Source: a candidate division WOR-3 bacterium (GTDB lineage: Bacteria; Hydrothermota; Hydrothermia; LBFQ01). Taken from it: a stretch of DNA of 64,000 nucleotides. The notes below the pieces were generated by a model. That model was not told where the DNA came from. It saw only the letters and a list, made by a program, of their open reading frames with translations, and did not search any database. Every line of letters begins with the position of its first letter. Position 1 is the first letter of the stretch. Made by a program: the position numbers and the translations under genes. Positions 1 to 64,000 of this stretch are shown in pieces. The stretch covers positions 3,036-67,035 of the forward strand of contig JALUCS010000083.1 of the NCBI GenBank assembly GCA_027050205.1, read 5' to 3'.

Positions 1-1258
1 TCCCCTGGTTCAACATCTCCCGCTCAAACCTGTCGGCAAAGCGGAGGTATATCCTCTCGTTCTCGTCTATGGCGTCCTCACCAACGATGGAGACCAGACG
101 GCGCACGTCCTTACCGCGGGCGTAGGCGGCGAAGAGCTGGTCCGCCCAGTTCCTGTGGAACTCCGCCGTCTTCCCCTTACCTATACCGAGGTTCATCAGA
201 CGGCTAAGGGACGGCAGGGGGTCAATGGGAGGGAAGACGCCGGCGGCGTGAAGCTCACGGGAAAGCACGATCTGCCCCTCGGTGATGTACCCGGTCAGGT
301 CGGGGATGGGGTGGGTTATGTCGTCGTCGGGCATCGTGAGGATGGGTATCTGCGTGACGGAACCCTTGCGTCCCTTTATACGGCCGGCACGCTCGTAGAT
401 GGTAGCGAGGTCGGTGTACATGTACCCCGGATAACCGCGCCTTCCGGGGACCTCCTCACGGGCGGCGGCTATCTCACGGAGGGCCTCGGCGTAGTTGGTC
501 ATATCCGTCAGGATCACGAGGACCTGATAGTCCAAGTCAAAGGCGAAGTACTCGGCTACGGTCAGGGCGAAGCGAGGGGTAAGGAGCCTCTCAATGGGAG
601 GGTCGTCGGCGAGGTTGATGAAGGCGATGAGACGGCTCGCGGCTCCCATCTCCTCAAACTGCTGCTTGAAGAAGGCGTACTCCCTCTGGGTTATCCCCAT
701 CGCGGCGAAGACCACCAGGAACTGCTCCCCCTCGCCACGGACGGTGGCGTTCCTCATTATGAAGGCGGCTATCTCGTTGGCCGGGAGACCGGCGCCGGAG
801 AAGATGGGGAGCTTCTGGCCACGGACGAGGGTGTTGAAGCCGTCTATGGAGGAGATACCCGTCTGTATGAAGTCCGACGGCTTATTTCGGGCTACCGGGT
901 TTATGGCCTCACCGATTATGGGGAGACGCTTCTCGGGAACGATGGGAGGGAGGCCGTCTATAGGCTCACCCCTACCGTTGAAAACCCGCCCTATCAGGTC
1001 CTTGGACACCCCTATCCTCACGACGTTATCCACCAGCCTTATGCGGATGGAGGAGGCGTCAAGGCCGAGGGTACCCTCCAAGACCTGAATGACGGCGAGG
1101 TCCTCGGAGACCTCAAGCACCTGTCCGCTCCGGCTGGTGCCGTCCGGAAGGAGGATCTCAACCAGGCTCCCGTAGGGAAGCTCCTTCGCCTTATCAACTA
1201 TAATGAGCGGGCCGGATATGTACTTGGCACCCACGTACTCCTTCGTTGCAAGCTCCAT
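1..1258 (-). CDS. atpB: V/A-type ATP synthase subunit B (non-catalytic), partial; 3' end lies beyond window start
   Basis: My reverse-strand translation from the ATG at 1258 gives [35 protein letters not shown]... It contains the degenerate P-loop [16 protein letters not shown] and the hallmark [22 protein letters not shown] of V/A-ATPase B subunits. The ORF track omits it because it runs off the window edge. The + strand ORFs 155..1300 and 594..1088 are antisense artefacts. Confidence 0.85.
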
Positions 1259-1312
1259 AGAGTGGCTATTATACTGGGGTACGTCCCCAAACGCCCTTAA
1301 GATTGGCAGCCG

Positions 1313-2227
1313 ATGGAGTGTAGGGACATTTACGAAGCCGTAAACGAGGGGGACGTTGAGTGCGTTAGGCGGTTGATAGAGGAGGGGACCGACGTGAACG
1401 TAAGGGACGAGAACGGCTACACGCCACTTCACGAGGCGGCTTCCCTTGGAGAGGTGGAGATAATGAAGCTCCTGATAGAGGCGGGGGCGGATATAGACGC
1501 CCGGACGGAGAACGGGGACACCCCCCTTGACCTCGCCGCCTTCTTCTGCTCAATGTACATGGACGACTTCACACCCGTCAGGCTCCTCGTGGAGGAGTAC
1601 ATCCGCCGGGGTATGTTGGACGTGCGATTCAACGAGGACAGGGGCCTCCTCCACTTCGCCGCCGTAGGTGGGGACGTTGAACAGATAGAGAGGCTTCTGA
1701 AGATGGGAGTCAAGGAGGCTCCGGGGGACGAGAGTCCCCTCCACATAGCCGTAAAGCACGGGAACCTGACTCTGGCCCGGCAACTTATTGAGATGGGTTT
1801 GGACCCCATGAGGAGGGATAGGGAGACAGGGGACACCCTCCTGCACTACGCCGTGGACGGAGGGAACCTTGAGGCGGTGAGATTCGCCCTTGAGGAGTTG
1901 GGCTTTGACCCCAACGTACGGAACGACAGCGGCCTTACGCCTCTCCACCTCCTCGCCCTCGGCGGTTCGGTTCCCGTAGCCCGCTACCTTCTCTCCATAG
2001 GCGCCGACCCCAACGCGCGGGAGGAGAAGGGGAACACCCCCCTGCACATGGCCGCCATGTGGGGCCACCTTCAGATGGTCAGTCTCCTAATGCTCAACGG
2101 GGCTGACCCAACTATAAGGAACGACGACGGTAAGACTCCCTGCGACCTCGCTCTTACTCTGGACATCCAGCTCGCTATGGGCCTGTGCGGTCTCCTCCCG
2201 CCCGCCTCTCCCCTTGAGGCCGGATAA
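1313..2227 (+). CDS. ankyrin-repeat protein (~8 ANK repeats)
   Basis: Repeated 33-aa units with the G-TPLH-A(A)--G motif, for example [28 protein letters not shown] and [27 protein letters not shown]. It is divergent from the V-ATPase B gene across a 55-bp gap. Confidence 0.85.
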
Positions 2228-2451
2228 AGAGGTGGGTTGATGGTGACACTTTCAGTTTCCCCGTGTCGCACAGACTGACCATCCCCGATGTCGTTCAGGA
2301 TTCGTTAGCGGTGGGCAAAGTATCGCCCCACCTGCATAATGCCACTTTGGGTGTCGGTTCGGCATACGGATTGGTTGGTATTACGCCGATAGGGGAAGGA
2401 TCTATCTGTCCCTACAAAAATTGGTAGTCGCATTTCGGATCGTTGCAACCT

Positions 2452-2675
2452 TGTTGCAAGATTTTGAACGACATCGTGTTCAACGACTTTCCGAAACCGG
2501 GTTTCAGAGGGTGCGAGATGCAATTGACGAAAGGTACCAATACGGGTTCAAGATCCCAGCAGTACAAGGAACTTCGCCCCACTTTGAAAAGGACCCACTC
2601 ACCCGTTCAAAAACTGAAAATCAAACTTCAATAAACTGAAAGTTGCACTTTAGGATTCTTGACTTCCCATTAACG
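2452..2675 (+). repeat. Copy 1 of a conserved AT-rich intergenic element (boxes GTTGCAAGATTTTGAACGRCAT, GCRATTGACGRAGG, TTCAAAAACTG, AAGTYGCACTTTARGATYCTT); second copy at 55037-55180
   Basis: Direct comparison of the two intergenic regions. A 22-mer matches 21/22, an 11-mer is identical, and a roughly 34-bp distal box matches about 26/34, all in the same order and orientation. Copy 1 carries an extra ~80 bp between boxes. Confidence 0.6.
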
Positions 2676-2925
2676 AATTTTGAAGGGTATTGCATGCGGA
2701 TCACGATCTGCCGAATACCTGACGGAGTCCCCTCGGAAGTTGGCTACCACCCTATGTGGCATTGTATTCAACCTACCTTCGGAACTGGATTTCAGGAGGT
2801 AGGAGATACATTTGACGGAAATCTCCGATCCGGGGCAGGATAAGTTCCTGCAGGGAATTACTCGGAGGCTGCATCTATGCCATTAGCCGAACACCAAATT
2901 CCGACTGAAGTGCAAAAATAAAAAA

Positions 2926-2997
2926 CTGCGGGGCAGGGACTCGAACCCCGATCACCTGGTCCAGAGCCAGGCGTGTTACCGATTACACCACCCCGCA
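2926..2997 (-). tRNA. tRNA-Gln (anticodon CUG)
   Basis: The reverse complement folds as a cloverleaf: acceptor TGCGGGG/CCCCGCA with U1-A72 and G73, anticodon stem CCTGG/CCAGG with loop CUCUGGA giving anticodon CUG, and T-loop TTCGAGT. Confidence 0.85.
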
Positions 2998-3009
2998 GTG
3001 AGGTGTATA

Positions 3010-4530
3010 TTATATAGCGGAACGGTGGGTGGGTGTGTAGAACCGCTCCACCTTCTCCCGGAGGTAGGAGACGAGGTAGTGGGGGTTGGGTGGCTCCCCC
3101 GTCGCCTGCCTCACGAGGTCTTTGGGCAGGTACATACTTCCGTGTCTGTGTATCCTCTCCCGCAGCCAGTCCAAGATAGTCCCGAAGTCGCCAGAACCTA
3201 CGGCCTTCCTTACGTCAATATCCTCCTCCATCCGGTGCCTTATCTGGGCTGCTATGACGTTGCCAAAGGTGTAGGTAGGGAAGTAGCCGAAACCTCCGGA
3301 ATACCAGTGTATGTCTTGCAGGAAGCCCTCACGGTGGGTGGGAGGGGTTATCCCGAACATCTCCTTAAACTTGGAGTTCCAGACCTCCGGTAGGGCCTCC
3401 ACCTCCATATTCCCGTTTATCAACGCCCGCTCTATCTCAAACCGCAGGATGATGTGGAGGTTGTAGGTTAGCTCGTCCGCCTCTATGCGCACAAAGGAGG
3501 GTTTGATGTCGTTGGCGGCGAATAGGAACTCCTCAAGGCTGTAGTCGTAGAGGGAGGGGAAGAAGGCCCTAAGGAAGGGATAGAAGACCTCCCAGAACTC
3601 CGGACTTCTGCCGATGACGTTCTCCCAGAAGCGGGATTGGGACTCGTGTATGGCCAGAGATGGGGCGTTCCCCACAGGCTCACCGAAGTACTCCTCCGGA
3701 AGCCCTAAGCCGTACAGGGCGTGCCCCATCTCGTGGAGGGTTGAGAATATGCCGTCCAACAGGTCGTTGGAATGGTAGCGGGTGGTTATACGGACGTCCC
3801 CCGGCACTATTCGGACGGCGAAGGGGTGGGTGGTCTCGTCCAACCTTCCGGCGTTGAGGTCGTACCCTATGCTCCTAAGGAGGAAGAGGTGAAACTTCTT
3901 CTGGTCCTCTATGGGGAAGTGTCCCCTTACGGGCCTCGGCACCCTACCCGATTCCCTCGCCTCCATTACCTTGGTGAGTAGTTTGAGGGTTTCCCTCTTC
4001 AGGTAGGAGAAGACCTCTTCAACCTCGGAGGCTCTAAGGCCCGGCTCGTACCCGTCTAAGAGGGCGTCGTAAGGCTCACTCTCGTATCCGAGATGCTCCG
4101 CCACCTCCCGCTTGAGGGAGACCAGGTCCTTCAGGTGGGGCAGGACGAGGGAGGGGTCGTTTCTATCCTTAGCCTCCCTCCAGACTACCTCCGTTTCGGT
4201 GGCCTTTTGGACGAGTTTCAACTGCAACTTCAAAGGTACCTTTACGGTGCGGTCGTAGGTACGACGGAGCCAGAACAGGTTCATCCTCTCCCGGCTGCCC
4301 TCCGGGTAGTCTCCCTTTTCCGCCGTCTCAAGGAGAGAAGTGAACTCCGGCGAGGTTATAACGCTGTGGGCGTACTCGGATAGGGCGGACAGTTGCCTCC
4401 CCCTGAACTTGACGGCCTTTCTGGGCATATATGTGCGCTGATCCCATACGAGAAGCCCCCTGACGGAGAGGATGTAGTTGAGGTTTCTTACCTTCTCCAA
4501 GAGCTTATCGTAGGCCTTCCTGTGATCCAT
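3010..4530 (-). CDS. M32 family carboxypeptidase (carboxypeptidase Taq-like)
   Basis: HEMGHALY zinc motif (HExxH), HESQSRFWEN and IRIEADELTYNLHIILRFEIE, which are typical of thermostable carboxypeptidase 1. Confidence 0.85.
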   Translation of the reverse strand: MDHRKAYDKLLEKVRNLNYILSVRGLLVWDQRTYMPRKAVKFRGRQLSALSEYAHSVITSPEFTSLLETAEKGDYPEGSRERMNLFWLRRTYDRTVKVPLKLQLKLVQKATETEVVWREAKDRNDPSLVLPHLKDLVSLKREVAEHLGYESEPYDALLDGYEPGLRASEVEEVFSYLKRETLKLLTKVMEARESGRVPRPVRGHFPIEDQKKFHLFLLRSIGYDLNAGRLDETTHPFAVRIVPGDVRITTRYHSNDLLDGIFSTLHEMGHALYGLGLPEEYFGEPVGNAPSLAIHESQSRFWENVIGRSPEFWEVFYPFLRAFFPSLYDYSLEEFLFAANDIKPSFVRIEADELTYNLHIILRFEIERALINGNMEVEALPEVWNSKFKEMFGITPPTHREGFLQDIHWYSGGFGYFPTYTFGNVIAAQIRHRMEEDIDVRKAVGSGDFGTILDWLRERIHRHGSMYLPKDLVRQATGEPPNPHYLVSYLREKVERFYTPTHRSAI

Positions 4531-4567
4531 AAGGGGCTATTGTACCGCCGCAGCCTCGTTGAAAAAC

Positions 4568-5317
4568 CTACGAAGCCCGGAGGGAACGCACTATACCCTC
4601 GTAGCCCTCCGCCTCCAACCTTAGGGATAGGTCGTATCCACCCGTCAGGACTATCCTACCATCTACCATAACGTGTACCTTGTCGGGCTTGACGTAGTTC
4701 AGGATCCTCTGGTAGTGGGTTATAAGGAGGACGGATAGGTTCGGGTTCTCCTCCTTCGCCCTGTTTATGGCACCCCCCACTATCCTGACGGCGTCTATGT
4801 CCAGACCGGAGTCTATCTCGTCCAGTATAGCGAGCTTTGGCTTCAGGGTTAGAAGCTGGGCGACCTCCGACCTCTTCTTCTCGCCGCCGGAGAATCCGAC
4901 GTTTACCTCCCTGTCTATGAAGTCCCCGATGCCGAGCTGCTCGTAGTAGGATCTCAAGAGTCTCCGGAACTCCACCGGTCCCATATCCCAGCCGAGGGAT
5001 TGAACGGCCTTCCACATCATCTGGGAGACCCTTACGCCCTCTATCTCGTAGGGGTACTGGAAGGCGAGGAATATGCCGAGCTTCGCTCTTTCGTCCGGCG
5101 ATAGGTCCAGGATGCTCCTCCCCTCAAAGAGGATGTCCCCGCCTACCACCTCGTACTCCGGGTGTCCCATCAGGACGAGGGCGAGGGTACTCTTGCCGGA
5201 ACCGTTGGGTCCCATTATGGCGTGCGTCTCCCCCTTGTTTATGGTCAAGCTGACGCCTTTGAGGATCAGGCTATCCTCCACCTTTACCTTCAGGTCCTTT
5301 ATCTCCAAGAGAGCCAT
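4568..5317 (-). CDS. sufC: Fe-S cluster assembly ATPase SufC
   Basis: MALLEIKDLKV..., Walker A GPNGSGKST, an ABC signature, and a Walker B/D-loop ILDEIDSGLDIDA. Length is 249 aa. Confidence 0.88.
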   Translation of the reverse strand: MALLEIKDLKVKVEDSLILKGVSLTINKGETHAIMGPNGSGKSTLALVLMGHPEYEVVGGDILFEGRSILDLSPDERAKLGIFLAFQYPYEIEGVRVSQMMWKAVQSLGWDMGPVEFRRLLRSYYEQLGIGDFIDREVNVGFSGGEKKRSEVAQLLTLKPKLAILDEIDSGLDIDAVRIVGGAINRAKEENPNLSVLLITHYQRILNYVKPDKVHVMVDGRIVLTGGYDLSLRLEAEGYEGIVRSLRAS

Positions 5318-5361
5318 AGGGGGGTATTATAGGGGTGAATCCTGACCATTTAGGTCAGAAT

Positions 5362-6768
5362 TTATCCCTTCACTACGATGATGGGCCTGCTCCGGGCGAC
5401 TATCTTGGAGAGGCCCGCGCCCTCCACCACCTTCACCACCTCCTCGGCGTCCTTGTAGGCCTCCGGTATCTCCTCAAGGATGGTGGCCTTGCTGCTCGCC
5501 CGGATCACTATACCCCTCTCCTGTAGCTTACGCTTCACCTCACTGACGCTGAACATCTTCTTGGCCTTCCGTCTGGAGAGTACCCTGCCGGCGCCGTGGC
5601 AGGTGGAACCGAAGCTCTTCTCTATGGAGCCGGGCATACCCACCAGGACGAAGGAGTACCTGCCCATATCCCCCGGTATTATGACGGGCTGACCCACATC
5701 CCTGTAGGCCTCCGGTATCTCCGGCCTGCCGGCGGGAAAGGCCCGCGTTGCCCCCTTGCGGTGGACGAGGACATCTACCATCTTACCGTCTATCTCGTAC
5801 CTCTCAAACTTGGCTATGTTGTGGGCGACGTCGTAGAGGAGGTGCATGCCCAACTCGTCGGCTGGCCTCTTGAAAACCTCCTCAAAGGCCCTCCTTACGT
5901 TGAAGGTTATCAGCTGTCTGTTGGCGAAGGCGTAGTTAGCGGCGGCGGCCATCGCCTTGAGGTAGTTTCTCCCCTCCTTGCTCGTTATAGGGGCGCAGGC
6001 CAGCTGTTTGTCGGGAACGTCTATCTTGTACTTGCTCTTCATAACCGAGAGCATTACGGAGATGTAATCGTCGGCTATCTGGTGGCCGAAACCTCTGGAA
6101 CCGCAATGTACCATAACCACCACCTGACCCCTGAAGAGGCCGAACTTCTCCGCTACCTTACGGTCGTATATCCGGTCTATCACCTGTACCTCAAGGAAGT
6201 GGTTCCCGCTTCCGAGGGTTCCGAGCTGGTCCGCACCCCTCTGCCTCGCCCTGCGGGATACCTTTGAGAAGTCCGCCCCCTCAAGCCTTCCTCCCTCCTC
6301 TATGAAGTTCAGGTCCTCCTCCCATCCGTATCCGAGCCTCACCATGTAGGCCGCCCCCTCATGAGAGACCCCCTCAAGGTCCTTCTTGCTCGCCCTGAAG
6401 GGGCCGCCAACGCCGACGCCGGAGGGGACGTAGGCGTACAGTTTGTTGGCCAGCCTATCCGCTACCTCCCTGACTTCCTCCTCAAAGAGGTTGGTCTTTA
6501 TGAGCCTTACGCCGCAGTTTATGTCAAAGCCTATCCCTCCAGGGGAGACCACCCCGTCCTCAACCCTGAATGCGGCCACCCCACCCACGGGGAAACCGTA
6601 CCCCCAGTGTATGTCCGGCATCCCTATGGAGTACTTCACTATCCCCGGAAGGGTGGCGACGTTCGCTACCTGCTCAAGGGCCTCGTCCTCCGGCATTATT
6701 GAGGGGCTGGTGAATATGAGTCCGGGAACCCTCATCCCCGGCTTGTAGTCCTTCGGAAGCTCGTACAT
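5362..6768 (-). CDS. rtcB: RNA-splicing ligase RtcB
   Basis: Motifs NHFLEVQ, HCGSRGFGHQIADDY, GDMGRYSFVLVG and STCHGAGR. The ORF track extends to 6900, but the conserved N-terminus MYELPKDYKPGMRVPG argues for the internal Met at about 6768. Confidence 0.88.
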   Translation of the reverse strand: MYELPKDYKPGMRVPGLIFTSPSIMPEDEALEQVANVATLPGIVKYSIGMPDIHWGYGFPVGGVAAFRVEDGVVSPGGIGFDINCGVRLIKTNLFEEEVREVADRLANKLYAYVPSGVGVGGPFRASKKDLEGVSHEGAAYMVRLGYGWEEDLNFIEEGGRLEGADFSKVSRRARQRGADQLGTLGSGNHFLEVQVIDRIYDRKVAEKFGLFRGQVVVMVHCGSRGFGHQIADDYISVMLSVMKSKYKIDVPDKQLACAPITSKEGRNYLKAMAAAANYAFANRQLITFNVRRAFEEVFKRPADELGMHLLYDVAHNIAKFERYEIDGKMVDVLVHRKGATRAFPAGRPEIPEAYRDVGQPVIIPGDMGRYSFVLVGMPGSIEKSFGSTCHGAGRVLSRRKAKKMFSVSEVKRKLQERGIVIRASSKATILEEIPEAYKDAEEVVKVVEGAGLSKIVARSRPIIVVKG

Positions 6769-6841
6769 AAACCGCCCGATCTTCCTTAACCTACCTCTCG
6801 CTCCCACGCAGGGATTGTAAAGACGAAGTATAGGAGGCTTT

Positions 6842-7543
6842 ATGGATATCTTCCCCCTTATAATAGGCGTTGGAATGAGCAGGCTCGCTGCCCTGAACAC
6901 CTTAAAGGAGAAGCTCGGCGAAGACGGGGTAAATGCCCTGTTTGAGGTGTTTGAGGAGGAGAGAGAAAGGATAAGAGATTATCTCTTCCGCATCCTTGAG
7001 GAGAGGTTTGTCCGTAGGTTGGCGGAGGAGATAGGGAAACTCCGCTCCGAGATGTATAAGCTCTTTGCCCAGCACAGTACCGAGGTAGATGAGAAAATAG
7101 AAAACCTCCGGTCCGAGATGACGGATAAGATTGAGAATCTCCGCTCTGAAATGACGGAGAAGATTGAAAACCTCCGCTCCGAAATGACAGAGAAGATTGA
7201 GGGCCTCCGCACCGAGATGACGGAGAAGATTGAAGGCCTCCGCACCGAGATGACAGAGAAGATTGAGAATCTCCGCTCTGAAATGACGGGCCAGATTGAG
7301 GGTCTCCGCTCCGAGATGCACGACGAGATCGGAAAGCTACGTGCCGAAGTTCATCAGGAGATAGCGAAGGTGTGGGACGAGATCGGCAAGCTCCGGGCAG
7401 AAATGACGGAGAAGATAGAAAAACTTCGCTCCGAGATGCACAGCATGAAGGCCGATATTATCAAGTGGATGTTCGTGTTCTGGGTATCTCAAACGCTGGT
7501 GATAATAGGGGTTATATTTGCCCTTATGAGGTTTTTGAAATAG
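6842..7543 (+). CDS. tail-anchored coiled-coil protein with hendecad (11-aa) repeats, DUF1640-like
   Basis: About 9 tandem copies of EKIE(N/G)LR(S/T)EMT encoded by 33-bp DNA repeats. The C-terminus KWMFVFWVSQTLVIIGVIFALMRFLK is a single TM helix with a W-F-FWV-Q motif reminiscent of DUF1640. The true start may be the internal ATG near 6875 (MSRLAAL...). Confidence 0.5.
   Translation: MDIFPLIIGVGMSRLAALNTLKEKLGEDGVNALFEVFEEERERIRDYLFRILEERFVRRLAEEIGKLRSEMYKLFAQHSTEVDEKIENLRSEMTDKIENLRSEMTEKIENLRSEMTEKIEGLRTEMTEKIEGLRTEMTEKIENLRSEMTGQIEGLRSEMHDEIGKLRAEVHQEIAKVWDEIGKLRAEMTEKIEKLRSEMHSMKADIIKWMFVFWVSQTLVIIGVIFALMRFLK
7089..7440 (+). repeat. 33-bp tandem DNA repeats (about 8 clean plus 2-3 degenerate units) inside the CDS
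   Basis: Periodic gagatgacggagaagattga(a/g)aacctccgctcc units are visible directly. Two unit variants (…aaaacctccgctcc… and …gggcctccgcacc…) alternate. Confidence 0.85.
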
Positions 7544-7939
7544 GGGAAAGATTTCCTGAATACAACTTATCAACTGAAACTTACAATTTTCCTAAGGATT
7601 GATTTAAATAAATAAAAAGCTGGGTTAAAGATTTTCACACTCGCGGCACAGAATACAGGGGATTTCACCTCAACGTTCCCTTTGAAAAAGTATCACTCCA
7701 TCTAACGAGCGATAAATCCACGGGAGCCTTGTATCAGCCCATGGGGTGAGGAACCTATGTCTCGTTGCGTGGAAATATTATACAAATTGTTGTCGCTGTT
7801 TGATATGAAAAAACACAAAATTTAATCACAAATCCGTGTATAACTTTAGTTTTGATCCCAAAACCCCTATGCTGGAGTACCCGCCACCTCCGTTTCCCTT
7901 CGGCAGTATAATACACGCTCTTAAAAGGAGGGTAGAAAG

Positions 7940-8377
7940 GTGAAAGTGACGCCATTTTTGAGGAAAGAGGACGTCCAGCGGGAGTGGTACGTAGTGGACG
8001 CCACGGGGAAGACCCTGGGGAGGCTCGCCTCCGAGATAGCGAAGATCCTCATGGGTAAGCACAAGCCCCAGTACACTCCCCACGCCGATATGGGCGACTT
8101 CGTGATAGTACTGAACGCCCACAAGGTGAAGGTCACGGGAAGGAAGCTTCAGCAGAAGATGTACAGGTGGCACAGTGGGTACCCGAGCGGTCTCAAGGAG
8201 AGGCCCCTGTGGTGGATGCTCCAGCATCACCCTGAACGTGTCCTTTACCTCGCCGTAAAGCGTATGCTTCCCAAGAACAGGCTCCGCAAACGCCGCCTCA
8301 AGAGGCTGAAGATCTACGCCAGCGACACCCATCCCCACGCCGCCCAGAACCCCAAGCCGCTGGATATAAAGGTTTAA
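7940..8377 (+). CDS. rplM: 50S ribosomal protein L13
   Basis: [41 protein letters not shown]...; RBS aaggaggg lies upstream. Confidence 0.93.
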
Positions 8378-8390
8378 ACGGAAGTAGAAA

Positions 8391-8777
8391 ATGGAGATCA
8401 TAAACATTTCTGGCTCCAGAAAGCGGGCGACCGCCCGTGTGACCCTGAAGAGGGGGACGGGAAGGATCTTCATAAACGGGAAGTCGCCCGACGAGTACTT
8501 CAAGAAGGCCCACCTCGTGATGTGGGCCTTAGAGCCTCTGGAGATCACCGGCCTAAGGGACGTCGTGGACGTGAAGGTCAGGGTTGAGGGGGGTGGTGTG
8601 TCCGGTCAGGCCGGTGCCGTCCGCCACGCCCTCGCGAGGGCCATAGTGGCCCTTGACCCCGGCAAGAGGCCCGTCCTTCGCAAGGCCGGTATGCTCACGC
8701 GCGATCCGAGAGAAAAGGAGAGGATGAAGTATGGAAGAACTAAGAGAAGAAGGGCTTGGCAGTACACCAAGCGTTGA
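8391..8777 (+). CDS. rpsI: 30S ribosomal protein S9
   Basis: C-terminus GGGVSGQAGAVRHALARAI...LTRDPREKERMKYGRTKRRRAWQYTKR. Confidence 0.92.
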   Translation: MEIINISGSRKRATARVTLKRGTGRIFINGKSPDEYFKKAHLVMWALEPLEITGLRDVVDVKVRVEGGGVSGQAGAVRHALARAIVALDPGKRPVLRKAGMLTRDPREKERMKYGRTKRRRAWQYTKR

Positions 8778-9564
8778 TCTGGAGGAGATAGACGTCCGGG
8801 AGCTTCTGAACAACCCGAGGGAGCTTCTGAAGAAGCTCTTTGAGGTGGGCGCCCACTACGGACACCGCAAGAGCCGCTGGAACCCCAAGATGAGGCCCTT
8901 CATCTACACCGTGCGGAACGGCATCCACGTCATAGACGTAAGGTACACCGTCGTGGCCCTCCGTAAGGCCTACGAGCGGATGAGGGAGGAGGGACGCCGG
9001 GGCGGTACCGTACTCTTCGTAAGCACCAAGCCGCAGGCCAGAGCCATAATAAAGGACGAGGCCCGCAGGGTCGGAGCCTTCTACGTCGTGGAGAGGTGGC
9101 CCGGTGGCCTCCTGACCAACTTTGAGACCATCCACAAGCGGATCCTCAAGATGAAGGAGTACGAGTCCCTCTTCCTGGAGTTTGAGGAGAGGCGCCGCCG
9201 CGGTGAGGTTCTACCCTACACCAAGAAGGAGATCCTCAAGATGCAGCGCGAGTACGCCAAGCTCCGCAAGCTCTTCGGCGGTATAGAGAACATGAACCAC
9301 CTCCCCGACCTCGTCTACATAGTGGACCCCAAGTACAACCACATCGCCGCCTACGAGGTGAAGAAGTTGGGCATCCCCTCCATAGGCATCGTGGATACCA
9401 ACGCCGACCCGGAGATGGTGGACCTGCCCATACCCGCCAACGACGAGTCCATGAAGAGCATCCGCTTCATAACCCACATAGTGGCCCAGGGTTATCTGGA
9501 CGGCAAGAGGGAGAGGGAGGCCGCGGGAGGTATCCTGCCCGAAACGGCCGAGCTTACCGGATAA
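8731..9564 (+). CDS. rpsB: 30S ribosomal protein S2
   Basis: GAHYGHRKSRWNPKM, VIDVRYTV and RWPGGLLTN. The ATG at 8731 is preceded by aaggagagg and overlaps the rpsI 3' end by 47 nt. Confidence 0.9.
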   Translation: MEELREEGLGSTPSVDLEEIDVRELLNNPRELLKKLFEVGAHYGHRKSRWNPKMRPFIYTVRNGIHVIDVRYTVVALRKAYERMREEGRRGGTVLFVSTKPQARAIIKDEARRVGAFYVVERWPGGLLTNFETIHKRILKMKEYESLFLEFEERRRRGEVLPYTKKEILKMQREYAKLRKLFGGIENMNHLPDLVYIVDPKYNHIAAYEVKKLGIPSIGIVDTNADPEMVDLPIPANDESMKSIRFITHIVAQGYLDGKREREAAGGILPETAELTG

Positions 9565-9580
9565 AAGGAGGTCTTCCGAT

Positions 9581-10396
9581 ATGGCAAAGATAGACGTTAA
9601 GCTCATACAGATGGTGCGCGAGGCCACGGGTGCTGGCCTCATGGACGTGAAGAAGGCCCTTGAGGAGGCGGAGGGGGACATAGATAAGGCCATTGAGATT
9701 CTCCGGAAGATGGGGATAGCCAAGGCGGAGAAGAAGGTCTCCCGTACGACCAAGGAGGGCCTCCTCTTTACCGCCTCCGACGAGAACTTCAAGTGGGGGG
9801 CCGTCGTTGAGGTGGGTTGCGAGACGGACTTCGTAGCCAGGACCGACGACTTCAAGGCCTTTGGCCAGAAGGCCCTCCAGGTCCTCTTGGAGAAGAAGGC
9901 CAACAGCGTTGAGGAGTTGATGGACCCCGCCCTTGAGGAGGAGATGAAGCTCCTCTCCGGGAAGGTGGGGGAGAAGATAGAGATAAAGAAGGTGGCTTAC
10001 TTCTCCACGGACGACGGGATGGTCTATATCTACGTCCATCCGGGCGCCCTTCAGGGGGCTATAGTTGAGATCTATCCCCCCGACGAGAGGGTGGCGAGGG
10101 AGACGGCCATGCAGATCACGGCCATGAAGCCCATCGCCGTCTCCAAGGACGAGATACCGGAGGAGGTCCTCCAGAGGGAGAGGGAGATATACGAGGAGCA
10201 GGCCCGCAAGGAGGGTAAGCCCGAAAAGGTCATCCCCCGCATAGTTGAGGGTAGGCTCAAGTCCTTCCTTAGCGAGAGGTCCCTCCTTGATCAGCCCTAC
10301 ATGAAGGACCCGAAGATCTCCTTCGGCGAGTGGCTAAAGTCCCAGGGGGACTTCGTGGTACGTCGTTTCGTCAGGTTTGACGTCCACGAGGATTAA
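9581..10396 (+). CDS. tsf: elongation factor Ts
   Basis: MAKIDVKLIQMVREATGAGLMDVKKALEEAEGDIDKAIEILRKMG (UBA-like N-terminus of EF-Ts). Confidence 0.92.
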   Translation: MAKIDVKLIQMVREATGAGLMDVKKALEEAEGDIDKAIEILRKMGIAKAEKKVSRTTKEGLLFTASDENFKWGAVVEVGCETDFVARTDDFKAFGQKALQVLLEKKANSVEELMDPALEEEMKLLSGKVGEKIEIKKVAYFSTDDGMVYIYVHPGALQGAIVEIYPPDERVARETAMQITAMKPIAVSKDEIPEEVLQREREIYEEQARKEGKPEKVIPRIVEGRLKSFLSERSLLDQPYMKDPKISFGEWLKSQGDFVVRRFVRFDVHED

Positions 10397-10518
10397 CTGA
10401 ACACGGGGGAGGGGGGATGCTCCGCCTGCACCCTCCTCTCCCTTGAGTTGAAGCTCCGGGAGATGGAGAAGAGGATACTCGCTAAACCCTCCGAAGGTTT
10501 CCCCGTTATATTACCGGC

Positions 10519-11565
10519 ATGAAGAGGTTCAGGTACCTGTGGCCCGTCCTCATCCTCCTCGTGGTGATCCTGTACTTCGTTTGGAGGAGCGTAGGGAGGG
10601 GCAGGCCCGGAGGTGTCCGGGAGGAAACGCCCAAGGCGGAGAACAGACCCGTTGAGATATTCTTCACCCGCTCGGACGACAACCCCGAAAGGGCGTTGGT
10701 CTCCTTCATAAACTCGGCCAAGAGGTACGTTCACGTCGCCATATTTGAGTTGGAGTTGGAGAGTGTCGTAAAGGCCCTGATTGATGCCAAGGAGAGGGGG
10801 GTAGACGTAAAGGTAGTGATGGACGACAGGATGAAGCGGAAGTGGGCGGCCAGAAAGCTGAAGGCGGAGGGCATACCCGTCGTCTTTGACAACCGCCGTC
10901 CCTACATGCACAACAAGTTCGTAGTAGTTGATGGGAAGGCCGTATGGTCCGGTTCAATGAACTTCAAGGAGTCCTCCGTCTATCGCAACGATAACAACGC
11001 CTTCATCATCTTCTCCCCGCAGGTGGCGGAGAACTACGAGAGGGAGTTTCAGGAGATGTTTTCGCAGCACCTCTTCGGCCCGGAGTCCCCACGCAACACC
11101 CACTGCTGTTTCAAGGTGGCCAACATCTACCTTGAGAACTACTTCGCCCCGGAGGACAGCATAGCCCGGAGGATCGTTGATATACTGCGAAACGCCCGTA
11201 AGAGCGTCAGGTTCGCCGCCTTCTCCTTCACGGACGACGACATCGGCAAGGCGATGGTGGAGGCCAAGCGGAGGGGGGTGGACGTGGTCGGTGTGGTGGA
11301 GGCCCGTAGCGTTAGGAACAAGGGGTCGGAGTACAGGAAGCTTAGGAGGGCCGGCATACCGGTCTTCAAGGACGGGAACCCCTACATCCTCCACGACAAG
11401 TACATAATCGTGGATGATTCAATCGTAATAACGGGGTCCTACAACTTCTCGCGGTCGGCGAGGAAGAAGAACGACGAGAACGTGGTCATATTCTTCAAGA
11501 GGTGGATAGCCGAGGAGTACCTTCGGGACTTCGGACGTATCTTGAGAGAGGCGGGGGGTAGGTGA
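10519..11565 (+). CDS. membrane-anchored phospholipase D / Nuc-like family protein with two HKD motifs
   Basis: N-terminal TM helix (LWPVLILLVVILYFVW). HKD motif 1 is HNKFVVVDGKAVWSGSMNF and HKD motif 2 is HDKYIIVDDSIVITGSYNFSRSA. It lies directly next to the trailer end of the CRISPR array. Confidence 0.75.
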   Translation: MKRFRYLWPVLILLVVILYFVWRSVGRGRPGGVREETPKAENRPVEIFFTRSDDNPERALVSFINSAKRYVHVAIFELELESVVKALIDAKERGVDVKVVMDDRMKRKWAARKLKAEGIPVVFDNRRPYMHNKFVVVDGKAVWSGSMNFKESSVYRNDNNAFIIFSPQVAENYEREFQEMFSQHLFGPESPRNTHCCFKVANIYLENYFAPEDSIARRIVDILRNARKSVRFAAFSFTDDDIGKAMVEAKRRGVDVVGVVEARSVRNKGSEYRKLRRAGIPVFKDGNPYILHDKYIIVDDSIVITGSYNFSRSARKKNDENVVIFFKRWIAEEYLRDFGRILREAGGR

Positions 11566-11589
11566 GGGGTGCGTACGGCTATATGGATC

Positions 11590-13231
11590 ATTTCAATCCC
11601 TTATAGGTAGGCTGCAAACGACTGAGGAAGAACTTGATAAAATACTTGATATTCTCGTTTCAATCCCTTATAGGTAGGCTGCAAACAGCCGAGCGACTTT
11701 GGGGACATGCTACCACCTAGACTGTTTCAATCCCTTATAGGTAGGCTGCAAACTATATCGGCTTCAACAGAAGTCAAAACTCTTCCCCCAGTTTCAATCC
11801 CTTATAGGTAGGCTGCAAACAAGACGTATCCCTTGACAGAGGAAACGAAATAGTTGGGTTTCAATCCCTTATAGGTAGGCTGCAAACTACGAAGTCGTCT
11901 CCGCCCTCGGACTCCCCTTCCATAGTTTCAATCCCTTATAGGTAGGCTGCAAACAAAGGGTGGCGTCCTGACCGTTAGACGACGGGGGCATAGTTTCAAT
12001 CCCTTATAGGTAGGCTGCAAACTATGTAAGAAAAGAGAGGAAGTTTTAGAGCTGATACGGTTTCAATCCCTTATAGGTAGGCTGCAAACCTGAGCCATAT
12101 GAGGGGGAGGTCTATGATAACGTTCTGTTTCAATCCCTTATAGGTAGGCTGCAAACACAGACCCGGAGAAACCTCGTCCCCCAGCGTGGGGGGTTTCAAT
12201 CCCTTATAGGTAGGCTGCAAACCCTTACGCCCTCGGTGCCACGGAGGTGGCACGTATTAGTTTCAATCCCTTATAGGTAGGCTGCAAACCGTCCTCTCCG
12301 CCCTCGTTCGCCGCCTCGCTCTATCCGTTTCAATCCCTTATAGGTAGGCTGCAAACTCTCAAAACCTCCCTCGCCGAGTTCATCCCTGAATCTAGTTTCA
12401 ATCCCTTATAGGTAGGCTGCAAACTGACCAGTATAGAAAAGGCACTCCGGGACCTCCCCGAGTTTCAATCCCTTATAGGTAGGCTGCAAACTCAAAATGG
12501 GACACATATGTTTCTATATCAACCTTTTGTTTCAATCCCTTATAGGTAGGCTGCAAACTCTTTACCCTGTCCCCTACCCGCCCCGCCCCCCGGTTTAGTT
12601 TCAATCCCTTATAGGTAGGCTGCAAACGACCGTTTTTTTACGTCGGATACCGGAAACGGGTTGGTTTCAATCCCTTATAGGTAGGCTGCAAACCTGACGC
12701 TTTCGTCGTTCAGGCGATAGCACGAAATTAGTTTCAATCCCTTATAGGTAGGCTGCAAACCCGACTATCCTCTCTTTAGGGAGATTGAAGAATTTTGGTT
12801 TCAATCCCTTATAGGTAGGCTGCAAACCTACCTCATCCTTTCCCCCGACGAATTCTATCTTATCGGTTTCAATCCCTTATAGGTAGGCTGCAAACCAGCA
12901 ATCTGCCCGACTTTACGTCGGGACGAATATATGTTTCAATCCCTTATAGGTAGGCTGCAAACTTTGATTTCCTTTTCGTGTCCAAATACAATATTAGCTG
13001 TTTCAATCCCTTATAGGTAGGCTGCAAACTCATAGGAGCCGCTATCTGGTCAGCGTGGAGAGGGTAGTTTCAATCCCTTATAGGTAGGCTGCAAACAACA
13101 ATAGTTATCATCTAATATCCCTACTTTCGGATTGGTTTCAATCCCTTATAGGTAGGCTGCAAACTCCCCTCCGTTCTCCTCTCCCTCATTCGGGAGAGGG
13201 CGTTTCAATCCCTTATAGGTAGGCTGCAAAC
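11590..13231 (-). CRISPR. CRISPR array with 25 copies of a 30-bp repeat and 24 spacers of about 36-38 bp; crRNA is read on the minus strand
   Basis: The + strand repeat is GTTTCAATCCCTTATAGGTAGGCTGCAAAC. Its reverse complement ends ...ATTGAAAC, matching the 8-nt 5' handle of type I-B repeats. The repeat at 11590 is degenerate (A for G), as expected for the leader-distal end. Confidence 0.97.
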
Positions 13232-13480
13232 CCGTCTCCCATCCCTCTCCACAGGCTCAATTCTCATGCGAGTCTACCGGGTATTATAAGGGCGGGAAAA
13301 TAAAGATGGAGGCTCGTAAACCTCCAATCCTGCAGAAACCCCGGGAGGTTTGCGAAGTGGATGTAGATGCCCATCAGTATTGAGGAAACGGCCTTTTAAT
13401 ACGTTTGAACGATTGTTCAAGGACCCCGTGTAAGTTGAAATTTTCCGGAGGTTTGCGAAGTTGCTTTGTGGTACAAAGTA
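13232..13480 (-). promoter_or_regulatory. Putative CRISPR leader, between the last repeat and the direct-repeat-flanked insertion
   Basis: It adjoins the non-degenerate end of the array on the cas2 side. The minus strand carries TATAAT (reverse complement of gggtattataaggg at about 13298). An internal duplicated motif CCGGGAGGTTTGCGAAGT occurs at about 13333 and 13446. Confidence 0.5.
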
Positions 13481-14200
13481 GTCTTCGGTGAGGTTCAACA
13501 CTCACAGCCACATAGTGTCCCACCGTCGGGGCTTCTGTGGTCGCAGGCTAAACGGTTCAGGTGTAGAATAGAGCCTATGTTGATAGTTCAGAGGTGGGAA
13601 GTTGAAAGTGGAGTGCTTAGTCCCTCTTCAAAGACCCGGCCTTTACTCTATCAGGGGAAGGCACTGTACAGAGCCTTTCTAAGTCTGGCCCGGTCCTTTT
13701 TAAGAGAGCCGAGCGGCTGGTGGTTGAGGAGGAACGTAAGCTCGTTAATAGCGTTGAAGACGGCTTACTCTTATTTACTCTCCGCCCTTGAGGAAGCAGA
13801 TGCTACACCCACGCCGAAGACCGAGGCGGACGACCCCCTGATTACTAAGGTCATCAAGCTGGATACTGCCGTAAAGAGGAAAGGTCTGTTGGAGTTCGCC
13901 CTCAAAGCCGGGCTTGAGGAAGAGTTCTGGAAGGAGCTGGAGGAGACTACTGCGATCGTCAGTTTCCTTCTGAACGTACTTCTGGCCATAAAGGGGGGGA
14001 GGGTAAAAACCTCACAGAAGATCTACAAACGGGTCAGAAGGTTGTTGAGAAGGTATCTCAACCGTCTGGAGGATTTATGGCTGGATGTGGATATGTTGAG
14101 GTATATGGTGGGCGATAGGGATACGCAACTCGTTGATATTGATGAGGTGGAAGGGGAGATAGAGAAGATTTTGGAGGAGCATGGATCTAAAAGCCACTAA
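13466..14200 (+). CDS. hypothetical protein, candidate partner or antitoxin of the downstream RelE/ParE-like toxin; true start probably internal
   Basis: The ORF overlaps the RelE-like gene by 20 nt, the usual antitoxin-toxin arrangement. The C-terminal ~150 aa look protein-like (acidic, helical, ...LEDLWLDVDMLRYMVGDRDTQLVDIDEVEGEIEKILEEHG) with no motif I recognise. The N-terminal ~40 aa overlap the direct repeat and look non-coding. Confidence 0.4.
   Translation: MWYKVVFGEVQHSQPHSVPPSGLLWSQAKRFRCRIEPMLIVQRWEVESGVLSPSSKTRPLLYQGKALYRAFLSLARSFLREPSGWWLRRNVSSLIALKTAYSYLLSALEEADATPTPKTEADDPLITKVIKLDTAVKRKGLLEFALKAGLEEEFWKELEETTAIVSFLLNVLLAIKGGRVKTSQKIYKRVRRLLRRYLNRLEDLWLDVDMLRYMVGDRDTQLVDIDEVEGEIEKILEEHGSKSH
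13489..13522 (+). repeat. 34-bp direct repeat, left copy (GAGGTTCAACACTCACAGCCACATAGTGTCCCAC)
   Basis: Matches the copy at 14493-14526 at 32 of 34 positions. The two copies bracket the RelE-like module. Confidence 0.85.
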
Positions 14201-14468
14201 GAAGTTTCATAAATCCCTACGGAAATTACCTCCAGACGTCTTAAGGAGGCTCCAGAGAACCATCAACCTGATCAAGATCTCAAGGGATGTTGATGACCTC
14301 TCCCGAAGGGTGGGACCGGGGAACATCAAACCTCTGAGGGCTAAGGGTGGCAAGTTCTACAGTATCCGGCTTGGACTCCACTGGCAACTTGGGATTGAGG
14401 TCAGGGGAAACGTAGTCGTTCTGATGAAGATAGGAAGCAGGGAGAACTTCTATAGGGACTTCCCTTGA
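14181..14468 (+). CDS. RelE/ParE-family type II toxin (mRNA interferase)
   Basis: A 95-aa product with an N-terminal KKFHKSLRKLPPDVLRRLQRTI helix and a C-terminal YSIRLGLHWQLGIEVRGNVVVLMKIGSRENFY. The C-terminus follows the pattern Y-R-[LI]R-GDYR-IY-...V-VL-IGHR--Y. Confidence 0.65.
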   Translation: MDLKATKKFHKSLRKLPPDVLRRLQRTINLIKISRDVDDLSRRVGPGNIKPLRAKGGKFYSIRLGLHWQLGIEVRGNVVVLMKIGSRENFYRDFP

Positions 14469-14492
14469 ATAGGACCCCAACGGCAAAGTTGT

Positions 14493-14526
14493 CTGCAACG
14501 AGGTTCCACACCCACAGCCACATAGT
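14493..14526 (+). repeat. 34-bp direct repeat, right copy (GAGGTTCCACACCCACAGCCACATAGTGTCCCAC)
   Basis: See the left copy. It ends 8 bp before the cas2 stop codon. Confidence 0.85.
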
Positions 14527-14533
14527 GTCCCAC

Positions 14534-14800
14534 TCAAAAGATGAAGTCCTCGCTGCTCGGAGCCTCACGCCCGAGGTTTTCGCGGGCGTAGTACGACTTA
14601 CTCCTGAACTTGTATATCACGACGGAGTCCATACTGTCGTCTATGATACCGTTGATCTCGGCCTTCAGGAGGCGAAATTCTGCCTTTGTTATCTCCCCTT
14701 CAAAGACCGAATTCTGTACCCACGTGAGGTACTTCTTGCACACCTTATGCACCTTCTGGACCCGCTCCGTAGCGACGTCATAAACGAGAATGATGAACAT
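14534..14800 (-). CDS. cas2: CRISPR-associated endoribonuclease Cas2
   Basis: An 88-aa product, MFIILVYDVATERVQKVHKVCKKYLTWVQNSVFEGEI... (canonical Cas2 N-terminus). Confidence 0.9.
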   Translation of the reverse strand: MFIILVYDVATERVQKVHKVCKKYLTWVQNSVFEGEITKAEFRLLKAEINGIIDDSMDSVVIYKFRSKSYYARENLGREAPSSEDFIF

Positions 14801-14805
14801 ACCTT

Positions 14806-15807
14806 TCAGTCCTTTATCACGTAAGGCGAATACGGTTTTTCACCCAGAAAGTGCTTGTACAGCTTGTAGCACTCAATCCGGATCAGGCGGCGGTAGGAGA
14901 CCTTACCGATGTTGGGGTACTTTATGGTGTCCTGTAGTTTTTTCTCGTACTCCTGAACGAAGATCCTCATACCCTCCTCCGTCAGATAGCTCATGTTGGC
15001 CTCACTGCTGAAGTGTTTCTCCGTTATCTGGTGGCGATTTACGAGGCGGAAGATCACCCTATCCACGATTATGGGTTTGAAGACCTCGGCGATATCAAGG
15101 TTGAGGGAGAAGCTCCGGCGGTTGGTCTCGTGGAGGTACCCTATTCTTGGGTCAAGGTGCGTCCGGTATATCTGGGAGAGTACGGTCGTGTATATGAGGG
15201 AGTTTCCGAAGGAGATCAGGGCGTTTATGGGGTTTCTGGGTGGGCGACGTGTCCGTTTATCAAAGGCGAAGGTGTCGCTCCCGAGGATATCGTTCCAAGA
15301 GGCGTAGTACTTCTCCCTGACGTTCCCCTCGTAGGCCATCAACTCCGGGATACTGCTAATGCCGTTTATATCCTCAAGACCAGATACGAACTCCTCCGAC
15401 CTCTCCTTGAGGTCGTACCTCTTCAGGTTTTTGGCCATGTTCAGTACGGCACCCATTACGAAGCCCCGGGCGAGGGCCATTCTCCTTTCCTCATCAAGGT
15501 AATGCTCCGCCTGAAGGAGGGTTATAAGGCCGCTGTTGTAGTACTCGCGGGGGTAGTAGGAACCCGCATAGTAGCCGTAGTAGTTGTAGAAGTGGAGGGG
15601 GATACGGTTCTGGCTGAGGAATACCAGGAGTTTGCTGTTCAGGGACATCTCACCGAATACGTGGATCTCGGAGACCGCCTTTACGGGGATGCTCCGCTTA
15701 CCACCCTCCCACTCAAACATCAGGGTGTTGTCCTTACGCCTCAGGCTGCCGCTCTGGAATATGTATATCGCCCTCTTCATGACCAGCACATCTCCCTGTA
15801 GGCGCAC
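14806..15807 (-). CDS. cas1: CRISPR-associated integrase Cas1
   Basis: A ~330-aa product adjacent to cas2 and cas4. The true start is probably the internal MKRAIYIF at about 15780. Confidence 0.85.
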   Translation of the reverse strand: MRLQGDVLVMKRAIYIFQSGSLRRKDNTLMFEWEGGKRSIPVKAVSEIHVFGEMSLNSKLLVFLSQNRIPLHFYNYYGYYAGSYYPREYYNSGLITLLQAEHYLDEERRMALARGFVMGAVLNMAKNLKRYDLKERSEEFVSGLEDINGISSIPELMAYEGNVREKYYASWNDILGSDTFAFDKRTRRPPRNPINALISFGNSLIYTTVLSQIYRTHLDPRIGYLHETNRRSFSLNLDIAEVFKPIIVDRVIFRLVNRHQITEKHFSSEANMSYLTEEGMRIFVQEYEKKLQDTIKYPNIGKVSYRRLIRIECYKLYKHFLGEKPYSPYVIKD

Positions 15808-16268
15808 CTGCGGCAGTACCGTACCTTGACGGGCGGTGGTGGAGAGGGCAGGTTTATGAGGTTTTCTATGGCCTTTATCACGCTGGAGATTTCCCTTTCG
15901 CTCTCCGCATCCAATACCACCTCAACCCTCCTCCTCTCCTCCGGGAAGGACAGGACCCCCTTCGCCTCAACGCCCTTCTCGTGCTTCAGGTAGTAAAGGT
16001 AAAAGAGCAGTTGCATCTTCGCCGCCTTAAGGAACTTTGAGGACTTCTTCACCTCCACTATGACGTTTCCCCTCATGAGGTCTATCTTTATGCGGTTGTC
16101 AAGGTTTATCTCCTTGTTCTCTTCGTACCTGCGGAAGAAGAGGGAGGTTATGGAGCGCCCTTCCGCCATCAGGGGGTTCTCATGCTCCGGCTCTATGCCG
16201 TGTCCCATCAACCATACCTGACGTTTGCATATGTGGTAGTACCAGACGAGAGTTCCGTTCGCTACCAT
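15777..16268 (-). CDS. cas4: Cas4 (RecB-like nuclease with Fe-S cysteines)
   Basis: N-terminal Cys (YHICKRQVW) and a C-terminal CRRCAYREMC cluster. Length is 163 aa. Confidence 0.85.
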   Translation of the reverse strand: MVANGTLVWYYHICKRQVWLMGHGIEPEHENPLMAEGRSITSLFFRRYEENKEINLDNRIKIDLMRGNVIVEVKKSSKFLKAAKMQLLFYLYYLKHEKGVEAKGVLSFPEERRRVEVVLDAESEREISSVIKAIENLINLPSPPPPVKVRYCRRCAYREMCWS

Positions 16269-18661
16269 ATCTCAAATCCCCTTTCATCCCGTATGAAGCC
16301 GGTCGTGGGGTCGTAGAACCTTCCGAGGGCGTTCTCATCAACCACGGGCAACCCGACACCTCTATCGGTAAGGCTGCCTTCCAGGTCAACCGACGTACTG
16401 ACCACAAACTGGTAAAACTTCGGCTTTATCCTGTTGAACCTCTCACGGGCCTTCCAGATGTCGCTGGTGCGTTTCATCTCCTCAAGGATGCTCTTAAACT
16501 CCTTCCACACTTCCCTGGCTTCGTCCGTAATCTTTATGAACACGTCTCTCTTGTAAGGCTGTTCCTCAATAAGACAGAACTGACTGATATAAACCTCGTT
16601 AGCATCTGTGGGTTTTAAAACACATCTCTTATTCCTCTCCCCATCAAAGCGAAGACCACACACCGCCTTCCATAACTCATCACTCACCGCATCCGTTATA
16701 CCCTTTTCCCATACGCTCCTGAAGTACTCACCGATCAGGGAGGAGAATTCCGGCTCCGTCAAACGGGATGAACTCTTCAGGAGGGCCATAGTGCGCTCAA
16801 GGAGGACAGAATCGTAGATCCGGTGAGCGAAGTTTTTACCTTTATCATCTACAAGGTAAACGACATGGAACTTCCCACGTTTCCCGGAACTCAGATTGCG
16901 GTTGCACCTGCCGGCAGTCTGGATCAGGGAGTCCATGGGGGCGAGGTCGCGATATACCACGTCAAAATCCACATCAACCCCGGCCTCTATGATCTGTGTT
17001 GATACGGCAAATCTGTAATTTCCACTCTTTATCGCCCTTATGCGGTTCAGTCGCTCGTAAGGGGGTATCTCCGTTGATAGAAAGGCTACTGGCTCTCCGA
17101 CCTTACCGCTGAGCAGGCTATAAAGCTCCTGTGCCGACGCTATCGTGTTGGCGACGAACAGGTAGGATAGGCCATCTCTGGGGTTGAAGTCGTTGATGAA
17201 GTCTCGCAGGGTCCGTGGGTTGAGATCTATATGCACGTCCATCCTGTCAAGTTCCCTGAAGTACCTTTCGGGTTCGGGCACGAGCTCCTTTGCGTCCTTC
17301 AGGAGGTAGGGTTGTGTGGCCGTCATGAGAATAACGTACAGCTTCAGACGTTCTGAGGCTTCTTTCAGGATGTTGCGAATGAGGGGCCAGTACACCGAAG
17401 GCAGAGCCTGAACCTCGTCCATGAGCAGAATAGAGCCGTAAAGACGGTTGAAGCGACGGGCAGAGGGGTTCCGCCACGATAGAAGGGTATCAAAGAGCTG
17501 TACGAAGGTCGTTATGATCACCTCGGAGTGCCAGCCTTCCGTCAGGAGCCGGGAAACTCCGTAGTCAAACTCGTCGCTCTCCACCCTGTAGCCCAGATCC
17601 GACAGGTGATGGTGCTTTATGATCGCGCGGCTGTCGGGCGACCTCAGACTCTCCCTGAGGACATCCTCCAGAACCCGTGCGTTCTGGTCAATGATAGAGA
17701 GGAAAGGAAGAGCGTATATTATGCGGGGTCTGTAGGCTTTACGTTTGAAGACGACCTCTCTTAACTTCATGGCCACCGCCATGCCCGTGAGGGTTTTCCC
17801 CATACCCGTAGGAAGGGTAAGGGTGTAAAGGTGTTCATCCGGCGATAGATCCTGCCTCATAACCTCCTGGAACGCCCTCTCCCTCAGCCCATCCATTTTC
17901 CCGTTGTCAGATTTGAAGGCTCTGGCCCTGTACCTCTGTACGGTGTTGGAGGGTATATCCACCCTCTCCGGAACGTATCCGCCCGCCCCGGCCTCAAGTT
18001 TATCCGCATTCAGCAGGGAGGAGAATCCGGTTAGTAAGGTGAAGAACGCCCCAATATCTTCCCCTTCACATTTACGTTTTTTCCTCCACCATCTCCTCCA
18101 TCTTCCGAAAATTTTCTTCAGGTCATTCCCCAGCCATACTTCAAACTCCTGCCGGTTAAAGACGAGGACTTCCCTTCGGGGGAAATGAAGGTCAAGTGAG
18201 CCAAGAAAGGCGTTCGCTCTGTCTTCGTTTATACTCTCCACCTGCTTCCGCAGGTTTTCAAGTTCCCTATCGCCGGGAGGGTAAATCTCATCGTACACGT
18301 CCCGCAAGTTCGTATGGTGCCGCTTTACGATCAGATGAAGGAGGAGAATGTGAAGCCGATAGTTCTCTTCACTAATACCCCGTACTTCAAGCCATCTTAA
18401 GGCACGGTTGAGGAAGAAGAGGGAGGAGAGGTAGGCGTGGCGGGATAGGGGGTCCTTCTTCCTCCGGCCTGACAGGACGTCCTGAAAGAAGGCCGTAGTT
18501 TTGCCGAAGTCATGAAGGGCCGCTGCCATCTCAAGGAGAACCCTTTCAGATTCGCCTTGCCAGTACGGTATATCCCTTACCTCTCCCCTGAGAAGGTGCA
18601 GGACCCGGTTCGTATGCTCCTCTAAGAGGACTCCCGGATGTGAGTAGATGCCGGAGGCCAT
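16262..18661 (-). CDS. cas3: Cas3 HD nuclease-helicase fusion
   Basis: N-terminal HD (AAALHDFGKT ... KRHH) followed by Walker A LPTGMGKTL and a DEVQ (DEAH-box) motif LLMDEVQALP. Length is 799 aa. Confidence 0.9.
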   Translation of the reverse strand: MASGIYSHPGVLLEEHTNRVLHLLRGEVRDIPYWQGESERVLLEMAAALHDFGKTTAFFQDVLSGRRKKDPLSRHAYLSSLFFLNRALRWLEVRGISEENYRLHILLLHLIVKRHHTNLRDVYDEIYPPGDRELENLRKQVESINEDRANAFLGSLDLHFPRREVLVFNRQEFEVWLGNDLKKIFGRWRRWWRKKRKCEGEDIGAFFTLLTGFSSLLNADKLEAGAGGYVPERVDIPSNTVQRYRARAFKSDNGKMDGLRERAFQEVMRQDLSPDEHLYTLTLPTGMGKTLTGMAVAMKLREVVFKRKAYRPRIIYALPFLSIIDQNARVLEDVLRESLRSPDSRAIIKHHHLSDLGYRVESDEFDYGVSRLLTEGWHSEVIITTFVQLFDTLLSWRNPSARRFNRLYGSILLMDEVQALPSVYWPLIRNILKEASERLKLYVILMTATQPYLLKDAKELVPEPERYFRELDRMDVHIDLNPRTLRDFINDFNPRDGLSYLFVANTIASAQELYSLLSGKVGEPVAFLSTEIPPYERLNRIRAIKSGNYRFAVSTQIIEAGVDVDFDVVYRDLAPMDSLIQTAGRCNRNLSSGKRGKFHVVYLVDDKGKNFAHRIYDSVLLERTMALLKSSSRLTEPEFSSLIGEYFRSVWEKGITDAVSDELWKAVCGLRFDGERNKRCVLKPTDANEVYISQFCLIEEQPYKRDVFIKITDEAREVWKEFKSILEEMKRTSDIWKARERFNRIKPKFYQFVVSTSVDLEGSLTDRGVGLPVVDENALGRFYDPTTGFIRDERGFEIW

Positions 18662-19368
18662 AGGTATATAACGCTTCCGTCCCTCAGTCTGTAAAGCCCG
18701 TCCTTGGCCCCAACCTTAACCGGACGTCCGTTGGCCTCTACGATCACGTCCTGATACAGACGTGGGACCCGGTTCGTGTCTATATAAATGGGTACACGTT
18801 CTTTCAGCAGTTTTATACCGTCTTCAATGGCCTCTCCGAAGTCCGAGACTATATCTACCGGGAAAACGCTTGATATCCGATAAACCCCCGATGGAAGGGC
18901 CTCCAGCTCCTCCACTCCAACGTAGGAGAAGTCCGCGAGGAGCTCGGACAATCCCAGGCAAAGGGTGTAGTGGGTGCGATGTTCCTGTAGAAGGGAGGCG
19001 ACCTCTACGAGCATCTTTTCGTCTCCGCTCAGGAAAATCCTAAAGCGGGGGTTTTTGAGGTACTCAATCTTTATCTGGGTCCGTGGCTCTTTCTTTCTGT
19101 GTAGCGTAGGATCAAACCCGCTTGAGCCTTTAGTATTTATCAGGTTCTGTCCCCAACGGATCCGTTTTACGGGGTTAAGGACCCGGATACCGACGTACAA
19201 CCCGGAAGTTTTCTCTATGTACTCTTCTTTCCCCATACCGAGGATCGCCCCAACCATACCCCTGACGGCCGTAGGAGGTGGGAAGGAGTAGGTCAGAGGG
19301 GAGGAAGTGGTGTAGAACCTCCTGAAGTGCGCGTAATCGCCCCAGATGTCAAAGAGGACGGCTCTCAT
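18622..19368 (-). CDS. cas5: Cas5 (type I-B, Cas5h)
   Basis: MRAVLFDIWGDYAHFRRFYTTSSPLTYSFPPPTAVRGMVGAILGM (Cas5 N-terminal signature). Confidence 0.85.
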   Translation of the reverse strand: MRAVLFDIWGDYAHFRRFYTTSSPLTYSFPPPTAVRGMVGAILGMGKEEYIEKTSGLYVGIRVLNPVKRIRWGQNLINTKGSSGFDPTLHRKKEPRTQIKIEYLKNPRFRIFLSGDEKMLVEVASLLQEHRTHYTLCLGLSELLADFSYVGVEELEALPSGVYRISSVFPVDIVSDFGEAIEDGIKLLKERVPIYIDTNRVPRLYQDVIVEANGRPVKVGAKDGLYRLRDGSVIYLWPPASTHIRESS

Positions 19369-20312
19369 ACCTCACTGTCCCACGGGAAAGGTTCCAGATC
19401 CACCCCGGCGAAGACCTCCTCTATGCCCGGCCTCAGGCGTACCCTGTCTCCTATCCTGTAGCGCACCTTCTGGATCCGGTTCCTGTACTTCTCCACCTTT
19501 ACCTTCAGCTTTTCCAGATTCAGGACCCCATCTTCTATATCGCGTATGGCCTCGTCCTCCCTGTCGGAATCAAAGGAGACCAGCTTGTCAAGCTCACCCA
19601 TGTGGGTAAGGGTTTCGGGTTTGTAGATTATGTCAAGGAGCAGGCGGGGTTCGTGGCCGAGCTTGGACCGGGTAATGAGATCCGTTGATGCCTTGTGGCC
19701 CACCCACAGGGCCTTAAGCATGTTGTCAACGTCCTCATCGGTTAAACCGGTCGTCTCCGCCGCCTTCTCGTTGGCTACACCGTAGAAAACTATCAGGGAA
19801 TAGGGTACAACGTAGGTCTCCGCGAAGGTTCCCGCGAAGGTCTCCTGTTTTTTGTCCGTTTTAGGGGGCATCACGCTGGTGTTCTTCATAAGGACGACCT
19901 TCACCTTATGAAGGGAGTGGCCGAACTTGAACTGGACGGGACCGGTGAGAGAGAAAGCGAGACTTTCTTTCTTTTTACCCTTCTTACCCTCTTTTAGAGC
20001 GAAAGTTCCACCGAACAGCCGTATGTCTATGCATCTTTTCAGCACCTCTGCAGGGTCCTTGCCGTATTCGGCGAAGACGTCCTCCTTCGTCTTCAGGCTG
20101 CCATTCTCTTTGCGCTCCTCCCTCAGAAATATCTCAAACCCCATCTCCTGAAGCGTATCCCTTACGGTGCGCTTGAGCCTCACGTCGCTGACGATGTTTA
20201 TCCCCGTCTCCTCGTCTATCCTCGGCCTGTTCTCGTCCATGGGGTCCCCGTTCGGGTTGGCCCATGACACGTCATACAGGAACAGTATCTCATGCCTGTT
20301 CTTCAAGATCAT
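19365..20312 (-). CDS. cas7: Cas7 (Csh2, type I-B backbone subunit)
   Basis: LFLYDVSWANPNGDPMDENRPR, the NPNGDP-type motif of Cas7/Csh2/DevR. Confidence 0.85.
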   Translation of the reverse strand: MILKNRHEILFLYDVSWANPNGDPMDENRPRIDEETGINIVSDVRLKRTVRDTLQEMGFEIFLREERKENGSLKTKEDVFAEYGKDPAEVLKRCIDIRLFGGTFALKEGKKGKKKESLAFSLTGPVQFKFGHSLHKVKVVLMKNTSVMPPKTDKKQETFAGTFAETYVVPYSLIVFYGVANEKAAETTGLTDEDVDNMLKALWVGHKASTDLITRSKLGHEPRLLLDIIYKPETLTHMGELDKLVSFDSDREDEAIRDIEDGVLNLEKLKVKVEKYRNRIQKVRYRIGDRVRLRPGIEEVFAGVDLEPFPWDSEV

Positions 20313-22023
20313 CTTCTACCTCCTCTTTTCCGTAAATAAGCTCTGCAACGTGGTTATACATCCCCATCCCCAGGGCGAAGTAAAAGTTCAACTCGTCCAC
20401 GTTCATGCCCCAGGGCGATGGAGCCTGTGAGAGGTACTCCGACGCCTTTGCGTACAGGATACTCTCCCCTTTCCTGAAGTGGTCGTACTCCTCAAGCTTG
20501 TTCCTTATCCTCGGAAGCAGGCCCTTCAGGTCCCTTTCGTCCATCTTGAGGCTCTTCAGGACCTTGTAGAAGGGTGTGCTTCCCCTCACCCTTCTTTGAA
20601 CCCTTATGAGCTTCTCCGTCAGCGCCCCCATCAGGAAGAGGCCCTTCTTAAGGGGTGTATCCAGGGCTGGAAGAGTATCAAGGAACTCCTCCAGCGAGGC
20701 GTACGCGCTATCTCTTACGTCCATAACGCCCTCCTTTTTTGTCGTTAAAAGCACAAAAACAAACGTAGCAAAGGCATCAAGTATGGTTAATCTGGGAGTC
20801 TGAGACTCAACGATCCCCTCCCTTATCTTTCCCATAAGTCTGGATATGAGCCACCCCCTGTCTATAGGCCTTCCGGTGAACGTCCTGTATATGACCTCGT
20901 AAAAATAGTCTGCCGAATTCTTAGTGGCAAAGAATTTCCACATAGTTCCATAAGTGAACTCTGATTCTAAACTTAAAAGAGATTCAACCACAGATTTTGC
21001 TTTGAACAGGGACTTTAGACGAGAGGGATAGACGTCCTGCAGGTAAAGGTTTATTCTTTCCTGCGAACTTGAACCCTTCTTTTCCATAAACAGAAAGTGA
21101 AAGCTCATGACGTCTCTCTCCTCGCTCAGGATTTCAAGGATTTCCTCTTCGTCTGCGGTTATACGTCTTATGCTCTCACCCTTTAAGGAGGCACTCTTCT
21201 TCCCCTCCGTTAGTATAGCAAGCACCTCACCGCGCACGCTCTCGTGGCCGAGTACGAAGTCCGGAATGATGGAATATTTTATTTCATATTTCATTTCGCC
21301 GGCGAATGCAAAAGTTAAGTTGCGTTCAACGTGCTGGCGGCCGTGCCTTATAAGTTCGCGACAATCATGACACAGAGGAAAGGATTTGTAAGCATACTTT
21401 TTGTTGAACCCTATGACGTATCCGGGTTTGTCTATGGTGTAGAACTTGAAGGGTGATATGTCTCCATTAACTTTTTTTCTCTCGCCGCATATAGAGCATA
21501 TCCCTTCAATCCATTTACTTCCGTTTTTTTTATTTCTGGCGCTCCGCAGTTTTTTCTCAAGGACTTTTTGAAAAACATCAATTTCACCCATAAATTTACC
21601 ATTTATACGAACTGTGATTATAATTTTATCACCTTTTGCGTTTTTTAAATAATTACGAATATCTGTTAATATTCTTTTATTGCTAATATCTAGATACGGT
21701 ATATCTTCTGATACAGATCTTAGAGCATTATATATTGCTTTAAGATTCCCAGTGCTTCTATGAGGTTCATTTTTATTTAGATAAATTGTTAAAGTATGAG
21801 AGGGTGTGCGAGATGCCCATTTCCTGTAAAAGTATAGTGGCACTTTACTCCTCTGGAACTGCTCCTGTGTAAGTCCTATGTAGTTCCCATCCCCATCAAA
21901 CTCTAAAACGAACACCTTATCTGCCTCCATGGGGTCGTAAAGAGTGGGTCTTCCTATTAACTTACCCAGTTCTCTTAAAGATTTCAGCATGGCAGAGAGG
22001 ATTATACAGCCGAAAATAGGCAT
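20290..22023 (-). CDS. cas8b: Cas8b (Csh1) large subunit
   Basis: A 577-aa first gene of the cas operon with a Cys-rich zinc-finger-like block (CSICGERKKV ... CHDCRELIRHG). Position and size fit the type I-B large subunit. Confidence 0.7.
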   Translation of the reverse strand: MPIFGCIILSAMLKSLRELGKLIGRPTLYDPMEADKVFVLEFDGDGNYIGLTQEQFQRSKVPLYFYRKWASRTPSHTLTIYLNKNEPHRSTGNLKAIYNALRSVSEDIPYLDISNKRILTDIRNYLKNAKGDKIIITVRINGKFMGEIDVFQKVLEKKLRSARNKKNGSKWIEGICSICGERKKVNGDISPFKFYTIDKPGYVIGFNKKYAYKSFPLCHDCRELIRHGRQHVERNLTFAFAGEMKYEIKYSIIPDFVLGHESVRGEVLAILTEGKKSASLKGESIRRITADEEEILEILSEERDVMSFHFLFMEKKGSSSQERINLYLQDVYPSRLKSLFKAKSVVESLLSLESEFTYGTMWKFFATKNSADYFYEVIYRTFTGRPIDRGWLISRLMGKIREGIVESQTPRLTILDAFATFVFVLLTTKKEGVMDVRDSAYASLEEFLDTLPALDTPLKKGLFLMGALTEKLIRVQRRVRGSTPFYKVLKSLKMDERDLKGLLPRIRNKLEEYDHFRKGESILYAKASEYLSQAPSPWGMNVDELNFYFALGMGMYNHVAELIYGKEEVEDDLEEQA

Positions 22024-22135
22024 ATGTGTTATATCGCTCTACCATATAATACGAAGATGATTGGGTATATATTGAGTCTAATCATGGTGTTTGATGCAAC
22101 CACGGGCAGGCTTTCCGAAAACCTGTTCCCTGTAG
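22024..22135. promoter_or_regulatory. AT-rich divergent promoter region between cas8b and cas6
   Basis: A 112-bp AT-rich stretch, ...ctaccatataatacgaag..., carrying a TATAAT box between divergently oriented cas genes. Confidence 0.4.
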
Positions 22136-22876
22136 ATGATCAGAATTGACGTCACCTTCTCCTCCGACTCCCCCATCGTCCTCCCTGTGCATTACAACGA
22201 ACACATTCAGGCCCTCATATACCACCACTTAGACCCCGACGTAGCCCGGAGGCTCCACGACGAGGGCTTCAGGTACGGAAAGAGGAGGTTCAAGCTCTTC
22301 ACCTTCTCCCGCATATTCGGAAGGGGACGTTATGACAGGAAGAACAGACTCCTGACCTTCCCGCCGAGGATCCGCATAGCCTTCGCCTTCGCCGTTGAGA
22401 GCGTAGGGAGGTCCTTCTTGGACAGGATGGTCAAATCCGACCCCATCGTCCTTGAGGGCAACCTCCTGAAGGTGGCCGAAACCCGCATTACCATTCCGGA
22501 GGTGGGGAGGGAGGTTAAGGTGAAGGCCCTCTCCCCCATAACGGTGTACCGCACGGTACTTGAGGGCGGCAGGAGAAGGACCGTCTATTTCCCCCCAGAC
22601 TCCCCCGAATTCGCTGGCTTAGTTAAGATGAACCTGCTGCGGAAGTACGAGACCCTCTACGGCAGGGAGTATTCGGGTAGGTTAGAGGTTGAAACCCTGC
22701 GGAAGGGTAGGATGGCCATAGTGAAGTACAAGGGGACGGTGATAAAGGCGTGGGACGGCACCTTCCTCCTGAGGGGGGAACCGGATATCCTGCGGCTTGC
22801 CCTCGGTGCCGGTCTGGGGGCGAAGAACAGTCAGGGCTTCGGAATGATCCAACAGATACGGAAGGGAAACCTATAG
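22136..22876 (+). CDS. cas6: Cas6 endoribonuclease (crRNA processing)
   Basis: C-terminal glycine-rich loop LGAGLGAKNSQGFGMIQ. Length is 246 aa. It is oriented opposite to the rest of the operon. Confidence 0.8.
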   Translation: MIRIDVTFSSDSPIVLPVHYNEHIQALIYHHLDPDVARRLHDEGFRYGKRRFKLFTFSRIFGRGRYDRKNRLLTFPPRIRIAFAFAVESVGRSFLDRMVKSDPIVLEGNLLKVAETRITIPEVGREVKVKALSPITVYRTVLEGGRRRTVYFPPDSPEFAGLVKMNLLRKYETLYGREYSGRLEVETLRKGRMAIVKYKGTVIKAWDGTFLLRGEPDILRLALGAGLGAKNSQGFGMIQQIRKGNL

Positions 22877-22898
22877 AGATGTAGAGATACAAAAGGAT

Positions 22899-23282
22899 TC
22901 AGTGCAGGAAGAACCCGAAGGTCACCTTACCGCTGCACCCGTCCGGTACGTTGGGGGCAAACTTCCACTGGCGAACGGCGGCTACGGAGGCGCTATCAAG
23001 GATGGGGTAGCCGCTGGACTTTATCACCTTCAGGTACTTTATCGTGCCGTTGGAGTTGAGGACCACCCTTACGGTCACTTCTCCCTCCCAACCGTTGCGA
23101 CGGGCAACCTTGGGATATATGGGCTTCACCTTTCGGATGACCTTCCCCTTCAGGCAACCTTCCAAAGAACCGGAGGATTCGGAGGTCCTCGCAGTGTTCG
23201 GAGGATTGGAGGCGTACGATGGAAGGGTACCCGCCGCAACTAAGGCGACGATAAACATTACCAAACCTTTACTCATACCCAT
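22899..23282 (-). CDS. TonB C-terminal domain protein with signal peptide
   Basis: KPIYPKVARRNGWEGEVTVRVVLNSNGTIKYLKVIKSSGYPILDSASVAAVRQWKFAP matches the TonB_C fold pattern. Confidence 0.65.
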   Translation of the reverse strand: MGMSKGLVMFIVALVAAGTLPSYASNPPNTARTSESSGSLEGCLKGKVIRKVKPIYPKVARRNGWEGEVTVRVVLNSNGTIKYLKVIKSSGYPILDSASVAAVRQWKFAPNVPDGCSGKVTFGFFLH

Positions 23283-23319
23283 CAGCGATTGTAAGGGAGA
23301 ACCGCCCCCGAAAGCCTGC

Positions 23320-24597
23320 CTACCTCGTGAGGTAAAGGTTCAGGCCGACCTTTACGCCGGTGAAGGGGGGTTCGTAGCGGCACACCCCGGAGGAGCATAC
23401 GACGTCGCCGGAGAAGGAGCCGTAGGAGGCGAAGACCCGCAGGAAGGAGAAGTTGTCGTAGGACACCTCAAGGACGCGGTCCGTCTTCTTAGAGAGGGCG
23501 TAGTACCGCCCGGAGAGGGAGAGGGTGAGGCCGCCGTAGATGAAGGTCAGGGAAGCATAGGGCTGGTCCTCCCACTCCCCGTGGGGGAGCCTCCTCCTGT
23601 ACTCGGCGTATGCCACGACACCCAGGGGGGCGTTGTACTTCACCTCCAAGAAGGCCTGCCTCTCATTAAGGTTGCCCTCCCAGTCAAGGTGGTGGGACCC
23701 CACCTTGAGGGTGAAGGGGCCGACGTCCCTGTAGTAGGAGGCGGCGTAGTACTTCATCACGAGTTCCCCGTCGTGGGAGTAGGACCTTCCCAGCTCTAAG
23801 GATAGGGTGGTGTAGGAGAGGTAGACGTTGCCGCCCATCTCGTCCCTACCTTCCGTTGGGAGGAGGCCGTAGCCGTTGGCTGGCGTCGGCAGGTTGAACT
23901 CCTCGTATATCCGGTAGTAGTCCTTCGCCTCCGCACCGAGGACGAGGTTCTCCCTGGCGTACTCAAGGTTCCCGTAGAGGGCGTAGCCGTAGTTCCGGCC
24001 GTAGGTGGCGAGGTCGTAGCCGTAGCGGTAGGCCCCCTCAAGGTAGAGGGCAACGGGGCCGAGGGGGAGGGTGGCGTAGGCACCCGGCAGGACCCCATAA
24101 CCCTCGCGACGGCCGTAGGCGTCGTAGAGGGAGAGGTTGAGGCCCGCCTCCCCGAAGGGAAGACCGGGGGTGAGGGAGAGGCCGGCGAGGAGGAGGGTGT
24201 CCCTGTCCGAGGAGTAGTATATCCACCTCCGTTTCAGGCCGGCGTAGGCCCGGAGGAAGGAGTAGTTCAGGTGTATGCCCCGCAGGGTGGCCTCAAGGAG
24301 GGCCTTCTCGTCGTCCGCCAGAAACAGGGAGAGGCCCCGCCCGAAGGTTAGAGGCTCGTCCCCTACAGAAACCCCAAGGCCACCGAAACTCCTCCGTACG
24401 TAGAATCGGAAGGCGTTCAGGGCGTAGGTATCGCCGTGGAGTTGGGCGGGGGCGTAGGGCCTGTAGTCCCGCAGGTGGAGGAAGACCTCCCAGCCGTACG
24501 GGTAGGCCGTCACCTTAACCTCGTTCAGGCTCTTCACGCTGTCCGCGTACCAAAACGTGCCGCCGTAGGAGGCGGAGAAGGCGAGGAGGTGTATCAT
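23320..24597 (-). CDS. putative outer-membrane beta-barrel protein (hypothetical)
   Basis: Tyr/Gly-rich sequence with alternating hydrophobic residues throughout, and no motif I recognise. Confidence 0.35.
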   Translation of the reverse strand: MIHLLAFSASYGGTFWYADSVKSLNEVKVTAYPYGWEVFLHLRDYRPYAPAQLHGDTYALNAFRFYVRRSFGGLGVSVGDEPLTFGRGLSLFLADDEKALLEATLRGIHLNYSFLRAYAGLKRRWIYYSSDRDTLLLAGLSLTPGLPFGEAGLNLSLYDAYGRREGYGVLPGAYATLPLGPVALYLEGAYRYGYDLATYGRNYGYALYGNLEYARENLVLGAEAKDYYRIYEEFNLPTPANGYGLLPTEGRDEMGGNVYLSYTTLSLELGRSYSHDGELVMKYYAASYYRDVGPFTLKVGSHHLDWEGNLNERQAFLEVKYNAPLGVVAYAEYRRRLPHGEWEDQPYASLTFIYGGLTLSLSGRYYALSKKTDRVLEVSYDNFSFLRVFASYGSFSGDVVCSSGVCRYEPPFTGVKVGLNLYLTR

Positions 24598-25007
24598 TTC
24601 AGGTTGAGGGCGCGTCTTATCATCTCAACGAGGCGGGGGTTGAAGCCGAAGATCTTCTTCTTCATCCTGCCGCCCTTCTCGTAAGCTATGACGGTGGGGA
24701 GGCCGAAGACCCCGTACTTTGAGGAGAGCTTCTTACCCTCGTCTATGATTATGGGGAAGTCCCAGCCGTGGGATCTGGCCATCTGGCGGACACGGTTGAT
24801 GTTCCGTTTGGAGTCCTGACTTATGGCCACTATGACGACGTCCTCACGCTTTCCGAAGGCCTCGTTCAACCTGTCCAACTCCTCGTCGCAGTGGTTGCAC
24901 CAGGTGGCCCAGAAGTCAAGGATAACGTGCTTCTCCCTCATCAGGCTATCCACGTTCACCCTGTTGCCGTATATGTCCGTCGCTACGAAGGTCAAGAGCC
25001 ACATCAT
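24594..25007 (-). CDS. TlpA/ResA-like thiol:disulfide oxidoreductase (thioredoxin fold)
   Basis: WATWCNHCDEE CxxC motif and FGLPTVIAYEKGG. The ORF track extends to 25199, but the upstream extension (RRGHH...) looks non-coding, so I start at the internal MMWLL. Confidence 0.75.
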   Translation of the reverse strand: MMWLLTFVATDIYGNRVNVDSLMREKHVILDFWATWCNHCDEELDRLNEAFGKREDVVIVAISQDSKRNINRVRQMARSHGWDFPIIIDEGKKLSSKYGVFGLPTVIAYEKGGRMKKKIFGFNPRLVEMIRRALNLK

Positions 25008-26071
25008 TGCGATATCACCCTCACCTTGAGCTGCCTGAAGACGCGGGGGTCGTCGTTGAGATACACCCTGACGGTTATATCGGCCGTATCTACGGTGGTG
25101 GGATAGACGGCGAAGTACATCCCATGCTCCGGCGTGGTGGCCCCGGCGGGGAGGGTGTTGCTCACCATGTTGGTGTCGCTGAGGCACATCCCCCAGCATA
25201 TCGTGTTGTTCCAGTCCCTCGGTATCCCGGAGAGCTTGAAGGTCAGGTTGAGGTCCCTGTTAGCGTGGTTCTCCATCTGCAGATATACGGAGGTGTACTG
25301 GTTGAGGGGGGCGGTCGTGTCCCCGTCGTTGGAGACGTTGGAGAGGAGGTAGGTCTCGGCCTTACCCTGATAGGCTCCTACCACCTTCTTGTCGGAGGAG
25401 TTCACGATCACCGTCACGTAGAGGTTGGCCGTATTCCAGGAGGTATCCACGACGAACTCGGCATGGGTGGAGTTGGTGCCGGCCCTAACGGCGTAGTTGG
25501 AGTAGGGCTTCACCGAGCCGGAGGGGAGGGGTACGTGGTACTCGGTCAGCATAGTGCGCACAACGTCGGAAGCCGCCTTTCCGGGGTTGAGGGAGACGTC
25601 TATGACGGCGAGGGAGTCCCCTATGAGGGAGGTCGCCGATACGGCGTACTTCGGGACGTTCTGTCCCCTCTCAAGGATGAGGTTGTTCCACTTCTCAACG
25701 TAGTCGTCCCTGCGGGTGTCGTCGTACCCGTGTTCGCTGTAGTCCCCACCTATTACGGTTATGGGGACGCCGTCGGAGGTACTCAGGCCGTAGAGGGAGA
25801 GGATAGAGTCGGTGTAGGGGGTATAGACGGGGTCCCCCACGTAGGGGTCGTTGGCGTGGTACCGCACCACCACGAGCTTGTCGCCGTAGGCCTCGTCAAG
25901 GGAGTCTATTATCTCGTTGGCCCCCTTACAGGGTACGCACATGTAGTTGGTGACCTGCTCCACTACGACGGGGTAGGGGAGGGCCTCCTCGGCCCCCCCG
26001 TTCTCATCCTTCTTACAGGCGGCCAAGACCACAAGCCCGGCCGTCAGAACTGCAAGAGCCTTCCGTACCAT
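25004..26071 (-). CDS. lipoprotein with thioredoxin-like CxxC N-domain (hypothetical)
   Basis: Lipobox LVVLAAC. NYMCVPCKGANE is followed by HANDPY...VPITVIGG. The same domain pattern recurs in the upstream 607-aa protein. Confidence 0.5.
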   Translation of the reverse strand: MVRKALAVLTAGLVVLAACKKDENGGAEEALPYPVVVEQVTNYMCVPCKGANEIIDSLDEAYGDKLVVVRYHANDPYVGDPVYTPYTDSILSLYGLSTSDGVPITVIGGDYSEHGYDDTRRDDYVEKWNNLILERGQNVPKYAVSATSLIGDSLAVIDVSLNPGKAASDVVRTMLTEYHVPLPSGSVKPYSNYAVRAGTNSTHAEFVVDTSWNTANLYVTVIVNSSDKKVVGAYQGKAETYLLSNVSNDGDTTAPLNQYTSVYLQMENHANRDLNLTFKLSGIPRDWNNTICWGMCLSDTNMVSNTLPAGATTPEHGMYFAVYPTTVDTADITVRVYLNDDPRVFRQLKVRVISQ

Positions 26072-27867
26072 TTCCTACCGCCTATTCTAACCTCGTAGAA
26101 GTACACGCCCTTGGGTAGGGAGGTGCGGTAAGTGGTCTCGCCCTTGAGCTTGAAGGCGTCGGAGAGGATCAGCCTGCCGTCCGCCGTGTATATCTTCACC
26201 CTGACGTCCTTACTCTCGGAGGAGTACAGGTGTATCCCGCCCCTTTCGGGCCTTACGCGGGCTATCCAGCCCCTCCGGGCGTCGGGATTCTCGGCAACAT
26301 CCACCGAACTAGAGAATTTGAATGTGCCAACGCCCCAGACGTTGTGGTCGTCGTCGCTCTGGACGAAGAGGACGGCCACGAGGTGGTTTATGTCCAGGCC
26401 CGGATCCGAGTACCAGGTCGGGTGGGGGAGGAAGAAGTCAAGGGAGTAGGTGGTGGTCCCACCGGTGTCCGTAGCCGTATAGGAGGTGTCTATCCAGTGC
26501 CTGAAGGTCATAACGTGGAAGGTGGTACCGTTGGGAGCGTTGTAGTTTATGCTGTCCTGCACTATCACGACGCGCAGGTTGTAGGGCTTGGGTACCATCG
26601 CCCCTATCTGGTGGACGGTAAAGGTTATGCGGCCGTGTATCCCATCGGTGTCCTCGTAGACGTAGGTGTTGGAGGAGGAGGTATCAACGATGAACTCCAT
26701 CGGGGTCTTGCGGTAGCTCTCTTCGGAGGCGACGGCGCTCGCCCAACTGGTGTAGTAGTACGCGGCGTTATAGACGCCATTCACATAGACCCAGGGGACG
26801 GCACCGACGTGGTAGTAGAAAACCCTACGCCTCTGTGGCATGGTGTCGTACTTGTAGAAGGGGTCGTTGTTGCTTCCGGGCCACCAAACGTGGTAGGTTA
26901 TCATTCCGATATGGTAGCCGGAGGCGTCCACGTGGGAGTTGTATATACCCAACTGGTAGGGGTCAGCGGAGTGGCATGGGCCGCAGTTGTGCTGGGTGAA
27001 CCTCTCAAAGAGGACCATCATAGGCCTGTCGTAGGCGTAGATGTACCCGGTCAGGGTGTCATTGCCGGCATTCTCGTCGCTGGATAGCTCGGTTATGATG
27101 TAGTACTTGTAGTAGTACAGGTTGTTGGGGGTGAAGGAGGGAAAAGAGACGGAGGCCGTGTCAAAGGGACCGAGGGCGCCGGTGTAGGTAGTGGTCTGGT
27201 CGTAAGCGACGTTCCCGTAGGGGTCCTCAAATATCAGCCTGACGGGTACGGTGTTTATGCTGTCAAGGCCGTAGTTCTGTATCCTGGCTCTTGGGGTGAA
27301 GGACGAGGACTGGTATTCAGGGTTCGTCAAAGCGACGGGGCGGGCGTCAGTGTTGTAGGGTACGTATATCTCAACGTCGTCTATATACCAGTTGTCGGCG
27401 TCCGTACCGGTGTAGCGGAAGGCCACGTATACGGTTGAGTTCCCTACAAAGGAGGAGAGGTCTACCACCACCGGGTCCCCGTCAAAGCCGTTTATGGCGT
27501 GATCGTCCGGCGTCATATCCAAGACGAGGGTGAAGGTGGAGGTGTCCGTCTGGGAGGTGGTTGAGACGAGTATCTGGTGGTGATCCCCGTACCCGCTCCA
27601 GTAATCCTGATCCTCGTAGAAGATGAGGTAGGCCTTTGTCGCCGTTGACAGGTCTACGGCAGGGGCCACCAACCACTCGTCCTTGGTGTTGGAGGAGGGA
27701 TAGTAGTTCACCTTGGCGGCGTAGTCTCCGGAGTGAACCTTCATAGCGGTCTGATACCACGAGTCTCCGGTCGCGCTGCCGAGGTCAAGGACCTCCCATC
27801 CTGCCGGAGGTACGGAGGTCTCAAAACTTTCACTAAGAAGGGAACCTGATGCTATGAGGAACCACAT
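26044..27867 (-). CDS. secreted protein with CGPC thioredoxin-like motif and T9SS-type C-terminal sorting domain
   Basis: FTQHNCGPCHSADPY...WWPGSNNDPFY...VPWVYVNG is paralogous to the 355-aa lipoprotein domain. The C-terminal ~80 aa (KIYTADGRLILSDAFKLKGETTYRTSLPKGVYFYEVRIGGRKWYGRLLQF) look like a Por/T9SS CTD. Confidence 0.5.
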   Translation of the reverse strand: MWFLIASGSLLSESFETSVPPAGWEVLDLGSATGDSWYQTAMKVHSGDYAAKVNYYPSSNTKDEWLVAPAVDLSTATKAYLIFYEDQDYWSGYGDHHQILVSTTSQTDTSTFTLVLDMTPDDHAINGFDGDPVVVDLSSFVGNSTVYVAFRYTGTDADNWYIDDVEIYVPYNTDARPVALTNPEYQSSSFTPRARIQNYGLDSINTVPVRLIFEDPYGNVAYDQTTTYTGALGPFDTASVSFPSFTPNNLYYYKYYIITELSSDENAGNDTLTGYIYAYDRPMMVLFERFTQHNCGPCHSADPYQLGIYNSHVDASGYHIGMITYHVWWPGSNNDPFYKYDTMPQRRRVFYYHVGAVPWVYVNGVYNAAYYYTSWASAVASEESYRKTPMEFIVDTSSSNTYVYEDTDGIHGRITFTVHQIGAMVPKPYNLRVVIVQDSINYNAPNGTTFHVMTFRHWIDTSYTATDTGGTTTYSLDFFLPHPTWYSDPGLDINHLVAVLFVQSDDDHNVWGVGTFKFSSSVDVAENPDARRGWIARVRPERGGIHLYSSESKDVRVKIYTADGRLILSDAFKLKGETTYRTSLPKGVYFYEVRIGGRKWYGRLLQF

Positions 27868-27964
27868 ACAGGGGTATTTTAAGGGGGAGGATGAGTCTGT
27901 GAAAAGGATGTTTGAGTTGTAGAATCCAACGCCCCTTCGGGCTTAAAATCCCCTTCAAAGGAGG

Positions 27965-29428
27965 TTGATAATGAGGGTAATGCTGAAAGTCCTTGTGGGT
28001 CTAACCTTGGGTCTCTCTGGGCTGTACGCCCAGACCTGTCCCTCCGGATGCTCCACCATCACGAGCGGCTCCCTAACCTTCTGCAAGTGCAACATCTACA
28101 CCACCTCCGAGCCGTCGGACAGGGTCCAGATGGTCACGGACCAGTACATCACTATCGTGGATGTGGACGGAGACGGGCTTAAGGACATACCCTTCGGTGT
28201 ATTTTACTACGGCAGGAACGGCACCTACGTCCTCCGTCAAACCTCTGCCGGCATCCCTGGAACCTTCGTAGAAGTCCAGATTTCCGATACCCCCGGCTAC
28301 GGCATAGCCTCCTTGGGGGACCGGAACGGGGACGGCCTTGTGGATTTCGTCATCAGTACCCATGGGGTTCTGCACAAGGTCTATACCCTGATGTCCCCAG
28401 GTTCCCTCGGTCCCTACACCGTAACCCCCATCTACACGGGTTCCCATCCCAACTCCGTCACCGTCTCCCCCACTGGAATATACTTCACGGACTACGATGG
28501 CTCCATAAATTACTACGATTTCTCCACTGCCACCATCACGAGGCGGGACGACGACCTCTGTGGCGATGGGGTGGCCTTCGGAGACTTCAACGACGACGGA
28601 TATACGGACGCCGTATGCTCCAACTACGGTGGAGTCTTCTCACTCCCGGTGGGCCTCCACGTGTATTGGTACAACGGTTCGGGTTTCACGGGTTATACCA
28701 CCCTTGATAACGCCCGGAAGTGGCAGGGCATCGTAGCCTACGACATGGACGGGGATGGGAGGAAGGACGTCATAGGTACGGGGGAGGACGTGAGCGTCTT
28801 CTACAACGACGGCTCCTCTTGGACGGAGGTGCGCCTCAACTCCACGACCGTTAGCGTTGGGGTAGGTAGCCTGCCCCTCGTGAGGGTGAACCTCGCTGAT
28901 CTGGACTGCGACGAGGACCCCGATATAGTCGTAGCCACCGCCTGTCCCCCTTCGGGAGGGGCTACCCTTATGTGGTACGAGAACCTCGGAGGCCGGGCGT
29001 GGGAGGAGCATCCCATAGACTTCGGGGGGAACAGTTGCTCCAGCGACTACCCCTACCCTTACGGGGTGCGTGTGGGCCTCCTTGACGAGACTACGGACAC
29101 CGGGAGGGCGGACATCGTGATCGTCTACGGTGCGAGCAACTCCATCTACGCGTACTACAACGTAACCCCCTCCATCAGCTGTTCCCCTCTGGCCTACGAA
29201 GGGGACCTTACGGTATCCGAGTTGGACGATGGGGAGTGGTTGGCCGTGGTACCTGTGCCGAAGGGGATACGGATAACAGCCCGGAGGGCCTCAAAGGTCG
29301 CCGTCTTTAGGGCTGACGGCTCCTCCCTCTTCCAAGGGACGGTTGAGGGGACGGAGTACCTACGCCTACCTCCCGGCGCGTACTTCGTAAGGGCGGAGGG
29401 CCGGACCTACCGGGTGGTGGTGAGGTAG
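27965..29428 (+). CDS. FG-GAP/VCBS-repeat protein with T9SS C-terminal domain
   Basis: Signal peptide MIMRVMLKVLVGLTLGLSGLYAQ. Repeated D-x-[DN]-G-D-G-x-x-D motifs (DVDGDGLKD, DRNGDGLVD, DMDGDGRKD). C-terminus ...PPGAYFVRAEGRTYRVVVR. Confidence 0.6.
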   Translation: MIMRVMLKVLVGLTLGLSGLYAQTCPSGCSTITSGSLTFCKCNIYTTSEPSDRVQMVTDQYITIVDVDGDGLKDIPFGVFYYGRNGTYVLRQTSAGIPGTFVEVQISDTPGYGIASLGDRNGDGLVDFVISTHGVLHKVYTLMSPGSLGPYTVTPIYTGSHPNSVTVSPTGIYFTDYDGSINYYDFSTATITRRDDDLCGDGVAFGDFNDDGYTDAVCSNYGGVFSLPVGLHVYWYNGSGFTGYTTLDNARKWQGIVAYDMDGDGRKDVIGTGEDVSVFYNDGSSWTEVRLNSTTVSVGVGSLPLVRVNLADLDCDEDPDIVVATACPPSGGATLMWYENLGGRAWEEHPIDFGGNSCSSDYPYPYGVRVGLLDETTDTGRADIVIVYGASNSIYAYYNVTPSISCSPLAYEGDLTVSELDDGEWLAVVPVPKGIRITARRASKVAVFRADGSSLFQGTVEGTEYLRLPPGAYFVRAEGRTYRVVVR

Positions 29429-29435
29429 ACCGCCC

Positions 29436-30928
29436 TCATCGGACGAGGACCTTTCCGACCTTCCCGCCCTTAACGACGAAGTATATGCCCCTCCCCATCC
29501 TCTCCACCCTCCTGCCAGCGACATCATAGACGGTGCCGTCCTCCGGAACGGACGGGCCGGGACGGGAGGCTACGGAGGAGGGGAGGTCGTTCAGGAAGAT
29601 GAAGTTCCCGCGGCTGTCCTCCCAGTTGCTCACCGTTATATCGGCGTAGGGGGTGTATGTGTAGGAGACTACCAACGCAGAGGAGGGGCCAACGGAGTCG
29701 GAGGGGACGGACAGATACCCGCTTTCGTACAGTAGGACGTAGGGGACGGGACGACCGTCAAGCCTTACGGAGTTTATGGATACCACCGGGGAGTGGGACA
29801 ACCTCACTACATTCCGGGGAGGGGAGAGGGTGAAGGTGTCCGAGATGGGGACCGCAGCGTTCAGGTCTATGTCCCCCAGGACGATGTTTTCGGCAACTAA
29901 GTCGTAATAGGGGGTGGGCTGCCAGTACCATACGGGGGAGGAGGAGAAGGTACCGCCAAGGTTTTCAAAGAGGACGAGGGGGTCCCACCATCCCCCTCCT
30001 ACGAGGTCCGGGTCTCCGTCCCCATCCACGTCCCCCAAGGCCACGGCCGAGTGGTACCTACCCGGATCGTAGGCCACCCACGAGGGGGAGGTCTCAAGCG
30101 TCCCGCCGACGTTCAGGTAAAGCTCAAACCGGCTCCGGGCGGTGTCCATTTGGAAGGTGTTGGCGACGACGACGTCCACCCATCCGTCCCCGTTCACGTC
30201 CCCTACGGCTATACGGTTGGCAAAGCCGAGGCTGTCGCTCTCCCAGACGGGTACCGTATCCAAGTAGCCGCCGAGGTTGAGGTAGAGGCGGTGCCTTCCA
30301 GGGGAGAGGCCGAGGAAGAGGTCCAGGTCCCCGTCGTTATCCACGTCAAGGAAGGCCGCCCCAAGGGAGTAGATGGAGTCCGGGGTCTGCCAGACCGGTC
30401 CGACGAGGGTGGAACCGTCCGATACGTAAAGCTGGGCAGGTTGGGGGTCGGAGGAGTAATCGTTCCCACAGGAGAAGAGGAAGTCGGCGAGACCGTCCCC
30501 GTTTACGTCCCCGCTGGCCACACCGAAACACCTACCGCTGTCCGACGTCCAGACCGGTAGGGGCAGGAAGGTGCCTCCATCGTTAAGGTAGAGGGCGTTC
30601 ACCTCCATGTTCCATCCTGCACCGTACCCGCTGAATCCGGCCACAGCGAGGTCCATATCCCCGTCCCCATCTACATCGCCGAGGGAGAGGTGACCATGGT
30701 ACCGGGCGACGGAGGAGGACCAGGAGGGTGTGGTGAAGGGTAGAGGGGACGCACCGAGATAGACCTCAACGCTCTCGCGAGCCATATCGTTGCCGTTGGA
30801 GACTACCAAGTCCGGATAACCGTCCCCGTTTACGTCCCAGACGGCCAGACCCGTAGAGTAATCCCCCGACTCGGACTCCCACGAAGGAGCGGAAGGGAAA
30901 CCGCCAAACAGTATAACGAAGACAGTCA
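29436..30928 (-). CDS. FG-GAP/VCBS-repeat protein with T9SS C-terminal domain
   Basis: Many DVNGDGxxD and DVDGDGDxD repeats. C-terminus GIYFVVKGGKVGKVLVR. The ORF track starts at 31178, but a signal-peptide-like MTVFVILFGGFPSAPS at about 30928 is the likelier start. Confidence 0.6.
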
Positions 30929-31622
30929 TCGCCAAGATTCTAAGGGGAGAAGACGGGCGGGAAACTTTGGTATTCAACGGATGGAACAAGGCACCCTCCG
31001 AAGAGCCACCCCACATCACCGGTGCCAGGAGCTGAAGCCGGGTTACCGATTTTCTGTAGTCCAATTGCGATTGCGTTCTATCGGTGTAATACCCGGATTT
31101 TAAACCCTTGGAGGAGGGATGCCGTACCCGATTTGGAATGCACCACAGGGCCAAGCGTTGTAATACTTGTCCTATCACCGAAAAACTACGTATTTTTACA
31201 AGTTTATGACTTAATATGGCAAAATTTTACTCAAAAATTGATGTATATTGTCGTTTGATGACGACATCAAAATTCACAGCAGGGATTACGACCGAACCCT
31301 TCACCACTTCGGAAAGAGCAGGGTGCGGACGGTGGGCTACCCTCATCAGCGAAATACCGAAACTTCCCATCGCCCGCAATTTGGCGCCGCATCGGCCATC
31401 CCCAAACCTTTGCCGGTGTCCCGTATTTCCCTTTTCGTTCTCCGAATACCATCCCCCGGAGTTCGGGACTTTCGGTCATAGTCTCCGCGTGAAACGGTGG
31501 GAAGTTTGAGCTTTAAGGTCTGGATGCGGTATAAATCGGTAAATTTTAACTGTGATGCAAAATTAGACGAATTTTGGAACTTTTGGCCTTTCCCCTCCGT
31601 AGCCGCCTTAAAGTCCGTCCTC

Positions 31623-32474
31623 ATGATGAGAAGGCTGACGATTTTCCTGATGGTAGGGATGGTAGGGGTTGCCGGTTGTAGGAAGGAGACCCCTAAGGAG
31701 ACGCCGTCCCCTCCCCCGGAGGATACCCTGTCCGTCCCGACGGCTTTTGTGAAGGCCGTAAGCCTTTACCTGCTTGACCCTTACGGTGAGTCCAGCTCAC
31801 ACACCGTAGACGTAATAGGTATCAACTCCAACCACGTCCCCAATATAGTCATAAACGGATACACGATCCCAAGTGACCGCATAACTTCTGGCTTAGGTGA
31901 GTACCACGCCTGGGATACCCTGCCAATGGCGTCGCCTCTGACGGACGTATCCCTGAACGTGGCCTACTACGACCTCAACGACGAGCGGAAGGAGACCACT
32001 TCACAGGTACATCTTCCTCCGGAGCCTCATGGAATGGCTCTAAGCATTACCGGTAGTGATGTGAGCGTATCCTGGAACAAACCCGACAGTAGTACCACCC
32101 ACTTCATCTACATAGGCCTCTACGCTTCCTGTACAGATGGATACGACCATCAGAACGCCTTCGTTGATACCGTAATAACGGATATAGGGAACACCACATC
32201 GGTATCCCGTTCCCTCCCCAGCATCTGCGACGAGATAGACTCCATCGCCGCCGCCTACGTTTACGCTACCGTCTTCAACATGCAAGGCCCTTGGAGCGGC
32301 GATAGGGACAACGTTGAGGGGGCCAAGGGTCAGTACTACGGAGGTGCCGGAAAGGCCGATACCGCGAGCTACCACTCCTCCTACCTCAAGGTGAGCCAAA
32401 CCTTCACCGCTCCCAGGGTGGACTGGGGTAGGAGGATCCTCAAGGCCCTCGGTAGGTACGGAGGCGAAAGGTAA
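31623..32474 (+). CDS. lipoprotein, tandem paralog A (hypothetical)
   Basis: Lipobox VGVAGC. About 55-60% identical to 32689-33510 (shared LPPEP-GMALS, VSWNKPD, SICDEID, VFNMQGPWSGD-DNV-GAKGQYYGGAGKADTASY, DWG-RILKALG-Y). The ORF track's upstream extension from 31497 looks non-coding. Confidence 0.6.
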   Translation: MMRRLTIFLMVGMVGVAGCRKETPKETPSPPPEDTLSVPTAFVKAVSLYLLDPYGESSSHTVDVIGINSNHVPNIVINGYTIPSDRITSGLGEYHAWDTLPMASPLTDVSLNVAYYDLNDERKETTSQVHLPPEPHGMALSITGSDVSVSWNKPDSSTTHFIYIGLYASCTDGYDHQNAFVDTVITDIGNTTSVSRSLPSICDEIDSIAAAYVYATVFNMQGPWSGDRDNVEGAKGQYYGGAGKADTASYHSSYLKVSQTFTAPRVDWGRRILKALGRYGGER

Positions 32475-32688
32475 GGCAGGCTTAAAACCCCAACGATCGC
32501 CACATAAAACACCGTATAACCGGGGAGATTCTTAGGAATTTCGGCGTTGAAGGATCCTCCAATGGATTTTGTAAAATTATCGCACATTATCCGAATAAAC
32601 TGAAAAATTTACCAAACAATATGAAACGCATATCCAATTTCGTCATCTTGATCCCACTACATCCCCGGCTACCTTAGAATCCGTTCTC

Positions 32689-33510
32689 ATGAGGAAGCTA
32701 TCCATCTTTCTGGCGATTGCTGTAGTGGGGGTTGCTGGATGCAAGAAGGCTGCACCGACGACCTTCATAAAGGCGGGGAGCTTTTATCTGAACTATCCCG
32801 GAGGACAGTCCAGCATCCACGACGTCCATATAACCACCGTTAGCCCCAACTACCTTCCCACCATAACTATAAACGGACGCACCGTCCAAAGGGACCGCAT
32901 TGAGACAGGATGGGGCGAGTACTACGCCCAAGACACCCTGCCATCGGTGTCGCCGCAGACGGAGGTAGAGCTTAAGGTGACCTACTACAACCTCAACGAC
33001 GAGCAGAAAGAGGCCTCCGCCAAGGTGAAGCTCCCTCCGGAGCCGCAGGGGATGGCCCTAAGCACCAACGGTGGTGAGGTGAACGTATCCTGGAACAAGC
33101 CCGATAAGAAGAACACCGACTTCATCTACGTGAGTATAGACGCCGTATGCTCGGACGGGGTGATTTACCAGAGGGCCACCGTTGACACCATAATAGCCGA
33201 CATAGAGAACGTCACGTCCGTGACTCGGTCCCTCGGTAGCATCTGCGACGAGATAGACCCTATCCTCACTGCTTGGGTCTTCGCCGCCGTCTTCAATATG
33301 CAAGGCCCTTGGAGCGGCGATAAGGACAACGTCAAGGGGGCCAAGGGCCAGTACTACGGAGGTGCCGGAAAGGCCGATACCGCGAGCTACGTATCCTCCT
33401 CCTCCCTCAAGAGCAGTTACTCCCCCTCCTTCCCCGATGCGGATTGGGGTAAGAGGATCCTCAAGGCCCTCGGTAAGTACGCGGACGAGGGCAACTGGAT
33501 AGGGATGTAA
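32689..33510 (+). CDS. lipoprotein, tandem paralog B (hypothetical)
   Basis: See paralog A. Its upstream region also shares ccttaRARtccgtYctcATGa with paralog A. Confidence 0.6.
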   Translation: MRKLSIFLAIAVVGVAGCKKAAPTTFIKAGSFYLNYPGGQSSIHDVHITTVSPNYLPTITINGRTVQRDRIETGWGEYYAQDTLPSVSPQTEVELKVTYYNLNDEQKEASAKVKLPPEPQGMALSTNGGEVNVSWNKPDKKNTDFIYVSIDAVCSDGVIYQRATVDTIIADIENVTSVTRSLGSICDEIDPILTAWVFAAVFNMQGPWSGDKDNVKGAKGQYYGGAGKADTASYVSSSSLKSSYSPSFPDADWGKRILKALGKYADEGNWIGM

Positions 33511-33562
33511 GGTTAGCACGGGGGCCTGCCGTTAGGGTAGGCCCCCTCTTTAGAATGGCGGC

Positions 33563-34168
33563 TTGCTGAAAATATACATTTACTTTTCCTACAAGTACGT
33601 CTCCCTCATAAGCCGGGCGATAGGGTTGTACAGTTTCTACCACTGCGTCCTCGGCTCCTCCGTCCTTAAGTCCATTTTGATAACCCTACGGCACATCTTC
33701 AACGTACGGGAGAACGCCCACTTCAACAACGTATTCTCCCACGCCGGTATAATGGTGGAGCTTGATGGGGTGGAGTACATAGTGGAATCCGACTACAGGC
33801 ACGGCATAATAATCCGTAGGAGCGACCTCCACTTCACCGATGGCGCACGTGTCGTGAGGTTCCCCTACCACCTCCCCCTCAAGACCTTCACATCCCGATT
33901 CTTCCGGATAAAGGCGAGGGAGTTTGAATGCAGGTGGAGGAGAAAGCACCTCTTTGGGTTCATAGGATACTACTGGAAGGACATCCTGTCCTTCCTCCTC
34001 CCCTACGTAAGGACGAGGGAAACCGCCCTGATATGCTCCGAGTTCGTCTATAAGATGTTCCCCGAAATCTTCAGGGACCTTGAGAGGGGTTGCAAGGTGG
34101 TAAGTCCCAACGAACTTTACGCCCACCTCCGCGCCCGATTCGGCACACCAGAGGTGGTAAGGGAATAG
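33563..34168 (+). CDS. hypothetical protein, possibly a permuted papain-like (YiiX/C92-like) amidase
   Basis: A CSEFV motif with upstream His and Tyr residues resembles NlpC/P60-superfamily permuted enzymes. The assignment is weak. Confidence 0.3.
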   Translation: MLKIYIYFSYKYVSLISRAIGLYSFYHCVLGSSVLKSILITLRHIFNVRENAHFNNVFSHAGIMVELDGVEYIVESDYRHGIIIRRSDLHFTDGARVVRFPYHLPLKTFTSRFFRIKAREFECRWRRKHLFGFIGYYWKDILSFLLPYVRTRETALICSEFVYKMFPEIFRDLERGCKVVSPNELYAHLRARFGTPEVVRE

Positions 34169-34792
34169 CTAGCCCCTGGCTAGGGTGGCCCCCACGACTT
34201 CACCGGCTCCGGCATCAAGGAGGGCGGAGGCGGCCTGATAGAAGGTGTTGCCCGTGGTTATGACGTCGTCCACGAGGACCACCTTCTCGCCGTTCAGCGT
34301 TTCCAGACAAGCGAAGGCCCCCTTTACGTTGGTAATCCTCTCCTCCGCCTTCAGGAGGGCCTGGGGCCTGGTGTATCTCCTGCGGTATATCACCCTCTTT
34401 ACGGGTATCCCCAACTCCCTGCCTAAGGCCTCTGCTATTACCCTCGTCTGGCTGAAACCCCTCTCCCTGATACGAGCGGGGTGTAGGGGTAGGGGGACGA
34501 TCGCGTCCGGAGCCTCAACCCTTAGGTACTCCGACAGGGCCTCGGCGAAGAGTTCGGCCAGTACCCTCATACCCCCGTACTTCATCCGCTCTATGGCCTC
34601 CCTGACCCTCCCCCTGTATCGGAAGAGGGAATAGACCTTAAAGCCGAAGTACTGCTTAGGCTCAAAGACCTGACTCCTTAGGAGTTCCCCCCAGCACACA
34701 TCGCACACCTTACCGCTGGCCAACCTCCCCTCGCAGACGGGGCAGATGGGTGGAAAGAGGAAGTCCAAGACCTCCCGTAGGGGGAGCCTCAC
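34169..34792 (-). CDS. comFC: ComF family / phosphoribosyltransferase-domain protein
   Basis: N-terminal C4 zinc ribbon (CPVCEG...CDVCW) and PRTase motif [14 protein letters not shown]. Confidence 0.8.
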
Positions 34793-35172
34793 TCCTCCTT
34801 GCTCCTCTCAACCTTTACGACGGTATGTACGTTTCCCCTTGGGTTCCAGTCCCCTATGACGATGAGCTTCCGGGGTTTGAGTAGGTTCCACAGGGCGTCA
34901 AAGACCTCGTTGGTGGCCGCCTCGTGGGAGATGTACCGGTTCCGGAACTTGTTCAGCCAGAGCTTTAGGGACTTCAGCTCCACGATGTACTTATCGGGGA
35001 TGTACTTGATATAAAAGGTGGCGAAGTCGGGATAGCCGGACCTCGGACACAGGCAGGTGAACTCCGGGAAGGTTATCTCCACCCAGTAGTCCCTGTCGGG
35101 ATAGGGGTTCTCCCACGCCTCCAGCTCGGCCTGTTCTATGGCTATCTCACCGTACTTCTTCTCCCCCTCCAT
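34789..35172 (-). CDS. queF: NADPH-dependent 7-cyano-7-deazaguanine reductase QueF
   Basis: [42 protein letters not shown] (QueF type I signature). I take the start at the internal MEGEKKYGE. Confidence 0.85.
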
Positions 35173-35183
35173 CGTACGGAATT

Positions 35184-35963
35184 CTACGGGCGGTTCATAA
35201 GATAGACAACTAACCCCACGAGCAGTAGACCGCCTACGACGACAAAAATACTCAAGATTAACCCAAACATAAAGTACCATCTAAGATTAGTGAGGTATCC
35301 GACCACGTAGTCGGCGTTGGTCTCGTTTATCTCCCCCTCTATCTTCTCCCTGAACGATGCGGCCCTCCAGAGGAAAAAGATCATAGGTGCGAGGAGGATG
35401 AGGGTTATAACGGAGCCGAGCGGTTTCCCGGTCATTAGGGTGTTGAGGACGTTAAGAATCGCGAGTATCCTCATCATATTTGCCGCGTTGGACCTCTTAA
35501 GGGCGACCGCCCCAACCCCTCCTATAGGGGTTGTGAAAAGCGATATCACAGGGATTGCAAACCTAACTGCCTCAAAGGCCGTCAGAAGAGTGAAGAACCT
35601 GTCCAGATGGGTGATAGCCCCGACTAAGGCGGGTAGGGAGGTATGGCTCTCATCTAAGTAGTTCGCAGCCTTCCAGAGTATCCTGTAGGTATAGATAATA
35701 AACGCCCCAGCAGCAAGCACGATCATGGGAATCACATAAGCGGGTATCCCGAAGAACCTAGTCGCGGAAGTGAGGGTCATCGGGAGCCAGACCAGGCCTC
35801 CGGCAACCAACAGGACACCTGCGGCTATCCCAACGAAGGTGTTGGCCTTCATCCATACCGTCGCACCCTTTGCGGCCCTTGCTACGCTCTCGGGAACTTT
35901 CTCAATCATAACGACGATATTATAAACCACCGACGTATTGACCTGCAAGTGGGTCGCTTCCAA
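35184..35963 (-). CDS. integral membrane protein (hypothetical)
   Basis: About 6 hydrophobic helices and no motif I recognise. Confidence 0.4.
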
Positions 35964-36094
35964 TTTTAACTCCGGGAGTGGGTCAAAGCAATGCCTCTCT
36001 ACTAGAAATGTCTGGGGAGGGAAATAACCATAGAATTGTCATACTTTTATGCTGTAGGCGGCAGACCTTTCCTAAGTTCCGTCTGTAAATCTCC

Positions 36095-36877
36095 TTACCA
36101 GCAGATGCCGAAGTCCGCCTTGCCGACGTCCTCCTTCAGGTTGTTTAGCGGTATAACCACCACCCCCCTTTCACCGGTCATACGCTCTACCCTGTTGGGT
36201 ATTCCCAGGCGGTTATACACGTGGCCAGAGCCTACGAGGACGACTACCCTACGGCTGGGTTCCCTCTTGAGGTACTTTGCTATGGCGTAGGCCATACCCT
36301 CGTCCCAGATTATCATCGCCTTGAGGAAGGTGTTGAGGGTCTTTTCGTCAAAGTGGGCGTGGCCTCCCATCATACTCTTGAACTGGGCGATGTACGCGCT
36401 GTCAGGTTCCTGGAGGTCCGGAGGGAGGAGAGGGGTCTTTCGCATACGCTCGTAGGACATCCTCTTGGCCTTCTTGCGGAAGTTATCGGGGACGTTTATG
36501 GCCAGCATGGGTACTTTGTGTTTTCTGGCGAAGAGCCACGTTTTGCGGTAGAGGCCTATGTCGTACTTCCAGGTCTCGTGCCATCGGGCTTTGTAGAGCA
36601 TTACCACCTCGTGTATCTTGCCCTCCACGTACTCGTCCAGATACGGTTGGGCCGGCTGCTGGAACATTTCGTAGGCTATGGTGAGGTTGCTGTCCCTCTC
36701 GTAGAGCGACCTTATGACCTCCATCTGGAAGTCGTGGACCTCCTTGCTGGTATGGACCTCTCCGAGGTATACGACCCTCGCTTTGGTATCTATTATGCGG
36801 TTTATTAAGGTGTCAAGGGGCACTCTCTCCCCGCTTTTGAGGTCGTACAGGCAGGAAGCAACGAGCGTTAGGAGCAT
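36095..36877 (-). CDS. ChaN/TIKI-superfamily (heme-binding uptake-like) protein
   Basis: GEVHTSKEVHDFQ ... LVGSGHV ... pattern of the ChaN/TraB/GumN family. Start taken at MLLTLVASCLY. Confidence 0.55.
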   Translation of the reverse strand: MLLTLVASCLYDLKSGERVPLDTLINRIIDTKARVVYLGEVHTSKEVHDFQMEVIRSLYERDSNLTIAYEMFQQPAQPYLDEYVEGKIHEVVMLYKARWHETWKYDIGLYRKTWLFARKHKVPMLAINVPDNFRKKAKRMSYERMRKTPLLPPDLQEPDSAYIAQFKSMMGGHAHFDEKTLNTFLKAMIIWDEGMAYAIAKYLKREPSRRVVVLVGSGHVYNRLGIPNRVERMTGERGVVVIPLNNLKEDVGKADFGICW

Positions 36878-36885
36878 AGACGGGA

Positions 36886-37539
36886 TTATACGAGGGTCGG
36901 GTAGAACAGGAGGAGGGCCAGGAGGGAGGCCCAGAGGGCAAGGACGAGGTTCTCCCACTTTACGAGGAACATCTCAACTATACCCACGGCCGCACCTAAC
37001 AGGAGGAAATCAAGGGGAGCGTCAAGGACCAGACCCACCACACCCCCCCATACCACAAAAGCGAGGAACCCCGTCAGGGTCTTGCCGTTCAGTACCTTAG
37101 GGCCACCGATGGACTTGCCGGTGAGGGAGGCCAAGGCGTCCCCCGGAACGGAGATGGCCAAACCGAGGAGGGCGTATTTCCCAAAGAGGGATACGGATAG
37201 AGCCACACCTAAGGTCATAAAGGTGGCGTCGCTAATCTCCCGCCTTTCCCTGTCCTTTATGAACCTCCCCGTTATACCCTCAAGGAGGTCGTAGAGGCGG
37301 GCGTACTCCGGCAAAAGGACACGAAAGTAATCAAGGGCAGCGACGTAGAGGACGGAGGCCCAAGTGAAGAGGGGGTCGGAGAGGAGGTAGAGGAGGAGGG
37401 CGTAGGCGTAGGAGGAGAGGTGGAAGGTCTTGCGGAAAAGCTCCCCTTCTAAGGCTTGAAGCCAACGAGGTAGGTAACGAGGCTGTCCGAGGCGGTTATG
37501 GCGACGTTCTTTACCGGTCCTATGCCGCTCTTCCACCAT
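36886..37539 (-). CDS. CTP-dependent lipid kinase/cytidylyltransferase-family membrane protein (CdsA / dolichol-kinase-like)
   Basis: Polytopic membrane protein with GDALASLTGKSIGGPK near the C-terminus. The start is uncertain because the ORF overlaps the upstream gene by 90 nt. Confidence 0.45.
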   Translation of the reverse strand: MVEERHRTGKERRHNRLGQPRYLPRWLQALEGELFRKTFHLSSYAYALLLYLLSDPLFTWASVLYVAALDYFRVLLPEYARLYDLLEGITGRFIKDRERREISDATFMTLGVALSVSLFGKYALLGLAISVPGDALASLTGKSIGGPKVLNGKTLTGFLAFVVWGGVVGLVLDAPLDFLLLGAAVGIVEMFLVKWENLVLALWASLLALLLFYPTLV

Positions 37540-38207
37540 ATCTTGAGGAGGGTTATCTCTATGCCGAGGTTACAGACGCCTCCCTTGATGAAGTAGTCCA
37601 CCCGCATGGACTTCTTGTACTCTTTCTTCCCCTTGAACCTCTCGGTGGAGGGGCTGTAGGTTATGTCCTCGTACCCTCTTGCCCTCGCCCATATGTCCAA
37701 AGTTAGGGAGCAGGTGTCGGAGCCGATTATTATCTTCCCGCGGCTTCTCGTCATGAGCCATTCAAGGCCCGGCCTGACGTACAGGGGGAGCCATCTGACC
37801 AGGACGCTGTCCTCATCGTAGATGAGGTAGATGGTCCTGCTACCGTAGGGTACGCTGTCGGGGAAGAGACCTTCGGTGGGGAGCCACTCCTTTATGAAGG
37901 AGTTGTGGAAGAACACGGTGTTGGTGTCCTCAACGAGGCCGGCGTAGGAGCTTTCGTGCCGTTTATACACCCGCCAAGCTTTGACCTCACTTTTACCGGT
38001 CTTCTCTGCTACGGTTACGGTGGTCTCCCGGAGTACGACTATGGAGTCTAAGGGGATGGGGAGGGTGTCCGGATAGTCCGGTGGCACATCCTCTTCGTAG
38101 TACCAAACCACCCCCTCCCCAATGGGATAGACAAAGAAGACGTCCGGCAACCCCCTGTACCTACAACCCAAGATGAGAAGTAAAGGTAGGAGGACCCACC
38201 TCTTCAT
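37449..38207 (-). CDS. lipoprotein (hypothetical)
   Basis: MKRWVLLPLLLILGC lipobox. Confidence 0.45.
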   Translation of the reverse strand: MKRWVLLPLLLILGCRYRGLPDVFFVYPIGEGVVWYYEEDVPPDYPDTLPIPLDSIVVLRETTVTVAEKTGKSEVKAWRVYKRHESSYAGLVEDTNTVFFHNSFIKEWLPTEGLFPDSVPYGSRTIYLIYDEDSVLVRWLPLYVRPGLEWLMTRSRGKIIIGSDTCSLTLDIWARARGYEDITYSPSTERFKGKKEYKKSMRVDYFIKGGVCNLGIEITLLKIWWKSGIGPVKNVAITASDSLVTYLVGFKP

Positions 38208-38212
38208 GGTTT

Positions 38213-38698
38213 TCAGTGATGGTGTCCACCTTCACCGTGGGCGTGTCCGTGTTCCAACTCCTCCGGCGTGGCGTCCCGGATGTTGAGGATCTCTATCTCA
38301 AAGGTCAGGTCCCTCCCCGCCAAGGGGTGGTTCATATCAACTATCACCTCGTCGTCCCCCGCGTGAAGGACGACCATGTTTATGGGACCTTCGGGGGTAT
38401 CGGCCTCCAAGACCATACCTCTCCGCAGCTCTATATCCCCGAACAGGTGGCGCGGTAGCACCTGAACGAGGTCGTCGTTCCTAAGGCCGTAGGCCTCTTC
38501 GGCCTTTAGGTCTATGTCCTTGCTCTCTCCCACCTCCATTCCCATCATCCTCTCCTCAAGGGCGGGTATTATCTGCTGGCCACCTACGAGGATGGTCAGA
38601 GGCTCTCCGTGTTCCTTGCTGCTCTGAATGACCTCCCCCGTCTCCTTGTCCTTGAGGACGTAGTGGAAGGTCACCACTTTACCCTTTTCTACCTTCAT
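38213..38698 (-). CDS. slyD: FKBP-type peptidyl-prolyl isomerase SlyD with His-rich tail
   Basis: MKVEKGKVVTFHYVLKDKETGEVIQSSKEHGEPLTILVGGQQIIPALEE, an IF-domain insert, and C-terminal HGHAHGEGGHHH. Confidence 0.85.
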   Translation of the reverse strand: MKVEKGKVVTFHYVLKDKETGEVIQSSKEHGEPLTILVGGQQIIPALEERMMGMEVGESKDIDLKAEEAYGLRNDDLVQVLPRHLFGDIELRRGMVLEADTPEGPINMVVLHAGDDEVIVDMNHPLAGRDLTFEIEILNIRDATPEELEHGHAHGEGGHHH

Positions 38699-39218
38699 GA
38701 GTGCCGTATTATACGGGATGAATGTGTGTATGCTAACCTTCCTCCCGTGTTATAGGGGAACTGTGCCTTCGCGTGAAAATCTGCGATTTGGAACGTATGG
38801 GTTTTACAATTTATGTGCGATAACTATTGGGTATGTTTTACTAATGGGAGGATAGCCTACTACCCAACCTTACGGGAATCTTTAAAGGACATAAGTCCAT
38901 CCTTCCAGAAGGGAGTAATTGAAGGATTACATCGTACGATCCGACGGCGGTATTAACGCCGATGGAATGACGCCCCATCCATCAGTTTTGGAAGCCGGAA
39001 GTTGCATTTCAATCCGTTGATCCTTAGAGTACCGGGTAATTTCTGTAGTTCTATCTATAACCGATAATTGTGAAACATATTCTTGCAAATGGCTTCTGAA
39101 AAGCTCACTTCAAGGTAGAGGCGATATCCAACAATTTTCTATTTCTGTATATACGGAATAAGTGCTTTATTAGCACGTTTCGTTCTTTCATCCTTTAACC
39201 TCCGTAGAATGTTCAACG

Positions 39219-39782
39219 ATGTTCTTCACCCCTAGTTTGAGGCTGCGGGCGGTGAGCCGTGAAGATCTGCCCGACCTTGCCCGCTGGTTCAGCGACGTAG
39301 AGGTCCTACAGTACCTCTCCCGCGTGTGGCCACACTCGGTGGAGGACGAGGAGGAGTGGTTTCAGAAGGTGCGTCAACGCCCGATGTGGGAGAGGCCCTT
39401 CACCATTGACATACGGGAGGGGGAGGGCTGGAAACTGATAGGAATCACGGGGCTTAGTCGCATAGACTGGATAAACCGCTCGGCCATCCTGGGTATAGCC
39501 ATAGGTGAAAAGGACTACTGGGACAGGGGATACGGCACGGAGGCTGTGCAGGCTATGCTCGCCTTAGCCTTTGATATACTGAACCTCAACAGGGTGGAGT
39601 TGGAGGTCTTTGACTTCAACGTTCGGGCGAGGAAAGCCTACGAGAAGGCCGGTTTCCGTATGGAGGGCCGCCGTCGTCAGGCCCGCTATCCATCGGGGAG
39701 GTACCACGACGTACTCGTTATAGGGATACTGCGGTATGAGTGGGAGCCTCCGGAGTGGTGGAGACCCCTTCCTCTGCACTAA
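39219..39782 (+). CDS. GNAT family N-acetyltransferase (RimJ/RimL-like)
   Basis: Acetyl-CoA binding-type motif RGYGTEAVQAMLALAF and the classic RimL-like layout. Length is 187 aa. Confidence 0.75.
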   Translation: MFFTPSLRLRAVSREDLPDLARWFSDVEVLQYLSRVWPHSVEDEEEWFQKVRQRPMWERPFTIDIREGEGWKLIGITGLSRIDWINRSAILGIAIGEKDYWDRGYGTEAVQAMLALAFDILNLNRVELEVFDFNVRARKAYEKAGFRMEGRRRQARYPSGRYHDVLVIGILRYEWEPPEWWRPLPLH

Positions 39783-39806
39783 AATGCCAAGAACGGAGGT
39801 AGTTTT

Positions 39807-41666
39807 ATGAAAAGAGAAGTCCCCCTTATACCCTTAGAGCTGTTCTTCAAGCATCCGGAATACGTCCAGGTGCGGGTATCACCCGACGGGAGATCCTTGG
39901 CTTACCTGCGGCCGTGGGAGGGGGTGATGAACCTGTGGGTACAAGATCTATCAACGGGTGAGAGCAAACGCATAACGGAGGATCGCGGCAGGGGGGTGAT
40001 GGGGTTCAGGTGGGCCTACAACGGCCAACTCCTCTACGTCCAAGACAGGGACGGGGACGAGAACTGGAGGGTGTATGCCGTAGGTCCGGAGGGGGGTGAG
40101 GCCCGTCTCCTGACTCCGGGTGAGGGCGTTCAGGCCAGATTCGTAAAGCTCCATCCGGACCATCCCCACAGCGTCCTCCTTGCCGTAAACGACAGGGATC
40201 CGGCCCTTCATGACGTCTGCCGCGTTGACCTCAAAACCGGCGAGTGTGTCCGGGTGATGGAAAACGATATAAACGCCACAGCGTTTATCGCGGACGAGAA
40301 CCTGCGGGTGCGTGTGGCCTCGCGTATGACGGACGACGGCGGTGGGGAGCTTCTGCACCTAACGGAGGAAGGCTGGAAAGTCTTCTATAGGTGGGGCTTG
40401 GAAGACTGGCTCGTCTCACCGGCTGAACTGCGTGGAAACACCCTATACCTCTTCAGCAGTCTTGGGAGGGAGACCGCCTCCTTGAGAGCCTACGACCTTA
40501 CGACCGGCGAGGAGAGGATTCTCGCGGAGGACCCGGAGTACGACATGGACCCGTACACCTTCCTCGGACCGGCCCTCCTCTTCCATCCGAGGGCAGAGAG
40601 GCCGGAGGCGGTTGCCGTGTTCAGGGAAAAACTCACGTGGATAGTCCTTGACCCGGACTTGAGGGAAGACTTTGAGCGACTGGCCGAGGTTGAACCGGAC
40701 TGCCAGTTCGGGATCTACAGCCGGGACCTTTCCAACCGCATCTGGGTGGTGGTTTATGAGGGGGATCGTAAGCCCCCGCGATACTACCTATACGACCGTC
40801 ACACGAAGGAGGCCCGCTTCCTCTTCTCCTCCAACCCGGAGATTGAGAGATATCCCCTGGCCGAAGTCAAGCCTGTGCGGATAAGGGCGAGGGACGGCCT
40901 GATACTGCACGGCTACCTCACCCTGCCGCCGGGGATTGAGCCGAAAAGCCTCCCTACCGTCATCCTGCCCCACGGAGGTCCCTGGGCGAGGGATGTCTGG
41001 GGATGGGACCCCGTCGTTCAGTGGCTGGCAAACAGGGGCTACGCCGTCCTCCAGGTCAACTTCAGAGGCTCTACGGGGTACGGTAAAACCTTCCTTAATG
41101 CCGGGAACAGGCAGTGGGGGAGGAAGATGCAGGACGACCTGACGGATTCCGTCCTGTGGCTTATAAGCGAGGGCATCGCCGACCCCAAACGCGTGTGTAT
41201 AATGGGGGGAAGCTATGGAGGCTACGCCACCCTGGCCGGACTCACCTTTACGCCGGAACTCTACGCCTGCGGTGTGGATATAGTTGGCCCCTCCAACCTC
41301 TTCACCCTACTTGAGAGCATACCGCCCTACTGGAAGCCCTTGGTTAGCCTCTTTTACCACCGCATGGGCCATCCGGAGAGGGACGCCGACCTTCTAAGGG
41401 AGGTCTCACCCCTCTTCCACGCCGAGAGGATACGCGCTCCGCTGCTGATAGGTCAGGGGGCGAACGACCCCCGCGTCAAGCGTCGGGAGAGCCTGCAGAT
41501 AGTGGAGGCCCTGAGGAGACTGGGGCGGGAGGTGGAGTACGTTGAGTACCCGGACGAGGGCCACGGTTTCTTTAAGCAGGAGAACCGTCTGGACTTCTAC
41601 CGCAAAGCCGAGAGGTTTCTGGCCAAGCACTTAGGGGGAAGGACGGAGGAGCGTCCCAACCCTTAG
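39807..41666 (+). CDS. S9 family serine peptidase (prolyl oligopeptidase / acylaminoacyl-peptidase-like)
   Basis: N-terminal beta-propeller followed by alpha/beta hydrolase with GGSYGGY (Ser), GQGANDPRV (Asp) and EGHGF (His). Confidence 0.85.
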   Translation: MKREVPLIPLELFFKHPEYVQVRVSPDGRSLAYLRPWEGVMNLWVQDLSTGESKRITEDRGRGVMGFRWAYNGQLLYVQDRDGDENWRVYAVGPEGGEARLLTPGEGVQARFVKLHPDHPHSVLLAVNDRDPALHDVCRVDLKTGECVRVMENDINATAFIADENLRVRVASRMTDDGGGELLHLTEEGWKVFYRWGLEDWLVSPAELRGNTLYLFSSLGRETASLRAYDLTTGEERILAEDPEYDMDPYTFLGPALLFHPRAERPEAVAVFREKLTWIVLDPDLREDFERLAEVEPDCQFGIYSRDLSNRIWVVVYEGDRKPPRYYLYDRHTKEARFLFSSNPEIERYPLAEVKPVRIRARDGLILHGYLTLPPGIEPKSLPTVILPHGGPWARDVWGWDPVVQWLANRGYAVLQVNFRGSTGYGKTFLNAGNRQWGRKMQDDLTDSVLWLISEGIADPKRVCIMGGSYGGYATLAGLTFTPELYACGVDIVGPSNLFTLLESIPPYWKPLVSLFYHRMGHPERDADLLREVSPLFHAERIRAPLLIGQGANDPRVKRRESLQIVEALRRLGREVEYVEYPDEGHGFFKQENRLDFYRKAERFLAKHLGGRTEERPNP

Positions 41667-41732
41667 GGGCCGTAAGTCCTCACCGATAAAGCATTTGGAG
41701 GTGAGTTCCCCTCGGAGGACCAATAAAAAAAG

Positions 41733-41807
41733 CGCCCCCACCGGGATTTGAACCCGGGTTTCGTGGCTGAGAACCACGCGTCCTAGACCTGGCTAGACGA
41801 TGGGGGC
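41733..41807 (-). tRNA. tRNA-Glu (anticodon CUC)
   Basis: The reverse complement reads GCCCCCATCGTCTAGCCAGG...: acceptor GCCCCCA/TGGGGGC, D-stem CTAG, anticodon stem CGTGG/CCACG with loop UUCUCAG giving anticodon CUC, and T-arm CCGGG-TTCAAAT-CCCGG. Confidence 0.85.
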
Positions 41808-41853
41808 GCGTGAGGATGATATTATAAGGGTGAAATGGGGCCACGGGGAGGCC

Positions 41854-42174
41854 TCAATCTATGACCTCCCCGCACTTCTTGCAGTACCTCACCTTGCGGC
41901 CGTCCTCAAGGAAACGGAAGCCAACGCGGGTGGGCTGCCCGCACTTGGGACACACCAACATCAGCTTGGAGATGTATATCGGGGCAGGTACCTCCTCAAC
42001 CTGGCCCTCCTGTTGGCCGTGTCTCTTCCCCCTGTGCCTCTTTACGAGGTTCACCCCCTCAACTATGGCCCTACCCTTACGGGGGAACATCCGCATTACC
42101 CTACCCTGATGCCCCTTCCACTTTCCGGAAAGGACTATGACGATATCCCCGCGCTTTATCTTCTGGGCCATCAC
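41854..42174 (-). CDS. rplX: 50S ribosomal protein L24
   Basis: [25 protein letters not shown]... Confidence 0.9.
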
Positions 42175-42557
42175 AGTACCTCCGGTGCGAGGGAGACTAT
42201 CTTAAGGAAGCCCTTGTCGCGCAGCTCACGGGCCACGGGTCCGAAGACGCGGGTCCCCTTAGGCTCACCGGCCTGGTTTATGAGGACGACGGCGTTGTCC
42301 CCGAAGCGGATGTAGGAGCCGTCCCTCCGGCGGATCTCCTTCTTGGTACGGACTATTACGGCCTTGTGGACCTCCCCCTTCTTGGCGGAGGCGTTGGGTA
42401 TGGCCCTCTTTATGGAGACCACCACCACGTCGCCGACGTTGGCGGCCACCCTTCCCCCTCTGCGTCCGCTCCCCTTAAGCACCTTGATTATCAGGGCCTC
42501 CTTCGCCCCAGTGTTGTCGGCCACGACGACGTAGGAAAGTTCAGGCAGATTCCTCAT
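42171..42557 (-). CDS. rplN: 50S ribosomal protein L14
   Basis: [17 protein letters not shown]... Confidence 0.92.
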
Positions 42558-42855
42558 TTTGCAGTACCTCCTTCGCTATCTCCTCAAGGACGGGCGCCTT
42601 GCGGAGTATCTTGACGAGCCTCCACCTCTTGAGCTTGGAGAGAGGCCTCGTCTCCATCACCTCAACCAGGTCCCCTACCTTACTCTCGTTGTTTTCATCG
42701 TGGACGTATATCTTCTTGCGCACCTTTACGTACTTCCTGTACTTGGGGTGCATCTTCATCCTGTAGATGGCCACGACGCGGGTCTTGTTCATCCTGTCGC
42801 TGACGACTATGCCGCGGAGGACCTTCCTCCTCCCCCTGTGTCCCTGATTGCTCAT
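42541..42855 (-). CDS. rpsQ: 30S ribosomal protein S17
   Basis: [39 protein letters not shown]. Confidence 0.9.
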
Positions 42856-43055
42856 AGCTTTACCCCCTTCTCACGGAGTACCGTCAGTACCCTCGCTATC
42901 TCCCTGCGGTAGTACCTTACCAAGTTGCGATCCTCAAGCTGTCCGAGGGCCTTCTTGAAGCGGGCGTCCCGGAGTTGGGCGCGGAGTACCCGGAGCCTCG
43001 CCTGAAGCTCGTCTACGCTCATAGCCCTTAAATCCTTGGCCTTGGTGGGCTTCAT
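42852..43055 (-). CDS. rpmC: 50S ribosomal protein L29
   Basis: KAKDLRAMSVDELQARLRVLRAQL. Confidence 0.88.
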   Translation of the reverse strand: MKPTKAKDLRAMSVDELQARLRVLRAQLRDARFKKALGQLEDRNLVRYYRREIARVLTVLREKGVKL

Positions 43056-43471
43056 CTCCCGACCTCCTTGGTTGAGACTATCTTGGTGCGGACGGGGAGC
43101 TTGGAAGCCGCGGTCTTGAGGGCCTTGATGGCGTCCTCTTCCTTGGCGCCGGCGATCTCAAAGAGGATGGTACCGGGCTTTACGACGGCGTACCAGGCGT
43201 GGACGTCCCCCTTACCGCCTCCCATACGGACCTCTGCGGGCTTCTTGGTGTAGGGCCTGTGGGGGAAGATGCGGATCCAGAGTCGGGCCTTCTTGCCAAC
43301 GGCACGGACTATGGCGACGCGGGCGGCCTCTATCTGCCGGGCGAAGACCCTACCCCTGTCTATGCTCTTTAGGGCGTAGTCGCCGTACTCTATGCGGTTC
43401 CCGGCCGTGGCCACCCCCTTGAGCTTGGCCCTGTGTTGCTTCCTCCACTTCACACGGCGGGGCTGCATCAT
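43052..43471 (-). CDS. rplP: 50S ribosomal protein L16
   Basis: MMQPRRVKWRKQHRAKLKGVA. Confidence 0.92.
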   Translation of the reverse strand: MMQPRRVKWRKQHRAKLKGVATAGNRIEYGDYALKSIDRGRVFARQIEAARVAIVRAVGKKARLWIRIFPHRPYTKKPAEVRMGGGKGDVHAWYAVVKPGTILFEIAGAKEEDAIKALKTAASKLPVRTKIVSTKEVGR

Positions 43472-44142
43472 GGCTTTACCTCCTTCTTACCGCGGAGGAT
43501 GTCCCCCTTGTATATCCAGACCTTCACACCGATGGTTCCCCACTTGGTGAAGGCGGTGTCGTACCCGTAGTCTATGTTGGCTCGGAGGGTCTGGAGGGGT
43601 ACCCTTCCCTTGATGTACCACTCCTTACGGGCTATCTCGGCCCCGCCTATACGTCCCTTCACCTGTACCCTTATCCCCTTGGCGCCCATCCTCATGGCGG
43701 AGTAGACCGCCCTCTTCATCAGGCGGCGGTGATAGACTCGCTGCTCAAGGCGACGGGCTATGTTGTATGCCACGAGCTGGGCGTCAAGTTCGGGGTGGGT
43801 TATCTCCTGATGCTCAACGAATATCCTCTTCTCCGGCCCCCCGAAGGTCTTGTTCAGGGCCTCCCGGAGTCCCTCTATGTTCTTTCCGCCCTTACCGATT
43901 ATCACACCCGGACGGGCGGTGTGTATGGTGACGTGTACGTTCAGGCCCACACGGTTTATGGTTATCCGGGAGATCTGGGGGTCGTTGGGGAGCCTCCTGT
44001 AGTACTCGGTTATGAACTTCCTTATCTGGTAGTCCTCAAGGAGGTTCTGAACGTACTCCTGCTTAGTCTCGGCGTACCAGATTGACTGCCAGGGCCTGAA
44101 GTACCCCGTCCTAAGTCCGATAGGGTTGGCTTTCTGACCCAT
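43468..44142 (-). CDS. rpsC: 30S ribosomal protein S3
   Basis: [25 protein letters not shown]. Confidence 0.92.
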   Translation of the reverse strand: MGQKANPIGLRTGYFRPWQSIWYAETKQEYVQNLLEDYQIRKFITEYYRRLPNDPQISRITINRVGLNVHVTIHTARPGVIIGKGGKNIEGLREALNKTFGGPEKRIFVEHQEITHPELDAQLVAYNIARRLEQRVYHRRLMKRAVYSAMRMGAKGIRVQVKGRIGGAEIARKEWYIKGRVPLQTLRANIDYGYDTAFTKWGTIGVKVWIYKGDILRGKKEVKP

Positions 44143-44570
44143 TACTTACCCTCCTTCTTTACGTCGGGCAGGACCACTACGGTTATGTGGGAGGTCCTGC
44201 GCCTGAATATTCCGTTCCCTCCGAAGCGGGCGGGCTTCACCGCGGGCTTGGGTATCTTCCACATCGGTCCCCTGTCCACCTTCACGATGGCTATGCGGAG
44301 GTAGGGGTAGAGGTCATCTACGCTCTTGTCGGGGGCGAACTTGTCCCTGTAGGAGGCGACGGCCGCCCGGAGGACCTTGCGCATTATGCGGGCGCCTTTC
44401 TTGGGCGTGAACTGGAGGACGTAGTCGGCCTCCTGGACGTTCATCCCCTTTACGAGGTCGGCGATGAGCTTCATCTTCTTGGGGGATATCCTGGCCCTGC
44501 GGAGGGTGGAGTACCCACCTACGGCCTTCCACTCCCTCTTGGTGAGCTGCCCGAAGGGTCTAACCTTCAT
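44142..44570 (-). CDS. rplV: 50S ribosomal protein L22
   Basis: [23 protein letters not shown]... Confidence 0.9.
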
Positions 44571-44851
44571 TTCCTACCCGCCTTCTTGCCCTCTTTGTCC
44601 TTATGCCCTCCGAACTTGCGGGTGGGGGCGAACTCTCCGAGGCGGTGTCCCACCATTTCCTGGGTGACGTAGACGGGTATGAAGGTCTTGCCGTTGTGGA
44701 CGAGGAAGGTCAGGCCTATGAACTCCGGCAGGATCATAGACGCCCTGGACCACGTCTTTATGGGGGTCTTGTCCCCCTTCTCCAGAGCCTTACGCACCTT
44801 CTTAAGCAGCTTTGGATGTACGTACGGCCCCTTCTTCAGGCTTCTGGCCAT
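44567..44851 (-). CDS. rpsS: 30S ribosomal protein S19
   Basis: [19 protein letters not shown]...[29 protein letters not shown]. Confidence 0.92.
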
Positions 44852-44855
44852 AACT

Positions 44856-45704
44856 TCACTCCTTTGATCCGTATCCTATCCTCCGACGCTTGACGATGAA
44901 GGTGTCGGAGGGCTTCCTCTTTCTGCGCGTCTTAACGCCGCGGGCGATCTTACCCCAGGGCGTCTTCGGTATCTTACCCTTGGTGCGGCCCTCACCGCCT
45001 CCGTGGGGGTGGTCTACGGGGTTCATTGCGACGCCCCTGACGGCGGGACGGCGTCCGAGCCAGCGGTTCCTGCCAGCCTTACCGAGGGTGACGTTCTCGT
45101 GGTCCACGTTGGAGACCTGTCCGACGGTGGCGTAGCAGTTGTGGTGAAACTTCCGGATCTCCTTTGAGGGGAGCTGGACGTATATCCAGTTCTCGTCCTT
45201 GGATAGGATGGTGGCGTAGGTGCCGGCGGCCCTCACCAGCTGGCCGCCCTTACCCGGTATTATCTCAAGGTTGTGGATTGGCGTTCCCTCCGGTATCTTC
45301 TCAAGGGGTAGGGCGTTCCCTATCTTTATGGGGGCGTCCGGTCCGGCTATCACCTCGTCCCCCACCTTCAGGCCCTCCGGGGCCAGTATGTACCGCTTCT
45401 CCCCGTCCCTGTAGGCCACCAACGCTATGAAGGACGTCCGGTTGGGGTCGTACTCTATGGACTTAACTATGCCGGGAACGCCCACCTTGTCGTGGCGCAC
45501 AAAGTCTATTATGCGGTACTTCCTCTTGTTGCCTCCGCCCCTGTGGCGGACGGTTATCTTACCCTGATTGTTCCTCCCGGCCTTCTGCTTCTTGGGTTTC
45601 GTCAGGGACTTCTCCGGCTCCTCCTTGGTTACGTAAGCGGAGTAGTCTATAACGCTCATCCAACGGCGGCCGGGAGTGTAGGGTTTGTACTTCTTAACGG
45701 GCAT
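44856..45704 (-). CDS. rplB: 50S ribosomal protein L2
   Basis: [18 protein letters not shown]...[17 protein letters not shown]. Confidence 0.93.
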
Positions 45705-45705
45705 A

Positions 45706-46002
45706 TCACACCCCCAGGTCTATCCTGTGGCCCTCGGCCAAGGTCACGATGGCCTTCTTGTACCTGCTCGTGCGTCCTATGATGCGACGGCGACGGAGGT
45801 CCCTGCGGGGCTTGGGTTTGTAGTTCATCGTGTTGACCTTGACGACCTTGACCCCGAATATCTTCTCAACGGCCTCCTTTATCTGGTGCTTGTTGGCGTC
45901 AGGATGCACTATGAAGGTGTATTTGTTGTACACGTCCCGTAAGTACAGGGCCTTCTCCGTAAGGACCGGTCTTATCAGTACCTCCTCGTAAGAGAGTTTC
46001 AT
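45706..46002 (-). CDS. rplW: 50S ribosomal protein L23
   Basis: Position between rplD and rplB, with the KYTFIV...KVNTMN pattern. Confidence 0.85.
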
Positions 46003-46622
46003 AGCAGCCTCTCCTTCAGTTTATCTATCGCCCCATCCTCCGCGACCACGTAGTCGGCCCAGAGGACGTAGTAGGTGTTCAGCTGATCTGCGTGGAGGAC
46101 ATGGACGTCGGGGATGTTGCGGGCGGAGAGGTAGAAGGTGCGGTTGTAGTCCTTCGGTACGAAGAGGACGTTCTTCCCGACCAGACCCACGCTCTTGAGG
46201 AAGTTGTAGACGGTCTTGGTCTTGGGCTGCTCCAGGCTCATGCTCTCAAGCAGGAGCAGGCGCTCGTTCTGCGCCCTGTCGGCGAGGGCCATACGGAGGG
46301 CGAGCCTCTTGGCCTTCTTGGGCATCTTTATGTAGTACTCCCTGGGTCTGGGGCCGTGGGCCTTCCCTCCTCCCACGAATATGGGGGCGTACCTGTCCCC
46401 GTGCCTGGCCCTACCCATGTGCTTCTGGGGCCATATCTTCCGGCGGGAGCCTTTCACCTCGCCGCGGGTCTTGGCGTGATGGGTCCCCTGTCTCTGGTTA
46501 TACAAGTAGGCCCTGACGGCCTCCCACAGTAGGTGGCCGTTGGGCTTTATTCCGAAGAAGTCTTCGGGGAGGTCCCGCTCGCCCTTCTTCTCTCCGGTTA
46601 TGCTGTAGATAGGGGCCTTCAT
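45999..46622 (-). CDS. rplD: 50S ribosomal protein L4
   Basis: Position and size (207 aa), with GRARHGD and PIFVGGGKAHGPRPR. Confidence 0.88.
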   Translation of the reverse strand: MKAPIYSITGEKKGERDLPEDFFGIKPNGHLLWEAVRAYLYNQRQGTHHAKTRGEVKGSRRKIWPQKHMGRARHGDRYAPIFVGGGKAHGPRPREYYIKMPKKAKRLALRMALADRAQNERLLLLESMSLEQPKTKTVYNFLKSVGLVGKNVLFVPKDYNRTFYLSARNIPDVHVLHADQLNTYYVLWADYVVAEDGAIDKLKERLL

Positions 46623-47287
46623 CGCTTATCACCTCCGTACTTGTAAACGGCCGGCCTGACGAAGACGTAGGCGCCCCTGTGTCCCGGAACACCGCCCTTG
46701 ACGAGGAGGAGGTTGTCGTCGGGGTATATCCGCACGAGCTTGAGGTTGAGGATGGTGACGGTCTCGTTCCCGTAATGACCGGCCATCTTCTTGCCCTTCC
46801 ACACCCTACCGGGGTAGGTGTGCTGACCTATGGACCCCGGCCTCCTGTGGAACTTGGATCCGTGGGCGGCTGGGCCTCCCGAAAAGTCCCACCTCTTCAT
46901 CACCCCCGTGAAGCCCCTACCCTTGGTCTTGCCCTGTACGTCCACCACCTCTATCCCGTCAAAGAGGGCGGCCCCGAGGGAGGAGCCTACGGGGTACCTG
47001 TCCAGCTCGTCCGTTTTGAACTCGTAGAACTTAGTGGGATACCTTTCTTTATCGCCCAGCGCCCCCTTCACGAACCCAAGGACCGGTTTCTTTATCTTGT
47101 GGGGTGGTTTGAACTCGTAGCCCACGATGACGGCGTTGTACCCGTCCTTTTCGGCCGTCCTATGGCCAACGACGACGTTCTCCGGTACCTGGAGGACGGT
47201 GACGGGTACGGGGATGCCGAAAGGCTCATGCTCCGGTTTCACGTACACCTGCGTCATCCCCACCTTCTTGGCTATCAGTTTGAGCAT
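46619..47287 (-). CDS. rplC: 50S ribosomal protein L3
   Basis: LIAKKVGMTQVYVKPE... Confidence 0.9.
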   Translation of the reverse strand: MLKLIAKKVGMTQVYVKPEHEPFGIPVPVTVLQVPENVVVGHRTAEKDGYNAVIVGYEFKPPHKIKKPVLGFVKGALGDKERYPTKFYEFKTDELDRYPVGSSLGAALFDGIEVVDVQGKTKGRGFTGVMKRWDFSGGPAAHGSKFHRRPGSIGQHTYPGRVWKGKKMAGHYGNETVTILNLKLVRIYPDDNLLLVKGGVPGHRGAYVFVRPAVYKYGGDKR

Positions 47288-47291
47288 GGCT

Positions 47292-47606
47292 CTACTCCGT
47301 GATTATCTTTACCTTTATGTCCACGCCCGGAGGTAAGTCTATCTGTGAGATCTTCTCTATGGTCTCCGGGGTGGCGTCCCTTATCTCTATGAGGCGGGCG
47401 TGCCTCTTTAACCAGAAGTGTTCCTGTCCCCTCTTGTCTATGTGTGGGCCTCGTATGACGGCGAAGAGGGACTTCTTGGTCGGAAGGGGGATGGGTCCGG
47501 CCACCTTGGCACCGGTGGCCTTAGCCGTAAAAACGATCTCCCGGGCCGTCCTGTCAAGGACGGCCGGGTCAAAACTCTTGAGCTTCAGGCGGATCTTGTC
47601 CATCAC
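47292..47606 (-). CDS. rpsJ: 30S ribosomal protein S10
   Basis: [39 protein letters not shown]. Confidence 0.9.
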
Positions 47607-48823
47607 TCAAGGATCTCGGTGATCACCCCGGCGCCCACCGTACGGCCACCCTCACGGATGGCGAACCGCAGTCCCTTCTCTATGGCCACGGGGTATATCA
47701 GCTCAACGTCCATGGTGACGTTGTCGCCGGGCATGGCCATCTCACGGTTGGGGTCGGCGAACTTGATGGTGCCGGTCACGTCGGTGGTACGGAAGTAGAA
47801 CTGGGGCCTGTAGCCGTTGAAGAAGGGCGTGGAACGGCCTCCCTCCTCCTTCTTGAGGATATACACCTCGGCCCTGAACTTCTTGTGGGCCTGTATGGAG
47901 CCGGGTTTGGCGAGGACCATACCCCTCTCCACCTCGTCCTTGCCTATACCACGGAGCAGGGCGCCGATGTTGTCGCCGGGGATGGCCTCGTCAAGGATAC
48001 GACGGAACATCTCTATGGACGTGACGACGGTCTTGAGGGGCCTCTCCCTGAAGCCCACGATCTCAACCTCGTCGCCGGGACGCAGGACGCCACGCTCAAC
48101 CCTACCGGTCACGACCGTACCACGACCGGTGATGGAGAAGACGTCCTCTATGGCCATCAGGAAGGGCTTGTCTATCTCCCTCTTCGGCTCGGGGACGTAC
48201 TCGTCAAGGGCCTCAACGAGCTTGAGGATGGCCCCGGCGCCTATGGGGTCGTCAAAGTCGGAGGGGTTCTGCAGGGCCTTGAGGGCGGAACCCCTTATCA
48301 CGGGTACCTCGTCGCCGGGATAACCGTACTCGTTCAGGAGGTCCCTGACCTCCATCTCCACCAACTCAAGGAGATCGGGGTCGTCCACGAGGTCCACCTT
48401 GTTGATGAAGACGACTATGGCCGGGACACCGACCTGACGGGCCAGAAGGACGTGCTCACGGGTCTGGGGCATCACGGAGTCTACGGCGGAAACCACCAGT
48501 ATGGCCCCGTCCATCTGGGCGGCACCGGTGATCATGTTCTTGATGTAGTCGGCGTGGCCGGGGCAGTCTATGTGCGCGTAGTGATACTTGTCGGACTCGT
48601 ACTCAACGTGGGCCACGTTGATCGTCAGGATCTTGGTCTCGTCCTTACGGGCGATCTTGGCGTCGGCCTTGGCCACCTCGTCGTAGGACTTGAACTCCGC
48701 CTGTCCCTTCTGCGCCAGCACGGCCGTTATGGCGGCCGTCAGCGTCGTCTTACCATGGTCTATGTGACCGATGGTACCCACGTTCTTGTGGGGCTTCGTA
48801 CGCTCAAACTTGGGCTTAGCCAT
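47603..48823 (-). CDS. tuf: elongation factor Tu
   Basis: [33 protein letters not shown]...; length 406 aa. Confidence 0.97.
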
Positions 48824-49392
48824 CGCTCTTTACCTCCTTTTTTTCTCCCCTTTACTAAAAAAGCGACCTGCAATTATACGGCTGCACAGCAGGCCGCGAC
48901 GCACCCAAACCCCCCTTTGGGTCTGGAGTGTGTATTCTAAGGGAGACTCGGAGCAAATTCGGTGGGTACGACGTAATGAAGGGTGGGAGTAAAAGCCGTT
49001 CCCGGTTTGCCGCTTGTGGCAAGATAACCGATAAGTCGTCCCCGAATCCCTACGGTATGGGGACAAAATCTCGTGGCCTTAATTTCGTTCAATTTTTATG
49101 TTAATCGCGTCATACAAAAGTTAAACAATTAAGTAAAATTACCGAAATATCACACATTGGAGGTATTTCCCATCATATTGATCAACTCGTCATTCCATCC
49201 GAAAATATAGATGGTGAACGAATGAAAGGGAGGGCATAAAATACGATGTCTTGAGATGGTTCGGAGCCTTCGCAGAGCTGGGGCTTGCCCTCTCCTCCCG
49301 CCCCCAAACGTCGGGGAGATATACGGGATTAGGTTGGCCTTCTCCGGCGGGATACGTACGACTACACCCTACTGACCGCTGATAGGCCGCCC

Positions 49393-50436
49393 TTAAGAAA
49401 GGAGCCTCCCCCTAACCGTGTCGGCGAGCTTGAGGAAGGCCCGTCCGCTCGGTGAATCCGGGTAGGCATGGACCACGGGAACGCCCGCATCCCCGCCGCT
49501 GGAGACGTACTCGTCTATGGGTACCCTCACCAGAACGGGTACGCCCGTGATCTTGGAGAGTTTATCGGCCCCACCCTCCCCGAATATGTGGTACCTCCTA
49601 CCGCTGTCCGGACATACGAAGTATGCCATGTTCTCCACTATGCCGAGTACGGGGATCTCCAACTTCTCAAACCCCTTTATGGCCCTTAGGACGTCTGCTA
49701 TGGCTACCGTCTGGGGCGTCGTAACGACGATGGCTCCGTCCACCTCGTACCCTTGGGCCAGGGAAAGGTGGGAATCACCGGTACCCGGAGGCAAATCTAC
49801 GACGAGGACGTCAAGGTCTCCCCAGGCCGTTTGAAGTAGAAGCTCCTCGTAGGCCTTGTGGAGCATGGCCCCCCTCCAGAGTATGGGGGTGTCCTCCTTT
49901 ACGAGGACCCCGAAGGTGAGGACTTGAATGCCGTACTTCTCTATGGGTTTGAAGCGCCTGTCCTCCGTTACGTAGACTCTCTCGCCCTCCAAGCCGAGGA
50001 GGACGGAGACGGAAGGGCCATACACGTCGGCGTCAAATAGGCCGCTCTTCAGCCCAAGTTTTGAGAGGGCGACGGCGAGGTTTACGGCCACCGTGGATTT
50101 ACCCACTCCCCCCTTACCGCTGGCTACGGCGAGGACCTTCTTAACTCCGGGGATCCTCTTCTTCGTCTTCCCTACGGGGCCGACGTTGACCCTAAGTGGA
50201 GGCTTCCCTTCCCTTATCCGGTACCTGACTTCGGGCTTGAATCCCCCCTCTATCAACCTCTTCTCAACGGCCGTCTTGATGGCCTCCGCTTGACCTTTCA
50301 AAGTCGCAGGCAGGAGGAGTACGACCTCCGCCCTGTCCCCTTCAACGGACAGACTTCCCAAGAACCCGGAACTTACGAGGTCCTTCCCACCTACGGTTAC
50401 GGTCTTCAGGATGTCCAAAGCCTTTCTGGTACTCAT
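49393..50436 (-). CDS. apbC: Mrp/ApbC/NBP35-family Fe-S cluster carrier ATPase
   Basis: Deviant Walker A GKGGVGKSTVAVNLAVAL, an N-terminal DUF59-like domain, and a CPDSG motif. Confidence 0.85.
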   Translation of the reverse strand: MSTRKALDILKTVTVGGKDLVSSGFLGSLSVEGDRAEVVLLLPATLKGQAEAIKTAVEKRLIEGGFKPEVRYRIREGKPPLRVNVGPVGKTKKRIPGVKKVLAVASGKGGVGKSTVAVNLAVALSKLGLKSGLFDADVYGPSVSVLLGLEGERVYVTEDRRFKPIEKYGIQVLTFGVLVKEDTPILWRGAMLHKAYEELLLQTAWGDLDVLVVDLPPGTGDSHLSLAQGYEVDGAIVVTTPQTVAIADVLRAIKGFEKLEIPVLGIVENMAYFVCPDSGRRYHIFGEGGADKLSKITGVPVLVRVPIDEYVSSGGDAGVPVVHAYPDSPSGRAFLKLADTVRGRLLS

Positions 50437-50830
50437 AAAGCGGGAATTATACTCCCGGCCGGATGAAGGAGGGTATATCCCCGTCTCGTCCCTAGCTGCG
50501 GCCGACTTCTTGGGCGTTGTAGGTATTTCACCGATAGGATGCCACCCCGTCCATCGCCTGTGAAACTACATCGTACAATCCGAAGAATACCATAATTTCT
50601 AAGGAATATGGTCAAAATTTACCTAATTTTATGATTAATTTTAGTATAATTGGAAAGTTTTGCGGCAAAAATATAGGAATTTACCAACTTTAGACATTCG
50701 TCGTATAGAGTGATACAATCTCCGAAGAGTCGCTGGCATAAAGTACCCCTTACCGATTTCCATCAATTGCACCTCGCATAGGATGGGCAAAATCCGCATA
50801 TAGATGGCAACAACATTGAATCCAATTTCG

Positions 50831-51400
50831 TCATATTTCAAGGTAGTTAAAGGCTTGATGGTCCAGTCGCTTTAGGAGTTCTGCAGCTTCCTCTGGGGTT
50901 TCCGGGTAGGCTTCCTTCGCCAGGACGGCGACGGAGGAGAAGGGCATAGGGACCCTGAAGAAGTCCCAAGAGGGGAGGACGTACGCCGAGGAGAAGGCCA
51001 CACCGACAAAGACCATCCTGACCCCCAATCTGCGGGCGAGGAGTAGGGTATTCTCCTTGAAGTGCAGGGCGGGGCCGCGGGGTCCGTCCGGGGTGATGGC
51101 CACGTTCCACCCCTCCCTCACTGCCCTAACCACCCCCATCACACCCTTAAGTGGAGACTTGTACTGGGAGGACCATATCACGCCGAGACCTTTCCTCTGT
51201 ACCAACTCCCCTATCCTCCTCCCGTCCCGACTGGGGGATACCATAACCTTTATGGGTGAATCCCTGAAGATGTACGGCAATGGGAAGAGGTTCCGATGCC
51301 AGAAGAAGAAAACCGTAGGTTCCCCTTCCTTGAAAACCTCACCCACCACCCTCGCCCTGACGGTTGAGACCAGAAGGTCGTAGAGCCGGTACGCCTTCAC
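50831..51400 (-). CDS. DUF374-domain lysophospholipid acyltransferase family protein
   Basis: FWHRNL...MVSPSRDG...ITPDGPRGP matches the DUF374 pattern. Confidence 0.5.
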   Translation of the reverse strand: MKAYRLYDLLVSTVRARVVGEVFKEGEPTVFFFWHRNLFPLPYIFRDSPIKVMVSPSRDGRRIGELVQRKGLGVIWSSQYKSPLKGVMGVVRAVREGWNVAITPDGPRGPALHFKENTLLLARRLGVRMVFVGVAFSSAYVLPSWDFFRVPMPFSSVAVLAKEAYPETPEEAAELLKRLDHQAFNYLEI

Positions 51401-52503
51401 CCTTCCGAACCGAAGAGGGCAGCGAGATGCTCTGGGACGTCCCTAAGGACGTTGGCCTTTATCTCCTTCCACCTCCTACCCGTAAAGGACGCTATCTCCT
51501 CTTCGTACTGCTTATACACGTTCCGGATGAACTCGGCGTACTCGTCGGGGTAGGGGTTGGTAGGGTGGGCGAAGTTGAGGACACGGTCGTTTGCCATCTT
51601 GAATATTATCTCCCCCACCAACTTACGGGACTCCTTAACGAGTTCGTTGAAGGTGGCCTTTATGAGGGGAATGTCCGAGAAGTAGTACTTGAATATCGGT
51701 TCCATCTCCACTATCGGATAGGCATCAACGAGCCTCCCCTTCTTCTGGAACTCTTTCAACAGCTTGGAGGTTATGACGGGAGGGACGGCCGGCCTCATAA
51801 CCAACAGGAGGTTCTCCCCGTCCGATACGGCGAGGATCCTGTCCCCCGCCCCGAAGGACTCCAACGTTCCCTCGTGTTCGGTTATCCTCTCGTAGGTCCA
51901 ACTACCGGCGGGGGTATCAACGGCTATCTTGGTTAGGGCAAAGTATCCGGATAGGTAAGGTACGAAGTCCCCCTCAAGAACGTAGAAGTACGCCTTGTAG
52001 GCCCTCAACTCGTCCAAAAGTTCCGGCACCGAGAAGTCCTCGTCCGTGGGTCTCAAACCCACGAGGTGGCCCTCCACGAAGGCGGCGAGAATCGTACGTT
52101 TGTCCCTTGAGGGGAAAATTACCAGAGCAGTGCGTTCCTCCTTCTCCATTTCGGTTAAGAAATCGTAGAAGTTGGCCTCTATCACCTTCGGCTTGAGGGT
52201 GTCGTATATGGCCCTAACCTCAACCTTCTCTATGTCCTTCAACTTTATGTTGTGTAGCTCCGGTACGTCCCCCTCGTATATGGATACCTCGTAGGTCAGG
52301 ACGTCAAAGCTTTCAAGGGCCTTCAGGGCGGCCTTTCCCCGCAGGTCCCCGTACTCGGCGTACAGGATGGTCTCACCGCGGGTTAGGAGCCTCCCCTCCT
52401 CCGTACCGGCTTTTACCTTGAACTCCCAAACGAAGTCCCCCCCTATGTTTGCACTCGCCCGTATGGCTGTTAGGAGCGACGCAAAGTTTCCAACTTTCTT
52501 CAT
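51397..52503 (-). CDS. hypothetical protein with DUF4388-like N-terminal domain
   Basis: [25 protein letters not shown]...[27 protein letters not shown]...FDVLTYEV resembles the DUF4388/PATAN-like pattern. The rest is unrecognised. Confidence 0.35.
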
Positions 52504-52913
52504 TCACCTATTATTTTAATCACGACGCGTTTGGGACGCTGGCCATCGTACTCAAAGTAGAAGATTTCCTGCCAAGGACCCAGGTCCAGGTCTCCGTTCG
52601 TTATGGGTAGGACTACCTGGAGGTGGGTTAGGAGGTTCTTCAGGTGGGCGTCGGCGTTGTCCTCGCCCGTGCGATGGTGTTTGTAGTCGGGGCGGTAGGG
52701 GGCGAGCCTCTCCAACCACTCCCACATATCCTCGTGCAGGCCGGACTCGTTGTCCTGTATGAGGACGGAGGCCGTGAGGTGCATGGCCGACACCAGGCAC
52801 AGGCCCTCCTTCACCCCGGACTCCCTCACGGCCTCCCTAACCTGCTCGGTTATATGCACCACGGCCCTGCGGGTGGGCGTGTTGAACCAGAGGTATTTGG
52901 TGTAGGTCTTCAT
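52500..52913 (-). CDS. yjbQ: YjbQ/UPF0047 family protein (secondary thiamine-phosphate synthase enzyme)
   Basis: AVVHITEQV...[30 protein letters not shown]...[25 protein letters not shown]. Confidence 0.8.
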
Positions 52914-54082
52914 ACCTCTACGTACTCCACCCAGCCGTAGGGATCCTCTACCTTGCCCCGTGCTATTCCGGTGTACCTTTCCCTTATCTTTAGGGTGACC
53001 GGTCCGGGCTTTCCATCGCCTACGGGTATCCCATCCACGCTCCTTATGGGGGTGACCTCTGCGGCCGTACCGGTGAAGAAGACCTCGTCGGCTATGTAGA
53101 GCATCTCCCTCGGTATCATAGTCTCAATGACAGGGTAGCCGAGGTCCTTTGCTATGCGTATGACGGAGTCCCTCGTTATGCCGGGGAGGATGGAGGCGGA
53201 GAGGGGCGGGGTGTAGATGGTGGCCTTCGTGGGATCCCCGTCCTCGTACATCACGACGAAGACGTTCTCGCCGGTGCCTTCGGCGACGTGACCGGAGACG
53301 GTTAGCTGGATGCTCTCCACGGGCAGGAGGAGGTCGTCAAGTCCGAGGGATAGGTCGACCTTTTCGTAGTTCTTTTCCCTCGCCTTATTGATAGCATCTT
53401 TAACCTTGCCGGCTACGTCCTTGTCCCTGAACATAGCCGAGAGGACGGCCTCCATCTTGGCGAGCTGGCCCGTGGCGTAGTTGGAGGCTCCCTTGGCCAT
53501 GAACGGAGTGGTGCTGGGGGCGTTCTTGGCCCACGCCGAGGTTATGACGTCCGCACCCCTCTCTATGGCCGTCGTACCGAGGTAGTCGTCCCACAGGAAG
53601 GTGGCGATGAACCACTCAACGGGGTTGTTCAGGGGGTTGACGCCGAGGGGTGGGCTAAGGATAGGGTCCTCCTTCACATCGTAGCCCCGGTAGATGACGG
53701 GCCTTATATACACGAAGGGGTTCGCCATCTTCCCCTCTTCCTTCACCTTTTTAGCCTTCCGGTAGAGGTCGTTCTCACGGATGAGGTCCTTCGTTATCTC
53801 CATAAAGCGGGTGATCAGGTCCTCCGTCTTCACCCTTCCCTCCTTCTTGAGGTCTTCGGGGGCGTAGTCTTCGGGGAGCATCCGGTATATCTTGGCGGAG
53901 CGGATGAGGCGACGGTAGTGGTCCCTACCCCTGAAGATGGCGACGCCCTTGTCGGTTACGTAGCCCCTTATACCCTCAAAGACGCCGCTGCTGTAGTGTA
54001 TGACGTGCGATAGGACGTGGATCTTGGCTTTGTCCCAGTCAACGTAGTCGGCCTCGACCTTGCCTCCCTCTACGCGGTACAT
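52910..54082 (-). CDS. ilvE: branched-chain amino-acid aminotransferase (class IV) with internal insertion
   Basis: [28 protein letters not shown] at the N-terminus and [31 protein letters not shown] at the C-terminus. Start taken at MYRVEGGK. An extra ~50-60 aa Lys/Glu-rich segment follows residue ~80. Confidence 0.8.
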
Positions 54083-54208
54083 GTATATGCATCTCTTGCT
54101 ACAGCATTTGGATCTGGTCATCCGTCTTGTATTCTAAGGTCGTACTCCAAACTCAACCGCATCCTCCCCTTCAAAGGCTTTTCAACGTTCGTACGTAGAA
54201 TAGTATCC

Positions 54209-55000
54209 GTGCATCTCCTAAGATTAATCCGTCCTGCCAACGCCCTCCTATCCTCGTTGGTCGTCCTGACGGCCTGTCACCTGTCCTACTGCCTCGCCGG
54301 GAAGCCCCTCCACCTTATGTTAGGAGCCTTTTTCATTACAGCCTTCATAAACGTGACCAACGACCTCTTGGACGTACCGGAGGACACCCTGAACCACCCG
54401 GAGCGGCCCCTCCCGTCCGGGAGGGTGTCGGAGGAGCAGGCTTGGGTTCTGGCAATCACCCTCCTCTTCTTCGCCCTCTACGTGTCCTACCACCATTCCC
54501 CTTGGGTTTTGGCGGTCGGCTCCCTTGCTATGTTCCTCGCCCTCCTCTACAACTACTACCTTAAGGCCCTACCCTTTCTGGGCAACCTCACGGTGGCCAC
54601 CGTCGTAGCCCTGGCCTTCCTGTACGGCAGTGGGGGATACCTCCTCCACAGGGTCCTCCCCGCCGCCCTCCTCGGCGGCTACCTCCATCTCATAAGGGAG
54701 TTCGTAAAGAGCCTTCAGGATATGCGGGGGGACGCACCGTACAGACGCACGGTCGCCCACGTCCTGGGGGAGGGGCCAACGCGGAGGTTAGTATTCTTCG
54801 GCCTGATAATTCTTCCCTTACTCTCCGTCCTCCCCGTCTTCGTTGGCTACTCTTACCTCTACGTCGTATCCGTCCTCCTTTTGGTCGGTTTCCCCGCCCT
54901 CCTCACCTCTCCCCTCGTCTTCTATGGGCGCTATCGCCTCCTCTCGTCCATCCTCAAGGTCCTGACGGCCCTCGCCCTCGTATCCCTGTGGGTGGCTTAG
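54209..55000 (+). CDS. UbiA-family prenyltransferase
   Basis: Prenyltransferase-like N-terminus LLRLIRPANALLSSLVVL. Motif NVTNDLLDVPEDTLNHPERPLPSGRVS (NDxxDxxxD). Polytopic membrane protein. I propose a GTG start at 54209, because the ORF-track ATG at 54017 overlaps ilvE. Confidence 0.7.
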   Translation: MHLLRLIRPANALLSSLVVLTACHLSYCLAGKPLHLMLGAFFITAFINVTNDLLDVPEDTLNHPERPLPSGRVSEEQAWVLAITLLFFALYVSYHHSPWVLAVGSLAMFLALLYNYYLKALPFLGNLTVATVVALAFLYGSGGYLLHRVLPAALLGGYLHLIREFVKSLQDMRGDAPYRRTVAHVLGEGPTRRLVFFGLIILPLLSVLPVFVGYSYLYVVSVLLLVGFPALLTSPLVFYGRYRLLSSILKVLTALALVSLWVA

Positions 55001-55036
55001 GGAAAGGGGTCTTGAAGAGATAGCCGTACTTCGCCG

Positions 55037-55180
55037 TTGCAAGATTTTGAACGGCATTCCTGCGGCACATTGTGGAGGATTGGAGGTGAGGGCGATTGAC
55101 GGAGGCCACTTCAAAAACTGCAAGCCGGACTTTATTTTATAAAATCGTAAGTCGCACTTTAAGATCCTTAATCCACATAA
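55037..55180 (+). repeat. Copy 2 of the conserved AT-rich intergenic element (see 2452-2675)
   Basis: Same ordered boxes as copy 1. It lies between the UbiA-like gene and the transposase fragment. Confidence 0.6.
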
Positions 55181-55385
55181 AACGACCCAAGGCCCGTAAT
55201 CGGTGAGGGTTGTTACGATCCCGCAAGTCCGGGGACATAGTGGTATAACCTTCATAATTTCGCAATTTTATGGGGTAATTGTTGAGATATTGCAGAAATT
55301 AACGGGAATACTGCTATCAAAGTCTAAATCACATCTACAGAAATCCGCATTACACGGCATCGCACCGCGCGACCGGACGTACCCG

Positions 55386-55790
55386 TTACCCCCTACTCCT
55401 TCTCCCTACGCTCTTTACCCCTATCCGCCTCATCAACTTCCAGGCCCCTATGTAGCTGTACTCCACCCCGAACTCTTTCCTTATCAACTCTATCACCTCC
55501 TTGGGCGTCCAACGGTCCTTCGCCTTCAGAAGTTCCTTCAACCTCTCCTCGTCCTCCTCGCTCAACTTCCTCCTCTTCCCTTGGTTTCCTTCCGCCCTCC
55601 TGTCCCTCAACCCCTCTATCCCCTCCTCCCTGTACCTCCTCTTCCACTCGTATATCGTCCTCTCCCCTATCCCCAACTCCTTCGCCACCTCCTTTACCTT
55701 CATCTTACCGCTCTCAACCAGATACACTATCACCGCCCTTACCTTTATGTCGTTTTTATTCTCTCGGATGAACTTCACCAGGTCCTCCAT
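55386..55790 (-). mobile_element. IS630/Tc1-family transposase N-terminal (HTH) fragment; DDE domain absent, likely degraded IS remnant
   Basis: MEDLVKFIRENKND...KVKEVAKELGIGERTIYEWKRRYREEGIEGLRDR...WTPKEVIELIRKEFGVEYSYIGAWKLMRRIG, the typical OrfA/HTH_Tnp_IS630 region. No catalytic domain follows. Confidence 0.6.
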
Positions 55791-55855
55791 CTCAACCCTC
55801 TATTCTAAACCCGTAATGCATCCTTGTGAGAAGAAGGCCGTTTATGGGGAGGGAG

Positions 55856-56494
55856 TTACCCTCCCTCCGTACGCCCCTCCCTCTTGAAGAGGACGTAGGA
55901 GTAGGCCACCGCCACCACGACCAGAAACACCGCCCCGCCGATTATCACGCCCACCATGAGAGTAGGGGAGACGAGGGAGGCGAGGCCGATGAGGAGGCCG
56001 TAGAGGACGAAGAGGACACCGAATAGCCTGTGGGTCTTCCTCCAGACCCTCTCCGAGGCCAGAGTCCAGGGGGTACGCACACCGAGGAACCAGTTGTGGG
56101 GCAGTTTAGGTAGGTAGTTCCCCAGGAGGACCATAAGGAGGGCGACGAATAGGCCGATGTACCACGGCTCCAACCTCCCCCTGAAGGCCGCGAGGACGAC
56201 CAGACCGTTGAGTACGGCGAAAAGTACGACCGTTATGTCCCTGACCGTACGGACGGTTCCGAGCCTCTCCCTGACCCTCTCCGAGTAGGGGTCAAACTTC
56301 GGTAGGTAGGTCATAAGGGCGTATATGGCCACCATCACCGCCGGCAGGAGAAGGAGGAAGAACTTGCTGCCGTAAGAGTCCGGTTCCCCCTCAACGTTGA
56401 AGTGTATGGGTACGACGGGCGGCAGTACCGCCACCGCCCAAAGGCTCAAACCCACCGAAAGCACCATAAAGGCGAGTGCTATCTTCCTAAGCAT
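55856..56494 (-). CDS. SdpI/YhfL-family membrane protein (DUF1648 + SdpI)
   Basis: GVRTPWTLASERVWRKTHR motif, 5-6 TM helices, immediately downstream of an ArsR-family regulator as in sdpR-sdpI. Confidence 0.6.
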   Translation of the reverse strand: MLRKIALAFMVLSVGLSLWAVAVLPPVVPIHFNVEGEPDSYGSKFFLLLLPAVMVAIYALMTYLPKFDPYSERVRERLGTVRTVRDITVVLFAVLNGLVVLAAFRGRLEPWYIGLFVALLMVLLGNYLPKLPHNWFLGVRTPWTLASERVWRKTHRLFGVLFVLYGLLIGLASLVSPTLMVGVIIGGAVFLVVVAVAYSYVLFKREGRTEGG

Positions 56495-56759
56495 GGTCCT
56501 TACCTCCCTTTAGCTTCATAAAGAACTCAATCGCCATCTCTAAGACCCCCATATCTAACGAATAGACCACGTTCCTGCCCCGCTTTACGGCTATGACGAT
56601 GCCGGCACGGGTGAGGCGGTCCATGTGGTAGGAGAGGGAGGGTTGGGATATTCCGAGCCTCTCCCTTAGCTCCTTCTGGGTCAGGTCCCCATCCTTCAGG
56701 ATCTCCACGATCTTCAGGCGGACGGGGTCGGAGAGGGCGGCGAAGACCTCCTTAAGCAT
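56487..56759 (-). CDS. ArsR/SmtB-family transcriptional regulator (SdpR-like)
   Basis: LSDPVRLKIVEILKDGDLTQKELRERLGISQPSLSYHMDRLTRAGIV HTH. Confidence 0.85.
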   Translation of the reverse strand: MLKEVFAALSDPVRLKIVEILKDGDLTQKELRERLGISQPSLSYHMDRLTRAGIVIAVKRGRNVVYSLDMGVLEMAIEFFMKLKGGKDHA

Positions 56760-57606
56760 CCTTCCTTCTCAACAGGTAGAGGGCCAAGTTGAGGGCGGAG
56801 AGGACGAGGAGGCCGCTAAGACCGGTTATGCCGACGGTCAGGTCGTTCCCACCCCTCAAGAAGAGGAGGTCAAACCCGCCTACGCCGTTGAGGGTGCCGT
56901 GGAAGATGGCCGCCGCGAGGGTAGACCTCGCCTTCTCCCGTATATAGAACATCAGGGGACTCAACAGGGTGGTGAACAGGACCATCATAAAGACGCCGGG
57001 GACGGGATGAATGGGGTAGTTGTGGCCCTTCAGGATCAGGGGGGCGTGCCATAGACCCCAGAGGACGCCGACGGTGTAGGACATCCTCCAGAAGCCCATT
57101 TCCTTAAACTCGGAGTACAGGAAACCCCGCCAGCCCACCTCCTCGCCGAAGGAGACGATGGCGTTTATCGTAATCCCGGCCACCATACCGTAGAGGAAGA
57201 GGGTTATCAGCATCGGGACGGTGAGGGTGCTTACGGCCTCCTTAACGCTGCCGAGGTCTTGAGGGGAGACCGTCCGGCTCAACCTCTGGAGGAGGGCGTC
57301 GCTGTGGGGCGATAGGCTAACACCGGGCATTAGGAGGTCCACAAGGAACGTCAAGAGTACGACGAAGGGGGGAAGGAGCCAGGCCACCAGCCACCAGGCG
57401 TTGGGGTTGAAGCGGAGGCCGAGATCCGGCAGGGGGTGGCGGAGGACCTTGAGGGTCAGGACGGCGAGGGTGGGGCCGAACATATAGGCGGTGGAGACGA
57501 AGAGGAGGGCAGAGGGAGGGAGGTGGAAGACGTACAGTGCGGATGCCACCGACCAACTGTACGCAAAGGCCAGAGTCAGGAAGAGGAGCGTCCCTTTCCT
57601 CATCAC
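56752..57606 (-). CDS. CPBP (CAAX protease/Abi) family intramembrane metalloprotease
   Basis: EEVGWRGFLYSEF (EExxxR) plus FHGTLN (FxxxH-like) motifs, polytopic. Confidence 0.75.
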   Translation of the reverse strand: MMRKGTLLFLTLAFAYSWSVASALYVFHLPPSALLFVSTAYMFGPTLAVLTLKVLRHPLPDLGLRFNPNAWWLVAWLLPPFVVLLTFLVDLLMPGVSLSPHSDALLQRLSRTVSPQDLGSVKEAVSTLTVPMLITLFLYGMVAGITINAIVSFGEEVGWRGFLYSEFKEMGFWRMSYTVGVLWGLWHAPLILKGHNYPIHPVPGVFMMVLFTTLLSPLMFYIREKARSTLAAAIFHGTLNGVGGFDLLFLRGGNDLTVGITGLSGLLVLSALNLALYLLRRKDA

Positions 57607-57765
57607 CCGGTATTATAAGGGGGAAACATAAACGTATAATGATGTGTTTATATAAAGACCCCCCGCCGCAATCCCCAGTAGAATATCCACACGGATGGCC
57701 GCCCGGAAGATGCACTCCCTGACCGCATCCCCCATCCTCCTTGGCCCAACGGATGGAGGGGAGAT

Positions 57766-58512
57766 ATGAGGTTGAGCCTCGTCATACCCGTCTATAACGA
57801 GAGGGAGTTCTTCCCCCTCCTCTTTCGCAAGGTCTATGAGATGGACTTCGGCCTGCCCAAGGAGATAGTGGTGGTGGACGACTTCTCCACCGATGGGACG
57901 AGGGAGTACATAAGGGAGAACGTAGAGGGCCTTGAGGGGGTGAAGGTGATATACCACGAGAGGAACAGGGGAAAGGGGGCGGCCCTACATACGGCCTTCG
58001 CCCATGCCACGGGCGACATAATCGCCATACAGGACGCCGACCTTGAGTACGACCCGGCCGACCTGATCCCTATGATCAAGCTCATAACCGACGGCTACGC
58101 CGACGTCGTCTACGGCTCCCGCTTCTACGGGAACCCCCACCGCATCCTCTACCACCACCACTTCATGGGCAACAAGCTCATCTCCTTCCTCGTAAACGTC
58201 TTCAGCGATATGACCTTCTCCGACATTGAGGTGTGCTACAAGGTCTTCAAGCGGGAGGTCCTGGACTACTTTGACCTCACCCTGACGGACTTCGGCTTTG
58301 AGGTGGAGTTCACGATGAAGGTCTCCAAGACGGCCAAATACACCAACTGGCGGATATACGAGATGGGTATCAGCTACCACGGGCGTACGTACGCCGAGGG
58401 AAAGAAGATCAACTGGAAGGACGGGGTCAAGGCCCTCTTCTACATCCTCCGCTTCGCCTTCTGGAAGCCAAAGCTGAAGGACGGGAAACCCGTAAAGGTA
58501 AAGGGAGGTTGA
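57766..58512 (+). CDS. family 2 glycosyltransferase (polyprenyl-phosphate sugar transferase-like)
   Basis: LSLVIPVYNE...VVDDFSTDGT...IQDADLEYDP (GT-A DxD). Confidence 0.8.
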   Translation: MRLSLVIPVYNEREFFPLLFRKVYEMDFGLPKEIVVVDDFSTDGTREYIRENVEGLEGVKVIYHERNRGKGAALHTAFAHATGDIIAIQDADLEYDPADLIPMIKLITDGYADVVYGSRFYGNPHRILYHHHFMGNKLISFLVNVFSDMTFSDIEVCYKVFKREVLDYFDLTLTDFGFEVEFTMKVSKTAKYTNWRIYEMGISYHGRTYAEGKKINWKDGVKALFYILRFAFWKPKLKDGKPVKVKGG

Positions 58513-58817
58513 GGATGAGGAAGGCGATAGTTGCCGTCAGCATCGCCCCCCTTGGCGAGGGTCCCAGCGTCTCCGACTACGTCGCGGAGGCCATAAGGGT
58601 CCTGAAGGAGGACGGCAGGGTGGAGTGGGAGCTGGGGCCGATGTGTACGACCATCTGGGGGGACCCGGCGGTGATATTTGATGTCATATTGAAGATGCAG
58701 GAGGCTATGTTCCGGAAGGGGGCGGTGCGGGTAAGCACCGTAATAAAGATGGACGAGAGGAGGGACAAGGAGTTGGATCCGAAGAAGAAGGTGGAGTCGG
58801 TGATGAAGAAGGTGTGA
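58509..58817 (+). CDS. MTH1187/YkoF family (thiamine-binding-like) protein
   Basis: AIVAVSIAPLGEGPSVSDYVAEAIRVLK...RVSTVIKMDERRDK pattern of DUF77. Confidence 0.65.
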   Translation: MRMRKAIVAVSIAPLGEGPSVSDYVAEAIRVLKEDGRVEWELGPMCTTIWGDPAVIFDVILKMQEAMFRKGAVRVSTVIKMDERRDKELDPKKKVESVMKKV

Positions 58818-58827
58818 GGGTCGCGGA

Positions 58828-59559
58828 TCACCGGATTAGGTGGAGGAGGCCCCTCTTTATGAGCCTCCTTACCAGTTCCGGGGTTTGAGGGTCGGCCGGA
58901 TAACCGCTCGCCGGGGGTATGTCCCCCTCCAGACCGACCGCCCTGTTTACGGCCAGCATATGGACCTCCCTGAAGTACTTGGCGAAGATGGAAGCCAGGG
59001 CGACCTCCTTCCACTTAACGTCCGCCCCCTTTACGAACCTTATCTCCTGCTCCCCCTTCCTGTAGGATACTCCCCCATCCTCCGGGAACCTCTCCCATCC
59101 GGGGAGGAAACGGCCGTAGTACTTCACCCCTCCCGCGAGGCCGCTTATCACCCTCTTGCATCCCAGGCGGAGGGCTACGTCGGCGAGGGCGGAGGCATCC
59201 TTCAAAAAGCGATGGCTACGGAGGTGGTTGGCGGGTATCTCCACGGCCACCAACCTATGCACCTTGAAGGGAAGGTTGCCAACGGTGGCGGAGAAGACGG
59301 GGAGGGTTAGACCCTCGTATAGATCCGACGTCCTCCCGAACACCCAACGCCACATATCCATAACCGTGTCGCCCCGGAAACCGAGTCCCCGGAGGGCGGA
59401 CAGGACTACACCTTCGGCCCTTGAGTAGGTCCTAAGGCTCCTCCTAAAGACCTCCTTGCTGTCCCTTACGTCCCTTAGCTCCCCGGAGACCGCTACCCCC
59501 ACGACAAAAAGGGACCCGACCTTCGGGCCGAGGCCAGCCTCGTCTATGCCGCACCTCAT
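58828..59559 (-). CDS. RNase HII-like protein (divergent, with long internal insertion)
   Basis: N-terminal GIDEAGLGP and DSKE, and C-terminal ASIFAKYFRE...SGYPADP, in RNase HII order. The ~120-aa middle segment is unrecognised. Confidence 0.4.
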   Translation of the reverse strand: MRCGIDEAGLGPKVGSLFVVGVAVSGELRDVRDSKEVFRRSLRTYSRAEGVVLSALRGLGFRGDTVMDMWRWVFGRTSDLYEGLTLPVFSATVGNLPFKVHRLVAVEIPANHLRSHRFLKDASALADVALRLGCKRVISGLAGGVKYYGRFLPGWERFPEDGGVSYRKGEQEIRFVKGADVKWKEVALASIFAKYFREVHMLAVNRAVGLEGDIPPASGYPADPQTPELVRRLIKRGLLHLIR

Positions 59560-60446
59560 AGGAAGTCGCCGATGTCGGGTTTGACGTACTCTTCTACCCC
59601 CCTCTCAAACTCCTCCATTACCTGTCTCCACTCCGCCCGGTTTATGACCTTGGCCTCCGCCCACGAACCGTAGATCTGCCCTGCGTGAAAGGCCATACCC
59701 ACTCCGAGGGAGGCCAGGGCCGGGACGTCCCTATGCTCCTTGAAGTGGTAGTACGAGGCCAGGGCGTAGAAACCCCCGACGAACAGGAACCCCATAAAGG
59801 CCGTCCCCTTGTCTCCGATGTACAGCCTCCCCAGACCGGGGATAATGGACAGGAGAGCAGCCACCGTAGGGGACTTGAGGTTCGGGGGTTGCAGGTAGGA
59901 CTCAAGGGGCGTTCCGACGATGACTTTCCTTGCCCCCTTCCAATCCCCCTTGCCCAACTTCATCCACGCTATCAGGACCCTCCTCTGAAGAGACTTACGG
60001 GGCATCTCGGACAGCTCGGAGTAGAAGGCTACGGTATCCCCGAGGTAGAGGTACAGTTTTGCCAACTCGTAGTGCGCCCAAACCTGTCCTTTCCGTCCCT
60101 CCTCTATGTGCCGCTTCAGAAGTTTTTCCGCTGACTCGTACATACCGGCTAACTTGTAGTTGTAGCCCGCCATAAAGTGGGCGTAGTCGGCGCTATCACT
60201 GTTCGGGAAGAGGGTAACGAACCGGAGGTACTCCACGGCCGCCTCCCTGTACTTTCCCCTCCTCTGTAGGTCCTCGGCGAAGGATAGGACCTCCTTGGCC
60301 CGTACCACCTTGACCTCCCTCTCCATCTCCTTGAGCATCCGCTCTATCTCCTCCGGAGGAAGCTGGTCGCAGGTACAGGGTTGGAGGCTGTCCGCCGTTC
60401 CGCTCTGCCCTCCGGAAGCCTCTAAAAGGAGTGTCAGGAGAAACAT
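59556..60446 (-). CDS. TPR-like repeat protein with C-terminal membrane segment (hypothetical)
   Basis: Signal-like N-terminus, helical repeat region, and hydrophobic GFLFVGGFYALASYY. Confidence 0.35.
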   Translation of the reverse strand: MFLLTLLLEASGGQSGTADSLQPCTCDQLPPEEIERMLKEMEREVKVVRAKEVLSFAEDLQRRGKYREAAVEYLRFVTLFPNSDSADYAHFMAGYNYKLAGMYESAEKLLKRHIEEGRKGQVWAHYELAKLYLYLGDTVAFYSELSEMPRKSLQRRVLIAWMKLGKGDWKGARKVIVGTPLESYLQPPNLKSPTVAALLSIIPGLGRLYIGDKGTAFMGFLFVGGFYALASYYHFKEHRDVPALASLGVGMAFHAGQIYGSWAEAKVINRAEWRQVMEEFERGVEEYVKPDIGDFL

Positions 60447-60450
60447 GAGG

Positions 60451-61641
60451 CTATTTTACCCCAGAAAGGCTGTCCTTGACGATGTCGACGATCGTCTGGA
60501 GGGTACCGGGTAGGGCGGATTCCACCCTCTCCCACACGGGCAGGCGGGGGGACGGGTTGGTGTTCTCGGCGAACTCCTTGAAGGCGTCGTCTATGCACCC
60601 GGAGAAGAGTTCTATGTAGCGGAACTCCCTGTGGATGTTGAACTCCAGGCCGTTCAGGAGGGCTACGGCTTCGTAGGTTTCAACGTAATCCTTGGCCGTG
60701 GTCACGTAGGTTTGCTTTATAGTGCGCTCTATACCGGAGGTGAAGATCACTCCCCTTGAGGAAAGCTCCACGAGGAAGGTCTTGAAGATGTCCGTCACCA
60801 TCCGGCGGAGGTCGTCCCCAGGGCGGTGCTTGTGGTCGTACCTGTGGGCTATCTGTACCTGCACCATGTCCCCTATACGCATCGTGCGGTAGGCCTCGGC
60901 GAGTATGCTAACCTCCATCCCCCAGTCGGAGGGGATGCGGAGCTTCTGGAAGACCCCGACGTACCCTGCCATCTCGCCGGATAGGGGATATCGGAAGTCG
61001 CCCATGTACTCAAGGAAGGGGTCGTAGCCGAAGATGATCTTCAGCGCCCGGATTATGGGGAAGTAGAACAGGCGAACTACCCTCCCGTAGAGTCTCTTAC
61101 CGTAGCGGGCATAGAAACCCTTAGCGAAACGGTAGTTCAGACGGGCTATAGGGTAGGCCAGAAGCAGGGGCATCTCGGCCGTATAGGTCTTTATGTCGGC
61201 GTCGTGTAGGACGAGTATGTCCGTCTCCCCCTCACCGACCACGTACCCTATCCCCGTCCATACGGCTGTCCCCTTCCCCCTCCTCCCAAGGGAGAACTCC
61301 CGACCTATCGTCTGCCTTACCTCCCTCAAGTAGGGGTTGTCGTTCCATATTACCGTACCCTTACCTCTCAAGATGTCCCTGGTTATCCGTAGGGCCGTCT
61401 TGAACTCCTCGTGGGTGGCCCTATCCAAAACGATATAGACCCTGTGTATTCCTTCCGTACTCGCCAAAGTTCCGAGGATATACATCATCTCCTCGGTTGA
61501 GAAGTCCGAGTACAGGGCGGGTATTAAAACCCCCACTTTCTTTCCCGTCTGCTCAATCTCGGAGGAGAGTACGTCCGCGTTCCGCTTTCCGGGACGGAGG
61601 TACGGAATCGTGGGAACGAGGTTCTGATGCAGATCAGCCAT
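60451..61641 (-). CDS. GT81-like glycosyltransferase related to glucosyl-/mannosyl-3-phosphoglycerate synthases
   Basis: GKGTAVWTGIGYV...ILVLHDADIKTY and ...YPLSGEMAGYVGVFQKLRIPSDWGMEVSIL...AHRYDHKHRP resemble GpgS/MpgS conserved blocks. Confidence 0.45.
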   Translation of the reverse strand: MADLHQNLVPTIPYLRPGKRNADVLSSEIEQTGKKVGVLIPALYSDFSTEEMMYILGTLASTEGIHRVYIVLDRATHEEFKTALRITRDILRGKGTVIWNDNPYLREVRQTIGREFSLGRRGKGTAVWTGIGYVVGEGETDILVLHDADIKTYTAEMPLLLAYPIARLNYRFAKGFYARYGKRLYGRVVRLFYFPIIRALKIIFGYDPFLEYMGDFRYPLSGEMAGYVGVFQKLRIPSDWGMEVSILAEAYRTMRIGDMVQVQIAHRYDHKHRPGDDLRRMVTDIFKTFLVELSSRGVIFTSGIERTIKQTYVTTAKDYVETYEAVALLNGLEFNIHREFRYIELFSGCIDDAFKEFAENTNPSPRLPVWERVESALPGTLQTIVDIVKDSLSGVK

Positions 61642-61752
61642 ACGAAAAAATTGTAAAGGTGAAGGTGGAGAGTTAGAGCCTCTTTTGGACGCCTCTTTTC
61701 ATAAAGGAGATTGAACGAATAGAATAAGCGGTCGTATAATCCCTTCCTCATA

Positions 61753-62370
61753 ATGCTCGGAAGGCTTTACGTTATTCTGGATGACACTTACCTAACCCCA
61801 AGGGATATCCCCAAGGTAGCCCAGAAGGTCCTGAAAGGTGGGGCGGACGTCCTCCAGATAAGGAGTAAGAGGTGGTCTAGAGAGGTACTGTTAAAGGTGG
61901 CGGACGAGGTGTATTCTCTCACTAAGGATTACGGAGTTCCCTTGATAATAAACGATTATCCCGATATTGCCGTTAGGTACGACGGTGTGCATGTAGGGGC
62001 GGAAGACACCCCTTACTCCATCGCGAGGGAGATCCTCGGTAAGGACAGGATAGTGGGTGTGTCCTGCTACGGCTCGCTTGAGACGGCCGTACGGATGCAG
62101 GAGGAAGGTGCCGATTACGTCGCCCTCTCATCCCCCTACCCCTCACCCACCAAGCCGGAAAAGGACATCGCTCCGCTGCGGCTCCTTAGGGAGGCCTCGC
62201 AGGTCCTCCGAATACCCTTCTACGTCATAGGGGGGATAGACGAAAATAGGGCGAAGGAGGTAGTGAGAGCGGGAGCGTACGGTGTGGCCGTGGTTAGCGC
62301 CATCCTGAAGGCGGAGGACCCGGAAGAGGCCACGAGGAGGTTGAGGGATGCGGTATATTCTTCCGCTTAG
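61753..62370 (+). CDS. thiE: thiamine-phosphate synthase
   Basis: LYVILDDTYL...GADVLQIRSK...GVHVGAEDTP...YVALSSPYPSPTKP...FYVIGGID. Confidence 0.85.
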   Translation: MLGRLYVILDDTYLTPRDIPKVAQKVLKGGADVLQIRSKRWSREVLLKVADEVYSLTKDYGVPLIINDYPDIAVRYDGVHVGAEDTPYSIAREILGKDRIVGVSCYGSLETAVRMQEEGADYVALSSPYPSPTKPEKDIAPLRLLREASQVLRIPFYVIGGIDENRAKEVVRAGAYGVAVVSAILKAEDPEEATRRLRDAVYSSA

Positions 62371-63082
62371 CCTCCTCCTGACGTCCTGCTCCCTCCCTTT
62401 CCTACACAGGAAACCTCCCCCTTACGAGAGGGTGGTAGTTGTGGTCTCCTATGATGGGAAGGGGCTGTCGGCCATCTCCCCCGATACGGCGGCCGGTATG
62501 GTACGGATATCCTTGATGGGGGATAGGGGAAGGAGCGACTTCCGCCTCACCAAGAGGGTGCATTTCGGTAAGTACGACGAGAATACGGGGTCCTACGTGA
62601 TGGATCCGAAGATGGTGGCCATTCTGGAGGCCAACGTAGGTAAGGAAGTCTCAAGGGTGAGGCTGCGGGTGGAGAGGATGGTTAAGGCCCTTAAGGTTCC
62701 GGGTGATGTGCGTATAGTTGAGCCTTCCTCCAACCTCCCCGACTGGGGAGAGGTATCCATTAGGTGGGAGGGGAGGGCCAGAAGGTACCTGCTCCGCCTG
62801 TACGCCTTTACTATGATGGATCAGAAGGACGAGATCGTACTTGCGGACAGCACCCACTACGTGTTTGACCTTGGGAACTTCTACGGGGACGGTTTTTTGA
62901 GCGTAGCCGTCTGCCCGATAGAGGGGAGCGACCCACGGAAGAGGGAGAGGATCAAGGTCTATGCCCTCGGTCGGTGCGTCAGTAGGACCATCTTAGTAGG
63001 GGATACGTCGGTATGGGAGGGTGAGATGCCGGAGCCTCCGTGGAACGAGGACGACCTCCTCTGGTACCTCCTTATGATGTGA
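62348..63082 (+). CDS. lipoprotein (hypothetical)
   Basis: MRYILPLSLLLTSCS lipobox; no motif I recognise. Confidence 0.4.
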   Translation: MRYILPLSLLLTSCSLPFLHRKPPPYERVVVVVSYDGKGLSAISPDTAAGMVRISLMGDRGRSDFRLTKRVHFGKYDENTGSYVMDPKMVAILEANVGKEVSRVRLRVERMVKALKVPGDVRIVEPSSNLPDWGEVSIRWEGRARRYLLRLYAFTMMDQKDEIVLADSTHYVFDLGNFYGDGFLSVAVCPIEGSDPRKRERIKVYALGRCVSRTILVGDTSVWEGEMPEPPWNEDDLLWYLLMM

Positions 63083-64000
63083 GCCTGTCCCTGCTGATCA
63101 GGACCCTGTCCATCCAGAAGGCCATTGCCAGAGCCATCCAGGCGACGGACCACCTCATAAACACCCTCCTGTCCTTCGGTCCGTTATAGACCTCCCCCTT
63201 CGGTCCCACCAAAGTACGGCAGGCGTACTCTACCAGGTTCCGGGCCTCCTCGCCGAAGAGCTTTAGGGTGATTATGGCGGCGGCGACATCGTGGGCGTCG
63301 TGGGACCCCCTACCCAGACGGTTTATGGGGAGGCCTTCGGCGTTGAAGAGGTTGCCTATGTAGAAGCGGAATCCCCTAACTATCGCCTCCTCCCACCTGT
63401 CCGTTCGCAGCAACTCGGACGCCCACCTAAGGCCCCACAGGTTGTATGCCGTGTGGATGTGGTCCACGTAGGCCATACGACGGCTTCCGAGGCCGTAGAC
63501 CCAGGAACCGTCCTCCCGTTGGTAGTGGGCGAGGGTGTCTCCTATCCGGCGGAGTACCTCCCTACTCCCCCCGGCCACGGCCTGGGCGACCGCCCCCAGG
63601 ATAGAGGCGTTGAATATGCGGTACCTGTCCAAGGGTGTGTAGCTCATCCACAGGTTTCCCCTCTCGTCCTCAAAGGTGTTGAGAACCCTCTCGTAGAAAG
63701 GAAGGAAGACGGAGAGGTCTATATTCCATCCGAACCTACGGTTGGCCTCGTTTAGGGCGAAGACGGCGAAGGAGGTCGCTATGACGTTGGGGGTAAAGGC
63801 GGGTACGTAGAAGATGCTGCTCTGCCAATCAAAGTTGTAGCCGAAGGCTATTCCCCCCTCCACCTCTGTACGGTACCGCATAAGGGTACCGTGGGCTTTC
63901 CGCGCCCTCTCCTCGTCCCCGGCCAAGGTGTAGGTCCAGAGGAACAGAGCCAGACCCTTGGGATTGTGGGATGGGGGAACGAGGAGCAACCTCCTGACCC
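63072..64000 (-). CDS. hypothetical protein (probably partial; 5' end beyond window)
   Basis: Long ORF with a plausible helical-repeat composition. The listed start is a TTG 12 nt from the window edge with no upstream stop. Confidence 0.35.
   Translation of the reverse strand, partial: VRRLLLVPPSHNPKGLALFLWTYTLAGDEERARKAHGTLMRYRTEVEGGIAFGYNFDWQSSIFYVPAFTPNVIATSFAVFALNEANRRFGWNIDLSVFLPFYERVLNTFEDERGNLWMSYTPLDRYRIFNASILGAVAQAVAGGSREVLRRIGDTLAHYQREDGSWVYGLGSRRMAYVDHIHTAYNLWGLRWASELLRTDRWEEAIVRGFRFYIGNLFNAEGLPINRLGRGSHDAHDVAAAIITLKLFGEEARNLVEYACRTLVGPKGEVYNGPKDRRVFMRWSVAWMALAMAFWMDRVLISRDRLTS

Follow-up and report, generated by a model that had tools for sequence, protein, structure and literature searches.

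A modular intergenic repeat with an array of 22-bp dyad-symmetric units in an uncultured bacterial lineage: a candidate decaying, lineage-specific dispersed DNA element

Two similar intergenic regions and their neighbors

The window, i.e., the whole 64-kb stretch of DNA analyzed here, is bacterial and has a G+C content of ~57%, and the best relatives of the M32 carboxypeptidase that it encodes are found in hot-spring MAGs labelled Thermotogae/Thermotogota. A type I-B CRISPR-Cas system is also encoded in the window, with the array at 11590-13231 and the cas genes at 14806-22023. Two AT-rich intergenic regions share the sequence described below. Copy 1 is located within the 697 nt that separate an ankyrin-repeat gene (1313-2227, + strand) from a tRNA-Gln gene (2925-2998, - strand), and copy 2 in a 385-nt gap between a UbiA-family gene ending at 55000 (+ strand) and an HTH ORF of 134 aa (55386-55790, - strand), so that both copies lie between convergent genes. 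These neighbors agree with the original prediction, which had placed copy 1 next to tRNA-Gln and copy 2 next to a degraded IS630-like transposase, the latter being the truncated IS630-type HTH ORF. Neither the CRISPR leader (13232-13470) nor the CRISPR repeat gave a significant blastn match to copy 1 or 2, and identity of the copies with the leader or with a degenerate type I-B array was rejected for lack of this similarity. Likewise, no duplicated tRNA-Gln 3' end of att type was found in the window, and this candidate was dropped.

The HTH ORF, a neighbor that lies outside the repeat, represents the truncated N-terminal part of an IS630-family transposase (Pfam HTH_32, HTH_23, HTH_29, and HTH_33). 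In an exhaustive HMMER search, its closest longer relative was P0141 (69% identity), which continues into a DDE_3 domain. P0141 is encoded on the 1232-nt contig L088, and the metagenome run that yielded L088 also yielded L063, a contig identical to the window. The right end of L088 matches, in inverted orientation, the sequence just upstream of the HTH ORF in the window, and the left terminal repeat of the IS (TCTCACAAGGATGCATTAC, 55831-55813, - strand) was thereby identified. A right terminal repeat is present nowhere in the window, in which the IS terminal-repeat motif occurs once. Searching by tblastn with four longer transposases, we matched the HTH part only and detected no DDE remnant in copy 1, in copy 2 or in the longer sister-strain region introduced below; a decayed DDE domain of the adjacent transposase was therefore rejected as the source of the element. 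Similarly, the 22-bp units of the element do not resemble the IS terminal repeats (p = 0.36 to 0.85), and this result, together with the lack of a right repeat in the window, led us to reject a derivation of the element ends or units from IS630 terminal repeats. The IS copy reads simply as a bystander, truncated where the element-bearing DNA begins.

The original prediction had described a collinear set of boxes (here A to D) in the two regions, and this description was borne out: the boxes lie on the + strand in both copies, in the same order, at 2453-2660 (copy 1) and 55036-55169 (copy 2), which is far above chance, and they are absent elsewhere in the 64-kb window. Allowing ≤3 mismatches for boxes A and D and ≤1 for boxes B and C, we found that box A (GTTGCAAGATTTTGAACGRCAT) matches the window solely at 2453-2474 and 55036-55057 (21/22 identical; 0 matches expected at ≤3 mismatches) and box D solely at 2640-2660 and 55149-55169 (18/21 identical). 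Box C (TTCAAAAACTG) occurs exactly at 2606 and 55110, and box B starts at 2520 and 55092 in copies 1 and 2, respectively. When 17 intergenic regions were compared all-versus-all by blastn, copies 1 and 2 formed the sole significant pair, with 71% identity over 73 nt in the C-D stretch (E ~1e-5) and a separate match at box A (E ~1e-3), and a gapped local alignment of the two copies scored 136, versus 90.6 ± 8.8 in shuffles. Chance similarity is ruled out by these box searches, E-values and the shuffle-tested alignment. Boxes A and B are spaced by 67 and 56 nt in copies 1 and 2, respectively, and boxes B and C by 86 and 18 nt; copy 1 is thus ~80 nt longer between A and C, in line with the insert of ~80 bp that had been assigned to it. 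The boxes are 86-100% identical between the two copies, and the spacers are not alignable.

Less can be made of the short motifs that had also been reported to recur outside the boxes. They do exist, at 2630 and 32594, at 2673 and 31567, and at 32632 and 50820 (i.e., slightly displaced from the positions first given), and their number is near chance: the intergenic regions, with copy 2 left out, share three 12-mers, versus 0.73 ± 0.98 in shuffles (maximum, 4). We therefore did not accept these motifs as part of the repeat.

Anatomy of the element and a third, partial site

Boxes C and D, rather than being independent, form the two ends of one head-to-tail array of a 22-bp unit. The unit consensus (GAAAAYTGNAAGTYNCAYTTTA) is imperfectly dyad-symmetric, with the half-sites AAAAYTG and CAYTTTA (AAAAYTG-N7-CAYTTTA), and an array comprises 2-3 units at an exact spacing of 22 bp, i.e., ~two helical turns. 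The number of units is 2 in copy 1, 3 in copy 2 of the sister strains, and 2 plus a remnant in copy 2 of the window. As a whole, the element is AT-rich and ~180-280 bp in size, and in copy 1 its 5'-to-3' order is left anchor, direct unit, box A, spacer with box B, and array.

More specifically, copy 1 (all features on the + strand) opens with the left anchor TAGGGGAAGGATC at 2390-2402, of which an exact second occurrence is found at 7541-7553, and with unit u0 (AAAAATTGGTAGTCGCATTTCG, 2416-2437), which lies upstream of box A, departs from the consensus at 2 positions and scores 20.8 against a position weight matrix (PWM) in whose training it was not included. Box A itself (GTTGCAAGATTTTGAACGACAT, 2453-2474) can form a short hairpin and looks like an inverted partial unit, in that it resembles, by eye, the reverse complement of the 5' part of the unit, or box C region (GTTGCAAGATTTTGAAC versus CTTGCAGTTTTTGAAG). 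Box B (GCAATTGACGAAAG, 2520-2533) is followed by unit u1 (AAAAACTGAAAATCAAACTTCA, 2609-2630), which was recognized by PWM and consensus, has box C as its 5' part and starts exactly 22 bp before unit u2; the latter (ATAAACTGAAAGTTGCACTTTA, 2631-2652), recovered by box search, PWM and consensus, makes up most of box D (2640-2660).

Copy 2, also on the + strand, starts with the left anchor TAGGGAAAGGGGTC at 54998-55011, in which TAG serves as the stop codon of the UbiA-family gene; the sister strains have TAGGGGAAGGGATC at this position, the equivalent of the anchor of copy 1. Box A (GTTGCAAGATTTTGAACGGCAT, 55036-55057) and box B (GCGATTGACGGAGG, 55092-55105) precede unit u1 (AAAAACTGCAAGCCGGACTTTA, 55113-55134), which scores 26.5 by PWM, fits the consensus and overlaps box C (55110-55120). 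The last unit, identified by PWM (TAAAATCGTAAGTCGCACTTTA, 55140-55161), overlaps box D (55149-55169), and the shortened middle unit would lie just upstream of it. A distal block at 55213-55269 is 91% identical to the sister strain and is weakly matched in copy 1. In the sister strains, copy 2 carries three head-to-tail 22-bp units (AAAAACTGTAAGTCGGACTTTG, GAAAATTGAAAGTCTCATTTTA, and GAAAATCGCAAGTTGCACTTTA), and TRF detected this periodicity in the sister-strain contig L090 (period 22, 2.6 copies, score 65), where 0/1000 shuffles reached a score of 50. The middle unit of copy 2 in the window is 17 nt shorter than in the sister strains, and the phasing of the array is thus broken. A DnaA-box-like sequence (TTAATCCACA) follows box D in the window copy 2 and is not conserved in the sister strains.

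Scanning the window with the unit consensus at ≤3 mismatches yielded 8 matches versus 0.12 expected. Among the matches that had not been used to define the consensus, three are located in or close to intergenic DNA (2417, 7571 and, as a weaker match, 48858) and one, at 17009, lies within a cas gene. The PWM, which was built from five units, gave scores of 20.8 at 2416 and 22.8 at 7570 for sites left out of its training, and outside copies 1 and 2 a score of 22 was reached in 0/200 composition-preserving block shuffles. It also pointed to a weaker unit-like site in the divergent promoter region at 38699-39218.

The site at 7570 belongs to a third, partial copy (7541-7591), which consists of an anchor and one unit. 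Its anchor (TAGGGGAAAGATT, 7541-7553) matches that of copy 1 exactly and lies 16 nt upstream of the unit (GAAAATTGTAAGTTTCAGTTGA, 7570-7591; PWM 22.8), which scores best on the - strand. The TAG of this anchor is the stop codon of the gene at 6842-7543, just as the TAG of the copy 2 anchor is a stop codon. The third site lies between co-directional genes, and the genes downstream of it, on the + strand, are rplM and rpsI. The remaining intergenic sequence of this site (7541-7830) gave no significant alignment to copy 1 or 2 (z = 0.4 to 1.1), nor did the other AT-rich intergenic regions of the window show significant wider homology to them. The documented set in the 64-kb window is thus two full copies and one partial copy. 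Exact-word scans for box A (zero mismatches) in public genome, metagenome and viral collections returned chance matches without the other boxes, and the corresponding zero-mismatch scan for box D in viral contigs returned nothing. Moreover, blastn searches against plasmid and phage collections produced no match, and an nhmmer profile search of the window and ~90 fetched loci recovered no extra copy.

RNA, coding and mobility signals, and divergence between strains

At the gathering score, Rfam models matched only tRNAs and CRISPR repeats in the window, and permissive searches returned nothing relevant at E ≤ 10 in the region 2200-3000 or at E ≤ 5 in the copy 2 loci L061-L063. Folding energies were those of shuffled sequences (MFE z-scores of -0.8 to +0.5) in copy 1, copy 2 and the longer sister-strain region, whichever strand was folded, and no promoter or terminator shared between the copies was found. 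Pairing of box A with box C is possible in copy 1 and is not predicted in copy 2. For covariation analysis, two paralogues and their close orthologues are too few independent copies. A known RNA family or a structured RNA was rejected on the grounds of the Rfam and folding results, and the suggestion in the original prediction that these might be small RNA genes gained no support from them, from the promoter and terminator comparison, or from a sister strain in which box A is half-deleted.

The same prediction had held that the repeat is not protein-coding, and in this respect our data concur. Reading frames differ between the copies, none being common to both because the A-B spacing differs by 11 nt, and the ORFs that run over the element are broken by stop codons in copy 1 and in copy 2 of the sister strains. 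Six-frame translations gave no Pfam match, and a search of 5.8 billion proteins turned up no relatives of a spurious 145-aa ORF over copy 2. A coding sequence or pseudogene was rejected for these reasons.

With respect to mobility, the left and right ends of the element are not significantly inverted repeats of each other (p = 0.12, 0.33, and 0.36 versus shuffles), so that terminal inverted repeats of the element itself were rejected, and no clear target-site duplication was seen by eye. The element is small, non-coding and present in several dispersed copies, as a MITE would be. Accordingly, the part of the original prediction that spoke of MITE-like IS derivatives survives as far as the behavior of a small dispersed repeat is concerned, and fails for derivation from IS630, given that neither a DDE remnant, nor similarity to the IS ends, nor terminal inverted repeats of its own were found.

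Orthologous loci were fetched via the cluster members of the flanking proteins. Copy 2 is present in the sister-strain contigs L061, L062, L089, and L090, in which the flanking genes are 93-97% identical to those of the window and the non-coding gap at copy 2 measures ~800 nt; L061 and L089 end inside the array, and L062 stops at its edge. In relatives at 91-93% identity, the place of the HTH gene and the element is taken by a HinfI-type restriction-modification pair. At copy 1, the contig of a relative at 95% identity ends 9 nt past the tRNA 3' end, and in relatives at 74-76% identity the tRNA-Gln gene is followed directly by the next gene. Synteny beyond tRNA-Gln is not conserved in the closest relatives with the M32 peptidase gene, and the search for orthologous intergenic regions through these relatives was abandoned for this reason. 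The relatives differ at these loci by larger rearrangements, and their differing gene content indicates that both copies are located at junctions that carry different DNA in related strains and relatives.

Comparison of the window with the sister strain gave 82% identity and several indels for copy 2, and 86% identity for its units. For comparison, third-codon identities in the flanking genes are 0.855 (UbiA family), 0.909 (M32 peptidase), and 0.933 (HTH ORF); the HTH ORF is 99% identical between the strains, its substitutions numbering 4, 0, and 9 at codon positions 1, 2, and 3, respectively. Box A of copy 2 is 18/22 identical in L089 and has lost 9 nt, half of the box, in L090. At the four positions where box A of L089 differs, copy 1 agrees with the window, and the changes in L089 thus appear derived; conversely, copy 1 and the sister strains agree at two positions of box D, so that the two changes in the window appear to be the derived ones. 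A 36-nt block over boxes B and C (55086-55121) is identical in the window, L089 and L090. This block could reflect residual constraint, and a rough estimate of its occurrence by chance at 85% identity is ~13%. Taken together, the neutral-like divergence and the indels suggest that, since the strains split, the element has been drifting at about the neutral (synonymous) rate.

Interpretation and relation to known systems

In our judgment, there is about an even chance that the copies are a decaying, lineage-specific, modular dispersed DNA repeat that carries an iteron-like or operator-like array of putative binding sites and is not an RNA gene. A dimeric, sequence-specific DNA-binding protein would occupy the phased array of units cooperatively, in an arrangement such as that of plasmid iterons with an inverted half-iteron operator or of the binding-site arrays of mobile elements. 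Some dispersing process would have spread the copies, candidates being a non-autonomous BOX- or MITE-like element and fragments of an integrated replicon, and the boxes would have been kept alike for as long as the source was active. In their current locations, the copies would serve no host function and would decay at an approximately neutral rate. The combination of near-identical boxes and unalignable spacers fits source elements that shared only their functional sites, and does not fit an old local duplication that decays evenly. We could not link any Rep, transposase or regulator gene to the units as the source of a candidate binding protein.

If the 22-bp units served a chromosomal transcription factor or nucleoid protein as operators, the arrays might instead be a working host regulatory module that controls or insulates the neighboring genes. 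Dyad symmetry and helical phase of the units speak for such a role, as do the solo high-scoring unit upstream of rplM-rpsI, where single units could act as host operators, the weaker unit-like site in the divergent promoter region (38699-39218), and the B-C block shared by three strains. The full copies, however, are located between convergent gene ends, where a promoter is not needed, the strains have diverged at about the synonymous rate even within the units, the phasing is broken by the shortened middle unit and box A by the deletion in L090, and the loci are absent from the relatives at 74-76% and 91-93% identity. We consider this reading unlikely. The shared regulatory module of the original prediction thus holds in form, i.e., as repeated dyad-symmetric sites, and not in function, given the convergent-gene position and the neutral-rate decay. 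It is similarly improbable that the copies are origin or copy-control remnants of an integrated plasmid or virus, in which case the units would be iterons and a lost rep gene would have had box A as its inverted half-iteron operator. The arrangement of iterons and inverted repeats is well established for theta plasmids (see also PMC5397158). Three direct 22-bp repeats at 22-bp spacing, accompanied in AT-rich DNA by a box A that resembles an inverted partial repeat, would correspond to it, and L090 does carry the at least three direct repeats of ~17-22 bp in helical phase that are expected of an iteron origin. Copy 1 also abuts the 3' end of tRNA-Gln. The 3' end of a tRNA gene is a classic integration site. 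Furthermore, copy 2 lies in a strain-variable junction beside a truncated IS and, in the window, has the DnaA-box-like sequence after box D. Against an integrated replicon, no rep, plasmid or viral gene adjoins either copy, the combination of an adjacent rep gene with a conserved DnaA box or unwinding element that is expected of an iteron origin was not found at copies 1 and 2, plasmid and phage collections and viral contigs hold no match, the DnaA-like box is not conserved in the sister strains, and the tRNA 3' end is not duplicated in the window. Three separate chromosomal sites are also more easily explained by a dispersed repeat.

That the element is a MITE or another derivative of the neighboring IS630-family IS, mobilized by its transposase, is largely refuted and in our view very unlikely. 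Copy 2 does lie directly downstream of the truncated transposase gene, a related IS contig of 1.2 kb (L088) exists in the same metagenome, and transposase-binding repeats occur in multiple copies within the ends of some Tc1/mariner-type elements. Yet the units are unlike the IS terminal repeats (p = 0.36 to 0.85), the terminal-repeat motif occurs once in the window, no frame of copies 1 and 2 or of the sister region retains a DDE remnant, the element ends are not significantly inverted repeats, and no IS is found near copy 1 or the third site. It is even less probable that the copies belong to a family of small RNA genes or cis-acting RNAs. Patchy conservation, with boxes separated by variable spacers, the hairpin of box A and the A-C pairing possible in copy 1 would be compatible with RNA, but Rfam gave no family at permissive thresholds, folding energies matched those of shuffles, and no promoter or terminator is common to the copies. 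In addition, copy 2 is not predicted to form the A-C pairing, any stems would be AT-rich, in an organism that has a GC-rich genome and is known only from hot-spring metagenomes, and half of box A and 17 nt of the array have been lost to indels among the sister strains.

There is also a slim chance that the 22-bp units are working sites of a dedicated protein, in which case the arrays would constitute a previously undescribed DNA-level system in an uncultured thermophile lineage. In one version, a domesticated transposase DNA-binding domain could act on the phased site array, a version to which the between-strain conservation of the adjacent truncated HTH ORF (99% identity) would be relevant; in the other, the array could serve an integrated replicon as its iteron-type origin or partition site. 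Under either version, the apparent decay would represent turnover of redundant sites.

Should the reading as a decaying dispersed repeat be correct, the element would add a new lineage-specific family to those already known among small modular repeats of intergenic DNA (BOX, REP/BIME, and MITE-like). Its practical value would be modest: such repeats may break metagenome assemblies, as in the sister contigs that end in or at the array, mark junctions of genome rearrangement, and can pass for small RNA genes or regulatory sites. The 22-bp dyad unit provides a concrete motif for counting copies in complete genomes and for seeking a cognate binding protein. Greater weight would attach to the element if the units proved to be active sites, e.g., of a conserved transposase-derived HTH protein or a replicon initiator.

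We do not claim membership in the BOX, MITE, REP or IS630-derived families, and mobility is something that we infer. Compared with MITEs of the IS630/Tc1-mariner type, the element is likewise small, AT-rich and non-coding, and an IS630-family fragment adjoins one copy; unlike them, it is without terminal inverted repeats, a recognized TA duplication or similarity to the local IS630-like ends. With enterobacterial REP/BIME sequences it shares short imperfect palindromes and linker boxes in collinear mosaics, as well as a position directly behind stop codons and, in many cases, between convergent gene ends. REPs, in contrast, are GC-rich hairpins that alternate in orientation and are linked to RAYT transposases, whereas the units described here are AT-rich, mostly direct and of a fixed 22-bp period. 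The iteron regions of plasmids such as pPS10, RK2, F, and R6K resemble the element in their direct repeats of ~22 bp at two helical turns, in AT richness, and in having an inverted partial repeat nearby, which in plasmids is used for Rep autoregulation and which box A resembles. The element differs from them in that it lacks a rep gene, a conserved DnaA box, and plasmid or viral neighbors, occupies several chromosomal sites, and is built of dyad-symmetric units, which classical iterons usually are not.

Judged by architecture, the nearest analogue of the repeat is the pneumococcal BOX element; we neither expect nor claim that the two are related in sequence. These composite elements have boxA and boxC on either side of tandem boxB modules, the number of which varies; their length differs from strain to strain, they are enriched between convergent genes, and they have been interpreted as parasitic, non-autonomous elements (PMC3049150). 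BOX has terminal inverted repeats, target-site duplications and a predicted tight RNA fold, none of which was seen here, and the module of our element is a dyad-symmetric unit of 22 bp, as opposed to a boxB of ~45 nt, in 2-3 documented copies, as opposed to >100. As in the BOX element of S. pneumoniae, nevertheless, a small non-coding dispersed repeat has conserved end modules that flank a tandem array of a short module, and the number of modules differs between copies and between strains; of the three sites known in the 64 kb, two lie between convergent genes and one between co-directional genes.

Truncated transposase ORF and the IS630-family contig

Beside copy 2 of the intergenic repeat (55036-55169, +) lies a truncated IS630-type HTH ORF (55386-55790, - strand), and its protein is 99% identical between strains when compared with that encoded at 124-528 of L061, a sister-strain contig carrying copy 2. 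The two ORFs differ by 13 nucleotide changes, which are distributed over codon positions 1:2:3 as 4:0:9, and the DNA downstream of the HTH ORF, in contrast to the ORF itself, has drifted freely. This sequence comparison suggests that the transposase fragment is under purifying selection, and its domestication is therefore possible. In the same metagenome run (SRR10312501) that yielded L063, a contig identical to the window, we found a 1,232-nt contig (L088) representing a near-complete IS630-family element, in which the HTH part has an in-frame stop and the DDE_3 ORF is intact. Comparison with L088 allowed the IS terminal repeat adjoining copy 2 to be identified.

Strain-variable junction and contig ends

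In the 91-93% relatives (L064-L069, about 4737-6766), a HinfI-type restriction-modification pair follows the SdpI/DUF1648-like gene and replaces the HTH ORF and repeat found at 55001-55871 of the window. The junction after this gene is a strain-variable hot spot. Two sister-strain contigs, L061 and L089, terminate within the 22-bp array and overlap each other by about 55 nt; the end of a third, L062, coincides with the edge of the array, and the contig of the 95% relative (L070) ends 9 nt beyond the 3' end of tRNA-Gln. These contig ends may point to assembly breaks at the intergenic repeat or at strain-variable junctions.

Other intergenic sites

Several GC-rich hairpins occur at 2690-2924, between copy 1 (2453-2660) and tRNA-Gln. 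The + strand of this stretch folded better than its shuffles (z -2.4; 4 of 200 shuffles were equally good), had no match in Rfam and has no counterpart in copy 2. The gap of 520 nt between two divergent genes (38699-39218) contains, at 38983-39012, a weak match to the 22-bp unit, GGAAGCCGGAAGTTGCATTTCA, which scored 15.8 with the position weight matrix built from five units and adjoins CAGTTTTGGAA, an inverted sequence resembling box C, the 5' part of the array. This site may be a further decayed repeat copy, or may have arisen by chance.

Other genes and the CRISPR-Cas locus

A long + strand ORF at 155-1300 was rejected as spurious; the true gene here (within 1-1300) encodes a V/A-type ATPase B subunit on the - strand and runs off the window start. 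The gene at 6842-7543 (+) contains about nine tandem 33-nt (11-residue) repeats (repeat-scan families D3 and D4) and encodes a coiled-coil, apolipoprotein-like membrane protein. Two tandem paralogues (31497-32474 and 32689-33510) share 68-82% DNA identity at a spacing of 1018 nt. Their products have lipoprotein-like N-termini, and two of the short motifs noted in the original prediction lie in the AT-rich regions upstream of the two genes.

A CRISPR array of 25 repeats (GTTTCAATCCCTTATAGGTAGGCTGCAAAC on the + strand; 11590-13231) is accompanied by a type I-B cas operon (Cas1, Cas4, Cas3, Cas5, Cas7 and Cas8b/TM1802; within 13232-22023), with a ParE/HigB-like ORF (14181-14468) beside the CRISPR leader. 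A 74% relative (L057, 204-1034) shows 82% conservation of the CRISPR repeat together with about 460 nt on the leader side.

Follow-up and report, generated by a model that had tools for sequence, protein, structure and literature searches.

What is a two-gene cassette doing between the leader of a type I-B CRISPR array and cas2 in a WOR-3 bacterium, and what are the direct repeats that bracket it? Within the 64,000-nucleotide stretch of DNA that we analyzed (the window), a preliminary description had placed a two-gene segment of about 1 kb between the array leader and the 3′ end of cas2, which is what we see. We consider it probable that this segment is a compact, mobile toxin-antitoxin (TA) or abortive-infection cassette of type II-like design that has lodged at the leader-distal end. 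The cassette is an uncommon version of a known theme and not a new kind of system, and it is possible that it has a functional link to CRISPR.

Organization of the locus

The CRISPR array occupies positions 11590 to 13231 on the minus strand and consists of 25 repeats of 30 nt (GTTTCAATCCCTTATAGGTAGGCTGCAAAC on the plus strand) and 24 spacers of 36 to 39 nt. Because the degenerate terminal repeat is found at the far left of the array, at 11590, we place the leader on its right and take the minus strand as its reading direction; in this crRNA sense, the reverse complement of the repeat terminates in ATTGAAAC. The system was typed as I-B from NCBIfam matches to Cas8b/Csh1, Cas7/Csh2, and Cas5b. 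The leader (13232 to 13523, minus strand) was aligned across four loci that carry the module and one paralogous leader, L019, that does not. It contains a conserved TATAAT (13283-13288, minus strand), which we assigned by eye as the putative leader promoter, a hairpin that, with its T-run, resembles a terminator (13326-13297, minus strand), and two copies of a 15-mer, GGAGGTTTGCGAAGT, at 13344-13358 and 13447-13461. Its far end is occupied by the first copy of the direct repeat (DR1).

On the other side of the cassette lies cas2 (14534-14800, minus strand), the last gene of a cas8b-cas7-cas5-cas3-cas4-cas1-cas2 operon on the minus strand. With cas1, cas2, and cas4 present, the locus is adaptation competent. 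The toxin gene of the cassette converges on cas2, the putative promoters of cassette and leader stand back to back, and any read-through from the cas operon would run antisense to the cassette. When the window was scanned for further copies or paralogues of the cassette, none were found.

The toxin gene

The downstream gene of the pair (14181 to 14468, plus strand) encodes a protein of 95 amino acids with a pI of 11.2. The protein had been described as a toxin of the RelE/ParE superfamily, an assignment that profile and structure searches bear out. A profile of the family matched RelE3 of M. jannaschii (MjRelE3; PDB 3BPQ) over its full length, C-terminal Y..FP included (E = 6.3e-8), and the best PHROG was 1213, a "moron" family of RelE-like toxins (E = 3.5e-8). 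The Pfam matches fell below their gathering scores, both for PF15781 ParE-like_toxin (E = 1.8e-5, 25 bits against 28) and for PF05015 HigB-like (22 bits against 27), and a search of NCBIfam with the toxin returned no match. In the AF2 model (pLDDT 87), the elements follow the order E-H-H-H-E-E-E-E. The top 40 Foldseek matches in the PDB were archaeal RelE, YafQ, HigB, and YoeB (TM 0.6-0.72, probability 1.0), with ParE proper ranked lower. Judged by its predicted structure, the toxin has the RelE fold.

Five residues (R63, K83, R87, Y91, and R92) are invariant across five family members, and the C-terminal RENFYRDFP aligns with RKSIYDYFP of MjRelE3. At residue 69, the toxin of the window has Q where four homologues have R. 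We dropped the notion that R69Q inactivates the protein, because the corresponding residue of MjRelE3 is Ser. A PADLOC match of the toxin to CARF_RelE (E = 0.041) was too weak to retain.

The partner gene

The upstream gene (13577 to 14200, plus strand), the presumed antitoxin, could be read as 244 amino acids from a TTG at 13466. However, its homologues, including the phage copy described below, keep the N-terminus ML.vQ.WEVE, which places the start at the ATG at 13577 and gives a product of 207 amino acids. It overlaps the toxin gene by 20 nt (14181-14200), as had been reported. The protein had been portrayed as acidic, helical, and roughly 200 to 240 amino acids long. It is indeed all helical, with eight predicted helices, and of that size, but it is not acidic overall (pI 8.7, with 33 K+R against 31 D+E). 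The N-terminal third is basic and the helix at 141-172 very basic, while the acidic parts are restricted to the middle third and the C-terminal 35 residues (173-207, pI 4.5).

No domain was found in the partner with Pfam, NCBIfam, or PADLOC, and comparison with solved structures yielded generic helical bundles at most. Among DNA-binding domains, no RHH, HTH, Phd/YefM, or AbrB was recognized. The original impression of a protein that could not be placed and was far larger than RelB, Phd, or DinJ was therefore accurate. The family is also very small, with only about 15 relatives among 5.8 billion proteins. So far, it is confined to thermophilic hydrothermal lineages and, in one case, a phage of such a lineage. 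Modelled alone, the C-terminus has low pLDDT; an acidic, low-confidence tail of this kind is compatible with a toxin-binding region. Given that it exceeds RelB-type antitoxins two- to threefold in size, the partner may act beyond neutralization or other than by it. If it is the antidote, its family would be a new one among the antitoxins of RelE-type toxins, and one without a structural placement.

The cassette as a unit

A promoter-like box, GTAGAATA (13563 to 13570, plus strand), which includes a −10-like TAGAAT at 13564-13569, lies 7 nt before the ATG of the partner gene. The box is invariant in the WOR-3, phage, and L023 copies, always 6 to 7 nt from the ATG. No full sigma-70 site emerged when the region was scanned for consensus promoters, and so it is from position and conservation that we infer a promoter role for GTAGAATA; such a position would imply a leaderless or near-leaderless mRNA. 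Homology among cassettes extends from about 22 nt before the ATG to the toxin stop. The two genes are adjacent, codirectional, and overlapping by 20 nt in the window, in the related loci L003 and L005, in the phage (L013-15), and in L023, such that the pair is conserved in five lineages, the phage among them. Both genes are under purifying selection (toxin dN/dS of 0.21-0.49), and the charges of the very basic toxin and the acidic partner tail are complementary (pI 11.2 versus 4.5).

From these features we infer a scheme that includes neutralization, toxicity, leaderless expression, a mode of insertion, and possibly a benefit to CRISPR. A promoter at GTAGAATA would drive a bicistronic and probably leaderless mRNA. 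Its first product would be the all-helical protein of 207 amino acids, a member of a new and very rare family, and its second an archaeal-type RelE acting as a ribosome-dependent mRNA endonuclease, with the overlap of 20 nt coupling their translation. The acidic C-terminal helices of the partner (about 173-207) would bind and neutralize the toxin, and its basic helices may bind DNA and thereby confer autoregulation. Once a phage shut down synthesis of the partner, or the locus was lost, translation would be arrested by the toxin thus set free.

The direct repeats

The cassette is bracketed by DR1 (13474 to 13523) and DR2 (14484 to 14533), both given on the plus strand, whose ungapped homology reaches 50 nt at 86% identity. 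A pair of 34-mers agreeing at 32 of 34 positions had been noted before, and this we recovered, with coordinates corrected from 13489-13522 and 14493-14526 to 13490-13523 and 14500-14533; two matches were obtained in 0 of 100 dinucleotide shuffles. DR1 forms the leader-distal boundary and sits about 40 to 60 nt upstream of the −10-like box. DR2 begins 15 nt past the toxin stop, and its last base directly precedes the stop codon of cas2. Between the two copies there are two genes and no more; as anticipated, a check of the open reading frames found neither an integrase nor a transposase.

Within DR1, a 21-nt core, CACAGCCACATAGTGTCCCAC (13503-13523, plus strand), is near invariant. In both copies and at all loci, the core forms a nearly perfectly conserved island within an otherwise variable stretch, and on the strength of the alignments it is itself a conserved leader-distal element. 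In L002, an identical A-to-C change is found in both copies, and where the cassette has become a pseudogene DR2 is unchanged. The core does not have the dyad symmetry typical of TA operators. On either strand, the repeats folded no better than shuffles (z of −0.3 to +1.8), which excludes a structured RNA, a terminator, or an attC-like hairpin. An Rfam scan returned CRISPR repeats and two tRNAs and nothing else; a tRNA-type att site was rejected, since the nearest tRNAs lie at 2925 and 41732. The direct repeat and the CRISPR repeat do not resemble each other. Furthermore, the core is absent from the phage, L023, and L016 copies of the cassette, even when 4 mismatches are allowed, and a search of the trailer side of arrays for a core-like second end of a mobile unit found none. 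Under the favored reading, the 50-nt repeats would be a duplicated piece of the leader-distal end and not something that the cassette brought along. A point against this reading is that a duplication of 34 to 50 nt would have had to arise without a recombinase.

Distribution, decay, and probable mobility

The order leader-DR-partner-toxin-DR is present in several related WOR-3 MAGs, while the gene beyond the cassette varies, being cas2, a PLD gene, or cas6. On this gene order, it is with the leader and array that the cassette travels, and not with cas2. We propose that the cassette entered at the boundary in an ancestor of the WOR-3 lineage and would since have been inherited along with the leader and array. 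At two loci (L003 and L005), the cas operon is gone beside an intact cassette, meaning that the cassette does not prevent cas loss. In two lineages (L002; L007-L012 and L017), the toxin has been deleted or truncated while the partner sequence persists, a pattern suggestive of selfish-element behavior. The earlier suggestion that the module stabilizes the cas locus is weakened by both observations, and we found no support for the suggestion that it regulates adaptation.

An empty site carrying a single copy of the repeat had been predicted, and one was found as the paralogous leader L019, which belongs to the same MAG as L003. This leader closes with one repeat core that is followed by an unrelated gene and no cassette, although it is a paralogous and not an orthologous site, on a contig that stops 80 nt further on. 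When genome and metagenome collections were scanned for the exact core, only the same lineage came back, and an orthologous cas2-DR-leader site without the cassette was accordingly not found. The idea that the module is a remnant of site-specific insertion gains from the single core in L019, but an insertion that is recent or private to this genome is contradicted by its conservation in related MAGs. In addition, the second repeat of L005 runs on into a second, diverged partial cassette, so that tandem duplication or unequal crossing-over, and not a single insertion, could have made DR2.

Outside the WOR-3 chromosomes, a diverged cassette (62-69% identical) without the repeats is carried by a contractile-tailed phage (L013-15), where it forms a moron on the strand opposite to the lysis and baseplate genes between which it lies. 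A spacer from the sister array L003 matches the baseplate-hub gene of this phage at 35 of 37 positions, and hence phage and host lineage meet; the phage and host copies have reached saturation in dS, indicating that the exchange was old. A more distant cassette (48-51% identical) was found in a different organism, the Thermotogae-bin MAG of L023, where it directly adjoins an unrelated CRISPR array at the last repeat. Degenerate repeats follow, leaving this cassette bracketed by CRISPR repeats. It sits at the trailer end in sense, whereas the WOR-3 cassette lies upstream of the leader in antisense. Further members of the family adjoin uvrB or an aldehyde dehydrogenase (Aldedh) gene, with no CRISPR in view, and no homologues were found in IMG/VR, INPHARED, or PLSDB. 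The occurrence of the same promoter-to-stop unit in a phage, at another array, and at other chromosomal sites suggests mobility.

Alternative explanations

An argument can be made that the pair serves CRISPR as a functional accessory whose position has been selected, either as a guard of the array and leader, with a toxin that would fire upon deletion or silencing of the CRISPR locus or an attack on it, or because the partner acts on the leader or the divergent array promoter. We regard this as unlikely, though not negligibly so. The cassette stays at the leader and array in four chromosomal contexts while the far-side gene changes, the L023 relative lies against an unrelated array at its last repeat, and a decayed array is accompanied by a decayed cassette. 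The back-to-back promoters and antisense cas read-through would also fit, and there are precedents in the type I TAs of C. difficile (PMC5961336), CreTA/CrePA (PMC9458426, PMC12737573), and Cas13a-HicAB (PMC13448076). Yet where the cassette lies and which way it points relative to the array differ between WOR-3 and L023, other family members reside in a phage or adjoin uvrB or Aldedh, cas genes have been lost beside intact cassettes in L003 and L005, and the independent adjacency events known number only two or three. A cr-like RNA, a degenerate repeat, and spacer complementarity longer than 11 nt are all absent. A bolder form of the idea, which strikes us as improbable, is that the pair represents a new kind of CRISPR-array guard recruited specifically to array boundaries, leader-distal in WOR-3 and at the trailer or inside the array in the Thermotogae-bin MAG. 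Such a guard would penalize loss or silencing of the array, targeted phages would carry a neutralizing copy, and the partner would be a new antitoxin fold that senses CRISPR state, for example, by binding the 21-nt core. A binding role for the core can also be entertained separately, with the repeats kept by selection as operators for the partner-toxin complex or as sites for a leader-binding factor, and not as scars of insertion. Conservation of the core amid variable sequence, the distance of DR1 from the −10-like box, and the shared change in L002, which suggests concerted evolution or co-selection, all point in this direction. So does the core of the cassette-less leader L019, which may serve the leader itself. 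We nevertheless doubt this account: the phage and L023 cassettes keep the box without the repeat, implying that the cassette can do without it. The core also lacks operator-like symmetry and a stable fold, gene conversion between near copies accounts equally well for the L002 change, and DR2 is unchanged where the cassette is a pseudogene.

The origin of the cassette can be read differently as well. It may be phage derived and serve the phage through prophage stability, superinfection exclusion, or disarming of the host copy, the chromosomal copy being a leftover of exchange. The moron in the contractile-tailed phage, the L003 spacer against its baseplate-hub gene, and the toxin's best PHROG would be expected on this account. 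We hold it to be rather unlikely, however, given that transfer may have run in either direction, that the exchange was old, that selection on the host copies is purifying and the lineage has kept them by vertical descent, that their flanks contain no other phage genes or ends, and that INPHARED, IMG/VR, and PLSDB hold no homologues. Finally, Cas1-Cas2 or another ruler-type integrase might have inserted the cassette as an oversized "spacer," generating the duplication as in spacer acquisition. At 34 nt, or 50 nt in all, the duplicated block is near the 30-nt length of a repeat, the leader that contains it belongs to an adaptation-competent locus, and the L023 cassette is bracketed by CRISPR repeats. 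We find this very hard to credit, because the duplicated sequence is unlike the CRISPR repeat and differs from it in length, the site is the leader-distal end and not the leader-repeat junction, and the insert is about 30 times the length of a spacer. To our knowledge, there is no precedent for kilobase integration by Cas1-Cas2.

If the mobile cassette that we favor has no functional link to its surroundings, it is a further example of a TA cassette on the chromosome within a defense island. The combination of conserved leader-distal lodging, a second array case, and a copy in a targeted phage offers a compact test of whether protein TA modules are selected at CRISPR arrays. Candidate roles there include addiction, abortive-infection backup, and phage counterdefense, with mere accumulation as the alternative.

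Comparison with known systems

In gene content, the cassette is close to RelBE-like type II TA systems, particularly those with an archaeal RelE (MjRelE3, 3BPQ; P. horikoshii aRelE, 1WMI). These share with the cassette a basic toxin of the same fold (95 amino acids here), an upstream gene that overlaps the toxin gene in a coinherited pair, and decay of the toxin gene first in some lineages. The partner departs from the type at 207 amino acids compared with about 60 to 90, and it is an all-helical member of a family of about 15 without an RHH, Phd/YefM, HTH, or AbrB domain. The cassette displays the adjacent, overlapping, coinherited gene pair of a type II TA and lacks a known antitoxin DNA-binding fold.

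The self-contained promoter-to-stop unit, found in several contexts, also recalls the moron and stabilizing TA cassettes of phages, integrons, and islands, as does chromosomal bracketing by direct repeats without a recombinase of its own. In contrast to those, the repeats here are not attC-like, have no stable attC hairpin, and are missing from the phage copy, and no integrase lies between or beside them. As for an att-type element, repeats at both ends and a single-copy site (L019, paralogous) are present, and a cognate recombinase and a donor core in the phage, L023, and L016 copies are absent.

In CreTA, a degenerate mini-array (creA) guides Cascade to repress the toxin promoter (PMC9458426, PMC8501985, PMC12737573, bioRxiv 10.1101/2024.01.05.574328). 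CreTA/CrePA resembles the present case in that a toxin module is nested in a type I CRISPR-cas locus, where its loss or derepression would penalize loss of CRISPR, but here the antidote appears to be a protein. RNA control of the CreTA/CrePA kind was rejected because neither degenerate repeats, within the cassette or near it, nor spacer complementarity turned up. The best degenerate repeat in 13232-14620 matched at 17 of 30 positions, equal to shuffle background, and near the locus no repeat match of at least 19 of 30 was found outside the array. When the 24 spacers were compared with 13232-14540, the longest exact match was 11 nt, and none fell in the promoter.

In C. difficile, type I TAs recur beside I-B arrays, and copies are also found on prophages (PMC5961336). 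That system parallels ours in its colocation with I-B, in its prophage or phage copies, and in the idea of coupling immunity to dormancy. It differs in that its toxins are small membrane peptides countered by antisense-RNA antitoxins, whereas the cassette encodes two proteins, one of them an RNase-type toxin, and occupies a leader-distal position with a flanking duplication. For the cassette itself, recurrence beside arrays of two unrelated repeat families is more than would be expected of a purely selfish, random inserter.

A toxin-antitoxin-like cassette at the leader end of a type I-B array

The type I-B CRISPR array of this candidate division WOR-3 bacterium consists of 25 repeats of 30 nt (11590-13231). 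Its left end carries a degenerate terminal repeat, and when reverse-complemented the repeat ends in ATTGAAAC. From this it follows that the leader is on the right and that the minus strand is the one read. To the right of the array, cas8b, cas7, cas5, cas3, cas4, cas1, and cas2 lie on the minus strand and cas6 on the plus strand, a set typed as I-B through Cas8b/Csh1, Cas7/Csh2, and Cas5b (NCBIfam). Two plus-strand genes with direct repeats on both sides (DR1 and DR2) occupy the space from the leader to the cas2 stop codon. Among readings that are not mutually exclusive, the best supported is that this segment is probably a mobile type II-like toxin-antitoxin (TA) or abortive-infection cassette.

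The second gene of the cassette (14181-14468) encodes a basic protein of 95 aa (pI 11.2), and it belongs to the RelE branch of the RelE/ParE superfamily. The RelE/ParE fold proposed in the preliminary description is borne out by profile and model evidence: a match to "RelE-like toxin" in PHROGs (E 3.5e-8), a whole-length match of a five-member family profile to RelE3 of M. jannaschii (3BPQ; E 6.3e-8), and an AF2 model (pLDDT 87) whose top Foldseek matches are archaeal RelE, YafQ, HigB, and YoeB, with ParE proper far lower. The curated Pfam threshold was narrowly missed (ParE-like_toxin, E 1.8e-5, 25 bits against a gathering score of 28; HigB-like, 22 bits). At the C terminus, RENFYRDFP aligns with RKSIYDYFP of RelE3. 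The toxin gene is under purifying selection (dN/dS 0.21-0.49). At residue 69 (codon 14385-14387), the window's toxin has Gln where all four homologues have Arg, and the toxin of L003, a related locus, has Pro70 within a predicted beta-strand along with several further changes of its own. Such substitutions may weaken the chromosomal toxins, but RelE3 carries Ser at the site aligned with residue 69.

The partner gene, the presumed antitoxin, could be opened from a TTG at 13466 (244 aa). Since the N terminus ML.vQ.WEVE is kept at the protein level across all full-length homologues, a phage copy included, its start is the ATG at 13577 and its product has 207 aa. It too is under purifying selection (dN/dS 0.13-0.22). 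The model has eight predicted helices (pLDDT 82, pTM 0.76). Although the module is taken to work like a RelBE-type TA, the partner has no known antitoxin fold, which places the module outside the RelB, DinJ, and Phd families. Its earlier characterization as acidic does not hold for the whole protein (pI 8.7). Strong basicity marks its first third and helix 141-172, and the protein ends in an acidic stretch of 35 residues (pI 4.5), which has low confidence when modelled in isolation. That acidic tail is the likely neutralizing element for the basic toxin; the basic helices may bind nucleic acid. The family is small, with 12 proteins in a word-seeded search, eight representatives when 1.84 billion sequences were scanned exhaustively with HMMER, and 15 proteins once the search was iterated with remote members; none of them carries a name.

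The two genes overlap by 20 nt, which implies translational coupling. A conserved GTAGAATA box sits 6-7 nt ahead of the partner ATG, a spacing from which we infer that the cassette would be expressed as a leaderless bicistronic mRNA, and we go no further than inference because a consensus promoter scan found no full sigma-70 promoter for it. On the opposite strand, the leader contains a terminator-like hairpin with a T-run (13297-13326; hairpin 13326-13307), directly downstream of which is a conserved TATAAT (13283-13288). No other minus-strand terminator candidate lies between the array and cas2, so transcripts reading through from the cas operon would cross the entire cassette in antisense. 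The leader also holds two copies of the 15-mer GGAGGTTTGCGAAGT (13344-13358 and 13447-13461; two matches in 0 of 100 shuffles), which is kept in related leaders; the copy at 13344-13358 could pair with AAACCTCC in the upstream hairpin region.

Origin of the direct repeats

The 34-mers reported in the preliminary description are present and match at 32 of 34 positions, with coordinates corrected by 1 and 7 nt to 13490-13523 and 14500-14533; two such matches occurred in no shuffle of the window. Ungapped homology extends over 50 nt at 86% identity (13474-13523 versus 14484-14533), and the last base of DR2 is the base preceding the cas2 stop codon. In an alignment of leaders, the 21-nt core CACAGCC(A/C)CATAGTGTCCCAC forms a near-invariant island at the far end of the leader. 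It is absent, with up to four mismatches allowed, from cassettes outside the lineage (L016, L023, and the phage copies L013-15). The homology shared by all cassettes opens at the invariant GTAGAATA box, some 22 nt ahead of the ATG, and ends at the toxin stop codon. The repeat thus consists of leader sequence from the host, duplicated on either side of the cassette, and is not cassette cargo.

A site with a single copy, of the kind envisaged for related genomes, exists in paralogous form. L019, on a second contig of the metagenome-assembled genome (MAG) that contains L003, has one core and, directly after it, an unrelated nuoG-like gene, without a cassette; yet this leader end is paralogous rather than orthologous, differs from the L003 leader at many positions, and lies 80 nt from the contig end. 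Across loci, the right repeat edge (...GTCCCAC) forms a sharp junction to four different sequences, namely, the cassette promoter, cas2, a PLD/NucT-like gene (PLD), and nuoG, in keeping with a defined recombination boundary. The cassette region has no recombinase. Gene conversion between copies is indicated by an A-to-C change found in both repeats of L002 and by the middle part of DR1 in the window, which is of the DR2 type, while L003, L005, and L019 carry another. The tandem, diverged second cassette of L005 indicates that unequal crossing-over or iterated insertion also took place.

Related loci and decay of the cassette

Several related MAGs keep the cassette and both repeats beside the same leader, and the gene past DR2 varies. 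L001 and L002 resemble the window, with cas2 after DR2, and the L002 toxin has lost its N terminus to a deletion of about 125 nt. In L003 and L004, the order array-leader-DR-partner-toxin-DR is followed by PLD; the orthologous gene flanks the array on its left side in the window, but in L003 and L007 it is found to the right of the cassette. L005 and L006 have one repeat, the leader, and the cassette between its repeats, then a promoter with a partial second partner gene (79% identical) and cas6; the entire cas2-to-cas8 block is gone. The reduced locus in L005 (5719-7560, lacking cas2 to cas8b) also has an 80-nt deletion within its leader. Seven loci (L007-L012 and L017) are wrecks in which half a CRISPR repeat, a truncated leader, and a decayed cassette precede an intact DR2 and PLD; here the partner has lost its promoter and N terminus, and the toxin has an internal deletion. 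From these arrangements we conclude that the cassette stays linked to the leader and array, not to cas2, and that it decays like a typical chromosomal TA, toxin first.

The unit of array, leader, and repeat-flanked cassette has sharp borders and occupies at least four chromosomal contexts among close MAGs (window 10519-13523 compared with L002, L003, L005, and L007). Its left neighbor is PLD, dnaK, a 199-aa open reading frame (ORF), RNase T, or a RelE-like gene, and its right neighbor is cas2, PLD, or cas6. The pattern suggests that the array unit is mobile or else sits at a hot spot of rearrangement; MAG misassembly is possible, yet the junctions recur in independent assemblies.

Phage copies and a possible link to CRISPR

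Homologues of the cassette also occur in a contractile-tailed phage, recognized by its tail sheath, baseplate hub, tape measure, and head morphogenesis proteins (PHROGs). There, the toxin and partner are 62% and 63% identical to those of the window, and the cassette is an opposite-strand insert with an amidase gene on one side and baseplate genes on the other. A spacer of the L003 array (L003:5256-5292), a sister of the window's array that shares its leader and cassette, matches this phage in the baseplate-hub gene at 35 of 37 positions (L013:7265-7301; also L014 and L015), and so the phage meets this host lineage. The 5' flank of the protospacer is CTG on the crRNA-sense strand. A phage-serving origin of the cassette, or a role in counterdefense, is conceivable but improbable in our estimation.

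Somewhat less doubtful, though still unlikely, is a genuine functional link to CRISPR, in which the cassette guards the array or the partner acts on the leader. Adjacency to the leader is conserved in four chromosomal contexts, and array adjacency arose independently in L023, where a cassette begins 69 nt past the last repeat of a different array (repeat GTCCTTAATCTACCTTGTGGAATTTGAAC), co-directional with it, and is followed by degenerate repeats up to the contig end. However, neither position nor orientation of the cassette is conserved, cas genes have been lost next to an intact cassette, and family members occur in phage and non-CRISPR contexts, including short contigs beside uvrB (L016) and an aldehyde dehydrogenase gene (L022). 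We give the proposal that the direct repeats act as operators about the same low standing as a phage-serving role; their folding did not differ from shuffles on either strand (z near 0). Integration of the cassette in the manner of Cas1-Cas2 is very improbable, and the direct repeat has no likeness to the CRISPR repeat.

The L023 partner is 82% identical to a protein of a "Thermotogae bacterium" MAG and 48% identical to the window's partner. The degenerate repeats downstream of its cassette are three and closely spaced (L023:5984-6090, where the contig stops), so that the cassette may lie within a single array or separate two; one of them (TAATCTACCTATGAGGGATTGAAAC) looks nearer the WOR-3-type repeat than the local one.

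TA modules adjoining CRISPR loci are already known, among them type I TAs at I-B arrays of C. difficile (PMC5961336), the CRISPR-regulated guards CreTA and CrePA (PMC9458426, PMC12737573), and HicAB with Cas13a (PMC13448076). Control of the CreTA/CrePA type was excluded for the present cassette, which has no degenerate repeat and complementarity to spacers of at most 11 nt. What is new here is the partner family, the leader-distal lodging of the cassette with a duplicated leader segment, and a cassette homologue borne by a phage that a sister array targets.

In a remote paralogous pair, a RelE/ParE-like toxin of 101 aa accompanies a partner-like protein of 222 aa (profile E 4e-10). This pair lies about 70 nt from the remnant CRISPR repeat in L005 (4698-5649) and, next to the same glycosyltransferase gene but without CRISPR, in L024 (6001-6950), where the toxin is apparently frameshifted. 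In the window, the PLD-family gene (10519-11565) abuts the array on its trailer side, with just 24 nt between it and the last repeat; its subthreshold NCBIfam matches are to nuclease NucT and the DISARM PLD protein DrmC, and it may be a defense-related nuclease instead of a lipid enzyme. Upstream of dnaK in L002 (787-1462), a 391-aa ORF unrelated to the cassette is made up of 33/66/99-nt tandem repeats, a repetitive coiled-coil-like coding sequence.

Follow-up and report, generated by a model that had tools for sequence, protein, structure and literature searches.

A four-gene operon on the minus strand, running from position 27867 to 23320 in the order P5-P4-Trx137-barrel, is the real unit at this site of the analyzed window (the whole 64,000-nucleotide stretch of WOR-3 DNA). 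The chances that it encodes an outer-membrane-associated thiol:disulfide oxidoreductase module specific to a WOR-3 lineage are, in our estimate, about even. An earlier sequence-only reading had proposed a surface redox/adhesion locus; its redox and envelope part is supported by the invariant Cys pair in every one of the four proteins, their encoding in one conserved operon, and the resemblance of P5 to HBP35. Its bounds, 24594-30928, had to be moved, as they omit the barrel gene, which belongs to the conserved unit, and include two FG-GAP genes, which do not. The features of the operon are as follows.

26044..27867, minus strand: gene 1, P5, 607 aa (NF038128 83.8 bits, TIGR04183 29.5 bits, AF2 model)
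P5 aa 10-167: choice-of-anchor J/cleaved-adhesin-like domain
P5 about aa 175-277: Ig-like domain
P5 aa 282-385: HBP35/Omp28-like thioredoxin fold with C295-G-P-C298 (CGPC at nt 26974-26985) and cis-Pro358
P5 aa 390-520: beta-sandwich
P5 aa 536-607 (nt 26047-26262): shortened T9SS-type-A-like C-terminal domain (CTD)
25004..26071, minus strand: gene 2, P4 lipoprotein, 355 aa, 28-nt overlap with gene 1
24594..25007, minus strand: gene 3, Trx137, 137 aa, ResA/TlpA-like thioredoxin (Pfam and NCBIfam)
23320..24597, minus strand: gene 4, DUF6029-like barrel, 425 aa, start overlapping the Trx137 stop by 4 nt
27876..27903, minus strand: promoter-like site TTCACA-16-TAAAAT (consensus scan)

Operon structure and conservation

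The four genes are consecutive and each overlaps the next, by 28, 4, and 4 nt. Between the -10 box of the promoter-like site and the start codon of P5, the first gene, lie 8 nt; therefore, the operon mRNA is probably leaderless, and all four genes probably share this one leaderless promoter. The TAnAAT box and its spacing of 8 to 9 nt to the P5 ATG were kept in 7 related loci, in which the upstream sequence has otherwise diverged.

The same P5-P4-Trx-barrel order was found in 12 distinct related loci (L002/3/15, L005/8, L006, L007, L009-L014, L019, and L022), the named records among which are WOR-3 or Thermotogota-labelled MAGs, and it was kept from 85% down to approximately 36% protein identity. 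The overlapping Trx-DUF6029 pair was also present in two distant organisms, together with four Omp28-like ORFs in L016 and without Omp28-like genes in L017. No electron donor (CcdA/DsbD) was encoded within or beside the operon in the loci compared.

Proteins of the operon

The 607-aa protein with NCGPCH described in the earlier reading is P5. Its AF2 model (pLDDT 90.2) predicts a classic beta-alpha-beta-alpha-beta-beta-alpha fold around CGPC, the best Foldseek match in the PDB was HBP35 (5y1a, E 3e-13, TMt 0.58), and profile matches were obtained to 4itc, 2l0d, 5y1a, FlgD, and the PorU CTD. On the Omp28 models, P5 scored too low for the curated cutoffs. C295 and C298 were invariant in the alignment of 55 P5 homologues; in L011 and L012, P5 is split into two ORFs. 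The 4itc match covers the N-terminal domain and represents the gingipain cleaved-adhesin (haemagglutinin) domain, which suggests that P5 captures an external macromolecule as a putative substrate.

HBP35 (hemin-binding protein 35, PGN_0659) of Porphyromonas gingivalis is a hemin-binding surface protein with CxxC-dependent thioredoxin activity, required for growth when hemin is low (PMC2907840); its secretion through the T9SS is also published (PMC3120885). P5 aa 282-607 has the same domain order of CxxC thioredoxin fold, beta-sandwich, and T9SS-type CTD, with a profile match of E 3e-4 over 278 columns. However, P5 is only 16% identical to HBP35, adds the two N-terminal domains (choice-of-anchor J and Ig), has a shortened CTD and no classic signal peptide, and is encoded together with a lipoprotein paralogue, a ResA-like thioredoxin, and a DUF6029 barrel.

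That paralogue, P4, is the lipoprotein with CVPCKG noted before; it carries MVRKALAVLTAGLVVLAAC with the lipobox LAAC. It contains a P5-like module of thioredoxin fold and beta-sandwich, with C45-V-P-C48 (nt 25928-25939) and cis-Pro103, and an extra C-terminal beta domain with a conserved Cys pair, C292/C296. The paralogy claimed for the CxxC domains of P4 and P5 was upheld by hhalign (99.0%, E 9e-18, P4 32-245 versus P5 282-520); pairwise BLASTP was weak (26% over 81 aa, E 2e-4). The P4 profile retrieved 383 cluster representatives. Among 72 sequences scanned, comprising P4 itself and 71 remote homologues retrieved with its profile, 62 matched Omp28 (PF11551) and 40 matched DUF1223 (PF06764), and C45/C48, P103, and E38 were invariant in all 72. 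The invariant E, the CxxC, and the cis-Pro are common to P4, Omp28 (PF11551/NF033782), and DUF1223 (PDB 2AXO), and the NCBIfam name "Omp28 family outer membrane lipoprotein" implies that Omp28 proteins are lipoproteins like P4. In contrast to these families, P4 has the additional Cys-pair domain, and neither P4 nor P5 reaches a curated model; P4 had no match in the Pfam scan, and its NF033782 score was 24.2 bits (cutoff 150). For Omp28 and DUF1223, we found no paper in which a function is established.

Trx137 is the TlpA-like thioredoxin reported with FWATWCNHC (Pfam AhpC-TSA 60.3 bits, Redoxin 46.8 bits), and its active site W36-C-N-H-C40 lies at nt 24888-24902. The real start is M65 of the ORF, as given by homologues of 133 to 136 aa and by gene calls, in an ATGA overlap with the P4 stop. 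Its description as exported was not supported: with this start, the ResA-like domain is preceded by only about 5 residues, and no membrane anchor or signal peptide was found. WCxHC was invariant among the homologues. Among solved structures, ResA 4nmu was nearest (E 2e-20); its entire soluble domain is covered by an alignment that begins at residue 6, and the WCxxC active site and cis-Pro loop (GLPT) are shared with ResA, TlpA, and CcmG. Unlike these proteins, Trx137 falls under the ResA and TlpA equivalog cutoffs (73.4 versus 170), has no anchor or signal peptide in WOR-3, and is paired with a DUF6029 barrel instead of lying beside cytochrome c maturation or CcdA genes.

The putative beta-barrel noticed upstream proved to be gene 4, with approximately 24 strands predicted in a large barrel fold and an N-terminus predicted to lead straight into the first strand. 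It scored 26.2 bits on PF19494 against a GA of 27 and is approximately 110 aa shorter than the 538-position model; PF19494 is matched by its homologues, one of which bears the name DUF6029 family protein. Near the C-terminus is an invariant C401-SSGV-C406-RYEPPF (nt 23362-23397), and this CSSGxCRYEPPF region corresponds to the last part of the Pfam model; C401 and C406 were unchanged in all of 16 barrels, a canonical DUF6029 among them. The Cys pair is placed between the last two long predicted strands, in a hairpin that would be extracellular or lumenal by the usual outer membrane protein topology. Both the Cys pair of the barrel and that of the C-terminal domain of P4 may instead form structural disulfides.

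Export signals, the P5 tail, and neighbouring genes

Three proteins of the operon, P5, Trx137, and the barrel, have only 5 to 10 hydrophobic residues before the folded domain in the WOR-3 clade and no canonical Sec signal peptide, which their distant relatives do have. Export of these three in WOR-3 is therefore putative.

Three proteins had been said to end in T9SS-like tails, of which the P5 tail passed a CTD model and both FG-GAP tails did not. On TIGR04183 (cutoff 23), P5 scored the 29.5 bits given above and its tail alone 33.6, but it failed PF18962 with 17.5 to 21.7 bits (cutoff 27). The CTD is modelled as a beta-sandwich (AF2 strands 536-606); compared with classic homologues, the first-strand motif is missing and approximately 10 aa are deleted. 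The classic CTD, NPFNP...GxYFY...K, is found in distant homologues of P5, and fuller CTDs occur on other WOR-3 ORFs in L011 and L012. The neighbouring genes are listed below.

22899..23282, minus strand: TonB C-terminal domain protein, 127 aa (TonB_C 79.7 bits; signal or anchor sequence)
27965..29428, plus strand: FG-GAP/VCBS protein, 487-aa ORF (FG-GAP_3 68.6 bits)
29436..31178, minus strand: FG-GAP protein, 580-aa maximal ORF (FG-GAP_3 140.4 bits, FG-GAP 78.1 bits)

The earlier identification of the TonB-C protein and of the two FG-GAP proteins was confirmed by these scores. The 487-aa ORF likely starts at the ATG at 27971, giving 485 aa with a canonical signal peptide; the 580-aa ORF probably starts near 30929-30935, giving approximately 499 aa, as in the NCBI call. 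Both tails failed against TIGR04183, against PF18962, and against an HMM made from the CTDs of the P5 family. The tail of the first stayed below threshold on TIGR04183 (13.2 bits, E 0.065) and reached 6% against the P5 CTD profile in hhalign, and the second gave no hit to a CTD model and showed a CTD-like motif only in its last ~33 residues (VYDVAGRRV...GIYFVVKGGKVGKVLVR). The two genes are in other transcription units, one divergent and one convergent, and neither was found within 8 to 10 kb of the operon in the 12 other loci; the first lies beside the operon only in L001, the NCBI contig of the same organism. The TonB-C gene follows the barrel gene after 37 nt, and co-transcription with the operon is possible in this genome only; tblastn gave no match to it in any related locus. 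On this comparison of loci, the FG-GAP and TonB-C genes are mere neighbours outside the conserved unit, and the adhesion part of the earlier proposal finds no support within that unit.

It is unlikely that the thioredoxin proteins and the two FG-GAP proteins function together as T9SS cargo of an organism with a T9SS. The P5 tail score, the name "T9SS type A sorting domain-containing protein" of an NCBI homologue, two motifs of the FG-GAP tails (V.V.D..G and G.YFV....K..V.R), the end-to-end alignment of the first of these tails with TIGR04183, and the fuller CTDs of other WOR-3 ORFs speak for it; the synteny and the tail failures speak against it. P5 resembles type A cargo in its C-terminal beta-sandwich and differs in its Pfam score and lack of a classic Sec signal. 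Type IX secretion by the organism cannot be shown from the window, because a single degenerate CTD passes one of two models, P5 is without a canonical Sec signal peptide, and a Pfam scan of 40 window ORFs, with presumed cas genes and a few others left out, gave no T9SS component. We found no paper linking WOR-3 with T9SS.

Acquisition of haem or metal, with P5 and P4 as HBP35-like surface binders, the barrel as uptake channel, and the TonB-C protein as energiser, is likewise unlikely. The hemin binding of HBP35 and its role in growth at low hemin, the haemagglutinin-like domain of P5, the TonB_C gene directly after the barrel, and a ChaN-like haem-binding gene at 36095-36958 are consistent with it. 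However, the TonB-C and ChaN genes are syntenic with the operon nowhere else, the barrel matched no TonB-dependent-receptor or plug-type family in Pfam and NCBIfam, its N-terminus leaves directly for strand 1, and the invariant features are CxxC pairs, which point to redox chemistry.

Proposed function of the operon

The sole published comment on DUF6029 function proposes a role in polysaccharide export (porin), with Wzi-barrel-like proteins related to DUF6029 by HHpred (PMC9603273). The barrel as a polysaccharide-export or general porin, with Trx137 as its dedicated folding factor and the Omp28-like genes as unrelated cargo sharing the transcript, is nevertheless quite unlikely. The pair in L017 fits this arrangement; none of the loci has OPX, Wzx/Wzy, or glycosyltransferase genes flanking the operon, the four genes have kept their order and their overlapping stops and starts over deep divergence, and L016 independently joins Omp28-like ORFs to the pair. 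It is very improbable that the module is a cytoplasmic or decaying relic in WOR-3 that no longer works at the envelope, as the short N-termini, eroded P5 CTD, and broken P5 of L011 and L012 might suggest. The proteins are conserved over their full length, with invariant catalytic residues, in 12 loci (down to 36-43% identity), conservation as hydrophobic segments extends to the short N-termini, the cytoplasm does not permit beta-barrel folding, and the P4 lipobox is still perfect.

For the oxidoreductase module, synteny alone leads us to infer a physical association of the four proteins. In the outer membrane, the barrel would act as the platform of the two Omp28/HBP35-type proteins or as their conduit, with P4 tethered by its lipid and P5 by its CTD. 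Trx137 may hold the CxxC sites of P4 and P5, or the Cys pair of the barrel, in a working redox state, and the complex may reduce or isomerise disulfides, or bind a thiophilic ligand (haem or metal), at the cell envelope. By function only, the operon might be likened to trans-outer-membrane redox conduits of the MtrCAB type, from which it differs in having no haems, cytochromes, or sequence relationship, its redox centres being cysteine pairs. Its parts belong to known families and their combination is a new variant, so far known only from uncultured WOR-3 bacteria.

Gene organization and conservation of the operon

The genes and motifs that the sequence-only reading had listed were each confirmed by the ORF listing and the family scans; as an observation it was largely right. 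The features of the region are as follows.

26044-27867, minus strand: P5, 607 aa, with HNCGPCH (ORF listing and family scans)
25004-26071, minus strand: P4, 355-aa lipoprotein with lipobox LAAC and YMCVPCKG (ORF listing and family scans)
24594-25199, minus strand: thioredoxin ORF with FWATWCNHC; AhpC-TSA 60.3 bits, Redoxin 46.8 bits
23320-24597, minus strand: barrel protein, 425 aa, Tyr/Gly-rich; its C-terminal 37 residues align with the end of DUF6029
22899-23282, minus strand: TonB-C protein, 127 aa; TonB_C (PF03544) 79.7 bits
27965-29428, plus strand: FG-GAP-487, divergent from P5
29436-31178, minus strand: FG-GAP-580, convergent with FG-GAP-487

The P5 and P4 genes overlap by 28 nt. The start of the thioredoxin gene overlaps the P4 stop codon as ATGA and corresponds to M65 of the thioredoxin ORF, which gives a 137-aa protein (Trx137); M65 is plausibly its start, judging from the sequence, and the homologues are called at 133-136 aa with the alignment beginning at M65. 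A 201-aa reading of the thioredoxin was rejected, since it would begin with 64 codons that lie, in another frame, over the sequence for the conserved C terminus of P4; these extra codons encode a basic, non-hydrophobic stretch missing in the homologues. The barrel start overlaps the Trx137 stop by 4 nt. Upstream of P5 there is a sigma-70-like site (TTCACA-16-TAAAAT), whose end is 8 nt from the ATG. Seven related loci in which the remaining upstream sequence has diverged retain the TAnAAT box and its distance of 8-9 nt from the ATG, which argues that the P5 start codon is real and that the operon mRNA is probably leaderless.

Related loci were collected from homologue searches and scans of genome and metagenome collections, and all fetched loci were compared by tblastn of the window proteins. 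Proteins identical to those of the window are present in the NCBI metagenome-assembled genome GCA_015494805.1; the named related records are "candidate division WOR-3," with a few Thermotogota/Thermotogae. The order P5-P4-Trx137-barrel was identical in 12 distinct loci, with abutting or overlapping junctions and protein identities between 85% and about 36-43%. No tblastn match to the TonB-C protein, to either FG-GAP protein, to the downstream pair of lipoproteins, or to cas6 was obtained in any related locus except the same organism's NCBI contig (L001). The conserved unit is therefore made up of four genes, at 23320-27867, with the barrel inside and the FG-GAP genes outside. A cluster at 24594-30928 had been proposed earlier; P5, P4, and the thioredoxin do belong together, the barrel had been left out, and the FG-GAP genes had been wrongly taken in.

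Outside this clade, a distant high-GC "uncultured bacterium" locus (L016) carries four Omp28-like ORFs, three of which end in a classic C-terminal domain (CTD) of the type IX secretion (T9SS) type, together with an Omp28-like lipoprotein, a TlpA-like thioredoxin, and a DUF6029 barrel, the latter two with normal signal peptides. In L017, a canonical 551-aa DUF6029 gene has its start overlapping the end of a gene for a 191-aa TlpA-like lipoprotein. A metagenome scan for a wider DUF6029 sample yielded 6 loci only, all from the same clade, so the generality of the thioredoxin-DUF6029 pairing rests on L016 and L017. The same neighbors were looked for around P5-like genes in other phyla and none were found; the P5-like genes of other lineages (L004, L024, and L025; about 30% identity) stand alone.

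Some loci deviate. In L011 (6600-8539) and L012 (6929-8610), the P5 homologue lies in two ORFs, body and CTD in different frames or pieces, for which a frameshift, a pseudogene, or faulty assembly may account. A metagenome contig (L021, 7358-9167) retains Trx137 and the barrel, P4 is down to its last ~80 residues, and the upstream sequence is unrelated, which suggests rearrangement or chimeric assembly.

Several other features of the window were recorded. A CRISPR array at 11590-13231 has 25 repeats (Rfam CRISPR-DR2) with a period of about 67 nt, and the large minus-strand ORFs at 14806-22876 with the plus-strand ORF 22136-22876 form, by appearance, a putative type I cas operon; this block adjoins the TonB-C gene. 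Tandem paralogous lipoproteins (31497-32474 and 32689-33510, plus strand), 56-58% identical and each with a lipobox, had no Pfam or NCBIfam match; apart from the window, only the NCBI contig of the same organism contained them. A ChaN-like heme-binding uptake protein (36095-36958, minus strand; Cofac_haem_bdg 180 bits) is encoded a few kilobases from the cluster, and its gene does not accompany the operon in the other loci. A 304-aa ankyrin-repeat protein (1313-2227, plus strand; Ank_2 182.8 bits) belongs to a family unusual in a bacterium. EF-Tu (47603-48823, minus strand) was confirmed by Pfam, and the adjoining ORFs at 43468-47287 resemble uS3, uL2, uL4, and uL3 when their translations are inspected by eye; EF-Tu and these putative ribosomal proteins would serve as phylogenetic markers for placing the organism.

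Predicted folds and family relationships

P5 matched the NCBIfam choice-of-anchor J domain with 83.8 bits at aa 10-167. In its AlphaFold2 model (pLDDT 90.2, 55-sequence alignment), beta-sandwiches are predicted at aa 9-168 and 175-277, followed by a classic thioredoxin fold, as the sequence-only reading had proposed checking, with a strand at 286-291, CGPC at the N terminus of helix 296-312, and cis-Pro358 directly before strand 359-362. A further sandwich (390-517) and, after a linker of low confidence, a terminal one (536-606) complete the model. The predicted order, a thioredoxin fold with CxxC and then an Ig-like domain and a CTD, is the same as in HBP35 of Porphyromonas gingivalis, with the thioredoxin of P5 predicted from the model. 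The best PDB match of the P5 model in Foldseek was HBP35 (5y1a; E 3e-13, TM 0.58 on target, 16% identity), and the remaining PDB matches were generic multi-sandwich glycosidases. By sequence, the P5-family profile also found HBP35 (E 3e-4, 278 positions), besides the cleaved-adhesin domain of Kgp (4itc), FlgD Ig domains, Atu2684/DUF1223 (2axo), and the T9SS CTDs of PorU and 8glj.

Pairwise, P4 and P5 are only weakly similar (26% over 81 aa). Their family profiles aligned with 99.0% probability (E 9e-18, 199 columns; P4 32-245 to P5 282-520), and by this sequence comparison the two are paralogous over the thioredoxin domain and the next beta-sandwich, in agreement with the earlier proposal for their CxxC domains. 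Taken alone, the CxxC domains of the two proteins matched nothing in Pfam, P4 had no match to PF11551, the central domain of P5 had no Omp28 match, and P4 reached 24.2 bits against NF033782 (Omp28; cutoff 150). Some P5 homologues showed weak PF11551 matches. The P4-family profile retrieved 383 proteins at E <= 1e-3 from 1.84 billion representatives. Among 72 sequences scanned with Pfam, P4 itself (matching nothing) and 71 profile-retrieved relatives, Omp28 was found in 62, DUF1223 in 40, and Por_Secre_tail in 16; all 62 PF11551 matches are relatives, and P4 is tied to Omp28 by transitive homology only. The columns E38, C45, C48, P103, and E177 are invariant over the 72, with C45, C48, and P103 being the active-site CxxC and cis-proline expected of a thioredoxin fold.

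Trx137 scored above the gathering threshold for AhpC-TSA (60.3 bits), Redoxin (46.8 bits), and Thioredoxin_8 (39.4 bits). WCNHC and GLPT with the cis-Pro are invariant in its alignment, and by these sequence matches Trx137 has the thioredoxin fold, WCxxC, and cis-Pro of the ResA/TlpA type. The best NCBIfam match was ResA, below cutoff (NF002854, 73.4 versus 170), and the TlpA equivalog gave 26.4 (cutoff 230). The nearest solved relative, ResA 4nmu (E 2e-20), aligned from residue 6, so Trx137 corresponds to the bare soluble domain; no N-terminal anchor, lipobox, or signal peptide was found in the five residues preceding it. In contrast, the orthologues in L016 and L017 have signal or lipoprotein peptides.

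The barrel scored 26.2 bits against PF19494 (gathering threshold 27), with only the C-terminal 37 residues covered. Precomputed PF19494 assignments exist for 9 of 16 barrel homologues, one of which, at 44% identity, is named a DUF6029 family protein, and a profile with one canonical member links the barrel to DUF6029. The AlphaFold2 model (16 sequences, pLDDT 83.3) has about 24-25 strands, the first from residue 7, and is a closed antiparallel barrel of the outer-membrane beta-barrel type. GRGL (86-89) and the C-terminal residues G397, C401, G404, C406, R407, P410, F412, and G414 are invariant in 16 sequences including the canonical DUF6029 protein P0101. The C401/C406 hairpin, between the last two long strands, would be extracellular or lumenal by the usual topology of outer membrane proteins.

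Three different proteins of the cassette family share a short hairpin motif with a Cys pair; it occurs in the C-terminal domain of P4 at aa 292-296 (window 25183-25197; ICWGMC, with the equivalent CFRGVC in L002), in the barrel C terminus (window 23362-23397; CSSGVCRYEPPF), and in a 251-aa CTD protein of L016 (7579-8334; FCDSTVCYDPPF).

C-terminal domains and export signals

Three T9SS-like tails had been described, and one of them, that of P5, reached one of two curated models. With TIGR04183 (T9SS type A sorting domain; cutoff 23), P5 scored 29.5 bits as the full protein (aa 544-599) and 33.6 bits on the tail; with PF18962 (cutoff 27), it stayed below the cutoff at 17.5 and 21.7 bits. Distant P5 homologues end in a classic CTD, "...NYPNPFNP.T.I.F...V.IYD..G..V..L.........W.G.D..G..V.SG.YFY......S.T.KM.L.K"; the WOR-3 CTD of P5 is without the NPFNP strand motif and without about 10 middle residues. 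The FG-GAP-487 tail aligned end to end with TIGR04183 at only 13.2 bits (E 0.065). The tails of FG-GAP-580, which carries only a 33-residue motif, and of P4 had no match to TIGR04183 or PF18962. Two HMMs, one made from the P5-family CTD columns and one from the WOR-3 subset, matched P5 alone among all window ORFs; the FG-GAP tails scored ~3 bits on the P5-family CTD HMMs, and hhalign gave them 6% and 8% probability against the P5 family. The repeats of both FG-GAP proteins were above the Pfam threshold (FG-GAP-487, FG-GAP_3 68.6 bits in 4 stretches; FG-GAP-580, FG-GAP_3 140.4 bits in 6 stretches and FG-GAP 78.1 bits).

T9SS machinery (SprA/Sov, PorV, PorU, and GldK/L/M/N) was looked for with Pfam in two batches, one with concatenated ORFs, and none was found among 40 other window ORFs, a set that takes in all but the presumed cas genes and a handful of further ORFs. 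A literature search linking WOR-3 with T9SS returned no paper. HBP35 itself is reported to be secreted via the Por/T9SS system (PMC3120885), and the N-terminal Sec signal peptide expected of T9SS cargo appears to be missing from P5. A combined redox and adhesion T9SS locus, as first proposed, is thus unlikely, and the CTD-like tails of the FG-GAP neighbors establish neither type IX secretion nor a shared function. Two unrelated large WOR-3 ORFs (L012 18584-21199 and L011 19493-21223, both minus strand) end in a fuller CTD-like domain that scored about 25 bits with the P5-family CTD HMM at positions 5-84; on these sequences, CTD-type sorting may exist in the phylum.

Signal peptides were judged by inspection and alignment. 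In the whole WOR-3 clade (window 23320-27867, L002, and L005-L015), P5, Trx137, and the barrel have no basic n-region; each begins with Met and just 5-10 hydrophobic residues and passes directly into the folded domain. P5 starts with MWFLIASG (8 hydrophobic residues) and then SLLSESFE, with a small-x-Gly motif kept at positions 6-8, Trx137 with MMWLLTFVA and then TDIYGN, and the barrel with MIHLLAFSASYGG. No upstream in-frame extension giving a signal peptide to any of the three was found in any locus. Distant P5 homologues have classic 20-30-aa signal peptides, and ordinary signal or lipoprotein peptides are present in the L004, L016, and L017 counterparts and, in the window, in P4, FG-GAP-487, the TonB-C protein, and neighboring lipoproteins. 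FG-GAP-580 (MTVFVILFGGFPSAPS) and the ORF 59556-60446 (MFLLTLLLEASGG) are also without a basic n-region. The short N termini may be minimal signal peptides or may mark another export route. That canonical signal peptides are consistently missing from a predicted outer-membrane barrel and its partners is a small but real export puzzle in this uncultured phylum.

Proposed function of the operon

The original interpretation was right in part, the true feature being a lineage-specific operon built from known, poorly understood families. In the best-supported reading, to which we give an even chance, it encodes a thiol:disulfide oxidoreductase module associated with the outer membrane. The ResA-type thioredoxin would set the redox state of two CxxC proteins of the Omp28/HBP35 type, of which one is anchored by lipid and the other bears a CTD and an adhesin-like domain for capture, and the DUF6029 barrel would be a platform or conduit. 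The operon organization and its synteny, the invariance of the Cys pairs, the folds, and the relationship to HBP35 rest on data; that the proteins associate physically, where they reside, which way electrons flow, and what the substrate is are inferences.

HBP35-like uptake of heme or metal via the barrel and the TonB-C protein is improbable. HBP35 is active as a thioredoxin through its CxxC, binds hemin, and is required in low hemin (PMC2907840), with thioredoxin (insulin-reduction) activity and hemin binding established only for this P. gingivalis protein. The TonB-C protein, encoded beside the operon in this organism only among the loci compared, is above the cutoff of TIGR01352 (69.7 bits); it has no Pro-rich spacer at 127 aa and falls below every full-length TonB equivalog. 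It is also quite unlikely that the barrel is a porin, general or for polysaccharide, with the thioredoxin dedicated to its folding. Plug-less Wzi-like barrels resemble DUF6029 by HHpred, with polysaccharide export suggested, in what is the single passing mention of DUF6029 in the searchable literature (PMC9603273); the porin would share its operon with the two CxxC proteins.

It is highly doubtful that the operon provides a redox relay by cysteines across the outer membrane or, in place of T9SS, an export device of its own. In the relay, the ResA-like thioredoxin at the inner face would hand reducing equivalents to the barrel, whose invariant Cys pair would pass them on to the lipid-anchored and CTD-anchored CxxC proteins of the Omp28/HBP35 type at the surface; with cysteines as carriers, the relay would be a counterpart of the MtrCAB electron conduit. 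As an export device, the WOR-3 barrel would export or anchor the proteins without canonical signal peptides, the vestigial CTD being left over. A decaying relic is scarcely credible for a unit kept in order, with its cysteines, over so wide a range of identities.

For the oxidoreductase module, strict operon conservation ties DUF6029 and Omp28/DUF1223, for which no established function was found in the literature, to a ResA-type thioredoxin, and thiol-disulfide chemistry at the outer membrane becomes a concrete, testable hypothesis for DUF6029 and Omp28-like proteins. HBP35-type surface thioredoxins reach well past Bacteroidota, and in WOR-3 they are part of a dedicated operon.
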